A DNA stretch of 64,000 bases from Oikopleura dioica (taxonomy: Eukaryota > Animalia > Chordata): the NCBI GenBank assembly GCA_907165135.1, contig OU015567.1:6820001-6884000 (forward strand). Direction: 5' to 3'. The notes under the pieces are model-generated. The model did no database searches. It was not told where the DNA came from and was given only the letters and a program-made list of their open reading frames with translations. This document shows, piece after piece, positions 1 through 64,000 of this stretch. How positions within the stretch are numbered: position 1 is the first letter of the stretch; each line of letters begins with the position of its first letter. Both the position numbers and the translations under genes were made by a program.

Positions 1-41
1 TCGCTTTTTCGGTAATTTGATGATGATTTATGTTTATTTAG

Positions 42-362
42 TCGACTGCCCGGTACAACAGAAAGTCGATAAAGCAGTTCTTCGATTTGAACGGAATCAA
101 ACTCTTGGAACAAGTACTGACTGACTTTTCAAGTGACAACAAAGTGCTTTCCCGAGCAATTTTCATGGCGACCTGTTTCTACCAACAGTGCGATATTGTG
201 CTGGAAGAAGAGGCTGGAAAGACTGTAGATGATGGAATAAAGAAAGAAGAAATCAAAGAATTGTACACAAAACACTCCATTTTTGACAAAGCTGCTCAAT
301 TTGTGAAATCGAATGACTGTAATCTCTCTGAAAACGCTTCAAACTTGCTCAAGCTCAAATGA
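42..362 (+). CDS. 3' exon of an unidentified gene entering from the left edge
   Basis: GT..AG intron at ~12-41, then an open frame to TGA at 362 (…SENASNLLKLK*). AATAAA-like signals at ~496-506. No recognisable domain. Confidence 0.5.
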   Translation, partial: STARYNRKSIKQFFDLNGIKLLEQVLTDFSSDNKVLSRAIFMATCFYQQCDIVLEEEAGKTVDDGIKKEEIKELYTKHSIFDKAAQFVKSNDCNLSENASNLLKLK

Positions 363-550
363 CAATAGATACACTGATAAAATGAAACTAAATCAAGTAA
401 AACTGAATCATATGCAATGACAAATCGAAATAATCAAATGAAACTGGTTCATAATAATCAAAATGTTTGTTGAACTAACCGTTAAAAGATTAGTAAATAA
501 ATAAAATATGAAGTGAATAAAGGAACATCGTTCGATAAACAAACTTCCTC

Positions 551-552
551 AG
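551..552 (+). promoter_or_regulatory. Putative spliced-leader trans-splice acceptor of ABCF2
   Basis: ttcctcAG lies 16 nt before the ATG at 569, only ~200 nt downstream of the previous same-strand stop; no upstream donor is evident. Confidence 0.4.
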
Positions 553-568
553 ACTGGTTTCGTAAAAA

Positions 569-2940
569 ATGCCGAGCGCCGCAGCAAAGAAGAAGGCCGA
601 GCGCAAGAAGCAGCTTGAGAAGGAGCGAATGGCCAAGAAGCTCGGCAAGAAGGAAAACGACGAGGAAGAAGAGGCCGAAACCCAAGAGGAAGAGAAGGTC
701 TGCCCGGTTGGGAAAGTGACAGAGAAAGTGGGAGAGCTGAATGCGAGAGGCACATCTGGTGTTTTGTCCAGTCCGGCGCTCTCGGCTGATATTCATATTC
801 ACAATTTTACCATGTCCTTCCACGGGAAAGTATGCTACCTCCTTCTTCCCCTTTTCATCATCTTTTTTAGGTTTTGTGCCAAGACACAAACTTCGAACTC
901 AACAATGGAAACCGATACGGTCTTCTGGGAGCCAACGGCTGCGGAAAAACGACCCTGATGAAAGCCCTGGCCGAGCAGGATATTCCTCTTCAGAAACATA
1001 TTGATATCTTCTACCTAAGTCGGGAAATGGAAGCGTCGGATAAGACACCACTCGAGTGTGTCCAAGAAGTCGATGAAGAACGAACGCGGTTGGAAGAGGA
1101 AGTTGAATGGATGATGACGGAGGATCCTGAGAATCCACGTCTCAATCAGGTATGGAATTGAGAAGGTGTGACGGCCTAACTGTTTAGATTTACGACCGTC
1201 TGGACGAACTCGATGTCGACAAAGCTGAAGCCAAAGCAGCGCGCATCTTGACCGGTCTGGGCTTCACCGCGCAAATGCAAAAGAAAAAGCTCTCAGATTT
1301 CTCTGGTGGTTGGAGAATGCGTGTCTCGCTCGCTCGAGCGCTCTTCCTCAAGCCGTACTTGATGTTGCTGGATGAACCGACGAATCACTTGGATTTGAAC
1401 GCCTGCGTTTGGCTCGAGCAAGAACTCAAAACTTACAAAAACATTTTGGTACTGATCTCGCACTCGCAGGATTTCCTCAACAACGTCTGCTCCAATATCA
1501 TTTACATGACCCAGTCGAGGATATTGTACGTACTTTTCCATCCCTCATCTTTGTTTTCAAGTCCCTTTTAGGCAGTTCAGCGGCAACTACGACACTTTCA
1601 TCCAAACACTGACCGAGCAGCAAGAAAACCAAATGAAGAAATACTCGAAAGAACAAACCGACATCGCGAAGATGAAAGAATACGTCGCTCGCTTCGGTCA
1701 CGGTTCTCGAAAACTCGCCAAACAGGGAAAGTCCAAAGAAAAATTGCTGAACAAGCGGCTGGCCGAAGGGCTCACTGAAGCTGTTTACAGAGAGAAGACC
1801 GTTTCCTTCAAGTTCAATAATGTCTCCTCGCTGCCGAGTCCGGTCATGATGGTGCAGGGCGTGTCCTTTAGGTATAATGAAACGACGCCTTGGATTTATG
1901 ATAACTTGGAGTTCGGAATGGATTTGGATACGAGAGTCGCTCTTGTAGGACCTAATGGTGCTGGTAAATCTACTCTTCTCAAGGTAAAACATCGCCAACG
2001 CCATAAAACTAATCATCAATCAGCTTATATCCGGAGAACTCCTCCCCACAGACGGAATGATTCGGCGACACAGTCACTTGAAAATCGCTAGATATCATCA
2101 GCATCTTGCCGATCAGCTCGACTTGTCTGCTTCTCCTCTTGAATACATGATGGCCCGTAAGTTTTCTTCTATGTTCTCATCTCTCATATCTATTCCCTAA
2201 AGAGTATCCCGAGATGAAGGACATCGAACAGACGCGAAAGATAGTTGGTAGATATGGAATCACTGGTAAACAACAAACGACGCCTATTGGATGTTTGTCG
2301 GATGGACAAAGAGTGAGAGAGCTTCTTTGTGATTCAGTCTTGATGATGATAAATTCTAGTGTCGAGTCGCTCTCGCCTGGCTGGCGTGGCAAAACGGCCA
2401 TTTCCTCCTCCTCGACGAACCTACAAACCACTTGGATATCGAAACCATCGACGCCCTTGCGGACGCGATTAAAGCTTTCAACGGAGGCATGGTCTTGGTT
2501 TCTCACGATTTCAGACTGATCAATCAGGTCGCCGAAGAAATCTGGGAGTGCCGAGACGGAGATATTCACAAATGGCAGGGAGACATTATCGAGTACAAAG
2601 AGCATCTGATCGCGCACATGGGAGACGAAAGCGTCAATATGGCTCAATCGGCCGATAATCGAGTCAGGGCGAAAGCTAAAACCGCTGCTCCAGCTCCTGC
2701 TCCAGGTTAGAAAAAGATACAAAATCCCCTCTAAGCCTCTAATTTTCAGCTCCGAAGCCAACAACTTCGATCAAAATCGGCTTCGCTCCTCCCGCTAAAA
2801 CCGCCGCTCCAGCTCCTGCAGCAGCTTCAAATGGTGCCGCAAAGCCAACCGGCGGCTACGTCCCACCTCATATGCGAAACAGACAGCAAGCTCCTCCCAG
2901 TAAAGCATCAGAAAGTGACGATTGGTTCGGAGACGATTAG
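569..2940 (+). CDS. ABCF2: ABC-F family ATPase ABCF2, 8 exons, with a Pro/Ala-rich C-terminal extension
   Basis: Two ABC domains and no TM segments: Walker [10 protein letters not shown] and GPNGAGKST, signatures FSGGWRMR and [16 protein letters not shown] twice, LISHS/LVSHD. Short GT-AG introns at about 829-870, 1150-1188, 1530-1571, 1984-2023, 2157-2202, 2313-2359 and 2706-2749 keep the frame to TAG at 2940. Confidence 0.92.
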
Positions 2941-3563
2941 GTTCTAAGGAAATTCCCTTTTTGAGAATTACTAGTTAACAAATTATTTAAATCTTCTTTT
3001 TACTCACTGCTCCTATGCTCCTTCGTCAGTTTATCTAACAAGAACCAACTGTAACTGTTACATAACTATCGTGTCCAATCATGGCTTCATTTTTCTTTCC
3101 CAATCATGTTGAATTTCAAGTTAGTCCCGTCTTTTCAAGGTAGATTCAGTCAAAAGTCGCAAAAAGGAGCACCAATCAAAAATCAACAAAAAATAACTAA
3201 ACCTACGTTGAATAGAAAGATCGTGGGCGCTTGTTTAATCCTTGGGAAATGCCGATTTTGAATGCCTGTACATCTCTAGAATAAATTAATTAATTTCACC
3301 ACTAAACGAAAAAAAATTGAAGACTTGAGTCTCTGAAGAGCTCTTTCTTACTCCCCGCATGTGTAATTGTTAAAAAGAAGCAAGCTAGAATCCCTTCCAT
3401 ATCCTTAATTTATTTGTTAAAAAAGCTGCTCCGTCGAGCTCCGAAAAATCCCAATTTCTTGAGCTGATGTGAATCGAACGCCATGTCCGAAAGTTTCCGA
3501 AAAGTTTTCCGTTAAAGTCGAGAGCGCGAATTAAAGATAGTACCTCTCTGAAATCATGTGTTC

Positions 3564-3898
3564 TATAGAATGAAAAGGACCCCTGTGCAGATCAAAATAA
3601 ATGGAGCTTGTGGAACATTGACGTTTGAATCTGCGACGGCTCCGGTTCGAGCTCACATTCGCAGAATCATTCATCCCTTTTCTAAAGTCGCGTTGCAAGG
3701 AGTAGTTGCAGGAGAAGCAAGTAAGAAATCATTACATTCGCAATTTCCACTGTTCGAATTCTAGTTGAGTACGAGCTTGGATATCCACACCCGGAAATCA
3801 TACCTTACGGACCAGAATCAGCCGTATTCGATTCATTTCTTCAAAAAATCAATATTGGCGATATCGCTTGCATAGAAATAAACGACAAACAATTCAAG
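3564..3898 (+). CDS. Spliced exons of a small uncharacterised protein (ends unresolved)
   Basis: Acceptor tctatAG at ~3563, exon RMKRTPVQIK…VVAGEA, intron 3721-3764 (gtaag…ctag), exon VEYELGYPHPEIIPYG…NDKQFK, then a gtaatt donor. Confidence 0.4.
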
Positions 3899-4061
3899 GT
3901 AATTCAGCCTTTTTTGTGAATGAATTTATTTGCTGGATACAACTACTGGCTGTGAGAAAGTACCGTTATCTGTTGGCAGTAGCTCTTTTGAACTGGGGAC
4001 AGTATAGTTGTGAGAAAGATATAGAAAAATATGAATATATGAAAATAAATATTGGAATGTG

Positions 4062-5343
4062 CTATTCAGAATATTTGTAGAAATTCAAATTCAAAAGCCA
4101 TGCTTTCGTTTGCGAGAGTTTGATTTTCTTCGATTTTCTCGCTCTCGTTCTTGCTGCAGTTCGCGCTGACGACCTCGACGAACCGCGACTAAAGTTATCT
4201 ATCAAATTTGAAAGTTTAGCTTGTTGATTACGTTCTAGTTCGGCGACGCATTCGTGAAGACGTCGCAAAAGCTCTACGCCATTCGCGGGTGTCCAGCGGA
4301 GAGGGAGATAAGCCCGGATATCGCTGAGCATATCTCGTTGGTCTTGGATCATTGATTGGAGTTGGCGGTTCGTTTCTTCGAATTCTTCGATTAGGTACTT
4401 TTTGTTTGTTCTCAAAGGTTTGATAAAACATCACTAATGACATTAGTCTAATGTAAATAACCACTGTTCGATATTTAATTTTGATCGTTGGGAACTATGC
4501 CCGCGGTACAAAAATGGGAATATTTCCATCGGAGTCAAGTGGTCGTACTCGTGAGTTGACAGCTCCACCGCATTTTTTGCTCCCTTCTTTTGGGGGACAG
4601 TGCTAGAAATAATGATTAGTGGGGGAATAGCAAGGAGGGGCAGTTAGTAACTACTAGTTACTTTTGAAAGTGAAAATAGCTGCTGCTGCCAGAAGCTGTT
4701 CAGATATTCGATGTAGGCGTAGATTGGAGTGAGTTCATTTTGGAAGTGGATGAACATCGTGTAGACTTCCAACTTTGGCATGTCCAATCGTTGGCTTGGA
4801 GTGAAGCTTCTACATTTTTCGTTGAAATTTTTAACAAAACAATCCAGTACCGTAATTCTCGAGGAACGGGAACGCTCAAGGCATAGCGTCCAAAAAGTCG
4901 AGCAAATGGTCCTCTTCGGTCTCGTCGTGGAACGGCGATGTGATAATACCAATTATCCTCGATATGATCAGTTGCGCCGTAAGTTGGTTCTTCCCCGTAC
5001 ATGTAGAAGTAGTCTGAATATCGGCCGCTTGGTGGTCGGGGAATTCGCTGGTTGACTGGGACTTGGGTCATGTCGACTTCTCTGGGTGGACGGGGCTGGA
5101 CAATGTGTGAGAGATTGGGAACTGGGCGCTAGAAAAGATGATAAGGAAATTCCAAGATTTCAATTTTGAAATCAAGAAAGAGTATGATCTTACCATTGAA
5201 ATCGGCCGTTCCTGGCCCAGATGGGGTTGTTGCGGCGCATGAGGAGTTCTCCGAGTATCAGTTCGTACTCGTTTCTCAACAGTGGTCTCTTCATCATTTT
5301 GTCCAAGCTCTTTGTTATCTCTTTTACGGCCCTTATCGCCCAT
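4062..5343 (-). CDS. Uncharacterised gene(s): charged N-terminus and C-terminal coiled coil
   Basis: ATG-initiated charged exon MGDKGRKRDNKELGQNDEE… followed by a gtaaga donor. Distal exon has heptad-like LIEEFEETNRQLQSMIQDQRDML. The middle exons could not be framed. Confidence 0.35.
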
Positions 5344-5464
5344 TATCACTGATTTCTTGTGAAGAGTGAGAAAAAACCAAGTTTACCATCTCACAATAAC
5401 CGGTCTTCTAGAGAAGGTCTAACATCCTTCTCAAATTCAATACTCAACAACATCTTGTCCTTAG

Positions 5465-6117
5465 GTCAGTCTTGCAGACATCATCCACAGCATTCCAATC
5501 AAAGAGTACGCCGACGATGACAAAATTGCTCAAGCAACGACTCTTCGCGAAATCGGAAACGGATTTTATAAAGAAAAAAAGTTTGTTGAAGCAAAACAAG
5601 CGTACAAAAACTCTCTTTACTGGAGGAAAGGAGTGATCAATTTTCAAATTAAAACGAATTATCCAGGACTCTTTTTTGATCATTGAAAAGCGGAATAACT
5701 GGATTTAAGACGGAGGAACTACAAAGAAAGAAGACTGAAATGGCTGGGAAAATCATCTCTAATTTGTCGGCAATACATGCTTTCGAAAAGAATTGGCCGA
5801 CGACAGTTACATGTTGCAATCAAGTCATAAAGATGAGCAAGGAAATGCCGAATGTAACCATCGTCAAAAATATTAACACGGTTCATCTCAGACTTGCCGA
5901 AGCGCAAGAAAGGCTGAATAACTTTGACTTGTCAAATCAAGCCATCGGTAAATTGAATCGCCAAACTTCAAATTCTAACTCAGTTTGCTCAGATTTGATC
6001 AAGGAGCCAAGCCCGGCGGAGGAAAAACGAATTAAAACAATTCAAGATCGTATCGCTGCAAAAACGAAGAAAAACGATGAGGTGATGTCGAAGAGACTGA
6101 AAAATCTTTTCGGCTAG
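5465..6117 (+). CDS. TPR protein of the FKBP/cyclophilin-40 (immunophilin) type; 5' end unresolved
   Basis: TPR1 LREIGNGFYKEKKFVEAKQAYKNSL, TPR2 KIISNLSAIHAFEKNW, TPR3 HLRLAEAQERLNNFD. The C-terminal helix ending MSKRLKNLFG* is typical of Hsp90 co-chaperone TPRs. Confidence 0.72.
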
Positions 6118-6214
6118 AGAAAGTCGAGAAAGCCCACAAGTTGTTTTCGTCTCTGTATCAATTTCAACAAGGATAAACCGAGAGAATCAACAATTTTCTA
6201 ACAGAAAAACTTTT

Positions 6215-6216
6215 AG
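6215..6216 (+). promoter_or_regulatory. Putative trans-splice acceptor (operon-like spacing)
   Basis: ttttAG/aATG sits directly before the start at 6218, 100 nt after the TPR gene stop on the same strand. Confidence 0.5.
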
Positions 6217-6217
6217 A

Positions 6218-8153
6218 ATGAACTCACCAAATGCGAGATTGCCAATAAACGAAAACACGATTCGCTCGCTCCAAGCCCAGCTCAGTCTTTTAGAGCGTTC
6301 TCTAGGAAGAGATCCCCAGACATCCGCTCCAGATTTATCACAGACATTGCCAGCTCCGATAGCTCGCTACAGCGATACAGCCAGTTCCGGCAAGCTCTCC
6401 CGCCTAGGTACGTCCCTTCAGGAGCTCTTCCATCTCTAGACGAGTTTTAGACGAATTGACAAACAAGTTGAAAGAAAAGCTCGACCAGATAGAGCAGCCT
6501 ATCAATAGAAGCCCAAACGCATACATGGAAAGCAACGCCCGTTTTAATTACACCTTTCCGTCTCAGGGGCGACTGGACTTCGATGCTTATGAAATGAAAG
6601 AAGAGGAATCGTCAGAAATGAAGGATAAAATAGCTGCTATAGAAGGAATGAAGGCGCTGGAAAGACTTGAAGCGAGGAAAAAACGTAGCGATATTCAACG
6701 AAAAATGGATGAGACCCGAAAAGAGCTCGAATTTCTCAAGGTAAAATCTGATAAAACTGCTAAGAAAGATGACATTCATTTTAGAAAGAAGAGGAGCGAC
6801 TGGAAATCGAGCAAATCAAGGCGCTTTCCATGAAGAGAATGCCTTACAGAGAGATGAATTCAGTCAATGTAGAAGTCGGAAGTCCAGATAACGATGGCGA
6901 AATCGATAACTCGGATTCTGAGCATCATACTTACACAGTCTGCCGCGACGACGAAAACCAGTTGGCGGAGAGAATCAGTTCTTTGGAACGAGTCATTGTC
7001 AAAGGTACTATTTTTTGTAAAAACCGTTTCTAAACCCCCTTTTTTCAGTGTTGGCGGAAAATGAAGATAATAAAAACCAAATCGCAGAACTAAAATCGAT
7101 TGTTGCGAAGAAATCAGCAGTCCAAAACGCCCCGCCAGCGAGCAGCGGCAAGATCTTTTCCTCGACTCCTCATAAGAACCAGAAACAGGCCAAGGGAGGA
7201 AATCTAAGCCGAACAGCTCGGGAAACTCTTCATCGCGTGGAAAATCTCTTCAAAACTCAACCAGAGTCTACTGCATTCTTCGCCACGACGATGGCGCTTC
7301 TTTCTGTAGCTAAAACTCCGAACATTCAGGTAAGCGCTCGATGCTAGAATCTTTCTAATGCGTGCTAAGAAAAAGATCAAAGAAGTGATCCAAAGCGAAA
7401 TCGATGGAACTGGAAGCGAGATTGAAATCTCTGACGGAGAAGTCAGCGAAATAGATCGAGAACAGCGACTTGCAGATCTCTACGAAAAACAACTCCCCGA
7501 TTATGTTGAATCTCTACTTGAACCCTTGATCACCAGCCTAGTTCAAAAAGTAAGACTTCCTCAAACATTCGAATCCATTAAAATTTTCAAGGATGAAGCT
7601 TTAACTCATGCCGACGTGAAAGACTTCGTCGACAAGTTTTCCTTGAACGCTGGAGTGCTCTCACTTCCAGCGCGGCAACGAGACTCGTTCAAGGGCCAGC
7701 TTCTTCTTCATTTGAGCAGTTTTATTGGAAACACTAAAATTCAACGGTAACAGTGAGCGCGAGTCGGTACTTTGGAACAATCTTTAAGGGCGACGCTGGA
7801 AAATGATTTGGTGAAGTTTTTAGCCACTCTTGTTGATAAAATCCGATCAGAGAAGAAAATGTAAGCAATTACTATCTTGAATATGAGCCCAGCTAATTCA
7901 ATCTTCAATTCAGAGATGCAGATGGAGACAATGCGCCAGTAACTCAAAACATAAAGACGGGCGCTAAGATTCAGTTTACAGATGCAGAGCTTCAGGTACG
8001 AAGACTTAATTACCTTCAACTTTTCTAACAACTCATTAGGCCCTAACATCTTATGGAAGCGGCGAGGATGACTCCGCTGAAGATTTCGATGAAGTCGACA
8101 TTATCGAAGAAACAGAAGCCTCTTTTGTTGCCGGTCTTGGCGAAGAAAACTAA
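6218..8153 (+). CDS. Multi-exon coiled-coil/low-complexity protein, tentatively PCM1-like
   Basis: Several in-frame exons separated by ~40-nt introns, with coiled coils. The helical region FKGQLLLHLSSFIG…LENDLVKFLATL loosely resembles the PCM1 C-domain. Acidic tail DDSAEDFDEVDII…GEEN* ends at 8153. The gene is solid; the identity is weak. Confidence 0.55.
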
Positions 8154-8457
8154 CCCTTCGTATTTCAGTTCTACTTTATATAACACAACCAAATTAGAGG
8201 TCACCTTCACTTTCACTGCCTCAACAAAAATATTTTTTTCACAATAAATTCTTATTTTATTAAAAATCCGAGAATCAATTTTGATTTTAAATTGATCTAA
8301 TGCTTTATTTATTTCACTATAACTCGACATTTTTCGGTATTGATGAATTCTACAAGTAACGGATTGAATTTTCGGAAATTTCAAAATACGCAGTGGCTAT
8401 TCAATATCAAGAGATAAATTTACAAATTCCATTCTTCAGCATTCAGGAAAGTCTTTC

Positions 8458-11400
8458 TTACAGTCGAACTGTGCACGCGCCAGTTCTGTGGTTTGTCCAT
8501 CCAGCGTCGCATTCACACGTGACTCCGAATCGCGTCGCAACGCAGGAGCCGTTCTGACACCCGCCTGGTAGTCCACAGAAGTTGTTTGAACCAGTCTGAT
8601 AATGGGTCAATTAGTGGACTCCTCGTTAATTGATTTCACACTTCTCCCTTTTGACGGGAAAAGTTCGTCGTCCTTAAGTTCTTTTGATCCCTTCCTGTTC
8701 TACTTCTGGATTAGAAATTGGCACCGCTCGACTATCATCGCTCATGTTTGGACCCATGATCGAGCTCAAATCCTCGTCCATGGAAGAATAGCCTGGAAGG
8801 GAGGAATCATCGAATTCTTCTTCCATATTGTCCATTGGATCGTAAGAGGGGAAGGCATTCTCGCTCGAATCATCGTAATCCGGTCGGAACTGATCTGGGT
8901 TGAAGGAATTGTCTTCAGAGTCGTCTGAAGACGAGTCTGAAGAAGAGGAGGAAGATCCAGTGGAGTTTTCAGCATCAGAATCCCGAACCGTCGCGCAGCT
9001 CAAATCCTTGAAAAAATACAGTAACGCTGAATTGAAAAGAGAATTCTTCTGTGTTACCTTGGCGATTGAGTTGTCACAAGCAAAGCATTGCTTCTCCGTT
9101 CCCCAATAACCACCCTTGCCCTCGCAGCAGCATTGATTAAATGTGACGCCCCACTCTGAATTGTTAAAATTGAAACACACGAGTCAATTGATTTAGGAGC
9201 TTCATCCCCCGATTCGAAATCATTTGACAACAACTGATCAATGCAGAATTGCTTGCTTTTTTTGCGCGACCTCGTTTTTACTTCCTCCGCGTCAAATATT
9301 GCCGCTTAGCAGCAAAACGATTGCCCTCCGAGTTCCTCTTTGATAGTTGAGGAACTCTGACGCCCCCTGCGAGGGCGCCGTGAGCTGAAATAAGGAGGTT
9401 GCCCAAGAGAGAAGAGAGAGCTCCCACGGTGAAGTCCTCAAGGCGCTGCAGGAAGCCACTTTATTTTTTTCAGAAGAGGAGACTGTATAACTCTATCAGA
9501 GACAGACAGAAGAAAATTAAGAGATGGGTAGCTCTAAGAAATCTATTCGCTGTGCGATAAGCTTTTTAAAAGGTCTGTTTTATAGAGAAAAAATTGATTA
9601 GTAAAATGTTTGCTTAGGGCTGATAACAATATGCAGTTTTATCAGCTTGATTTCCGGCTCTTTGCTGCTTGGAATCGGAGTTTACTTGCTAATGATGATT
9701 GCTCAGTTCAAGGAAGAGTTTTTGACGTTCGTCAATGACCAAGTTTTGCCGTTTACGTTAATAGGAGTTGGAATTTATATTGCGATTACGGCGACTACAG
9801 GTAGTTTTTCCTCGAATTCCAATTCATGCCGATTTCTAGGGCTTTGTCTTGCTTGTAATGTCCGGAAAGCGGTCGTGTACTGCCACAGTATTCTATCAGT
9901 AATCGCGTTTACTATTTTGGTTTCCGGGGGAGTACTTTTGCTGACCTTTGAGGTAAATTTACGTTTTATGACTCTTTTCTCTACGCATTTTCAGAATTTG
10001 GTCGCGGAAGAACTTTCGAATGGGCTTATTCGCCAGATGACAAACTACAGCCAATTCACTTCCGAACCCGAGTTAATAGGTACCCTTGTAGTTTTTTAAA
10101 TGATTCCTTACGAGGTGATAACAACTGGGACTCAGATGGGTTCTGAATTTGAATTCTTGATTTCGTTTTTTTTTTGAAAATTGAAAATTTGGAGGGAAAC
10201 TAAAAGGACAAATGCTGTGAATACTCCTGTGATTCATAAACAAGTTCTTCAAGTGAAATTCAAATTCATAGCCCCTCTCACCGGATGAATAGTAAACCTT
10301 GTAAAGCGCCACTTGACCTCAATAAAAATATTTTTACTACGGTATTTTTAGACGAAATCCAAGTGACACTTGGGTGCTGCGGATCAGCTGGCGCTGGTGA
10401 CTGGTTAAAGTACGGCGCGCAAAATCCACCTGATTCATGCTGCTCCCAGGGACACAACTGTTGGACTCACTCGAAGCTTCAACACTTGCGAGTCCAAGAT
10501 GGATGTGTGGATAAATGTAAGCTTGCAGGATTTAGAGTCTCTCCAATCATTCAGTGCTCGGAGTCAAAAATGAAGAAGTCGAGAACAGTCTTATCGGCAC
10601 TCCTTACGACAATCTCAATTACTTGATCATTGGGATATTATCATTTGCATGCCTGGAAATACTTGCAGCAATACTTTCCTGCTGCGTTGGGCTCAAAGTT
10701 CACCAACTTAGACATTTCTCTTATCATTCCGGGAAGAACTAACTATCCGTCTTTGCAACCTCTACCTCCTCTATCAAAGTTTTACCTCACTGTACATATG
10801 AAAAAGCCTACCTAATAAACAATAATAATTAATTGTACCTGTCGCAAAAAGATTGTCACATCCAACATCTGTGTCGCCACGATCACTGTAGCACTTTGCT
10901 GGCTTGTTGAAGTCGACAGTTTCTTGCTTGTTCTGGACCAGGGCGCGGTAAGGATTTCCAGCGATTGACTTTTGACAGCGGCCGTCAATCTCCGTCTCTC
11001 CCTAGAAAGAGATGCCTCCTGATTGTTGAAGAAAGCTTTACCTCGGGACAAATGCAAATATATCCGCCATCAGTATCCGTGCACTGTCCTCCTTTGCATC
11101 GAGAGAAACACTCGTTGAAATCGACACAGCTCTCTTAACGAACATTACGATTATCCTGACTTCACCATCCTTTACTTGTTCGATGGTCCCAGTAATATCC
11201 GGGCTTTTCGCATCCGCACTTGTATCCAGCTGGCCCATTGTCGAAGCACTTTCCACCTGGGCACAGTTTTTCGTCGCCGAAGATGAGGCACTCGTCGATT
11301 TCATTTCGATTTGCGGTGAATCCCTTTCCGTATTTGCACTAAATTTCATATTGTTATCTTTGATGAAGTTCATATTCTTACCTTTTTGAGATAATCAGAA

Positions 11401-14400
11401 GTTGATTGATCCGGGCAGGGTCTTCCTTCCCAAGAAATGGGAGTTACAGTTCCAGCGCAGCAGCACTCATCCTGTGAGACATCGTCGAAGTCTCCTTGCA
11501 CCGTTTTGCATGTTCCGTAGTCAATAGAGAACTTATCACTAATAAAAATTAACAATTTTTCAACGGGAAATGCATACTTAGAGCTAACGATGTAATCAGA
11601 AAGCGACGACGAGTCATCACTGAAAGAGCACAGTTCTTCATACTCGTTTGTTCCTTCTTGGGGACAAGCCGAGCACATGATTTCTCCAGTTTCTTGCATA
11701 AAATGAGTTCCATGTCCACAGCAGCATCTCGAAAACGTGAATGCGCCCAAGCTCTGGTGGTCCTGACATTCTCCTCGGTAGCACTTGAATTTGAAAGTTT
11801 TCCTTTGAAATCAAGGAAGAAAGTTATCATACCTGGCCCCATTCGGAATATGGAGTGATCTCGAAGTTCTCGACGCAGCGTTTGACTTCGTAAAAGTAGC
11901 CTGATGGGCAAACACATCTAAAAGACAAATGAAAAAATTGAATCCAATATTTTCGCCTACTCATAGCCATAATCAGATTCTGGGTCATTTTTGCACTGAG
12001 CTTCGCCACAAACTCGATGCTTTCCAAGTGCTTCTTCCAAAATCTTGCACTTATCTTCCTCGAAGATTCTTGTACATGTCGGGCCATTTTCAGTGTTCAT
12101 CGTTTCATAGCCGTCGTAGCAATTGCAAGTATACAGTGGTTCTGTATTCGTGCACATTCCAAAGTCACATGGGTTACTTCCTTCACACTCGTCGATGTCG
12201 TCTTTGCAGTCGTCTCCTTGGTATCCCATTGGACAATCGAATTCGTAGATAAAGTCTTCAGCAGGTCCGAGAGAGCTTATCGAAGACGAAGAGTTCCAAG
12301 CTCTCAAATTATTTTCACTCGAGTCGACTGCGATTCCGGAGTCAACGCCACTGTAGCTGGAAACGAGAGAGCCACTTGAACTGGAGCTTGAGCCAGAATA
12401 ATTTGGACCATAACTTGAGACAGAGTTTGAAGATGAGTAATTAGGATTTTCATATGGGTTTTGGATATCTTCGATTTGGTCAGCTTTTACAGAAGTTGTC
12501 GTGGTTGAGGTTGTAGTTGTAGTTTGGGGCTGAGGAGTTGTTGTAGTGGTAGTCGTGGTCGTCGTTGTTGTCGTTGTCGTTGTTGTTGTGGTCGTAGTTG
12601 TAGTGATTCTGGTCGTTCTCCTCGTCGCTGGTCTCCTCGTAGGTCGTTCGGTTGGCTCTGCAACTTGATTATAAACAGGGACGCACGATCCGCTACTACA
12701 GTCAATGTGGACAGCTTCGCCAGGATTAACAGAAATCGACTGCGAGCTTGATCGATCTGGAATGAAATCTCCACGGTTAGTTGCATCGAACTGTTCGTAT
12801 TCGATGACACAGTCATCTCCCTGGCAATCAAACTCGATATCCTCTGGGACAGCATGAACATCTCCGCAGCCAGCTTCGAAACAGTCTTCCGATGGCGCGT
12901 GAGGATTTGGCTGAGGAATAGAGGGGTAACGGTCGGTTTTAGCAGGAGCAGGTCGGCATTCTCCGATTTCATCTCGCTCGAATCCTGGTCTCGCGCATGG
13001 ACTGTTGTCGACTACAGCTTCGATTTCGATTCCGACTGCGCTTTCGGGAGATCCGCAGTCACCACCATTGCAGGATATTTCTGGCTTTGAACCGTCAGGT
13101 TCGCCTTGGCTTCCAATTCGAGCTGGATAGGACTCAGGTGAATTGTCAAATGGTCGATTCGGTTGTCTAGCTTCATTTGTCTTTTCAGGAGCGATGACAG
13201 CTTCTGGCTCTCCACAGTCGGCCGTGATGCAATCGACTGATGGAGCAGCGCGATCTGGTTGACCTTGATGGGATGGTCTTGGTCGTGGTCGTTTCGGAGC
13301 ATTATTGTTGCAGTCTTGGCCATCGGCGCAAGGAACGAAATCAACAACTGCTTCTATAGAAATTCCAGCTTCTTCTTCTGGTGAACCACAATCAAGGCCG
13401 TTGCAACCGGAAATCGGCACGTCCTTATTTGCTTCGGGCTCATAGGTTCCACTTGATCCGCCATTTCCGCCGCTGTTATATTGGTTCTTTGGTCGAGTTT
13501 CCATCAGATGGGTTATTCAACTTTATTTTTAATTGATTTTCAAGAATAATTCTTGCTACGATTTTGTGCAAAAATAACCCAAGTCATAAGTTCCCTGAAT
13601 TTCATCTTCTGGAACTCCACAGTCATCACAAGGTTGTTCTGGTCTTTCTGTTAGCTCTTCTCGCTCAACAGGAGCAGCTTTCGTTGTTGGTCGTCTTGTT
13701 GGTCGAGTTCTTCGTCTCCTTGTTGTTGTAGTTGTAGTTGTTGTTGAAGTTGTTGTTGTAGTTGTAGTGGTAGTCGTGGTTGTTGTTGGTGGTCTTGTCG
13801 TTCTTGGTTTTTGGCAACCACCGCATCTTCGAGAGCAGGTGGATACTTTACTGCACGGTCTCTGAGGCCTGTTTCTGGTAATCGTCACTGGAGGTAGAGT
13901 CGTGACCTTGCTTGGCGCAGGGCGTTGGGTTCGACTACAAGGCGAATTTGCTCGAGCACCACATCGAGAGAGCTGTTGTTTTGCCGCGCGTTGACATGGG
14001 CTTTCGCTTTGGATAAAAAATGATAAAATGATTTTGAGGTTATTCGAGATTAAATTTATCCGTAGCTTGCTGGAGCGGGCTGGGTGAGCTCGTCTCGCTC
14101 AACTTGAGCGTCTTTTGCATAAGGGCATGAAGGTCGCTTTCGTCCGGAAGCTTCTGGATTGAAAACTCGACATGCGGGTTGCCCCTGGCCTCCACACGTT
14201 TTGCGTTCCATGCATGCTGGCTTCCCTGGCTGGTTACAGGGCCCCCTGTTGATAACAGTTTGAACTCGGAAGTTGTGATTTGGGCCTTTGGATTCCCAGT
14301 TCAGAGGTTTCGAGTTGCTGTTTGCGGTGACCGAAAAAGACATTTTATTCTCGGTGTATGGCTTGGAACTGGTCGGCTTCTGGACGGAAGTGACAACACG

Positions 14401-17400
14401 CACGTGACTGCCAGTATTAGTTTTTGGATTGTAGTCGGGAGTCTGGTACTCGTCGGTGGAGCTGATTGAGTTGCTTGATGTGCTGTCGGGGCTGACAGTA
14501 TCGATAACTGGTTGAACGTAGCTAGAGCTTTCAGACCCAGAGCTAGAGGAAACCTCTGTCGTGCACTGACCGTCTTTACACGTGGTCTTGGTATTCCTTC
14601 CATTTCCATCATTGAAGGCGAAATATGTAGCACTGTGAACATAATGTCCCCGTTTTGCTGGACATTCACTCTCATCACAAGGCTCCTGTTTTGGTCCATA
14701 AGCGTCACCTAGCGCAGAGCAGCAGCACATTTTCTTGGTCCATTTTCGACCGGGCGACACTTTTTGCAATTTTCCATTGCTTTCCTGAATGGAAATTTTT
14801 GAAAGGACTTTTTAGGGAAAATAGATGAATTTGAACTTTTGGAAAAGAAGATAATCTAAATGAAATAAATTAATAGTTTGTGGTGTATGAGCATTTGACG
14901 GTGGTGTTGAGCGGTATTTTTTAGCCACATCCGGAGCGACAGCCGCCAGAATTGCGATGAGTTGCTTGCCCGAGCCAGGCGTTTGCGTTGTTTAGGAGGT
15001 TTTTTCCAGTGTTGTAGACTTGGTTGTAGAAGTCTTGGGTTGACCCTTGCGGATTGCGCCGGACTAACGGAGCCGGTTGAAAAGCGGGTCGATAGTTGTT
15101 ACTTCCAACACGTTCTCTAGATCTGTAGCTAGAGCCAGGCCGTCTGAATGAACTAGAATATCTTCGATGCTCATTTCTTTGGACTTTACCTGTTCTCAGA
15201 ATACGTTGATCCCGAGGAACCCCAAGACTCCCAGTTCGTCCATGATCTTTCACCATAAAATGGCGCCTCGTCAGGTTCTGCTGTTTTTTGTTGACCTGGT
15301 CTCAAGTATTCCATCGACGGATTTAGCTTTTGGTACTGCTGATTTCGCTGATTTCGATTACTATCGCTGCTTCCGTAGTCAGACGCGCCATACAAGTTGT
15401 TGTCGTAGTCTTAGACAGGGATCAACTCTTGGACAAGCAAAGAAGTTAATTTCTACAAATAGGATTGTTTAAATAGAAAGAGACTGATTCATGAGTTGGC
15501 GATCCCAAGACTATAACGTCGACAAAAGTCGAGTACTGATCATCCTCCTCGCCAAAGTCATAGGTCAAATCTGGTCGAACAGCATCAGCCACGTAAGAAG
15601 GCGAGTTTTCATCATATCTCTGGTCACCAACAACACCACCGCCAGCTCCTGGGCACACAATTTGACCACCTACCCTGTAGCAATCGCTTGTCGACGGCTT
15701 CGGAGAAGAAGACGAAGAGGACGACGACGAGGAGGGTCCTCGGAGGATTCTGCAGCTGTTGCCAACTTGAGTGTATCTCTGGGGACATTTCGCTCTTCGT
15801 TCCTTTTTTATGAAGTCACATTGTAAAACTTCTACTTTCCTTTTAGCGATCATATTTCTCCGTGAACAAGATACGTGAGAATTTTACGGCGCGCTACTTT
15901 TCTAAGCGAAAATTGCACAACGATAACGATTTTTTAATTTCAACCTAGAGATGGACTCCTTTCCTGTTGTGGCGAGTTGCTTGGCGGTCGCTGGTTACAG
16001 TGCGTGCAATCCGAGCCCCAAGCCTTGCCGACCTGAAAGACCGCTTCAGTAAAAAGCCGACAAAAGCGAGCAAAGAAAGTGCTACATATGTGGCCTCTTT
16101 TAGCATATGCTAGAAGTTCGCCAGTGCTCATATAACGAGTCTCTTTAGTAGCATCATTAGCGGCTGATTGTAATGAGCCTGCTCGGGGGTGATAATGAGA
16201 AGCGGAAGTTGAAAGCATTCTGAACGGATGGACGCCGTCGTGTCCATCTTTTGCCTGGCGCTGCAGAATTACGGCGCTGACCCCGAGCGCGCACAGGTTA
16301 AGCGCGATTACTCCACTTGGTTTATCAGGAATGATAACAAAACAAAGACAGCTTCGATCAAGAAGCATTTCGGTACACGTACCCCCCTCGGCCACGTACC
16401 CTATGTCCGCGTTTAATAACTTATTTATATATCTGACCGTAGCGCAGCACTGCTCGTAAGTCACGAGATTTTTGCCCGCGACGGGTCGCCCGCACTGTTC
16501 GTCAGTCGTCAGCAGCGTCTCGTAGCAAAGGCCGACCTCCTCGCGAATCACCCTTGCTTTGGGCCGAACGTACTGAACGGCCCAGTTAATCACAACCGAT
16601 CATTTATTAAATCCTTAATCTCGAGCAAGCAGCTTTCATGCAATTACTGTAACATTCTTTGAGTCTCTTACGTTCGTGCTTGGCCTCGATGGATAAGAAG
16701 GTCTCGACGGGCGGGATGGCGCTTGATTTCGAGCAGGATTCGAACTGACAGAAGCGTAAGCTTGGAATGTCGCTTGATTTGGAGCCGTGTTGCTTGATCC
16801 TCCGCGGGAAGAGCTTGACCAACTGACGGCGGTGTTGGGTGACCCAGAGTAAGAAAACCGCATCGAAGGAGAGGAGAACGATGAGCCTAAATAATGAAGT
16901 ACGATTTCCGACTATAGGTCTTATACCAGTATGAGTCGGCATCAATTTCATGGTACAACCACCACTCCTGCCAGATGCCCATCCTCGGCAGCAGTTCCCT
17001 CCGCAGTTGTTGACTTGAGAACGGCTAAAAGAGTGTTACAAAATTGCAATTTTAAAAGGTCTTTGGTTTTTTTCTTAGTTTTGCTTAGGTAAACAAGCTT
17101 TTATGAGTCTCGGATCTTCCTTAGTAAAAGTTCCTTGGAAGTCTCACTTTGATGATGCAACATAACAAGAATGTGGTCTCATCAAGGCTGACCAGTAGCG
17201 GGTAAATAGCTCGTTGGGTGGCGTTCGCGCTTTAGAAGGCGCAATCATTTGTGGACTAGAACTCCCTAGATAATTAGCAGGATGCCATTGCCGTCACAAA
17301 TGAGCCTAAGACGAGCTATTTTCGAAAACAATTTTCCCTTCCTCTCAACCCTCCGTTTCTTAGCCCATTTATGGCGATTGGCGCAGAAAAAAAAAGAAGA

Positions 17401-18092
17401 AGTTCGAGGATGAAAGATGAGCCGAGCAATTCGTCAGAGCGTCCACTTCAGTTGGACAAGGAAGACGAGGAGGTGCTATAATGTGTTACCTGTGATGACT
17501 TGGCTGATTATTGCCGCCCCAGCTACTTGTTTGAAAGGACCTGATGGAGGTTTTAACGGCTCGAGTGTCACTAGAATTGTTTTCGGCTGAACTTTGCTCT
17601 AGCGGCCGAGCAATTTGCCACCGAACTTGATCAACTTTAGAACTGCGCAATTTGAATTTAAAATATGGACGAAGTTTAATACCATCTTACAACTTTGTTT
17701 TTGCTCGAAAGGATGATTTTTAATCAACGTAATCAAATAACGGTTCACAAGCGCGCTGGACACTTGACCAAAGAATTTCTTGAAGAAATTTAGACAACAC
17801 TAGAATGTTCAATTCCAGCGAGAGTTTCATATAAATAAACATCAACAAGTTGCGTTCGACGAAACTAAAGTTCGTTGAAACGATCAAAGTTACCCTAGAA
17901 ACGCGGCAACCTGTGTAAAAACCTGAGTCAGGTTTTTACACAGGTTGCCGAGTCCAGGTTCAAAATGGGCCATTTTCTCGGTTTTTTTTCAAAGAAAAAT
18001 TACCAGAAAAACATGTTGAAAAACCTCTTCCTGGAGTAGTAAACAGCATTGACAACTCCAAGGGATAAACTCAGCGCCCTGAGGAGCTTCAT
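8458..18092 (-). CDS. Large secreted LTBP/fibrillin-like matrix protein (TB/8-Cys, EGF and cbEGF domains, mucin-like Thr/Ser tracts)
   Basis: Signal peptide MKLLRALSLSLGVVNA (ATG 18092). N-terminal NCGGNCCRGW motif like fibrillin/LTBP. About five TB domains (QCCATVGKAWG, MCCCSALGDAYG, RCCCGHG, ECCCAG, QCCCEGKGGYWG) and cbEGFs (DIDECEGSNPC, EIDECLIFG, DFNECFSRC). Last EGF exon FCGLPGGCQNGSC…CTVRL* stops at 8458. Confidence 0.85.
9524..10742 (+). CDS. Tetraspanin, nested antisense in an intron of the LTBP-like gene
   Basis: Four hydrophobic segments, large loop with CCG (TLGCCGS), PDSCC and GC, short C-tail. ATG at 9524 and short GT-AG introns. Confidence 0.88.
12515..12610 (-). repeat. (ACN)n Thr tract encoding a mucin-like segment
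   Basis: Degenerate ACA/ACG/ACT/ACC run translating as poly-Thr inside the LTBP-like ORF; a second tract lies at ~13715-13795. Confidence 0.85.
17904..17957. mobile_element. Collapsed copy of MITE family A (fused TIRs only)
   Basis: cggcaacctgtgtaaaaacctgagtcaggtttttacacaggttgccg: left and right TIRs share a single cctgagtcagg centre. Confidence 0.75.
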
Positions 18093-18660
18093 CTTCTCCC
18101 AAGTTTGAAAGTTGAAAAGAAAAGTGGTTCTTCTTGACCCTCTCTCTTGCTGAAAAAGAACTGCACCCGCTGCTGGATCTAGATCAAATTCAGGCGGCCG
18201 CTGCGAGGACACTTTAGTAAACAGACTTCTGCAAACAACAAACAGGCATCAACAATGATCAAAACTAGTTAGTTCAGGCACGTGCCCAAGAAGATTTTGA
18301 TCATGTAACCGTGCCAAAGGTCAAATTCACGGATTACATGGGAACATGCCGTTTATTCTCTTCTAAGTCTTTTACTTACAGTTCACAAGTTCTCTGGAAA
18401 AAAAGGAAGAAATTGAACTTTTGTCAAAATGTGCTGAATTCGTCCTCTAGCGCGGGGTAATTGGAAGATCCAACAAAAAGTAAAACTTGGCTCAGACCGG
18501 CTAGTTATCCTTTCTTCAAAAAATTCACAATCATCAGGAACCTTCTTCAAAACGCCCATCAATCTTTTCCTATTGCCCGCCGATCCAGACTCGATTATAT
18601 AAAATCAATCAAATCTACATATAAAAAGGTTCAAGAATTAGATCTCCATAGGGGGCAATT

Positions 18661-18866
18661 CTGGGCTCGACAACCTGCGTAGAAAACGTGAATCAGGGTT
18701 TGAAAAAGCTAAAATGAAAAGCCGCTGCGCGGCTTTTAAAAAAACGAAGCCGCAGAGCGGCTTTGCTAATATTACAATTTCAGTATATCAAAAATTCTAG
18801 CGAAGCCGCTTTGCGGCTTCTTTTTTAAAAAAGCCGCTGTGCGGCTTTTTATTTCAGATCTTTCAG
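18661..18866. mobile_element. MITE family A copy (right end eroded)
   Basis: Starts ctgggctcgacaacctg; contains four aaaagccgcNNNgcggc hairpins. Confidence 0.8.
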
Positions 18867-19357
18867 AGAAAAAAGAGCTGTAAATTGGACTGATTGGGCG
18901 TGACTGTTTTAGAAGTACAGTTTTGTGAAATTTTTTTTGTTATAATTCAAATATTTGTTATGTGGGAAAAATTTGAAAAAAGGGTTTTTAGAGCGCTAAG
19001 TTTCTCATAATTACCTTTCAGTACGTGTCGATTATTCGGGCTAAGTATGCGACCTCGGAGAGAGGGTTGGCCAGCATTGATAATCATGTGATGTCACGTG
19101 GAAACTCTCTCTTTCCGGAAGTAAGTCCTTCTATCAGAAAAACTAGAATAATTATTTAAAGAATTTTCCTTCTAATGTTTGATTATACTTTTTAATTAAG
19201 AAAGGTTCAATAAAAAGGTGCATCATATTGATGAAGCTCTCCGATTTTATCAGAAATTTTTTTGATCACGTGACTATCGCTTCTAGAATGTTTATGAGGA
19301 TTTGTTTTTAGGTTGACCGGACTTAGCTATGGAATCAGATTCTTCTAAGTTTCTACA

Positions 19358-19718
19358 ATGGTAAGTTCTAAAAAAACCCAAAAATAATATTTTTACATGG
19401 AAGAGTATTGATAGCTCTTACTAATACAAATTATAATTATAATTTAATTGAATTATCTAATTTATTAAGCTCACTCGAGGACGCAACAAAACACCCGAAA
19501 ATCACAAATACCAGATTGGGGACCTGGTATGGGACGCTTGGGGGTCCGCTGCCGCCGAAATCCTGGTAAGAAGCAATGGTGAATTACTCGTTTTATTTTT
19601 CGTTTTTTAGGAAATCGGCGAAGAAAAAATGCTCCTCCAGTACTCCAGCTCTTTCAAGGCCAATATCGCATCGCGAAAATTGAAGTATATCTCCCCATAT
19701 GATGGTCCTTTCAATTAA
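19358..19718 (+). CDS. 68-aa PWWP/Tudor-like microprotein (3 coding exons; absent from the ORF track)
   Basis: ATG|gtaag (19358-60), exon 19470-19565 and exon 19611-19718, all phase 0 GT-AG. Product: MLTRGRNKTPENHKYQIGDLVWDAWGSAAAEILEIGEEKMLLQYSSSFKANIASRKLKYISPYDGPFN. Confidence 0.65.
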
Positions 19719-21230
19719 TAATTTCTACTGTAACTTCTCTTCATTCCTTATTTATTCATTCTGTATTCAAATTTCCAACATGTTTTTCATCCAATTTTGC
19801 CCTGGTTCCTTCTTTCATTTTCGTTTTTTTTTCACTAGAAATCTGTAGAAAAATAGATGTTTTCCCACGTTTTTGTTCAGCAAAAGGGATGATTTTCCGT
19901 GTTCGGGAATTCTCTGAACATGTCAAAAGCGAAGGGAAAAGTAAAATTGATGGAATCTTTACGTACGGCTAGCGGATTCTTGAGAACTCTCTCGGCTTAG
20001 CCTTTTTTAACTGAAAACGAAATTGTATTTCTGAATTTAGAAAAAGCTTGAGAAGAAGAACACTCTCCCGCTGGTTCATTAATCCGACGTCACAGTCGTT
20101 TGATTCCACTTACTGAGATCCGCGAACTTTGAGATCCAAAAATCTCGTTGAGCTGAACTTTCACGTTATCCGCGAAAATCGAATCGAAAATCAAACGTTT
20201 CCCAAATCATTATCTTTTTTTAACAACACACTTTTCTTGAACACTTTTCTCTCGAACTGATAAAAAGATGAACTTGCGGGCAAAAATATTTGCAGTAGAA
20301 AAGGTCGAATATTTACGTCAGCATTTGACCTGAAAGTTTCTACACGTGACCCGGCTAATTGCTACCGTAGAAAACTCTATGCTCCGGAAAGTTATGAAAA
20401 TTAAGGATACGGTGCAAAACATTAGGGTTCCGATTCTAGCTCTAATTCGACCCTTATCACTTATTATCAGTTTCAAGCTTCGTCTCTACTGGGTTATTCC
20501 TGCTGATAACTTCTCAGGGGTCAACTTGATAAGAAAGTGCTTTCGTAAGACCCTTCTTGTGACCTGAAAATTAGGAGAAATCATGATGAAGTCACTTTAT
20601 CTCGATCATATGAGCCGAGGAAAAACGCAAAATCATGGTGCCCGCCTTGAATTTGATACATTCAAAGCGTCAAATTCGAAGCTGCTTGTCGAATGTCACG
20701 TGTAGTTACAATGTAGCATTGGTAGAGTTAACTTTTGTGCACTTCTTGATGCACTTACGTAGCTCCACTTGTGGGGAGGGGTCATTTTCAACTTGATGTG
20801 GTTGGCGCGGAATTGTTTCTAAAAGTCTTGATTTCGATCGATCTTCAATCAAATCTTCAAGAAATGTCTTGGTCTTCGGAAGACAGGAAAAGGATGAAAG
20901 AAACCCTTCGAATACTGGAAGAATTGTTTAATACAGGAGTAAGAAATGAAATCCCGCTGCCGCAGAAAAAAGCAGTGGTCCATTCAAATGATGTAATCGT
21001 AGAAGAGCCAGCAGCAGGTCAGCAATCATCATCAGCCTTGAAGCAGCTCCGATGGCTGCGATGGCGCCAAAGCGCGCTCGCCATCGATGATGAGCGCGTT
21101 TCGCGATCACGAGCGCTCCCATTCCCAAAGTGCTTTTGCTTTTATAGAGCAGCGCGTGAACTCAAACCGGAGTCCATCGTTTTTTTACAAGAAGCTTTTT
21201 ACCTTTGCGCAGAGAGAGATTTAAATCGCC

Positions 21231-23008
21231 ATGAAGTTATTTCTCCAGCTAGCCGGCGCGTGCGGCTTAATGTCCGCTCAAATGACAAACAGTCAGCCAA
21301 AGAGTGAGCCGTTTTCGTACTTGTCCCAAATGGTCTCCAATCATCAGCTGGAATTCGGAGGAGAATGGCAGGTAAATGCTAAATTTCCTGAAATCAAGGA
21401 AGAGAATCCTAACTTTTTGACCTTTTCCAGCTGAAATATGTGATTCCTCAAGTAATCAACAGCCGCAAACTCGCCCTACAAAGAATCAAAAAAGCGGAGC
21501 GAGAAAGAATCCGAAAGTTGAGAAAGCAACCACGTGTTCGCCGAGAAACGACGAGTAATCGAGTCATTGGCGGCTTCGACGTTGTTGATAATTCCTGGCA
21601 GTTTATGGTCGATATCGGCGGCTTATGCGGAGGGAGCTTGATTTCGAACAGATTTGTGCTCACTGCTGCGCATTGCTGCCAAAAAGCATCGTTTGATTAT
21701 ATGATCTTGCGAATCGGCATCAGGTAAGGGTTAGGGTTAAGGCCAATCCATGATAATTTTCCTAGGAGTTTGAGCGATACCGCAAACTCGGTCAATCGCC
21801 GCGCCGAGAAGAAGGTAATTCATCCCGACTTCCAGCCAGAAAAGCTCACTAACGACATTTGCCTGGTCCTTCTAAACGAGCCGGTCGATTTTGATGAACG
21901 AATCCAGGCAATCGCCCTTCCGGGCCACGAAGAGGGAATTTTCGACGGCGAAACGCACGGATTCGTAGCCGGCTGGGGTTTGACAGGTATGATAGGCTCC
22001 GCGAGCTATGGAGAGCTTCTTCCGACGCAGTTGAAAAATGCGATGGTGCCGCTGGTAAGTGATTCTAGCTGTAAGAGCAGCTACTCGGGCATTGTCGATA
22101 CAGAAACTTCCTTCTGTGCGGGAGACAATCAAACAGACACTTGTACGTTTGACTCTGGCGGACCTCTGGTTGTCCTCAAGCAGCGAAATAGCAAGTACAG
22201 GGACCATGTCGCCATTCTGGCCGGAATTACTTCTTGGGGAGAAGGATGCGCTGTCGATAAAAAACCGGGAGTGTACACCAGAGTCCAGCACTATCTAGAG
22301 TAAGATATATACTGTTGATTAGTTGATGTATATTTGTTCTTTAGTTGGATCGAAGAAACAAGGCAATCACTCGATGCTAATGCAGTTTCTTGCGGAAATA
22401 TCGCCCAGTTTGTTGACGTAAGAAAAAGTTTTCCATTGCAAAGTTTTCTAAATGACTGTTATTAAAGCCAAACTCGCCCGTGCCGATTGAGTGGAAATGC
22501 TCATCGATGGATGAGCAGTGCTGGCTGCACTGCCCAGCTGGTTATGTTCCCTCCCTCATTTCAGTCAGGTGCCGAGGTCAGCGCACTTGGATATCGGCGA
22601 TCGGCCAAAACATTCCGAAGCAGGTACTTTTTCTCTAAGAGCAGTCCAATATTGAAGAGAACGCGACTTCTAATTTGAACAAAATTTCTAGTCTCTGACC
22701 TGCGAGCCCCAAAGCAACGTACAGTCGACCGAATGCGGCACTCTGGATGGATATGCCGAGACTGGACGAGATCATCTTTTTGATCAGACGAAGATTGATG
22801 CTCGCTGCAACAGTCATGGAGAATGCCTGTTTTATTGCAAAGGAACGGAAGTCAGAGCCACGGGCATGTTTTACACGCGGTGCAAAACGAAGTCGAAAAG
22901 CTGGAAGGAACGGGTTAATGATCAATTTTCCCACCAAAATTAAGGAGAGCTAAAATTTGAACCCTTGAAAAGCCTCGACCACGAATCGTCCAAGAACCAA
23001 CCTGCTAA
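21231..23008 (+). CDS. Secreted trypsin-family (S1) serine protease with Cys-rich C-terminal modules
   Basis: Signal peptide, basic propeptide with RVRR, R|VIGG activation site, LTAAHC, NDICL, DTCTFDSGGP, GITSWGEGC, PGVYTRV. Two Cys-rich (sushi-like) exons follow, ending PRPRIVQEPTC*. Confidence 0.88.
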
Positions 23009-23398
23009 AAGCTCGACCCTTCTTTTTTACATAACTCCATTCCAGATAATTTTTACAGAACGCATCTTAAATTTCAAAACACAGCTGTACATATTTATAT
23101 ATTTCAATTTTACTGATGAGATAAAGCAGTAAAATGCGAGTGCCACATTTGGTCATCAAAAACAACAAGAATCGAAGAAGAAAATACTTTGAGCCATCTT
23201 TTCTGTACATATTATACAATAAAAAGCTTATTCTATTTATTGAAATAATGCAAGAGGTTCAATCTCAGTCCTCTTGATTCAGACACATTTGAGGGATTTT
23301 TTTGTTTTATTTTTCAATTTGATAAATGATATTTACTCGACGATAGAGATCGGAGCTCTGTGCAAATTTCGATAGTGAACTAAAAGACAGCGAAGGGC

Positions 23399-24436
23399 TC
23401 AATGTGTTTTGTAGACATTGTTGTCAGCAAAGTCGGCGCGGCAATTCGGGCATTTTTTGTCTGAAAGGGCTGAGATACAGTTGAAGCAGAATTTGTGCGC
23501 GCAAGGAATGATGATCGCCTCTGGGCGCTCATCATCGTACGGATGGAGGCAGATTCTGCATTGATGCTTCTCATTCACTTCCTTCTGCCTCGCCTTCTTT
23601 GGTGCAATCTCATTTTCTGAAAAATTTAATCATTGATTATTGAATATTTTGATCCTACCGAAAGCTCTATTATCTATCTTTGCAACTGTTCTGGCGGCGA
23701 TAAAAAGACGCTTTTGAATTTTCCTGCGCCACTCTTTTTTGGTTTCGAGCTTTTTCTCTGCTGCTGCACATTTGTCTTCTGCGATTGTAAGTTCACTTTT
23801 GGCATCATCAAGTTGCCACTCCAACATTCTGACTTTTTCTTTTGCATCGTACATAGCGAATTGAGAATCATAAGATTCTTTTATAAAAGGCTTTTCGTCC
23901 TGTTTCGCTTGTTTGTAAAGCTTTTGCATAAGCACACATTCTTCTTCCTTCTCTAAGAAAAGATTGACATTGAGTAGGCTAAGAAATTATCAATTTTCGA
24001 ATTTATATAATATTTTATCATTTATTACCGGCTGTGATTTCTCTGTTCAAAGCGGTGTCGCAACATGATCCAACATAAAATTCATGATAAGAGAGTTTAT
24101 CCGCCTCACAGTTTCTCGCGGGACATTTGAAGGTTGCGTCGGTGGCTTGAAATTTCGCCGAAGATTTGGGATATTTCTTCTCTTTGCATTCACTGCAAAT
24201 GCGTTTTCCTCGGATTTCGGCAGTTGAATCAACAGCACTACAAATTATTTATAGAGGAATATATTATTATATATTATAAATTATATATAATATATAATAT
24301 ATTATATAATGATCTATTAGATCATAATTATTTATTTTATCGAACTCAACTATTTACACTCATGGCATTGGCCATAAGTGCCATACGAAGTAACATCACG
24401 AGGGTATGGAACAGGAAGTATATCGGCTTTCTGCAT
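23399..24436 (-). CDS. Zn-finger + coiled-coil + C-terminal C3HC4 RING protein (probable E3 ligase)
   Basis: Spliced exons give CHEC…CSEC…CPARNC…H…CC, a coiled coil, and the RING CRICLHPYDDERPEAIIIPCAHKFCFNCISALSDKKCPNCR before TGA at 23399. Start uncertain. Confidence 0.8.
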
Positions 24437-24584
24437 ACCAGATTCTCTATGAGATGATTTGTAGAAATTCAACCTGACGGTATCCTCTCGATATAATTTG
24501 ACCACTCAGAAAGCAGCTCTCTGAGTCATTAAAATATATTCTCGAAATGAAACATTTATTTGGCGAAAAACGCTTATTCGATTT

Positions 24585-24780
24585 ATTGAAATCATGGAAG
24601 TGTGTAATCATATCGGACAGTTTTATTGTGGCAGTTTTGCAATTTTAGCTGGAGGAGAGTCTTCGTCGATGATGATTTTCTCGAGCGCCTTTCGATTTTT
24701 CGACGATTTCGAAGATGGTGAGCTTTCGTCCTTGTCCCACTTCAGCTTTGCTCGGCGATTTTGGAAGCATGTGATCACCT
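24585..24780 (-). pseudogene. Duplicated last exon of Lbx (with acceptor and 3'UTR start) carrying W48C
   Basis: Near-identical to 28465-28663. Reads [15 protein letters not shown] instead of [15 protein letters not shown]; no upstream homeobox exons. Confidence 0.85.
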
Positions 24781-24804
24781 AAACAACAGCTATGTTGTTT
24801 ACAT

Positions 24805-24871
24805 CAGCCATCGGCCAAAACATTCCGATTTGCAAGACGAAGTCGAAAAGCTGGAAGGAACGGGTAAATGA
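24805..24871 (+). other. Two joined fragments copied from the upstream protease gene
   Basis: atcggccaaaacattccga matches ~22600-22618; tgcaa.acgaagtcgaaaagctggaaggaacgggt.aatga matches ~22882-22922. Confidence 0.8.
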
Positions 24872-25090
24872 ACGGCGTTCGCAAATTACGAACGGCGTTC
24901 GCAAAATCGAAAAATTTTTGCCCGAAAATCGTTCACAACTTTTTTCAAAATGTGTCCCAGCGGTAGAAAAAGACTGCTCCTGCAAAGCCAATGAGTTCTC
25001 TACAAGAAAATTCGCGAAGCGCACACTCACGGCAAAATTTTTTTCTCGTTGCGAACGGCGTTCGCAAGATTACGAACGGCGTTCGCAAAT
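24870..25090. mobile_element. Small inverted-repeat element with four cgaacg-g-cgttcg palindromes
   Basis: Doublets of gaacggcgttcgcaa at both ends, plus inverted cgttcgcaa…aaattttgcc arms. Confidence 0.55.
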
Positions 25091-25550
25091 TGGCAAGTTG
25101 AAATTGCGAACAAAGCCGCCCTACACCCAAATTTGCCACTCACATGTTTCTGAAGATGGAATTTAATTCGGAAAGCTCAAACAAATAAACAAAAAGAATT
25201 ATAAAACAAGATGTCAACACCAAGAGAGGTAGTTTTGACAAAGAAAAATCAATATTTTTACCGATATTAGGGCAAACTCGTCAATTTTCGGCGAAAAGTA
25301 CAATTTTCAAATGGAATTTTGAGGGTGTTAGAGTCGAGATAGACCCCCAAAAAGAATCCACATCCCAGAATCCATTTCTGGGGTCCAAATTATAAAATTC
25401 CGAAATACGATTTTTCGAAAAAAACTGACGGGGGGGGGGTCGGTCCTTAAAATCTTACGCTCGTAAAAAGGTCGTTAATGCCGTAAATGTAAAGATTTCA
25501 TCAGACTTGTTAAAACGCTTTTCCTCAGAGAGCAAAATTAAAAAGAGAGA

Positions 25551-28256
25551 ATGGAAGACAAAATCGGACTCACAAAACTTAAAATCACTGATCATCCTTC
25601 TCAACTGTCAAGGGAAAAAGTTGAGTGTTGGCTGAAAGAATTTCTTCCGAAATTGAAGAGGACGACTTCGCGGACGCAGAAATGTCGACTTTTGGAATCG
25701 GTCGAGCGACTTGATTTTGAAAATGATAGATATGCTGGTTCGTGGAAACTCTTAAAATTTGATAAAGAAGGCTGTGGAACGATTTACAACGGAAAAAATA
25801 GAAAACTTGAGGAGTTTGAGCAGACAAATTTTCAAAAACAAATTCTTCAAAATGATCCGTCTTTAATCGAAAACACAATTGGACGATGGGAAATCAAGGA
25901 AGAGTCTGGTGATTGGCAATTAGATGACGATTTGGAGGAGAAGGTGCTTTCGCGAGGGGGAGAAGCGATTGTGCTTGCTGAAAATTTCGACGTGCTTGAG
26001 ACAGCTGTGCGAGTGCAGGTCTTTGATCCGTTCATTTTCACGGAGGAGTTTGAAGAAAATGGATTTACTTGCGAGATACATCTTTCTAAAGGTAAAGACG
26101 GGTTTGAAATATTTTTTTAAGTTTTTTTTTGAGAATTTGAACCAGCAAAACAAAAATCGGAAAACGAAGAATCATCAGAAGCCGAGAATCAAATGCCATA
26201 CCATAAAAACGTTATCCACAACTTTGTGAATGTTGAGCTGTTTCACGGGAGAGACCAGAGCTGGAAAAAAGTATACTTCCCCCCGCCCTTCAAAAATCTG
26301 CAGGGCGCCCTTCATTCTTGAAGGGCGGTGAAGTACGAAATGGCTCTGAAGTATACTTCACGTGCTGAAGTATACTTCAGCTATCGGTTCTTATCGAAAA
26401 CTTTAGCTGCCACTTCATCTGCCACAATCAGCGTGGTTTAAATCATGGCGCCTGAGAGCCAATAAGCGGAAAATTTGAAAAAATTCTGGCGGATGGATTC
26501 TGATGGCCGACAGAACCAAGTTGAAGTAGAGTGAAGGGCGGAAGGGCGGTTGAAGTAGAGGGAAGGGCGGAAGTACACTTCACGCCCTTCAACGCCCTGC
26601 AACGCCCTGAAGTATACTTCATGAAGTATACTTCATTCTGAAGGGCGAGTGAAGTATACTTTTTTACCAACTCTGGGAGAGACGAGAAAAGAAAAGATTG
26701 TTTGGGATGGATTACGATTATGGAGAGAGGAGAGGCAAATTTGAGGACTTTGTTGAAGGAAGAAAAGATTGATTTGGAAAAAAGAAAGAAGATTGCGAAT
26801 GGAATTTTGGATGGATATGAATGTTTGTGGAGTCGTGGAATTCATCATCATGATCTGAAATTAGAAAACGTTTTGCTTGTTGGTGAAACTCCGAAACTGA
26901 TTGACTTCGGGCTCGTTAGGGAAAGAAGCGGACGAAAAGACTACCGAGAAATGGGGTACGCCAGAAGAGGAACAAAATACAAAACTGGTAGAGCTCTTAG
27001 TAAGTTTTTGGAAATTTTCAATTTTTACAAATTTTGAAGCTGCTGGGACGCCGGGATTCACTTCTCAAGCTCAAATCGCGATTGGAGCTGGTTATACTGT
27101 TTTTAATCTTTATTATTTTCTTTTCTGCGATTGGAAGACTGCGCGGACACTTCTTTACCAACCACTCGATCATGGTCAAAGAGAAGAAATAGATAAAATT
27201 GTTGAAGTAAGAGCTTGATTTGTTTGTTTTGTAATTTTTGTTTTTTTAGAAGTGTGGAGCAACCTCAATCAAAAAATTGAATCAAAAGCCTCTCTATATT
27301 TCAACATTTCGGAATTTCTTCTCAGAAGTCACGAAAATAATCTCACTGAAAAACGCGTCTACCGTTTTTTGCCTTGATGACCCAAACTTGACTCAATCCT
27401 GCAAAATGTCGAGTTTAAAACAAAACGCGACAAAGTGCGTCAACCAAAACATGCAGAATTTGACGAAAAACGTCTTCGACCAAAAAACTAGTCAACTTTG
27501 CGTCCCAATTTCGATCACCACTCTCCTCCGACACGCCATCAAAAATGACCTTGCTTTTGAAGACGAATACGGTCATTGCACATTTGAAAAAATTCTGGCA
27601 ACTTTGACGATGATCGTCTTTCCGCGAAGTTTGGCCGGACTCAATTTGAATCCCAACAAAAAAGAAAAAGAAAAGCAAGAAAACGAAATCGAGATTCTTT
27701 TGAACCGACTTTGCAAAGAAACTTATCTCATGAGAAGTGGATGGCAAATCATCAGAGGAGTATATGACGAAAACAAATCTTATGTAAAAGATTTTCCACC
27801 TAAATCAAGCTGTCAAATCAGTTCGGGTTATTCATCTTAAATAACCCCAATCTAAACCCAGTGACTCTGAACGAAAATTTCACCTTCACTCGTCCAGCAA
27901 CAGTCACTGGCGCCTATTTACCCTCTTCCGGCGATCTCCTCTTCCACCAAATGACGCTCGACCGGGTCGAAAACGGCCAGTACGTTCTCCAAAACTCCGA
28001 TTTCAAGGACCACTCTCCTGGTAAAATATTTCTATCAAACTCAAACAAGCCTCGTTCAGTTCTCCGCATTCCACTTAAAAGTCCATACTACGCTTCTCCC
28101 GAATACATCTTCAATCTTGTCAACCAAACTGAGTGCAACGTTTACCAAGACAACGAAATCAAACTCACACTCGTTAACCAGTATTTACAGAACATGGACG
28201 AAAACACCTGGTATCTTCTTCCTACTGCTTACACCACCCAGCTCATCTCAGAATAA
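25551..28256 (+). CDS. Kinase-papain-like protease fusion, paralogue A (exon 2 interrupted by a MITE)
   Basis: VLSRGGEAIVL, TAVRV, HKNVI, GWITIMERG, HHDLKLENVLL, LIDFG, AGTPGF; then DQKTSQLCVPIS … FHQMTLDRVENGQYVLQNS. Introns at ~26092-26133, 27000-27038, 27208-27250 and ~27830-27860. Confidence 0.8.
26256..26675. mobile_element. 420-bp hAT-type MITE (family B) inserted in a kinase exon
   Basis: TIRs cagagctggaaaaaagtatacttc / gaagtatacttttttaccaactctg. Perfect 8-bp TSD ggagagac (26248-55, 26676-83). Many internal gaagtatacttc palindromes. Confidence 0.9.
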
Positions 28257-28504
28257 ACACTCTTATCAATCACAAGGGCATTTTAAAATCATGGAAAACG
28301 ATTCTTTTTGACGATCTTCTTTGACTTCAATTCTTTATTTTCAAAAAATAGAGATATATTTAAAAACAGAGTTAAATGGGCAGCCGAACTGAATCATGAG
28401 ACACCTATATTTTAGACAATTTATGGGGCCTCAACAACACTTTCATTTTTATTATTTACTTGTTTATTGAAATCATGGTAAAGTGAAATCAAATCATACA
28501 GTTT

Positions 28505-29283
28505 TTATTGTGGCAGTTTCGCAATTTTAGCTGGAGGAGAGTCTTCGTCGATGATGATTCTCTCCAGCGCCTTTCGATTTTTGGACGATTTCGAAGATGG
28601 TGAGCTCTCGTCCTTGTCCCGTTTCAGCTTTGCTCGGCGATTTTGGAACCATGTGATCACCTGAAAAACAAAATGAATATCAACATTATCTGACTGATTG
28701 ATTACCTGAGTAGAAGTTAGTCCAAGAGTATCAGCGACATTGTCCCTGTCACTTGGAGTAAGATACTTCTGATGCTCGAATCGCTTCTCCAACTCTCTGA
28801 AAACAACTGTTAATTCATGAGTCTTTGTCTATTCCTTACTGTAGTTGGAAATTTGAAAACGCAGTTCTGCTTTTTCTTCGTTTTTTCGACCGATGATTCT
28901 TTCCCAAAATCGCCGAGAACTCATTTCCCGACGATCCAAAAGAGTTGCTATGAGTCAGCTCCAGCAGAGCATTGAGTGGAGTGGCGTTTTGCTCCTCGCT
29001 CAGAATGTCGTCGATTCGGAAGGATCGTTTCTTTGCTTTCTTGGGAGACGATGAGGATTGGAAGGAAAGAGGGGCTTACTTTTTGGCTCTGATTTGCTGG
29101 TGATTCTTGAAGAGGTTTTCTTTGCTGAGCTTGCTGGGCGATTGCTTGTCGTACGACTGGAGGAGTCAAAAGAAGAGGAAATATTCCTATGGAAGTATTT
29201 TTATTTTGCCCGTTTTTGAAAATGAATACCTGTTTTTGCCATAAGCTGGGAAATCGCGAGACTGTTTCCGTATAAAAATCCAT
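28505..29283 (-). CDS. Lbx: Ladybird-class NK homeobox protein
   Basis: Spliced homeodomain [69 protein letters not shown] and [15 protein letters not shown] are diagnostic of Lbx. Confidence 0.9.
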
Positions 29284-29584
29284 TGTTATTTTGTGTTTGT
29301 TCTCAAAAGAAGGTGTTGCTGGTTGCAGACCTTATCGAATTCTGATTTAGATTTCCGCTGGTCGAGGACACGGCGAGTGCCCGAATGCATATTTGGGCAC
29401 GCGGGGGCGCTACTCATCCGCTGATCCCGCCGTTATCATTTCTTTGCCATGTGCCCGAGAGGTAATAAACAGCATCCTTATTTGGGCGATCAAGGCAGTT
29501 TTCTAGCGCTCTATTTGATAATGCTAGTAAATTAAGGAGGATTTATTGAATCATAATTGCAAAAATTATTGAAATAAGTCGCAA

Positions 29585-29810
29585 GTAGAAGACCTGAATC
29601 AAGGACTAAAAGAGCTCGAATGAAAAGCCGCAAGGCGGCTTTTTTTGTAAACGAAGCTGCATAGCGGCTTCGCCAGAATAAATAATAGTTTATAGTGTAT
29701 TTTTAGCGAAGCTGCTACGCGGCTTCGTTTACAGAAAAGCCGCTATGCAGCTTTTTATTCGAGCTCTTTTGAGTCCTGACTCAGGCTTTCTTCACGTGCT
29801 TCCGAGCTCA
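29585..29810. mobile_element. MITE family A copy
   Basis: cctgaatcaagg…four gccgc hairpins…cctgactcagg…ccgagctca. Confidence 0.8.
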
Positions 29811-30179
29811 CGATGATACAGTTCTTCATGAAAAAAAAATACAGTCAGAGCAATAAAATGTAATTGTACCAAATAATTATTGATAAAAAGACGACGACGC
29901 GCGAAATAGTTGTAAGATCCAATTAAGTGTGTTAATCGATGCTAATTGCACTTTGCATTGGTAGAGGTTGATGACAGTGCCGTGGCAGCGAGGCCAGTGG
30001 CGTGTAATTTAAAGATTTAGAGCCGTCTCCGTGCAAATCATCCAAAAACCAATCCCCAATTTCAGCCCAGTTAACGCATTAGCGTTTTATGGCTTTGTCC
30101 CTCTTTCAGACAGGTCACGGGAAATGTGTGTTTTTAATGCGTGTTGATCTTTGAAATTTCTTCTTTGGCAAGCGAAGTT

Positions 30180-30447
30180 CTAAGCTCGGCAACCTGTGTA
30201 AAAAACCTGAGTCAGGTTCTGAAATTCAGAATCTGAATAGCTCAAATGAAAAGCCGCAAAGCGGCTTTTTAAAAACGAAGCCGCAGAGCGGCTTCGCAAT
30301 ACAATCACTCTTATTTACTTTAAATATCGGCGAAGCCGCTTTGCGGCTTCGTTTTTAAAAGCCGCTTCGCGGCTTTTCATTTGAGCTATTCAGATTCTGA
30401 ATTTCAGAACCTGACTCAGGTTTTTTAATACAGATTACCGAGCCTAA
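30180..30447. mobile_element. MITE family A, full-length
   Basis: Whole-element palindrome; flanks gcgaagtt / gtcaagtt (6/8 TSD match). Confidence 0.88.
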
Positions 30448-30866
30448 GTCAAGTTGTTTAGTTCTAGATATGTGGCTCTTGTTTTGCTTCCAAAAAATCA
30501 GCCTAGAAAAAAGCTGAGAAAAAAATATTTTTTGCGAAAAACGGATGATTTCTTGTGAGTACATCAACGAGTGGTACGAGTGGCTGGACTCTCATACGAT
30601 CATCGATTGGATTCTTTCCTGGAGTTCTTTAGGTTTGTCCCTCAATTTTCGCCTTCATGGGTTGAATGGGTTTCTTAAGACATAACTCAACTACTAGCGG
30701 AGATTCTCGGACTTCTTTACTGCATCAATTTTTCGCTGCAAGTTTTGAGGCGACGGACGATTTCATTCAACTTGCAGAACAATTCAAAGGGAACCCAGAC
30801 TATTCTATCCATCGTTCCGACAAAACAAACTACGGAAAGAAGAAGCTAACGATACTGTGACTTGAT

Positions 30867-31042
30867 TGGGGCTCGGCAACCTGTGTAGAATACCTAAGTC
30901 AGGGTCTGAAAGGTTTTTTGAAAAGCCGCGAAAATCGTGGCGAAGCCGCTTCGCGGCTTTGTTAAAAAAGCCGCGACGGAGCTTTTCATAAAAGACCTTT
31001 CAGACCCTGACTCAGGTTTTCTACAAAGGTTGCCAAGCCCAG
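30867..31042. mobile_element. MITE family A, internally deleted
   Basis: Both TIRs present; flanks gacttgat / gactcgat (7/8 TSD match). Confidence 0.88.
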
Positions 31043-32019
31043 GACTCGATCTTTCTCTGTCCATAGAGCTAATAAACGATAAACTAGACTAGGTAGTATC
31101 AGGAGAAGGAATTAAGCTCCACTATTAGCAATTCTTCTCGCAGAAGCTGTGCTTCGATTGATGTATTTATAACAGATCAGTTTGTGAAAATTGAGAAATG
31201 ATTTAGGCGGCAGCAATTGCAAGGAGCGGTTAATTGGGCTCGCGCAAATTATCGAACAGAAACTGTCACCACCGTTGCAAATACTAGCAATTTACTGTTT
31301 TCGCTGGAATTTCACGTTAAAAGCACGTCAGGTGCACAATGTGCAGTAGTGCTGAGAGCGTGGGGATAATTAAGTACTCGAAGGTGTAGGTGCTGACGCA
31401 TGAACCTGCGTTAATTGCGCCTCAAAGTTGAAAAGCAATTAATTGACGCGAGTTTGGCGAAAAGGGCCACCGCTGCGGCCACCTTTCTCACCTCGTGAAT
31501 TTTCGAAAATCACCAAAACCTGCAGCGCGATGACAGACGGCAGTTTTCACAAAAATCAACCTCCAAAAAAGGAGACAAAAGGAGAGTCAAGTTCTCTTCC
31601 TTGATTTCTGAATTGGAGTTTCGAGGTACTTTTGATGATTGAACGATTATAATTTTATCAACCATAGTTCAGAAAGAAGAGCTGGAAACTAATGAAGGGT
31701 AAAATTAGGGAAAGGCTTCGTTATTCGATCTCGTCGTACATTTTTACACACTAATGACTTTTTTATGACCGTAAAATAATTGTCTCAAAATTGGAACTTG
31801 TTGAATGAGTAACTAAAAAGCTTTCCTTTTTTTATTTACTGCTCTTGAAATTCTTGAGGGAGCTGACCCTTCGAAACAATTCGAATAAGTATAATAAAAA
31901 CCGCATCGTAAAATACTGAGTAAGTTGTAAATACTTAGCTGATCGGTCTTTCACAGTATACAACGATATCGCCCTATAGAGAAAAATTTCTGATACTCAG
32001 AAATAAACATCTTCAGAAA

Positions 32020-34232
32020 ATGCAAGTTTCGACGCATCCAAAAGAACTGACAAGAGAAGCCGTTGAGAATTGGCTTGGAGATTTTAGAAAGCAATTGGAA
32101 AGAACAACGAGCAGAGATGATTTGGAAAGATTGATTTTGTCTGTTGAGAGGGTGGAATTTAAAAATTATCGTTTTGCTGATTGGCATGTTGTTGTTTTTG
32201 ACAATGAAAAAGGAAAAGTTTATGATTTAGACGGTTTCGCAGAAGAATGGACAATAACTGCATTTCAAAAAACGATCCTCGACAAGAATACAAATTTTGT
32301 AAAACCATCAATTCAACGATCAAAATTGAAAGAAGAAACTGGGAAATGGATTCTTGATCAATATCTTCAGCAGAAAGTAATTGCGGCCGGTGGAGAAGCG
32401 ATTGTTTTGGAAGAAAAAATTGGAGAATTGGATGTGGCTGTTCGGGTTCAGGCCTTTGATCCGGCGCTGTTTACGGATAAAGAGGAGGAGTTGGAGTTTG
32501 AAATTCATCTCTCAAAAGGTAGATTTGCTCGTTTTCTATTCTATCTTTCGAACTTTCAGAATACCAAATCGCTGAAGATAGGGAAAATGATCGAGCCAAT
32601 GTTATTCCAATTCATCAAAATGTTATAAAAAATTTCGTCAATGTCGAGATTTTCCCCAGCAATGATGAAAAGAGAGAAGATTGCATAGGATGGATAACAA
32701 TAATGGAGAAATGCGAGTTCGAATTGAGACACAGATTGAAAAATGAAGATTTGAACTTAGAAGAAAGAAAGAAAATCGCGATCGAAGTTTTAGAGGGAAA
32801 CCAGTATTTGTGGGAAATTGGAATTTTACATTATGACCAGAAGCCAGAAAATATTCTTCTTAAAAATGGAGAAGTTAAATTAATCGATTTCGGGATCGTT
32901 GAAGAATTGACTGGACGAATGAGCTACCGAGAGATGGGATATGTGAGGAGAGGGAGCAAGTATTACAATTGTGAATATTTATGTGAGTTTTTCACTGCAG
33001 TTTTTTTTTTATTATCTTTTCCGCAGATGCCGGATCCCCCGCTTTTTCGGAAAGTGTACAACTTTCTGTCGGAGTCGGAGGAAATGCATCACCAACTCAC
33101 ATTTTCATACTTTGCGACTGGAAAACAGCTTGGAGTCTTCTATTCAAGCCGATCGAAGAAAACGAAAGAATAAAAATTAAAGAAGAATTAAAGGTGACAT
33201 TCACGTGATAATGATTTTACTATATTTTTATACCTTCGATCTTTAAGGTGTCAAATGCTGAGTGGCTCTCAAACGATGACCCGTCTTTCGAACAAATCCA
33301 AAAACTGACAAGAATAATTTCTTTAAAAAGCGCGTCTTCTGATTTTTGCCTGGACGATCCAAATTTGACGAAGTCTTTGGCAATGGCCTATCTCAAACCA
33401 AAACTCTCGAAACATATCAATTTTGACTTCAAAAATGTGTCGAAGAATGTTTTAAATCAGAAAGAAAGCGATCTGTGTGTCCCCATTTCAGTCAGTACGC
33501 TGTTGAGATGGGCGATCAAAAATGATTTAATAACTCATCATTTCGATTATTTTGAAATGAGAGCATATTTTTCTCTCGTAAAAATATTCACGATACTGAC
33601 AATGATAATTTATCCGCGCAGTCTGGCTGGATTCAATCTCAATCCAAAGAATGAAGAACAAGAATTTCAAGAAAACGAAATTGATTTGCTTCTCAAAAGA
33701 ATCAAACTCAGAACTTATTTGAATAAAAGCGGATGGGAAATGGTAAAAGGTCTCGATACAGATGAAGCCACAACAGGGGCGTTCGATTTTGAAGAAGGTA
33801 AAAATTCGATTGAAAATATTTTTCTTTTTCAAATTAATATTTTTCATGAAAATTTTAATTTGACAATGATTTTAAGTCTTTCTTCATCCCAAATACATGT
33901 TTACTCGCCCCTTTACTGTCACTGGCGCTTATCTTCATCCGGACGGATTGATAATTTTCCACCAAATGGTGGTCGACCGAGTCGAAAACTCCGAATTCAT
34001 TCTCCAAAACACACTTGTCGAGCATTCCGGCTCTGAAATCAGAATTCCCCTTTCGAGAGAATTTTACGCTTCCTACGAGACGATAGAAGATTGCTACAAT
34101 TGCTTCAATGATTTCGTCTACCATGGGCCTAACAACGAGTCGATTGCAATAGTGAACGAGCATTTCAATATGGAAACAGCCAAATGGTATCTCCTGCCTC
34201 AAGCATATTCCATTACTCTTATTCCAGAATAA
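32020..34232 (+). CDS. Kinase-papain-like protease fusion, paralogue B (apparently intact)
   Basis: VIAAGGEAIVL, VAVRV, HQNVI, GWITIMEKC, HYDQKPENILL, LIDFG, AGSPAF; then NQKESDLCVPIS … FHQMVVDRVENSEFILQNT. Colinear with paralogue A, with equivalent intron positions. Confidence 0.82.
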
Positions 34233-35633
34233 ACATAACAAAGAATTTTGCGGATAAAATCTAAGCATAGAAGGAAATTTTTGATTTGAAAGAAAAGTAA
34301 AATAAGGAGATCCTGTTTTCATCAAAATTGAAGCTTCAACTGGTCTTCTTAACAACAAATGACTTGAACTTCAGGTCTTGAAAAATGATGTGGCTACAGT
34401 AAGTTACATTTGTAACTTTAGTGTCTTGTACCATAAGGTTGGTGTTGGGGGACTGGGAAGTGATGGGAATAGCCTGTAGGCGAGACGGTGGTGTGGTGGC
34501 GTCGTTGAATGAGCTTCTTGTCGTTGATCGGCCTCGGGAACGTTGCGGGAACCGAGAACGCCAAAAAGCGACGAATTCTGTCGATCAAGGACAAAACGCC
34601 ACTAATTGCGGACATTGACTAGACCCAATCAGACAACCGCGAAGCCTCAGGGGCGCGCTTAGACCCCGCTAGAACCCGGAAAGGGAGAGAACAGACATTA
34701 GAAAGAAGAGAATATCGAGAAAAGAAGAAACAGAGAGAAAAGAGTCGAAGTCGAAGATGAAGATTTCTATAGCAGCACTGTTTTCGGTGATCAGGAAGGG
34801 GGATCATCTGTTCGATTCTGTAGAAGAATTAAAACTTAGAATAACTTTCTTTACTTTTTTTAAGAAAAAAAAGATTTCTGGGCAATCAATTATTTCGTAA
34901 TAATAATATTGATAATAATTAAATGGACTGAATTCATTTGAAAAATATTTAAAAAAAATTATAAAATAATTTAATAAAATAATTAATTAAAAAAATAATA
35001 AAATAATGAAAAATTTTATTTTATTTTTACAAGTCTTTCTTAGTCAAATTATTAATTTTACCTTTAATTAAACTGTTTAATTTTATTTATTGTCAATATT
35101 TTTTAATCGAATTTGTACAGGGAAGTGTCTCTTATGCCCGAAATTCAAATCGATGGGTTCTAAAGAGGGTGTGCAGTAGAAGAGAAAGTAATAGCAGCGT
35201 GTAGTTCCAAGTGGTTAGAAGTGTTTAGGTTGACCCCTGCCCAGTGCAGATACAAGACTCTACACAAAATACCAAGTACCGCCGTACTGCGGAGTTCCCA
35301 AGTATGAACCAAACAAGGAGCTTTTCGCCAATCTACCAGGTGAAAAAGTTGAAGAAAACGAAAAGACTTGAATTGAGGAACTCCTAAATTCAACCAAACG
35401 AGCTAGTGAGTAGGTAGTAGTACTTTAAAAATTCCATGAAATTGCGCCTTAAATTCCATTTGGGGTCAAAACGGGCAAATTCGAAATCAAAACAGCCCCA
35501 ACCCTGCTGTATAAATAGCTTTAGAAGGAGCGTTGCGTAATAATGAAATGAATGAAATGCAAAAGAAACACTCTGTAGAAGTAGCAGCACTAACATCACT
35601 TCAGTACGAAGCCAGCACTCGCTGATACAGGAG

Positions 35634-38275
35634 ATGACGCTAAGATACGAAGAACTCAAAACACAAGCAGAAACTAAAATCGCCGAAGCTCCAGCAAATC
35701 CGAGTTGGCTGAACAGCGAAAAGTGCGATCCAGAAGCTGGAAATTGCGCACCACAGTATCAGTCCATGCCAATCTCCGGCAAACCGTCTTTTGGAAGGCC
35801 CATTCCCGGAGGATACAGTAAGATCCGAAGATTTGGAAGATCAGCAGATGATGAGCACATGAGCCCAAACACTGTCAACAACTGGATCGGAAAGCAAGAT
35901 TTCGAAGTGATTGGAGAATACCTCCAGCGACTCAATCGTCTCGCTTACCAAAACAACAGCTTCGATCCAAACGTTCAGCAAGCGAATAAGAGTCCTTACG
36001 TCAACAACATCGGCACGAGGATCATCGGCGGTCAAGCTGCAAAAGAACATAGTTGGCCTTGGCAAGCGCACTTGAACATCTGCGGTCAGTGGTACAACGG
36101 CAAGAACGTCTGCCAAGTCTGCGGCGCCACACTCGTCTCGCCCAAGCATCTCGTCACGGCTGCCCACTGCGTGCCCGAAATCCACACTTCTTCTTCCGTG
36201 ATGCTTGGCTCCAACTCGAAATTCGAGGGAGGCAACATCGTTCTTCTCAGGTCGAAGAAGCGCGTCAAGTACGTTGCTGTCAGCCATTTTATCAGACATC
36301 ATAATTGGAACAAGCCAGAGCCTTACAACAATGATATCGCCATTGTCGTAATGGAAGACGAAGTCGAATTCACTGATAAGGTTTCTCCTATGTGTCTTCC
36401 TAAAGGAACAGGGTTGAAACAAGATTAACTGAATTCAGAGCATGATATTTTTCGATAAAGAGCCGACCCTAAATGAACCTGAAAATGATAGTTTTTCTTT
36501 TCAACCCAGGCGAAAGAGTCCGTTTGTTTTTCGGAAGGCACTCCTTGCGTGGCAACCGGATGGGGCCGAATCGATTCTCAAACCAACTCCTTCCCCGACA
36601 TGCTCCAGGAAGTCGCTGTCAAGGTAACTGCTCCGCAAGTTATTGTCACATTAAATAAACTCGAACAACCAAGATCATCGATCGCGAGCGATGCAAGCAG
36701 TTCCACGGTTACGATACAGTAACGGAGAATATGATCTGCGCTGGCTATGAAAACGGAGGGCGAGATTCGTGCTCTGGTGATTCTGGTGGACCCCTGGTTT
36801 GCCGACCTGGACCAGTGGGAACGCCATGGGTTCTGTATGGCATCATTTCTTGGGGACACGGCTGCGCTAGAAAAGGATCGCCAGGTGTTTACACGAATGT
36901 TCCGAAGATGATCGACTGGGTGAAAGAAAAGACCGGCTTGAAGCCTACTTATTCGATGGAAGAATGCTACTCCGAATCAATCAGAGAAAATAAACAAGTC
37001 AATCAAGCAGGAACCGATCTTAAACGACCATACGGAGAGTTGAACTGCGACTCGCCAAATGGCAACGGAGTGTTTCAAACCGACAGCGGAGTCTTCAAAA
37101 CTGCTAATTACCCGAAAAACTATCCGAAAAACCAAGTCTGTTCTTTTTGCGTCAAGCCAGCTCGCTCTGGCGGTTTTGTACAAATTGACGTCAACGAAAT
37201 CCAGTTGGACAGCAAGAAGAGCTGCGAGAAGAGAGGCGACTACTTACTAGTCGAACCAAAGGACAAAGAAGCGTACTACTTGTGTCACGTGAGAAGATCG
37301 AAGGACTATGTTCATACGATCATCAACTCTGGGCCTATTTGCTTGAGATTCGTTTCCAATGGCGAAGTCGAACGGTAAGAAAGATTTTTTTTCATCATTG
37401 AAAATTTTAAAGCGTTTTAAATTCGAGCTTCATTTTTATCAAAAAATCTTTCTCAAACTTAATTTTCAGCAGTGACCAAAACGGGGAAAGGACATTTAGC
37501 AATAGGTAAAAATCGAAATCCCGGCTAGAATCCCACAAAATGCCAATTTTTGGGAGCAATTAACACACACATCGTCATCTCATTACTAGATCGATTTGTT
37601 TTTTGCCGAAAGCTCGAAATCACAGATTAATCTTATTTTGAGCGTAGTTACGTCCACGGGCATTTTAACAAATTTACTTTCAGCGCTGGTCTGAACGCAG
37701 TTTACAAGCAAATCGACTCTCCACCAAGTCGTTGCGGCGGTGATATGGTTCAATCTCTCAATTTGGACAACCCAGAAGTGAGAATTACCTCCCTCGATTA
37801 TCCGGAAAAATACCTCGATAGATCAAGATCCAGGTAAAATTTCGACCACGAGCGATCCATTCTCATGCTTTTCTAGCTGCGCCTGGTTGATTAAGGTCCC
37901 CGATCACGTGAAAAAGCAAGGCTACAGAGTTCGACTCGACTTTAGCGTCCTCCAACTCGAGAAAAACAAGTTCAACGAAGTTTTCTGCGACAAATCGGAT
38001 ACGATTACGATTTATGCATCGAACACATGCGAGGAACGGTTCTTGAAACATCCTTTTTGATGATTTCATCGTTGATTTTCTTTTCAAAAACCACGAAAAA
38101 GCGCGAGTCAATGGCATCCGCGAAGATTCTCTACGAGCTGTGCGGCTTCTACCGGCCCAAGTATGTGCCGTACCTGGACATCAACTCGGCCTCGTTTTGC
38201 ATATTTTTCAACATCAACGGCGACACTTCAAAGAACGGCGCCGGCTTCGACGCCAAGGTCAAGCTCATCAAGTGA
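35634..38275 (+). CDS. Trypsin-family serine protease followed by two CUB domains (ovochymase-like architecture); 5' end unresolved
   Basis: R|[35 protein letters not shown]1: [18 protein letters not shown]…[11 protein letters not shown]2: [10 protein letters not shown]…CAWLI…NGAGFDAKV*. Confidence 0.88.
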
Positions 38276-39018
38276 TCGCAAGCAGCGGATCAAGTGAACG
38301 ACGACTAAACCTCAGCCTTGTCATGAACAAAAAAATACCCAGAATAGCCCAATTTTACAATTCTCCCGAGTTTTTCCGCGTAGTTTCATAACAAGGTGAT
38401 TATAACAGCTAAATCCCAAGCATTGAAATATCCTTGCCAGTGTTAAAAATCAAGAAAAATGTTGTTCATTTTTAAATTTTCATTTTTCAATGTTCGAATT
38501 TCAAAAAATTCGAAACTTTCGAAAGTTCCAAAGTTCTCCTTCAATACTTCTCCCAATCCCCATTTCGCGTCCTTGCTCTATCACCAATTTTTCATCCCTT
38601 GCCGAAACTATTTATATAAAAAAAAGTAAATAAAAATCTGATTGTACTTTTAGTACTAGAATCTCACTCAGTACTGTACATTTTTTCACGCCTCTGTATG
38701 ACCATGAAGAAAAATAAACATGTTGGACAGTTGTTTTACTAATTCCTGCGTTTCTCTTTTAGTTTTACTGTATTTTGCTAGAGATAAGAAAAATTAAAAG
38801 TTCAAACTTTGAAAAAAGAAGCCAGATCTAACAGTAAATATTTGAATGAATTCTTGTCTGCGAAGCCGGAACTATTGACCAGAACTATCGTTTTTTTGAA
38901 TTAATCTTGAGCTTAGTCTTGAAGCTTCCTCAAATGACAATAAAGAAATTCCGTCTTTTTTTCTATCTTTATTTGAGTAAAAACTACTGTAGTGTATTTT
39001 GGATACAGTGATGACTTT

Positions 39019-39955
39019 CTAGCGCAGGTCTCTGTGGCGGTAGTAAGCTTCCCATGGAGTTTCAGGAGATTCAGGAGTCTTTTAAGGAATCAGGTTTTTC
39101 ATGGATCGAAAATTGACGAGAAAAGAACTGGCTCAAGTTCAAGGCAGCTGATTCTCTTTATGATTCCTTTCCATGGCGAGTCAGGAGACTGAGGGGATCG
39201 GGGGCTTTCTGGACTCCAAGGGTCCTGAAAATAGGTTTTTTGAGAAGATATCTTGTGAATTTAAGAAGTTTACCGCTGGTGACTCTGGCGAATAGATTCT
39301 TCTTCGCGCGTCTCTTCTAGCTTCGTCGTAGTGAAAATAGTCTGGCGAGTCCATCGAGTCCATCGGGGTCTCAGGAGAGTCCCAAGTTTGTCTCTCGGTT
39401 TTGCGATATTTACCAGCTTTTCCTCCTGCCGCTTGAGAGTCTGGTTGACTGTGATGTCGCTTTTGGTATTTTCCTGAAGCATGGCGCCCATTGGGAGAGT
39501 CGAGATGAGGAGGGGTGTCTTCCATGATTTCAAAACTCTTTTATACTTTTTGTTGTTGAAATTATAATATCAAAATTTTCCTAGATGTGGCGGAGTATCT
39601 AGATCGCCAGGAGTATCAAGATGAGCAGGGGTGTCAAGATGAGCTGGAGTGTCAACAAAGTGTCGTTCCTGCTGCCTCTCGTTTTCACCTTCCATCCGAT
39701 TTCCTGCGCGCTCGTCGTGAGTTCTCGCTTTCTTCTGATGATTCGACCTTCCTCCTTTCGGATTTTGCCTAGCCTGTCTAGTAGGAAGCGTCGTTGTTTG
39801 ATGTTGAGACGCACGAACTGCCGCTCCGAGGGCAACGGAAGCTAGAAAACGCTGTTACGAACTCTTTTCGACTCTTTTTACCTAAAACAGTCGCCAGAAC
39901 CTTCATATGAAAAAGTAATCAAAAAGAACGGAATGGATAACAAGAAGGCCGACAT
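39019..39955 (-). CDS. Secreted low-complexity protein with DTPxHL and SPxSP/TPxxPW repeats
   Basis: Signal-like MSAFLLSIPFFLITFSYEA (ATG 39955), intron 39842-39900, and a GA-AG intron 39519-39580 that joins two DTPPHL repeats in frame. Last exon TPESPETPWEAYYRHRDLR*. Confidence 0.65.
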
Positions 39956-42788
39956 GGCTTCTTTTAAATATGCAGCGCGACAGGAGGTCCCTTCTATTCT
40001 ACTTTCGCTGGTCACCTGAAAGGATTAGCGAATGCACAGGGTTTTCCGCGTGCTTTTTCGAATACACATGCCAAGCCGGTCCAATGCTACTAGTTTGATG
40101 CAACGCATAAAAATGCTCGAGAAATGTAAGATCACGGTCGGTGAATTAATTTTCCCCGAGAATCCGAAAATCCATTTCCACTAAATTCTTTCCTGACAAG
40201 TTGTATTTCCTGCCTTTTCGAATCAAAACGAGCTTTTTTATTTTTGGATTTATTTTATTTTATTTTTGATAATTTTTATTGAGTTTTTTTTCACATTTTT
40301 TCAGACTTTTTCAAAGAAACACAAAAAAAGCTGGGGTGAAAGAATAAGGGGGTGTAAGACGACAAAGTGAGAGTTTTCAAAGTGGGTTTTTTTTAATTTG
40401 TTGTTTAAAATTGAAAATTTGAAATTTGAAATTTTTAGTAATCTAAGAAAATGAAACAAAATGAGATGTTTCTTGAGAGTTTTTTTTAACTTTTATCCTG
40501 ACGATGTTACTAATGTACAGTATTTACACGTCACATTACGTTTTGTTTTGGTTTTTGGTTTGTCGAAGAACAGCGTGAAAATTTCGAGAATGGACGGTGT
40601 GGATTTTTCACTGTAAAATAAGAGAGGTTGAAAACTGGGCAGCCAGGAGGGCTTAGTCTTTTTTTGGTAAGTTTGGGTTGGGTTTTAGTTAGTTGTGGTT
40701 TGACAGGAATGAAATTTCAGACATTTTTTGGACCGGCTGGTTCCTTAAATTATAATTATAGACCTAAATGAGAGCCTCATTTTTTTTATAAATATTGAGC
40801 GGAAAATACCAAAGTTTGAAAATTAAAAGTCCAGCGCCGATAATTCATGGACATTTTCGGCATTTTAATTATCGGCGATATACCCTTAATCACAGACTAG
40901 GGTGCTCGAAAATGAATTTAAGGTGGCATTGAACTTGGGAAATCATGAAAAAAAAAGAAATAAAAAGAAAGAACGAACGAAAAATGAAAAAAAGAGCGAA
41001 AAAAGAAGGAAAGAACGAAATGGTGGTTTTCAAATTTTAAAATTTTGAACGCGCGGTTGTTGAGGGGTTGATCAAAAGAGGGGAGAGGATGCTCCTAGTA
41101 GTAGCGAAAAACGAGAAGCTGGGAGAGAGGTCCCAATGACTGACTTGTTGATTTTCGGTTTGTGGCGCCAACAGAGCGAATTTGAATGTTGCGGGCTCGC
41201 TTCCGATTGGTCGCAATTAAAAGATAGGTAAAAACCAGTTGGTTCAGTAGTGTTATGTACAGTGTACACGGAAGACAGAGACAAAAGATAAAACTGCAAA
41301 AATAGACAAAAAAAAGGGGATGAACTCGTAAAATCCGAACGAGTCGAAAATCGAGCAAGAACGCAAATAGAAAAAAAAACCGCAGTCGATAGTCGCGCCA
41401 ATGGTGTATTGGAATTCCTGGCTAACACAGAATGAAAGAGAGGGATGGAAAGAGAGGGATCGACTTTTTGGTCGTCTAATACAATTCAGTAGAGCGACAT
41501 TTTGCCCGCTCTGCGGTCACATGGCAATTTTCCGTGAGCCTCTTTTTTCAATTTAATCGAGAGCGGCCCGGGCACGATGGATGAAACCTAAGAGGAGGGG
41601 TTTTTTTTCCTAAAGGGCGAACTTGAACTATGTTTCTTCCCTCCCTTTCTTTCTTGTGGCGGCCGCGAGGTGGCATGTCGTTTCTGTGGTAGATCGGAGT
41701 GGACCGTGGTTGAGATTTTTGCGGTCCTGCGCGGTGGCTAAACAACACTTGACCGGAACGGGCGCCTTGGATATTTGGTATTCTAGTACTAGTGCTACCA
41801 GTAGTCCCCGTTCTCTCTTTTTTCGCATCCCCTGGCGAGTAATTATAAGTGGACCCCCTCATTTGACAGTAATCCTAAGGGTGGTACGCCAGGTTTAAAA
41901 AAAAGAGAGCGTGGGAAAAATATTACCAGCACGGATAAACATACAAATCACCCAGGGGGAGGAGGAGTGATTGCAGGGGGAAAGAAATGGACCCTTTTCG
42001 CATTCCGATGCTCAACTAGTAGTACTAGAACGAGTGGTAAGCTAATGTTTACTGCGGCCGCGTAAACAACCCGGATTACGAGCTGGAAAATGATTCGCTT
42101 GGAGCAAAAAAAAGCAAAGATTGTAAGCCGATGTGTGAAAAACTAGGATTTGGGGAGGGATTTAGGGTGTACCAGGCTCAGGTGAAATTTGCGAAACCTA
42201 GTTCTACTTTTTTGCGAAAAATCAAAGACAGGATAAGAGGGAGAAGGTTTTCTTTTCGTGAAAGGAAGAAAATTGACAATTGAAAATTGAGCGCGTTCTA
42301 CACAGAAGCTAGGGAGGGCAAATTTTGTGGCGTTTTTTGATTGGCTGAAAAACCCCCATAAAACCCCACAAAATACGCCCCCCACTAGCAAAGAGAGAGA
42401 AGGACCCCGGGTGAGTGCTTTAGGTTTTTTCTCGTTGATAACAATTATAATAATAATATTTCGAGTTTTAGAGGTCAAGTTTGCTGTACTTACAAGATGT
42501 TTTTGAATTGCACGAGATCAGAAATCGCAGCCCACTTCCGGGGTCTCCCAAGAAATGAATGAACGATCGAATTAATTACAAAAAAGGGTTGAAAAAGAAG
42601 GATTCGAAGGATTCGAAAAAAAAAGAAAAGTTTGGGCGACGGGAAAAGAATCACTCTTTTTTTGGACTCCAGCTGGAGAGAAAAAAGAGGTGGGTTGATG
42701 ACAAGAAAATGTAGTTTTAGACGATACGATTTGAAGTGGAGAAAAATATTTAGAAGGGTTTGTTAGGTATCGCCGGTTGTTTTCTGTT

Positions 42789-45700
42789 CTATGCTACTTG
42801 TTGGTAGTAGATCGGCGGGATTGAGCTGGGGACGCTCATGACGGGTGGCTGGAGGGTGGCTTGCTGGGGGACGACGGATTGGACGGAATCGTCCATGCTG
42901 GAATTGGTCGTGTCCACCGAGGTGTCCATTGGAGGGCTCATGTCCTGAAGAAAGATGGTCAGAGAAGAGGCTTCGATATGTTATCCACCGAATGAGTATT
43001 ATTATTAAAATTATATAATTAAAAATAGCTAATTTAAGAAAGAAATACTTGTTGGTTTTATTATTTCATGAAATTTTGACACGAAAAAAAAAGTTCGAAA
43101 AAGCAACTTTTTAATCAACTGGGATAGCCAAAAAGCTGCCAAGAGAGAGAGAGCAAAGCAGTTGGTTTTGGTTTCCGTCTTGTTAACAAGCACAAGAATG
43201 GAACACCGGATAGTCGCAGCTTTGTCCCTTTGAAGCGGCAAGCGCATTCAATCGCGCAATGAGAAGGGCCAAGTTTCAACGATTCTGGCGTCGTTGATGA
43301 AAAATAGGACCCCTGCTAAGCTCGACCTTGGACATGAGGGAAAGGTTTGAAAAGATGCATCTGTCTTGAAAAAAGAAGCCGCAAACTCTTGAAACGGCCA
43401 TTCGGCGCATTCGTTGCGTAATGTGATCCAAATGACTGACTTGAGTGATTTGGAGTCAAGGTGTTGGCTTTTGGTAGCTGCTTTCGAAAGTGTGGCCCCG
43501 CGCCGTCCTCGAATCCGACTTGGGTTTAGCTCGATATTCAGTTTCAAAAGCGTTTCGGCGAATCAAAGACACCCGCAGCAAACCTGCTCGATCTCAGTTC
43601 TTGTTCTGCCAGTATAGGATAAATCATGGCCTAGCGAAAAAATTGGTCTTACCGCCAATAATAAACACCCATTTGGAAGAAAGTTTGGTTGATTGAATTG
43701 AGGATTTACCCAAATTTGGATTCGTTGTATCAGTTAGAGGGTAGGCAATTCACTCTTTGCCGAAAGAAGCTCGGAGTGGTGGTGCACTATTCTCATCCTT
43801 TACGGACGAGCCTAGAAGGTTTTTAAGGCCTTTTAGACAAGTTGGACTCCTTTCCCTCCAGAAAATAATGCACAAGACTAGACATAGGGCCCTTTTATGG
43901 TGTTTGGCTCAAAGCAGCTTTTGGCGGTGGAGCTTGGTGCAATTCATAAAAATTAAAAATATATTTTATGTGATAATAGAAAAACATCTGGATGAGGTGT
44001 TATTTTGAAAATAATACTGCCACTTTTCTACTTCTATGATCTTTTATAGCAAATAATGACAATTATATAATCACTCTGCTACTTTGAGAGAGCCTTAGTT
44101 TTAAAAGGAGCAAGTGCGAGTCCGGGGCAGTTTTTGCTCAACGGAATTTATTTCTAAGGTATTCGGCCAATAATTTCATGAGCATCTGACAGATGTCCGT
44201 ACAAGTATTCTAGTAATGCAACAGCAATAATTACATTTTTTCTCGGCATTCATGAAAGTGGACTCACCATGGGTTGGTAGGGGTTGTGCATCGCGTAGCC
44301 CATCGGGTAACCCTAAACACGGCCGTTTAAATGAAGCATATTTCGATGCTCTCAATTTCTAAAGCAGCTACTCCTTTGACACTTGAATTTTGAAAAATGT
44401 GATATCAAAGCTTTTATTAGAGCTAAATTGTAGAATGCATGAATATCCAAGTGCGGGCTGAGTGGCTGCACTTGTGTTTTAAAATTCTCCAGCTTCTTGA
44501 AATTACATTTTCCTGCAAAAGAATGAAGCAGCCTGCGTTTCTCGAATACGATTATAGAGATTATATTTATGGAAAGACAGTGAGGAATGATTGTAAATGC
44601 GATGCTAAATGAAACATGATCTTGACTCGTTTTGCTTGGGAAATTATTCGAGTGGAGGACTCTCGCCCAAGTGGACTCTCGCCCAAGTGGACTCCCGCCC
44701 AAAAGGACTCTCGCCCAACTTGGGCGGGAGTCCATCTTAGGCGAGAGTCCATGTGGTAATTTTCAACCATGAGAAACAGAAAGTTGGGCGAGAGTCCATC
44801 TTGGGCGAGAGTCCTCCACTCCAATTGTTAATGACTATTCAATGGCAAAAGAAAGCAATGAGCTGTATGTAATAAATATGCAATGTACTTTATATAAATT
44901 AAAGTTAGGGTTAGGGGCACTGGGCAAAATGACAGAACAACCTTACCCGATGGTAACCCTAAGTAACCCTAGACTAGACCCCGGGATCTTAGGACCTAAG
45001 GGGCGAAGCCCAGTGGTAAGGGCAATTAGATTTGATAATTTTGGCTGAAAAGAGGTGCAGTAGGACTGACCTTCTCTTTCAACCTAGTCGAGGATTAGCA
45101 CTTTTTTGAGGGTTCCAGTTTCGGTTTGTCCAGCAAGATAAGCGAAAGCATAAATTCTTTGATGTGAGAAAATATTGCGCTTCGCTAATAAAACTGGAAC
45201 TCTTAAAAAGTGCTAATCCTCGACTAGGTTGAAAGAGAAGGTCAGTCCCACTGCACCACTTTTCATCCGAAATTATCAAATCTAATTGCCGCTTACCACG
45301 GGGCTTCGCCCCTTAGGTCCTAAGATGCCAAGGTCTAGTCTACGGTTACTTAGGGTTACCTTCAGTTAGTAATTGACAGTTACCCTAACTAACCCTAGCC
45401 TATCCCCCTCGGGTAAGGTTGTTCTGTCATTTTGCCCAGTGCCCCCTAACCCTAACTTTAATTTATATAAAGTACATTGCATATTTATTACACACCGCTC
45501 ATTGCTTTCTTTTGTCATTGAATAGTCATTAACAATTGGAGTGGAGGACTCTCGCCCAAATGGACTCTCGCCCAAGATGGACTCTCGCCCAACTTTCTGT
45601 TTCTCATTGTTGAAAATTTCCACATGGACTCTGCCCAAAGGACTCTCGCCCAACTTGGGCGGGAGTCCATCTTGGGCGGGAGTCCACTTGGGCGAGAGTC

Positions 45701-48432
45701 CACTTGGGCGAGAGTCCTCCACTCAAATTATTCGATCTGGACTTGAGCTTGCTGGAATTGGTGCTGTTGATGGTGGGGCATTGGAATGTTCTCGCCCGGG
45801 GCAAGTACAGCGTCGCCCATGGGGTTCGGAAGGTGCTGATAGGCTGAAAAAGCGTGCTGGTCAGCGTGAGGGTGTGGGTGAAATCCAGCTTCGGCTGCTC
45901 CAGCGTCGAGAATTGGCGAGTATGAGGGATGCTGCTGAATAGGTAAGAAATGCGACTTGACCAAGGAAATCAAGGAGAAAAAAAAAACTGAAACGGCACG
46001 GAAACTTTTGGCAAAAAAAAGAGTAACTGAGTAAATGGAGGAATCGAGCCAGCTGCGCAATACAATAATGCTAATAAAGGACATGCACCTGCTGCATAAA
46101 AGTTACTGCTAGAAGTAGCTGGAAACAAGGTTTACCTGGGGGAGAACGTCGCCGGGGACTGGGAGTTGGAACTAAATAAGTTTGATTAATACAGTGGTTT
46201 AAAATTTTATTCAACGAATATTATATAAAATATTCTTCAATAAAAAATGTCTCGATACTTACAGGGGCGGGGAAGGCATTGTGCGGGTACTGGTAGGGGC
46301 CCACTGGCATGTTGAGGTAAGGAGCATGCATGGGCATGCCAGCCGGAAGGGCGAAACCGGGGAGGAAATGTTCCATCGCCATTGGCATCTGAAAAATCGC
46401 GTTAAATTTGAAATTTAAATAAACTCGAATTTTACATTTGAATAATTATGTAAAATTTCAAAGGTCAAAAAATGTTACCTCGTCGCGGCGGAAAGTGGTT
46501 GTGATGTTCAACTGGTGGTTCTTCTTTTTCTTCTGGCCGCCGTCAGCGAACTTGACGAGGAGTGGCTTCTGAAAAAACAGGTGATGAAAAAATTGAGCGC
46601 CAATTCTAGCGCCAGCAAATCTCAAATTATTACGTCGCGCTCGCTCTAATCGCATCGCTCTAATGATAATTTGCCTGCTCGTCGCTTGAAAATAACTTAC
46701 CCCCGACGGCTTGGTTGGATTCTTTGGGTCGGTGAGCGGGTGCCCGTTGAATTTGCCGATGACTTTTTCGCACTGAAAGTTTGTTAAAAAAATCCCCAGC
46801 GGGTTACGAGCGACTAACCTGTTCTTTGCCGTGCATGCGGGCGAAGCCGACGCCCTTAGAGCGGCCTTCAGTTGATCCTGGCGAGCCCTAAAGAAAACGG
46901 TAAGACTTGTCCTCCTCTTCAATCGTATCCGCTTGCGAAGTTCGCGATATTTACGAGAAAAGTACAATTGTCAAAGGTGAACTTTTGTGGCTTCTCCACT
47001 GCGCGCAGTGGAAATTTACATGTGGATAGGTTAATCTCGATTCAGTGTAGACCAAAATGTCGCGAAGGCAAAGGAAATCAAGTGTGCGGGAAGGAGATCA
47101 GCCTTCGCCTTCATCCCTTTATCGCCATTTTGGAACGCGAAATTAAGGAGGGCGCATGGACGATATCGTAATTATTGACGCCCTTCCAGAGTTCGACTCG
47201 ATTCTACTTTCAGTTTGAAAAAAGTTTACACTCGGGAGAAAACCTAGAACGGAATGATACGGTGTCCCGTTTGCGGATTTTACCGCTTATGAGCGTAATC
47301 CGCCGCAGTCTCTGGTGACCCCGACTCCTGTGACATCCGAGTAGCGATTATACTTGAAAAGGGTTTTTCTAACTTCGCTAAGTTGGTCACTTTCAATTTC
47401 AAATTTCGTCGAAACAAAAACAGTTGCTGTCTGATTTACAATTCAAAAAATATGCTACCACCAAAATATGCGAACACGTGAGAACTAGGGCTTATGGTTA
47501 ATTCTAGCGCCGCGCGCGAAATAACAATAAAACACAATTTTTTAAATATTTAAGAAAAAATACAATGTTTGAAAATTTTCAAATTTTGAATTTCGGGGAA
47601 TTTTAAATTGACTTACAGGGTGGCGGAGGATTCGAGTGGAGATGACTTCGCCATAAGGTTCGAGCATGTCGCGAAGGGATTTGTCGGAGATCCACTCTGG
47701 CAAGTTTGAGAAGTAGATATTTGTCGGATCTTCTTCTTGTTTCTAGAGGAAATTTTAAAATCTCATCCGAGGCATTTTTGCCGATCGGCTTTTTTAAGGT
47801 TTTTGATTGGGCACGCGACTATTTGAAGCCTTCTGATTGGGCGGGCGCCCTTTTAAACCATTCTGATTGGGCGTTTGCTTATTTTATGCGTTTTGATTGG
47901 GCGCGCGCCCCTATAAAACCTTCTGATTGGCTCGTGCCTATTTGAAGCATTTTAATTGGGCGCGCGCCTCTTTTAAGACTTTTGATAGGTCGATCGTAAA
48001 ATTGCTTACCTTGGCAAACTGAATCTGTATACCATCTTCTGCCAAGGTTTCTTTAGCGACGCGTGCATTTTCTGGGTCTTCGAAGTCAACGAAGCCGTAT
48101 CCTTTGCACTTGCCGTTTTCGTTGTCGACTATTGCCTTCGTGGAAACGATTTTGCCGAAGCGCTCGCACATCGTGTGGAGATCCTCGTCCTTTGTCTAAA
48201 ATCTCTATTTTAGGAGCTGGAAGAGAATCGCCGTTTTACAACGAGGGGTCAGCTTAATCCGCCTCAGTCCTACGGAGCGCGCGGTTAACCCCCCTCGCCG
48301 TGACGGAATGTTTATCGTTAGTTTTGCACGTTCTAGCGCGACTCACCTCAGCGCTGAGACCTCGGATGTACAAGTTTGTTTCTGAGAGCTTTTCTTGCTG
48401 CCCATGGACGTCGTGTGTGGGCGAGGCGTTTC
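42789..48432 (-). CDS. RBMS: RBMS/alan shepard-family RNA-binding protein (two RRMs); core and 3' exons
   Basis: [22 protein letters not shown]…[47 protein letters not shown] and [13 protein letters not shown] match the RBMS1-3/Shep pattern. Pro/His/Gln-rich exons follow, with a putative last exon 42944-42789 (DMSPPMD…YYQQVA*). Confidence 0.88.
44650..45724. mobile_element. 1075-bp composite foldback element with a 9-bp TSD (Mutator/Foldback-like)
   Basis: ~470-520 bp inverted arms around a ~70-bp spacer, terminal gagtggaggactctcgcccaa, and direct repeat aaattattc at 44641-49 and 45725-33. Confidence 0.9.
47801..47990. repeat. 30-bp minisatellite of CCAAT-box units in an RBMS intron
   Basis: ttYtgattggg(c)gcgc… recurs at 47801, 47831, 47861, 47891, 47921 and ~47950, with a degenerate copy at ~47980. 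Confidence 0.8.
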
Positions 48433-48487
48433 CTACAACAGCGAGTTAAATTCAACAGTCGAAATCCAAGTTCCATGTCCTTTTGGG

Positions 48488-48704
48488 CTGGACTCGGCAG
48501 ACTGAGTCAGGGTTTTAAAGAGCTTAAATGAAAAGCCGCGTAGTGGCTATTTTAAAAACAAAGCCGCAGTTAAAATTATACATTGAGATCCGAACTTTAG
48601 CAAAGCCGCTTCGCGGCTTCGTCTTTAAAAAGCCGCTACGCGGCTTTTCATTTTTAGCTCTTTCAAACCCGACTCAGGTTTTCTACATAGGTTACCGAGC
48701 TCAG
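48488..48704. mobile_element. MITE family A copy
   Basis: ctggactcggca…ctgagtcagg…hairpins…ccgactcagg…ccgagctcag. Confidence 0.8.
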
Positions 48705-49031
48705 GAACAAAGATTTTTAGGAAATTCACACCCGATTGAACCATTCTTTTTCAATTGAATGAAATTACGAATTTCCGCTGAGCAACGTTTCGCTACAATA
48801 GCGATTAAATTATCTGAGCCAACACTTAATTTGCAGCCGTGGCGAAGAAAAATGAATACGCTCCCTACTGCGCTCAAGTACCCCTTGTTCAAAGAAACGC
48901 ACTGCTTTCTATTAGGCCGGCTGCAAATAAGACGAAGCTTGTATTTCCATTGTCTTTTTTGTACTTTCCAATACTAAGTGAGAGGGGGACTCTTTCGAGG
49001 AGGCTTTTGGAACATTCGAGAAATCGAAAAA

Positions 49032-49203
49032 GGCCTGAATGAGGTTTGAACTTTGAAGAGCTAAATGAAAAGCCGCAAGGCGGCTTTTAAAAGCGAAGCC
49101 GCAAAGCGGCTTCGGAACAATATAATTTCAATCTATCTTTAAATATTGGCGGCTTCGTTAAAAAGCCGCTACGCGGCTTTTTATTTTAGTTCTTCGGAAC
49201 CTG
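49032..49203. mobile_element. MITE family A, degenerate core
   Basis: aaatgaaaagccgcaaggcggctttt…aaagccgctacgcggcttttt; termini eroded. Confidence 0.7.
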
Positions 49204-50905
49204 GTCTTTTTAATGAACATTATTTCACTAGCTAGAACTGAGAGGTACACCAGGCATACGCGAGCGTGGCACTTGAGACATGCGAGCTCGTGAATGTCTG
49301 ATGGCATCCCCACTGCAATAACTGCCAAGTACTACTCTAGCTGGTTCTTTTCAACTTTCGCCACTCCTCCTCTTCACTTTTTGAAAAGGAGACACTTGGA
49401 ATTTTTAGCGCCGCGCTAAAAGAAGAACTGAATTTAGCGGATGCCAAAATCACTTCTTCTTTGCTGCTTCTTTTGAATATTGAATATTTAGAGGCCCCCT
49501 CTTTTAAAAAGTTAAAAACTGGGCGAAAGAAGCTGGAGCTCGGCTTTGATCCCTCGTTGTTTGCGAGGCCGGGGATGAAATCTATTTATCCCAAATAAGT
49601 TACGCGCACGCCCGTCTCGGCGCCTTCGCCCTTGAAATTCCCGCACTAGAATCCTTCTCGAGGAAAGGGAGGATAATGAGTAGCAGAAGAGGTTGTACCT
49701 GAGGCGGAGGTTGAAGACATAGGTGAAGGAGCCTGAAAGAAAGAGAATTAATACCTGGAAAGGGAGGGATCCAGTTGCCCTGGGGCGTGGTGACCGGCAC
49801 CCATTGGATGGCCTGGTTGCCACTTTGGGCACATTGAGACATGAGCATAGCGGAGGGAGCAAAGTTAGGAGGAGCAGTGCTGAAACCAGGGTTCGAATGA
49901 TTTGAAAATTAGAGTCTCTAGAGTCTAGAGTTGTTTGGATTTTGGAACCCTGGCTATCGGGGCTAGCATGGGCGGTGGGTTGATAAGCGTGAGCGCTGCC
50001 AATGCTAACTGTAGACACGGATTCTTGAAGCGCATGCCCAGATGGGTAAAACGCCGCGTTCTCGTGAATACTCAGCGCGGAAAATGATTCAAGAGGGTCC
50101 TTTTTCAGAATGACGAAAAATTTATTGATGAAAAAAGTGTGCTTTTACCTTGAAACTTCTCTTTTCTGAAAACTTTCTGTTTGAAATTCGAAAAATTAAT
50201 GTTCAAAATATTCTCTTTTTCTTGATAAAAAAAGTTCAAAAGCGGGAAAATTGAAAAGTGAGCACGGTGCGATTTCCTCTGCGCGATTTCCTTTTGAAAA
50301 TTACAAAAAAATAGTCGTAGACTTTCAAAGTTACGCATTTTCACCCGGTTTTGGAGCCTTTTTTGGCGGCTAAAGGATTTCAAAGTGGTCTAATTTTCGT
50401 CAAACTGGCCTGGGAGTACAAGTCGGCCATGGAGGTTACAGGAGTTGATTATGCAAAAAGATAAAATACGAATATATCCGGTTAAATATCTCTGGTAGTG
50501 TGAAGCTCATCATTCAAAATACCGCGAATCGCAGGGCATTCTAGAGGCGAGCCAAGTTTTTGCCCGGGGCGAGATTTCAAAAACACGGGTTTCGAGGCGC
50601 ATTGTGCGAGAAGGTTGATTTGAGGATGATTTTTGGGACCATTCTGACTATATGTCGTGATTGTCGGGAATGTCGTGAATGTCAACAATGTCAAGAATGT
50701 CGCTAAAGTCGAAAAAATTAAAGTTTTGAAAAATATTGAATTTTTTTATTTTTAGTCTTCAATGATTTCAGTCTTCAAAAGGTACTGTAATCACTTTTCT
50801 ACTGTCTAAAAAGTAATATTCGAGGAGCAATAGTAATATCACTTCTTTCACTTTTGACGTGGATAAATAAATAATCGCCCTTAGAAGCAGCTTAGGCCGA
50901 TATAT

Positions 50906-51575
50906 CTAGGGTCGACGAGCAAAAATCAACCCCTAAAACCCCTTCAGGTAATTGCCCGAAACTTTGGGACTATATGTATTTTGGCCCATCTTAAAAATTT
51001 GTAATTGAAATTTTTTGGTATGATCACGTGATCATGTGATACGGACCCTCGAAAAGCTAGAAAAGCTTGCCAACCTCGATCCCCTAACCGCAGGTGATCA
51101 TAATGTAGCTCACATGAAAGAGCACAAAAGTTCTTCCTATAGAATCCAAAACATTTTTGGTGGCAAGATCACATGACTCGCTAGAGGGAAGTGAAGCGTC
51201 CAAAATGGCCCTTTTTGCAATGTATTTTGGCCTGAGTAACCCGTAAAACCTGGATTTTTACCTCAATTTTAGCGAATTTTGAGTTCTTATATAGCTTCTA
51301 GCGTGTCCCGTAAAGACGGCACCAAGAATTTTTTGATTGAACCACTAGAACAAACCAAGACCTTTCTTTTGGCCTAACGAGAAGATGATGCCATAAGGGG
51401 ATCAAGCTCGGCAAGCTTTTCTAGCTTTTCGAGGGTCTGTAACCCGTGATCACGTGGTCAGACCAAAAGTTTTCAATAACAATTTTTTAGTTAGGCCCAA
51501 ATACATATTGTCCCAAAGTTTCAAGGCTTTACCACAAAGGGTTCTTGGGGTTGAATTTTTGCTCGTCGGCCCTAG
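50906..51575. mobile_element. 670-bp non-autonomous TIR element with ~200-bp arms
   Basis: ctagggtcgacgagcaaaaat… / …atttttgctcgtcggccctag, flanked on both sides by atatat (consistent with a TA-type or 6-bp TSD). Confidence 0.8.
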
Positions 51576-51880
51576 ATATATCTAGTGAATAATATTGCGA
51601 ATTATATATCCGATACTGTATGTAGTTAACTTGGGAACAAAGTTGTTGAAGAGTGTTAGTAATTGACTCGTAAATAATAAATTGTGGCTGGCAGATGGGG
51701 TCGGGCGATTCAGCAGAGCACTTGCTTCGTTTGCATAAATCATTCTCAAATGCCTGTTTTGCAAAATATTTTTCAAAAATTAAACACTCTCAAGCGCCTT
51801 TTAGCAGGTCCCGCTTAATTGGTACTGTATTTAGTAGCTCACTTAGTTAGGCTTAACAGACGTCTTTTTAGGGGGAAAAG

Positions 51881-52058
51881 GGTGGTTTTTGAGCTGAATT
51901 TCTTAAGGATATACCCTCTGATAAACCTCAAATGCTTTTTTGACGATATTACTGTATTTATTTGAATAATATTCAGTTTCAATACAGTAATATTGTCAAA
52001 TAAAGCACTTGAGTCTTATCGGAGGGTATATCCTTAAGAATTTTAGCTCAATAAACAC
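51881..52058. repeat. ~175-bp foldback palindrome
   Basis: tgagct.aatttcttaaggatataccctc.gataa…aatactgtatt arm and its reverse complement around a ~20-bp loop. Confidence 0.8.
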
Positions 52059-54568
52059 TTTTTTTGTATGATAATAGTTCACGTAAGACTTCGACAATTT
52101 TAGTATTGGACTCGATCTTTACAGCTATTTTTAGCATCTTTGGTTTTGCTATTTTTTGACTTCTTGGCTTGGCTCAATCAATTAACGTGTTAGGCGTGTT
52201 TTGACAAATGAGGAATATTATTTAATTTTGGAAGACAGGTGACCCCCTAAAGGGCGATGTATTAATATAAGATGTCGCCACAGCATTGATTTTTACAAAG
52301 ATTGATGCTGTCAGAAAAGGTTTAGGGCGATAGCCTCAGGGAGCGATTGCCCCTCGCCTCGCTCTTACTGTAGGAATTCAGACATTGGAAAAGGAAAAGG
52401 TCAAAAACAGCTCGATCAAGTACCCAACATCTGGCTTGTTTAGACTGTAATTGTTGGCGCTCTAGTGGGTTAATCCGCACTTTGCCCGGTGAAGTAGCCT
52501 GCTGAGGGGAGAAGTAAGGGTATCCGGGTTGCGCCAAAGTCGAATTCTTACACTACTTGAATCCAAAAAGCAAAAGTCGCTTTCTTGAACTGTCCGTGGT
52601 TCCGCCCGTCTGGCGTGCTCAATCCTGCGATGAAGGGTGAATATCGCCACTCCTCATACACCAAGCTGGCATGTTGACGGCGACCGATATAATGCGATAT
52701 GACAACTATATGCGTCGCCTTCTTATCGGACAAAAGATGGGAGCGTCAAGAAAAAGCAGGGCCCAAGCGGCGCGAAAAATTCCAAATTCCAACAATCGGG
52801 GGTTTTGAATTTTTACTAGAAATAATGTCCAAACAACCGAAAAAGGGACTGTATTCATTCAGGAAGCCATCTCGTCCACCGGTGTCCTGGACAGGTTAAA
52901 GTCAAGTCGAGTTGATTTTTTCCTAATGTTCGCGTTCGAGAGCCCTGCGGCTCGCTCAGCGCGGTTCATAAGCTCCGCTCCTTCTGCTCCTGTCGCTCCA
53001 TAATTATGACCGCGTGTCCGAGTAGGTGTCTAAGGTCCCTAACCCTTTTTTGGCCCGCGTCATTATCATTTGTAACAAAAAAGAGGGACTTTTCTCTTTT
53101 TGAGAGGGATTTCGAATCTTTTGTTAATACGACTCCGTAAATTGTATTACACGAATCGAGCCGTGTTCTATAAACAGCGTGTGATTATAACAATACTTGT
53201 GGTGGTGCCTCTCCCTTTTTCGCTACTGGCGCATTTTGAGAGGCTGGCGCGGCTCCAAAAGAAGTGCCACCAAGTTCAGCCGCGGAAAGGGGATCATCAT
53301 CCTTGCATATTCCATAGCTACAGTTATCAGTAGCTACAGTCATAAGTCGCCTCCCATTATCCTCGATTATTCGACTCCGAGCGGATTTACTCTCAAGAGG
53401 AGGCTTCTTGGACTCTCAAAAAGTGGCCCAAAGTGTTTTTATTTATTGCTAGTTTTTCATTTCTCCACTGTCAATTTCAAATTGTTCGCAAAGCAATAAA
53501 TTCTAGCGCTGGCTTTGATCCAGAAGAAAGGGTACATTCCCGTGGACACTTATTAGTAATTATGGCCGGAAATTTATCGAACATTTGGACAGGGCAAATT
53601 TACAGCGCGTCAAGAGTGTGCCCAGGTGGCAATTCCGTGAATAAAAAAACGCGAAAAACGCGAAATTCCAATTTTTTCAACGATAATAACAAACACCGCG
53701 CTTTTTGATGATGGCGTATTGGGCTAAACATCTGCTTTTTTGATGAACTTAATAGAAGAAATTCCGGCCGCGCGCTAAACAATAAACACCAATTTGTCTT
53801 CTATTTCCGCAACACTCGGACAGCCGTATTTTGGCCGAAAACTTTATAATTATCTTGCAAAACATGAAACGCGATTGTCTTCGTTTGAGAAAAAACACGA
53901 GTAAAATATGCAATTATATGTTATTATTTCTTCTTAATAGCCTCATCTACAACATGAAAGAAAAGAGCACCGAACATCACTTTTACTAAGGGTGTACCCC
54001 CCTTAAATCGATAATATTCCTTTCTTCGCGCTGTGGGGGATACACTTTTATCGGATAAATACGGAAGTCTTTACCGCTTAATCTGGCTTTAAGGTTAGTT
54101 GACCCAGGTACTTTCCCGGATGTATTTTTTTATCATCGGCTACTGCACCTGGCATTGATAACAAAAAGAAAAAACGCCGAAATTTCAAATGATAAAAGGG
54201 CCAAAAAAAAAGGAATTTGACAAAAAAAAAGGTTGTTAAAAAAGGTTATCAGAAAACGAAAAAGGAAAGGAATGAGCTTTATTAAACTCGGCAGGGGCTC
54301 ATTTCATGAGTGATAAGATTCGACATTATCGGGCTCCAAATTGGCCGCTGGAAAATTCGACATGAAATGGTTGCTGATTGTTATGTTATCAAAACGTACT
54401 CTTTGTTAAGCCCGAACGCGCCTTGTAAACTTGTAGCACCAATTAAACTCTAATTTACATCTAAACCCGCAATTAGCCAAAATACGGTAAAACGCTCCCT
54501 AAAAATGCGATCGGAAATCGAATCGATTTTTCCATCGATATTGGGGATCGGGCAGTACCTCCAATAAG

Positions 54569-55319
54569 TAGGCATAACGCACAAAAAATCAACTTTTTCC
54601 CTGTAATAGATACAAGTTTGAAACTTTGGGAGGAACTAAAACACCAAAAATGACTTTTCAAAATTTTTTGGAAAAATTTTTGTTACAGTTTAGTACTTTT
54701 TTCACCCCTTTTCTGACTACTTTTCGAGCAATCAAGCTACGGTATTCTAAGTATGCTCATTCGAAAGAGCGGAAAAAACTGAGTCACAATTATCAATAAA
54801 AAGGGGTTCCTGGTGGGGTTCCCTGGATTCTAGGGATGAAAAACCCCTTAAAATCAGCCAAATTTGGGGTTTCATTCGACTTATCGTGTGATGACGTCAT
54901 TTCCGGTCAAAAAACAACTTTTGAAATTTCTTGCTAAAACAATGGGAATATAGTAAATTAGTACCCCAGAGTTCGAATCTGAAGTCAAAAGTTCATAAAA
55001 GTTCATTTTCGGGGTCAAATCGGGTCATTTTTGAGTGATGACTCATCATTTTTGCGATTTTCAACCCCTAAAATCTGGGGGTTTTGATGTATCTGACTCA
55101 GTTTTGTGTGCTCTTTCGAATGAGCATACTTACAACCCCGTAGCTTGGATGGCACGAAAAATCAATTTTTGACAACTTTGGGGTACTAAAAAGTACTAAA
55201 TTTTAAATTTTTGAAAATTTTTTGTTGAAATGTTGTCAGAGCACAAAAATCTATATGATGGGTGAAAATTAGCTTCCTACGACTTTCCGACAAAAGTCGA
55301 TTTTTGTGCGTTATGCCTA
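54569..55319. mobile_element. 751-bp hAT-type non-autonomous element (family C)
   Basis: TIRs taggcataacgcacaaaaa / tttttgtgcgttatgccta; perfect 8-bp TSD ccaataag (54561-68, 55320-27); internal subterminal inverted repeats. Confidence 0.85.
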
Positions 55320-55604
55320 CCAATAAGCCATATGCAAGCTAAGATAAACTCATCATCCAACACCCCATAAATGCCAAGTATGAGCATATGCGGACCCTAT
55401 TCCCTTTCTTTTGAATTTATAGTCAATTTTGTTGAGCTGATAAATCCTTCAATCACACACGGGGTTCTATAAATCAAACCTTACAAAAACAATCAATGGA
55501 CGAAAAAAACAAATTGAAAGTTCGAAATTAATGAGTTTTGAAAGAAACATAAGCGAGCATCTGGCACACTTACTGTTTTACAAGCAATTTAACAAGATAA
55601 AGTT

Positions 55605-55645
55605 TTGGCTCGGAAACCTGTGTAGAAAACCTGAGTCAGGCCCTG
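55605..55645. mobile_element. Solo left TIR of MITE family A
   Basis: ttggctcggaaacctgtgtagaaaacctgagtcagg. Confidence 0.7.
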
Positions 55646-56174
55646 GAAGAGAAAAGCCAGGGGAGTTGGAACATCTGAGGAGATCTGTCTTACTCGCTCG
55701 GGAGAAAATTTCGGATTCTAGTGCTTCGTGGTAAATTGTTAATTTTGGCGCACGGCGCGATGTTAGTGCACCGCGTTACGTAGAACGCGAAGGGGTGAAA
55801 ATTTGATTTTCAAGTCAATTTCCCAGCGGACGCGAAATTTATCTTTTACTCACTCTTTTTCGTGTTTCGGGCTTTTGACAAGTGATTAGACTGTTTGTTG
55901 GTAGTGAACGTCTAAAGTTTGTTTACAGTGTTCTTGAAGGAAAGAAGGAATTTTGAGTTCTGGAACTTGGAATTTCGCAAGCTAGGCAGAATTCTAGCGC
56001 TCTCTCACTCTTCAAATTCATGTTCACTAACGGCCCGCACGTGTCACCGAAAATTCGCCACAAACCCAGCATTGTATGCATAAGTACTGTAGCCTTGGGC
56101 ACTAATCCAATCTTGCCAAACTTGACGATCCTTTTTATTGAATAATTTTCAACAAAAAATTAAAACACTTCACT

Positions 56175-56417
56175 CTGGCTTCGGCAACCTGAGTAGAAAA
56201 CCTGAGTCAGGGTCCGAAAGATGTTAAATGAAAAGCCGCGTAGCGGCTTTTTAAAACGAAGCCGCTTTGCGGCTTCGCAAAATTAACATTTAGATCACTT
56301 TTTGATTAATGGCGAAGCCGCCTTGCGGCTTCGTTTTTAAAAAGCCGCTAGGCGGCTTTTCATTTGAGATTATTTTGGACCCAGACACAGGTTTTCTACA
56401 CAGGTTGCTGAGCCGAG
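56175..56417. mobile_element. MITE family A, full-length
   Basis: Both TIRs and all four hairpins present; no clear TSD. Confidence 0.85.
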
Positions 56418-56492
56418 CGTTCCACAAACCAAAATCTGGGTGCTTTTTGCAGACAAAAATGAATGGTATGCGACCAGAAGTTTAAATCTTAA

Positions 56493-57021
56493 CCGCATGG
56501 GACAGAAGGTGTATTCTACTGCACTTAAGAACTTTTTAGCTAAATAACTTCCGAACGAATTGTCCAAATTAGATAAAAATTAAAATGGTTGTTCCTTCAT
56601 ATAATTAGAGCAGATCTGATAAGTTTCAAGGAATTATCGGTTACTAACCGCCCTCTGCACCGGATTATATCCGGCCTAATTGCCCTCCCGCTGAGTGTTT
56701 GCACATTGAAACCGAACCAATATCAAGAATTTACTCTACTAAAAGGGGTTTTTATGTTTTCGATATCGCTGATTCCAAATATTGAATTTAATTTTTCGAG
56801 AAATCAAAATAAGAGATAATTTTTGAAACCCCCCTGAGATAAATGGCATTTTTCTGCAATAAGGAAAAGCGCTATGCAAATTTTGATAGCGGATTTGAAA
56901 TCTACACCAAAAAATTACTATTCGGTATAATTTTCAAGTTTATCCGACCAGTAGTTTTCTTAAGTGCAGTGCAATACACCTTCTGTCCGAGCGCCTCTAT
57001 CCCCCGATCTGTCCCATGCGG
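56493..57021. mobile_element. piggyBac-like non-autonomous element
   Basis: TTAA|ccgcatgggacag … ctgtcccatgcgg|TTAA, with subterminal inverted repeats aaggtgtatt..actgcacttaag. Confidence 0.82.
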
Positions 57022-58544
57022 TTAAAGTGCGCTGCTAAATGATTAAGGGAAGGCGCGGTTGGAGGATGCGGAGATGATTTGACCAACTGGTCATCAGCAG
57101 ACCGCGATCAAACAACAACTCGGTTAGTGCCAGATCTGACCCCGAGGAACTGTAGTCCCGGAAGTGGGGCTTTCTTGCGCACTTTGATCGTGCATTTCTC
57201 AAATTGGGGGATTTTGAGCGGCTCAAGAATTCCTGGCGGCGGCGCGGTTTGATCCAGCATAGAAAAAGAACTGTCTGGCCGTTTTACTAAAAAGCCAGCG
57301 CGGGATAACCGTAAGCCAAAGGCAAACGCGGGCTAATCCCGATCGAGAAGAGTATCGATAGCAAACTTTCACTTTTGATAGCAAGAATTTTAAAAAGAAG
57401 CCGCATTTTCTTTTTGCTTCTGTAATGAAATAGGGCAAATTACAAACAAATGCGCTTGTGTGCCCAAGACTGCGATAGAGTCAACGAAGGGCACACAGGG
57501 TGTGATGAGTACCCCCATCCTGGTTGTCAGGAACAAACAGTAAACAGTTTTTTCGCACCAGGAGACGGAGGGTCAAAATATTTACGCCACCGTACGTAAA
57601 CTTTATTATTACGCCTGGCATTATTTTTTATCTGGCGCGAGTTACCAGTAGTACACTTGGTCTATCACCAACTCCATCGGAAGGCGCTACAATGAGTTAA
57701 TCCGCTTATCAGACGGCACCGTTCTTGAGAGTCCAGTCTTAAGGGTGGAGTACTTTGAATCCATCAAACATCAACTTTTTTAACACCCACCACGAGCGCT
57801 AGAATTTGCTGAAAATCGAGGAAAAAATGATTAGCGCGTAAGTTGCGTATTTTTATTTCCTCGCGAAAGCTATCAATTTTTACTGTGATGATTGCTAGCT
57901 TACTAATCTACGCGCGTTAAAACCTGTCAAAACTGGAATAAAATATTAGCTGAGGGCATTTACCATTTTCGCTAATTTTGCATTTTCGCATAACTGAAAA
58001 GGCTTCTCATAAAAATCCAGAGTTCATAAGCAATGTTTTTGACTGTATTCGCGTGAAGATGTAAATGCACGGTATACCCTTAATCCAGCCCTAATCGTCT
58101 GATAAAGTTGGAATATAGAGCTCCGGGCATAAATCCGACCGCGATTCGGTCGACTCGCTAAAAACAGCAAATGCGAACCACACATCCGTTTATTCGCGAC
58201 TGCGTGGAACTTATGTCAAATGTCTTCATCCTCGATTTCTGGCGCAGTTCCATTTGGTATTAAGAAAGAGGTGCTTAATTAACTTTTCGCTACCAACTTC
58301 TCCTCGTCCAGGCTGGAGCGAGTTTGCCACCACGATTCTGCCCTGTTAAAATATTCATTTTGAAGGGGCAGGGAAAGTAGTATTATATCGCAGCAAATAT
58401 TTTTCGCGCATCTCCAGCCGCCCATGCTGGTGCATTGTCCAGACAGGTACTGGCACCAGGCCAGATTTGGCGCGATCTCCGCCTTTCTCCAATTTGATTT
58501 TTTGAGGATAAAATTCGCAAAAAAGAAAGAAATTGAAGAAATCT

Positions 58545-58750
58545 CCATGGTAGAATAATTGAGTCAGGTTTTGAAGAGGTTAAATGAAAAGCCGCGTAGC
58601 GGCTTTTGAAGACGAAGCCGCGAAGCGGCTTCGGAACATTACCATTACAGTTTAATTTTCATATTGGCGAAGCCGCTCCGCGTCTTCGATTTTTAGAAAG
58701 CCGCTACGCGGCTTTTAATTTAGCCCCTTCAAAGCCTTTTCCACTAGGTC
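58545..58750. mobile_element. MITE family A, degenerate
   Basis: gtagaataattgagtcagg followed by four hairpins. Confidence 0.75.
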
Positions 58751-59990
58751 TTGACCTCATTTTGAAAGTAAAGTCTTACTGTCACTGTAAAATCAGTATT
58801 CGCGCGGGGTTTGGGATAAGAGAGAGTCAAGAGATTATTTCAACTATCCACGGCGCTGCTGCTTTTCTTGACGGCATCAATTTTCGACAAATTGAATTGT
58901 ATTCTGTAAACGCGCTTTAGGGCTGTTGGGGAGGGCAATTCTTCGCAGCGATGGTTATGAAAAATCGACCCTGACAAGTTTGTTACTCAGGGCGAGTCAG
59001 AGGGCAATTTTCGCGAAGCTAATTTCGCAATAAAGCAGGAATTGCTTTAATTTTATCACCTTGCTTGTAAACCATTACGATCATGCTTCGTGTTTCTTCG
59101 AAAATAACGAGAAAAATAACAGGAGCCAGTTTTTTGGGTCTGTTTCTACAATCGCATTTGAGATTCAAAAAGAGCCAGCTCCAAGTCAAGTCGTGTGTGG
59201 CCCAATTCAATTAATCACCATTTGTACAAATTGAATTAATGGTACCATGGATCAGTTCACGGATTATGGTAGCAGCGCGCTGAGTGCTCTGCCCGGAGGC
59301 GTGAGAGCTCAGAATTGTATCCGGAAGATCGAAAAATCGTTATTTGAATTTTACTCGAATTTTTTCGAAGAAAAAGCGCTAATTTGAGCAAATTTCACGC
59401 CCGAAGTATTGAGTGTTCAATTCAGTAGTTCTAGGACAATATTTACACTGGCGATAAAAATCCAATGAATAGATAAACGTCAGTAAATTTTAACTTAACA
59501 GATTCATCAGCTCCGACTTCCGGCTTTGCGGATTCGCCCTGAGGCGCGTGTTGGCTACGAGACACGAAAGATGATGAAATAGATACGAGAAAAGTTCGGT
59601 GTTGAGAACAATTCGCACTTTTTCAGCTGCCATCGTTACATAATAACGTAACCAAAATGGAATGAAATGTTGGCTTTGTGAGGTCATTTTTCATTGGATC
59701 AAATTTGACAGAGGCTAATCTTATTTGTCACAGCTTTTTTTCTGTTTGCATTTTGATCTGGAACATTGTGTCAATATTTCGCTAACGAGTTGGGAAAAGA
59801 GAATCGCAAGAATCTCCCTCGCTACTGTTTAATTTATGCATCTCGAAGACGGAGACAAGGTCAAGTGTTTACGACTGTTAAAAGAGGTGTTTTAAGTTGT
59901 CACCCCCTAAGTTACAATTTCCGGGCGAAGTGCCGTTGAAACCCGGAAATGCCAAAAACCGACCCCTTTTTTCACATTATTCATGATGAG

Positions 59991-60099
59991 CTGGGCTCGG
60001 CAACCTGTGTAAAAACCTGAGTCAGGGTCTAGAAAATGTTCTAATGAAAAGATCTTTCAGACCCTGACTCAGGTTTTCTACACAGGTTGCCGAGCCCAA
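59991..60099. mobile_element. MITE family A, short derivative with a perfect TSD
   Basis: atgatgag|ctgggctcggcaacc…ggttgccgagcccaa|atgatgag; hairpin core deleted. Confidence 0.92.
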
Positions 60100-61420
60100 A
60101 TGATGAGATCTGAGCTCAAATTGTCCACTACGTAAAATACTATTCGTATTTACATTTTCGTGATTCGCCAAAAAGGAACCCTTTGTGATGAAGAAAAGAC
60201 CACTCGAATAGTATTAATCGCGAGTTGACATAATAAACCAGAGTCAATGGAAATCTGGGCCGATTTTTTCATTTTTGCTTTTTATCGCCCACGTTTGCCT
60301 AAACGGGTTAAAATTTTCGAAGCAACCCGCCCGCGCGCGCAATTTAGGATTTTTAGCTGTTGCGTCGCTCGTTGAGCACGATTTCTGTAATCTTTGCAGG
60401 AATCCAATTTTGGTACGATAGGATTAGCGGCGAAATCCGCCAAAAGCGCCGCGCTCGGTCCGCCGCGCCTGTCTGCCGAGCTCTGGAATCGCGAGCTCTG
60501 GACGGACATTACGTTCGCGCGCCGGACGTGGCAGGTTCCGTTTCAAAGTGCCGTTTACTGTTGGTATACCCGTAGTCGCCTTCGACCCAGCTAGTCTAGA
60601 CGAACTTTTCAGTGCTCGAGGTATTTGTATAAGCACCTGAAAGCCTATCATCAATGAAGGCCTATCAATTTAAGTTTTGTCTCACAAAAGTTCAGGTCTT
60701 TTTAATGACTGATTATTTTGTACTGATAAAAGATCTAGCGGAAAAGAAAAGACGGAAAATGAAGACACAAAAAAAGAAACTACGGCGATTTTCATAAAGA
60801 AAAAATAAGGAAGAATTACCCATTTAGATATGACCACAAAAGAACAATTGTCAATATACAAGGCGTTGAATTGAATTTGAGCTTTGAATAAATACGCCAT
60901 TTATACACACATACAGCTTGTTTGGAACTCACGCGCCCCAGGGCAAAACTCGAGAGTTTTTTTTACTTATTTTTTGAAATGTAAAATCAGAAATTTCGAT
61001 TCAAAAAGTCTTTTTTTTTTGAAAATGAAAAAAAAATTTTTCCCTTTTTTTGGAAATAAAATTTCAAAGTGCAAATTTGAAAATGCCAAGTATCGTTGGG
61101 ATACGTGCTCAGTGGATGGTAGCGGTTGTTTTGGGGTCACGATGGACCCATAATAGCGGCGCGTTTTGAGTGAAAATTTTGGATAGCGTAAGTTGCGCTT
61201 GTTGCTCCTTGGGAATGCGTAGAACGCATGGTATGCAACTCGGCGCTTTTTTTGCTCCTCCGCCAAACCTTGTTTGGCTAAAACAAAACACTTGCTTTGC
61301 CCCTTGAATAACAAACACCAGCCTGAGCGACTCCTCAAGCTCCTCTTGCTAACAAGCTAGCTCGCTCGCTCGCTCGTTTTCTTGCTCATGTCTCAAGTCC
61401 AACAAAAAGAAGGAACATAC

Positions 61421-61516
61421 CTTGAATCCCCATATGGGCCCCATACTGACGGATGGGTAGGCCTGGAAGTGGTGCCCATGTGTCATGTGAGGACCTGGAG
61501 CAGCTAAGGCGGCCAT
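61421..61516 (-). CDS. Candidate distal first coding exon (probably of RBMS)
   Basis: gaagATGgcc start, 32 codons MAALAAPGPHMTHGHHFQAYPSVSMGPIWGFK, then a consensus donor aag|gtatgt. A GC-rich promoter-like stretch lies at ~61785-61900. The link to RBMS is inferred from strand and the absence of another gene body in between. Confidence 0.5.
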
Positions 61517-62075
61517 CTTCAGTTTCTCTTGTTTTTCAACTTTTTCGAAGTTTTCTCTGTTTTTTTCGACAATTCGAGTCGAAAAAAGTTTCAGGTTTTT
61601 CTTTTACCGGTCAAAAAAGTTTCACAATTTTGATTTTTCGGTTTAAAAAATATAAATTTTTTCTCTCTTTTTTGTTGGATTTTTGATGTATCGGGGATGA
61701 TTTGTTTTCCGGTACTAGTAAGTTAGTGTCTTAGCTAGTTAATTAACGATACATGGAAAATCCGAAGAGCGTTGAGAAAAAATTATGGGGCGCGGAGTGC
61801 GCGCGGTGGCGCACGCGCGTTCCCTCAGCTTTCTCGGTGTAGAGCGGCGGCGGCGCCCGATCCCTGAGCGCCCTCTTCTTCGAAGCATCCGAGGAGCTCA
61901 GCTCTTAGAACGCTACTGGAGAGCTTTACTCGGCTTTTATTGATGCCACATCGCTATTGCACATCGAAGCAGCAGAATGTACCAAATTGACTTGCTGAAA
62001 TGATCATTTTTTCTTTTAAAAAATTGACTTTTTGACATCAAATTCTAAAAAAACTCTGAAAAATAGTCTCTTTTC

Positions 62076-62305
62076 CAGGGGCGAAGCCCCTGATTCACCC
62101 CCTTTTCCATTATTTTGAATTGCGGGGTAAATCAGGGGCTTTGCCCCTGAAAAGAAACTATTTTACCCCCTCCCAAATCCTTTATTGCGGATTTGGGGTT
62201 GAATGAGGGCTTCGCCCCCTGGAACCCCTTTTGATTCACCTCTCTTTTCCTTTATTGTGAATTGGGGGTTGAATGAGGGGGCTTCGCCCCTGGAACCCTT
62301 TTGAG
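62076..62305. repeat. Clustered ggggcgaagcccc/ggggcttcgcccc hairpin repeats
   Basis: Four copies of the hairpin, two of them in a ~70-bp tandem unit (ggggttgaatgagggcttcgcccctggaacccc). Confidence 0.7.
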
Positions 62306-62913
62306 GGAAAGTCAAATATTTTTCATTTCGAAGTTGATTTCTAAAAGCAGTCTGGTCGACAAAAATCCTCTGCTTGAAGCTGGACCTTTTCAGGATCCAT
62401 GACAAGTTGGGGTTAGCTGACGGAAGCTTCAAAATGAGAATTGTGATTTGAGGTTTCCCCTGGCGCTTCCGCTGAGAAACGATGTGGAGAGCCACGTTCA
62501 ATATTTGAATTGACGGTCAAGGGCGATAGTACAGTGTGAGCGAAGCAAGCGCGCGCTAGAATGGAAAGATATCTGGCCGTTGTCAGTTCGTTTGTAAATT
62601 GTGATCCGACGGATCTCGCAATCAATGACAGTGTCGCCTTCGAGCACCTTGGGAACCTCTCGAGTCGTGCCTAGCGCATCCCACGTGACCTGGATCGCCG
62701 GGAATTGTGATTCTTGCTAATTGACCTTGACGATGCTAGTATCAAAGCGACCTTTTATTTGACTAGCTCCTAGAAGCTCTAAAGTTGAAAAAGAGACTTT
62801 TTGAAGTTTTATTTGCAGTTTGACAGTTATTGTAAATTACAGTATATTCGTAAGCAAGAAGAATACTCGGCTCTGATTGGCTGAAAACCCCTATAACGCG
62901 TAAATGTCATGAT

Positions 62914-63118
62914 CTGGGCTCGGAATCCTGTGCAGAAAACCTGAGTCAGGATCTGAAAGATCTTTGAAGAAAAGCCGCGTAGCGGCTTTTAAAACAAAGC
63001 CGCAAAGCGGCTTTTTAAAACCAAGCCGCAAAGCGGCTTTGCTAGAATTTCGAGCGGCTTTTCATTAAACATTTTTCAGATCCTGACTCAGGTTTTCTAC
63101 ACAGGATTCCGAGCCCAG
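62914..63118. mobile_element. MITE family A inside a larger palindrome (62871-63161)
   Basis: Full TIRs; ~43-bp flanks are reverse complements of each other. Confidence 0.85.
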
Positions 63119-64000
63119 ATCATGACATTTAGGCGTTATAGGGATTTTCAGCCAATCAGAGGTGAGCATTTGTATTTAAACTTTGAGAGCTTAGTGCCTC
63201 AACTGTAGTTACTTGAGAACGCGTGCTAGAATCAAAAATAAGCAAAAAGATGTCAGAACGCGAGGCGATCAACCCAAGGTCGCAGTTTTGACCAACAACA
63301 AGCAGCAAAAATAAACGCAAAGTTGGCAAAAAGTGCTGCCACTTTCTCGTTTTTGAAAATTGATGGAATTTGTCGCTCAGGTTGATCAAACTAATACCGC
63401 GCTTAAATTTTACTAAAAACGGATCAATTCAAATTGGCGAAAGCGGATTTGACAACTCCGAATTCTTGGCGAAATTTGAGTTATTACTTGAAGCTTGCTA
63501 ACGGTCGATTATTCGCCGAGCTAATCAGCAATTATGATCGGTCTTGGTGCCTACAATCGTAAATTTAAAATTAGAAAATAAATTATTTTGAAATTAACGA
63601 CGCTAATTAAAATGTTCAATAACTCTTCAAATTTTTAAAACATCCGGAAAGTTAATTACCGTTTATTACCGATTTTTTATTAATTTTGAGTCATCAAAGC
63701 GGGATTCTAGCGCTTTCTTTTTGCATAGAACGTAATTTCCTAAACACCAATTTCGAGAGCAAGGAACAACGCAAACTGAGTTTGACGTTCCCAGCAATTT
63801 CCACTCGAGTGTTTTTCTCACATTCGAAAGCTAGAAAATCAAGAAAATCAGGACGCTGACATATTCAAACGTTCCATCGTCTCACAAAACAAAACTCACA
63901 ACTTTCAATTTCGGGAAATAAAGTCACCTTTTTAAGGGTTTCCCAAGACAAATCATCGAGAAGACCGATTGCGGCTTCGAGTAGAAGAAAGATAGTAGCC

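Follow-up and report, generated by a model that had tools for sequence, protein, structure and literature searches.

Two tandem paralogous genes in the analysed window, a stretch of 64,000 nucleotides from Oikopleura dioica, each encode a single polypeptide in which an N-terminal domain (N-domain), a kinase-like domain, a linker and a papain-fold domain follow one another. Architecture, fold and residue conservation are shown by the sequence analysis and the structure model. We consider it likely that these proteins are fusions of a kinase-like domain with a papain-fold domain, in which a probably competent peptidase acts inside the cell and is linked to the kinase.

Two tandem genes and the insert in gene 1

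The initial annotation had placed two genes at 25551-28256 and 32020-34232. Complete spliced open reading frames (ORFs), modelled by hand, are indeed found there, running from the ATG at 25551 to the stop at 28256 and from the ATG at 32020 to the stop at 34232. All introns are of the GT-AG type: gene 1 has five, one of which measures 416 nt and the others 40-43 nt, and gene 2 has four (41-79 nt).

25551-28256, + strand: gene 1, 707 aa; hand-built model with an open frame
25551-26091, 26134-26270, 26687-26999, 27040-27206, 27250-27820, 27862-28256, + strand: exons of gene 1
26271-26686, + strand: candidate intron of gene 1 holding a MITE-like insert, 416 nt; GT at 26271, AG at 26686
32020-34232, + strand: gene 2, 664 aa; cleanly intact
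32020-32518, 32560-32982, 33027-33193, 33248-33797, 33877-34232, + strand: exons of gene 2

The two models are collinear and share 45% identity end to end over 705 aligned positions (N-domain ~44%, kinase 52%, linker 34%, protease 48%). Full-length GenBank paralogues of O. dioica (692-707 aa) align end to end with the window genes, gene 1 being 52% identical to three of them (P0177, P0175 and P0174). The proposed domain order, i.e. an orphan N-domain, a kinase, a conserved linker and a C-terminal domain (C-domain), is borne out by Pfam, by alignment and by the structure model. RNA reads from three bulk runs and one single-cell run with the same species label contain no whole-length match to positions 26120-32119; the sole matches in these four runs are short and partial (90-95%) and derive from transcripts of paralogues. 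An ENA contig (L003) considered as potential cDNA support for a single transcript was set aside because it carries neither a poly(A) tail nor upstream kinase sequence.

The 416-nt stretch 26271-26686 interrupts the second exon of gene 1 at a place where gene 2 and other paralogues have an unbroken exon. Its MITE-like insert displays a perfect 8-bp target-site duplication (GGAGAGAC) and terminal inverted repeats (15 nt perfect), and therefore the insertion looks recent. As judged from the sequence, the ORF of gene 1 would be open only if this MITE-bearing part of the kinase exon is spliced out as a candidate intron; its removal preserves the frame and exchanges one residue for five in a variable loop. 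Alternatively, gene 1 may be a recently inactivated pseudogene, in which the unspliced insert breaks the kinase exon, leaving gene 2 alone functional. We regard this explanation as doubtful but deserving serious weight. Besides the interruption of an otherwise continuous exon and the perfect repeats, it is favoured by a stop that read-through meets within ~50 nt, and by the frame shift that results if the first AG past the pyrimidine tract is used. However, the GT at 26271 and the AG at 26686 preserve the frame, the 1.5 kb of downstream exons are all open, and the catalytic residues are all intact.

The papain-fold C-domain

From its modelled structure, the C-domain is predicted to adopt the papain fold of clan CA cysteine peptidases, and its set of Gln, Cys, His and Asn is intact.

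27481-28253, + strand: papain-fold cysteine peptidase domain of gene 1 (spliced; intron 27821-27861)
27481-27501, + strand: Gln464/Cys470 of gene 1, QKTSQLC (translated)
27622-27639, + strand: PRSLAG of gene 1
27736-27744, + strand: GW of gene 1
27945-27995, + strand: His605/Asn621 of gene 1, HQMTLDRVENGQYVLQN (translated)
33458-34229, + strand: papain-fold domain of gene 2 (spliced; intron 33798-33876)
33458-33478, + strand: Gln434/Cys440 of gene 2, QKESDLC (translated)
33614-33631, + strand: PRSLAG of gene 2
33960-34010, + strand: His575/Asn591 of gene 2, HQMVVDRVENSEFILQN (translated)

The Gln/Cys and His/Asn motifs of both genes translate exactly as had been reported at these four positions, and their papain-like spacing is present in both genes, with the residues placed where the papain fold requires them. 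The combined pattern Q-x5-C ... H-x15-N occurs in 1-3% of shuffles of either C-domain. Clan CA membership is further suggested by the putative oxyanion-hole Gln ahead of the Cys and by an Asn or Asp for the His. In an alignment of 56 family sequences with a mean column identity of 22%, Gln is conserved in 47 of 49 members, Cys in 49 of 49, His in 37 of 39 and Asn in 29 of 42, with Asp in 2 more. Retention of all four residues in spite of strong divergence, as claimed earlier for the two paralogues, extends across the family for Gln, Cys and His, but less so for Asn, in whose place about one member in four has another residue. In a GenBank paralogue (P0003) Ser stands instead of Cys, and Cys or His is missing in a few family members.

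Peptidase_C1 (PF00112) displays no match up to E 10 with the window pieces, nine members or all 56 members of the alignment. Likewise, searches with single exons and with two-sequence and 56-sequence profiles returned no Pfam match and nothing significant in the PDB; the best match of the 56-sequence profile is aminopeptidase C (E 0.63, not significant), with the Gln/Cys and His motifs both aligned. An ESM Atlas feature search with two exon pieces yielded unrelated UvrD and GAF clusters at low score, which were dismissed as noise.

The domain is intron-split in the window, and AlphaFold2 (AF2) was applied to the C-domain of paralogue P0095, the closest in the database (55% identical to gene 1), with the C-domain pieces of genes 1 and 2 included in the alignment. 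The model reaches a pLDDT of 80.9, with a core above 90. It bears out the papain fold that had been proposed from residue spacing: in a search of 48,161 PDB representative chains the best 50 matches are all papain-like clan CA peptidases, headed by xylellain and Der p 1 (Z 9.8), cathepsin B (9.2) and PCAT1 C39 (8.8), and a second comparison gave ervatamin (Z 9.7) and papain (1stf_E, Z 9.2). Residues 73-299 of the model align with papain 19-212 (150 residues, rmsd 3.7 Å), beginning at papain Gln19 (Gln73 of the model) and extending to the C-terminus. Cys79 falls on papain Cys25, at the same spacing from the Gln, and opens the long helix 79-94; His212 lies in the strand 209-220, and Asn228 directly past the next strand. 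This is in keeping with the two-lobed layout of clan CA, in which the nucleophilic Cys begins the central helix of a helical lobe and the His belongs to a beta-barrel lobe. Foldseek against the PDB gave no match at E 1e-3 (the weak top rows being papain-like), and VIA-align was used thereafter to decide the fold; an ESM Atlas shape search returned C39_2, Peptidase_C1 and C10 clusters. Since a Z of 9-10 stands just modestly above the 7-8 often reached by unmatched models, the fold argument rests on hits to a single clan, coverage of the whole domain and placement of the residues.

A narrower version of the main reading would have the papain-fold domain act as a deubiquitinase or ubiquitin-like-protein protease, coupling phosphorylation to modifier removal. 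A cytosolic protein without signal peptide, prodomain or Pfam C1 signature would suit such a role, and the structural matches include UfSP, ATG4, ZUFSP and Josephin-like clippases (Z 6-8). Nevertheless it appears rather unlikely, as C1 and C39 peptidases, not deubiquitinases, head the structural matches, and a Pfam scan of ten full-length paralogues revealed neither a UBA nor any other ubiquitin-related domain.

N-domain, linker and kinase-like domain

25551-25925, + strand: N-terminal domain of gene 1, ~120-125 aa, small alpha/beta; no Pfam hit
32020-32390, + strand: N-terminal domain of gene 2, aligned with gene 1 and 26 paralogues; no Pfam hit
27250-27480, + strand: linker of gene 1, with the motif FCLDDPNLT at 27367-27393

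Along with the lack of a Pfam hit, the best structural match of the AF2 model of the N-domain (pLDDT 79) has a Z of 4.7, below significance. Both proteins lack a hydrophobic N-terminus and any TM-like segment (maximal Kyte-Doolittle 19-residue mean below 1.5), and a search of the upstream sequence for an overlooked signal-peptide exon found none, in agreement with the proposed absence of a signal peptide from both. Some paralogues of the family possess a hydrophobic N-terminal anchor; hence, part of the family may be membrane-tethered rather than freely cytosolic.

The linker motif FCLDDPNLT (in its longer form FCLDDPNLTKS) is identical in genes 1 and 2 and conserved across the family, and the linker region is modelled with low confidence (AF2 of P0095, pLDDT 40-65). 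A conserved motif in a stretch modelled as flexible might be where the protease cuts in cis, near FCLDDPNLTKS, freeing the kinase in a one-shot maturation or activation. A distant contig offers a polyprotein-like layout, namely a single 686-aa ORF composed of C-domain, kinase and C-domain without a stop. Such cleavage seems quite improbable to us, however: the motif could equally serve as a docking or phosphorylation site, and the 686-aa ORF, in which the His is absent from the first C-domain, may have arisen by fusion of two tandem genes.

25926-27206, + strand: kinase-like domain of gene 1 (spliced), Pkinase hit, E 6e-13, 49 bits
25950-25973, + strand: G-loop of gene 1
26004-26018, + strand: beta3 AVRVQ of gene 1, with Arg
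26843-26869, + strand: catalytic loop HHHDLKLEN of gene 1
26903-26911, + strand: DFG of gene 1
26960-26980, + strand: activation-loop RRGT of gene 1
27042-27059, + strand: GTPGF of gene 1
32391-33193, + strand: kinase-like domain of gene 2 (spliced), Pkinase hit, E 3e-14, 53 bits
32383-32406, + strand: G-loop of gene 2
32437-32451, + strand: beta3 Arg in AVRVQ of gene 2
32826-32852, + strand: LHYDQKPEN of gene 2
32886-32894, + strand: DFG of gene 2
32943-32963, + strand: RRGS of gene 2

Both genes score above the gathering cut-off (31.7 bits) of the eukaryotic protein kinase profile (Pkinase, PF00069), in a match that spans only profile positions ~75-160 of 263, the central third of the kinase. 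The best PDB kinase matches (CDK9, KIT, TTK, KSR) reach just E ~1e-5 to 1e-3. We read the domain as a protein kinase of the eukaryotic type that has diverged very far. Family members have the catalytic Asp, Lys and Asn in 42 of 42 cases, and the Asp of DFG in 41 of 41. On the other hand, the family kinases display none of three canonical features, i.e. the beta3 (VAIK) lysine, the HRD arginine and the APE motif: the beta3 position is Arg in 34 of 35 sequences, the middle residue of HxD is F, Y, C, H or K (Arg once only, hence non-RD), and in the family kinase alignment the APE position is mostly Gln. The kinase may be weak or regulatory because Arg replaces the beta3 lysine, and may phosphorylate nothing, as this is the classic kinase-dead substitution. 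A scaffold of two pseudoenzymes, with the beta3-Arg kinase binding only nucleotide or partner and the papain-fold domain only peptide, would fit the beta3 Arg, the missing APE, the partial Pfam match, the variable Asn and the few members without Cys or His, but is highly improbable in view of the invariant kinase Asp, Lys, Asn and DFG and of a protease Gln, Cys and His conserved at 95-100% against a background of 22%, a pattern expected from purifying selection on catalysis.

Family, related systems and proposed function

Both paralogues of the initial annotation are real, but rather than an isolated pair they are members of a large family, comprising at least 55 GenBank records of O. dioica, often in tandem arrays (e.g. 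four copies within 12 kb at L004). The family has so far been found only in Oikopleura and in marine metagenome contigs. Distant members (27% identity) lie directly downstream of kinase ORFs or form one ORF with a kinase. A scan of viral contigs with a two-sequence alignment found no relatives, and two hits of a representative search were discarded as false positives, P0056 and P0079 being repeat proteins from bacteria. The architecture had been called unrecognised among characterised chordate proteins; no published description of the family or of a kinase followed by a papain fold was found in the literature searched.

The papain family (MEROPS C1A, with papain, cathepsins, ervatamin and Der p 1) has the same fold (papain 19-212, Z 9.2-9.8). 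Common to both are a Gln six residues before the Cys, a Cys opening the central helix, and a His followed at +16 by Asn and then Ser/Thr; the Cys-to-His distance is 133-135 residues in the family and 134 in papain (papain numbering). Unlike C1A, the family has no detectable sequence similarity, signal peptide or prodomain, possesses its own invariant motifs PRSxxG and GW, is cytosolic, and is fused to a kinase. Bleomycin hydrolase and aminopeptidase C (MEROPS C1B) are also cytosolic papain-fold enzymes, the latter being the only PDB sequence picked by the profile; they are self-compartmentalising oligomers of ~450 aa and, unlike the Oikopleura family, lack a kinase. The C39 domains of PCAT/ComA ABC transporters likewise join a papain-fold Gln/Cys/His to a nucleotide-binding machine, and match at Z 8.3-8.9 across nearly the whole C39 domain, aligned from the position of the catalytic Gln. 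They differ in being bacterial and smaller (~130-150 aa versus ~240 in the family), in having an ABC transporter rather than a kinase as partner, and in a third residue that is Asp instead of Asn.

Plant Raf-like kinases of the EDR1/CTR1 type are a described precedent for a papain-superfamily domain combined with a protein kinase (PMC10318531). Their EDR1 domain is N-terminal to the kinase and belongs to the transglutaminase-like C71/C93 branch, whereas the papain-fold domain of the Oikopleura family is C-terminal and of a different branch; PF14381 (EDR1 domain) has no match in the window genes or in the family sequences scanned. In IRE1 and RNase L, nucleotide binding and dimerisation of a kinase-like domain activate a C-terminal hydrolytic effector on the same chain. 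This effector is an RNase (KEN domain) rather than a protease, and there is no sequence relationship. KSR1/2 naturally carry Arg at the beta3 lysine position and keep the remaining catalytic residues; they turn up as weak PDB matches of the kinase, with no specific relationship.

Sequence and model together suggest that the papain-fold domain is probably catalytically competent. The peptidase would probably work inside the cell, its substrates being recruited, primed or controlled via the attached kinase-like domain. Control might operate through bound nucleotide, through dimerisation, or through phosphate groups added to the activation loop, RRG(S/T), or to the linker. Such control would resemble that of IRE1/RNase L, whose kinase or pseudokinase domains govern the C-terminal effector. 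Kinase gating, self-processing and an immune role, which the initial annotation had put forward, are inferences. A large, fast-diverging tandem family with a non-RD kinase would be compatible with a role in defence or conflict, without proving it. That the proteins are a chordate-lineage single-chain sensor-effector, whose variable N-domain or non-RD kinase senses infection, damage or a selfish element and switches on the protease, we hold to be unlikely. If this were true, Oikopleura, in which a large part of the usual immune repertoire has been lost, would have an enlarged and rapidly evolving set of intracellular defences, analogous to RNase L and similar kinase-gated effectors.

Kinases and papain-superfamily domains are each well known; new is that a C1/C39-like papain-fold peptidase follows a kinase within a single cytosolic polypeptide. 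The peptidase domain is not represented by a Pfam model, and the proteins would extend clan CA by a new family and the kinome by an orphan branch. The family is large and occurs in a tractable chordate model, O. dioica; should its two activities prove to be coupled, phosphorylation would be wired to proteolysis in a new way.

Gene models and an insertion in gene 1

The tandem gene pair proposed by the initial annotation is borne out by hand-built models that are open and collinear at the coordinates listed here, and the four Gln/Cys and His/Asn motifs it had read in their C-terminal domains translate exactly at their positions.

25551–28256, forward strand: gene 1, hand-built model of six exons, 707 aa
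32020–34232, forward strand: gene 2, hand-built model of five exons, 664 aa
26248–26686: MITE-like element inside the kinase exon of gene 1

The two proteins align end to end with 45% identity, and the genes have four intron positions in common. All nine introns of the two models are bounded by GT-AG; eight measure 40–79 nt, and the remaining one is a 416-nt stretch of gene 1 (26271–26686). The genome around the pair is compact and eukaryotic, with very short introns, and the 64-kb window holds no third family copy. Between the two paralogues and antisense to them lies a homeodomain ORF (28505–28792, reverse strand; Pfam Homeodomain, E 2e-9), whose gene probably has an intron, as the Pfam match is split in two stretches. 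Just 3′ of gene 2 there is a trypsin-like serine protease exon (35634–36428, forward strand; Pfam Trypsin, E 3e-22).

The MITE-like element displays terminal inverted repeats (15 nt, perfect), an 8-bp target duplication (GGAGAGAC) and several internal copies of the palindrome TGAAGTATACTTCA. Its insertion site is uninterrupted exon in Bergen-strain paralogues and in gene 2, which is without such an insert. Left unspliced, the insert reaches a stop within ~50 nt. A predicted splice from GT at 26271 to AG at 26686 would take it out in frame, turning one residue into five in a variable loop of the kinase N-lobe, and these in-frame sites make the element a candidate for transposon-derived intron gain.

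RNA data were taken from three bulk oligo-dT runs and one single-cell run of the same species label, the lineage of which may diverge from that of the window. Across these runs, no read matched 26120–32119 with at least 90% identity over its whole length. The only matches cover short conserved motifs at 26771–26803 and 27942–27974, in reads whose flanks differ from the window and resemble paralogue mRNA; those samples thus contain transcripts of other family members.

Fold and catalytic residues of the C-terminal domain

By sequence, the C-terminal domain has no Pfam match, even at E 10, and no significant match in the PDB; searching PDB sequences with the family profile returned solely aminopeptidase C (E 0.63, not significant), with the Gln/Cys and His motifs aligned. 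Since the domain is split by an intron in the window genes, we modelled that of the closest database paralogue, P0095 (residues 72–373, 55% identical to gene 1), from an alignment of 56 rows including the exon pieces of the window. Mean pLDDT of the model is 80.9, with the core from about residue 78 mostly above 90.

Foldseek gave no match to this model below E 1e-3, the weak top rows being staphopain, cathepsin S, ComA/PCAT1 and AvrPphB. In VIA-align comparison with 48,161 PDB representatives, all of the 50 best rows listed are clan CA peptidases, among them xylellain and Der p 1 (Z 9.8), cathepsin B (9.2) and PCAT1 (8.8), followed by staphopain, UfSP, ATG4 and IdeS (7.7–8.2); further structural comparison added ervatamin (Z 9.7). 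Papain itself (1stf_E) aligns with Z 9.2 over 150 residues (rmsd 3.7 Å), model residues 73..299 lying on papain 19..212, so that the alignment spans the stretch from the oxyanion Gln to the C-terminus of papain. Several other C1 and C39 matches likewise begin at the catalytic Gln position, and C1 and C39 peptidases are the closest structural relatives of the domain. A shape search of the ESM Atlas agrees, returning C39_2, Peptidase_C1 and C10 clusters. In the model, Cys79 opens a long helix (79–94) with Gln73 six residues upstream, His212 is within strand 209–220, and Asn228 follows directly on strand 223–227; from this topology we infer that the catalytic side chains converge.

In an alignment of 56 family sequences with a mean column identity of 22%, the Gln is conserved in 47/49, the Cys in 49/49 and the His in 37/39 sequences. 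All four residues are retained in the two window genes, as the initial annotation stated; across the family the Asn is less conserved, being kept in 29/42 (with Asp in two more) and replaced in about one quarter of the members. One GenBank paralogue, P0003, has Ser in place of the Cys. The alignment shows two further near-invariant motifs, PRS..G and GW. The bare pattern Q-x5-C ... H-x15-N occurs in 1–3% of shuffled C-terminal domains and is therefore weak evidence by itself; the argument rests on motif conservation together with structural placement. As modelled in the paralogue, the C-terminal domain is a papain fold with a conserved Gln/Cys/His(/Asn) set, in agreement with the original assignment.

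Kinase-like and N-terminal domains

The kinase exons exceed the Pfam Pkinase threshold (49 and 53 bits), matching the profile only over the third from hinge to DFG. The catalytic Asp, Lys and Asn are shared by all 42 family sequences compared, and the APE motif is absent; the DFG Asp is present in 41/41, the glycine loop retains GG, and 34/35 have Arg at the beta3 position. The catalytic core is thus conserved, with Arg at beta3. Arg hardly ever stands directly before the catalytic Asp, which makes the kinase non-RD. A conserved basic motif, RRG(S/T)K, lies in the activation segment; found as RRG(T/S)KY at 26960–26980 and 32943–32963, it looks like a phosphorylation site of basophilic kinases. 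The nearest solved kinases (CDK9, KIT, TTK and KSR) are matched with E values of only 1e-5 to 1e-3. The domain appears to form an orphan branch of the kinome with nucleotide binding retained, and its activity may be weak or its role purely regulatory.

The N-terminal domain (~120 aa) is modelled as a small alpha/beta unit (pLDDT 79). It has no Pfam match and no significant structural match (best Z 4.7), in line with its initial description as an orphan. The initial annotation was also right that a signal peptide is missing: neither protein has a hydrophobic N-terminus or TM-like segment, and a search upstream of the genes revealed no exon for one. A subgroup of GenBank O. dioica paralogues, which includes the closest relatives of gene 1, starts with a hydrophobic stretch (MLEFSILAILATCIAGMIQ...; Kyte-Doolittle 19-residue mean 2.0) followed by basic residues (P0177, P0175, P0174, P0183, P0176 and P0188). 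This segment is probably a membrane anchor.

Family distribution and possible function

Searched exhaustively by HMMER with the Gln/Cys half of the C-terminal domain, 1.84 billion representative proteins yielded 84 clusters, two of which were rejected as unrelated bacterial repeat proteins; many full-length members came in addition from two word-indexed searches. At least 55 records are from GenBank Oikopleura dioica, named solely "unnamed protein product" or "Protein kinase domain-containing protein", and the remainder are from ENA, JGI and Logan marine assemblies. Database matches to the two window proteins reach at best ~55% identity, so neither protein itself is among them. Five paralogues of 692–707 aa (P0177, P0175, P0174, P0166, P0168) align with gene 1 from N-terminal domain to C-terminus at 47–53% identity, indicating that the three-part architecture is the family norm.

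Contig FN654836.1 of the Bergen assembly carries a 12-kb tandem array of four members (700–12300), all on the same strand and laid out like the window pair; only two of these four are listed as called genes. In a distant clade (sample ERZ508537, ~27% identity), the order of kinase followed by C-terminal domain is kept. A contig of that sample (L001, 1395–3455; GC 35%) encodes one 686-aa ORF with a kinase-like region between two papain-fold domains, the first with Thr at the position of the catalytic His. This is a large tandem-array family, known so far from Oikopleura and marine metagenome contigs alone, and the literature searched contained no description of it. The one fusion on record between a kinase and a papain-superfamily domain is that of plant EDR1/CTR1, in which the domain order is opposite and the domain transglutaminase-like (PMC10318531).

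Alternatively, the C-terminal domain may act as a deubiquitinase, the protein may cleave itself at the conserved linker, or it may be a pure scaffold. The reading we prefer is that of a kinase-gated peptidase: the C-terminal domain would be active as a peptidase and would work in the cytosol, and the kinase-like domain would control or target it, for which IRE1/RNase L is the closest working analogy of a kinase-like domain controlling a C-terminal effector. Pointers to a role in immunity or conflict come solely from how large and diverged the family is, from its tandem arrays and from its non-RD kinase.
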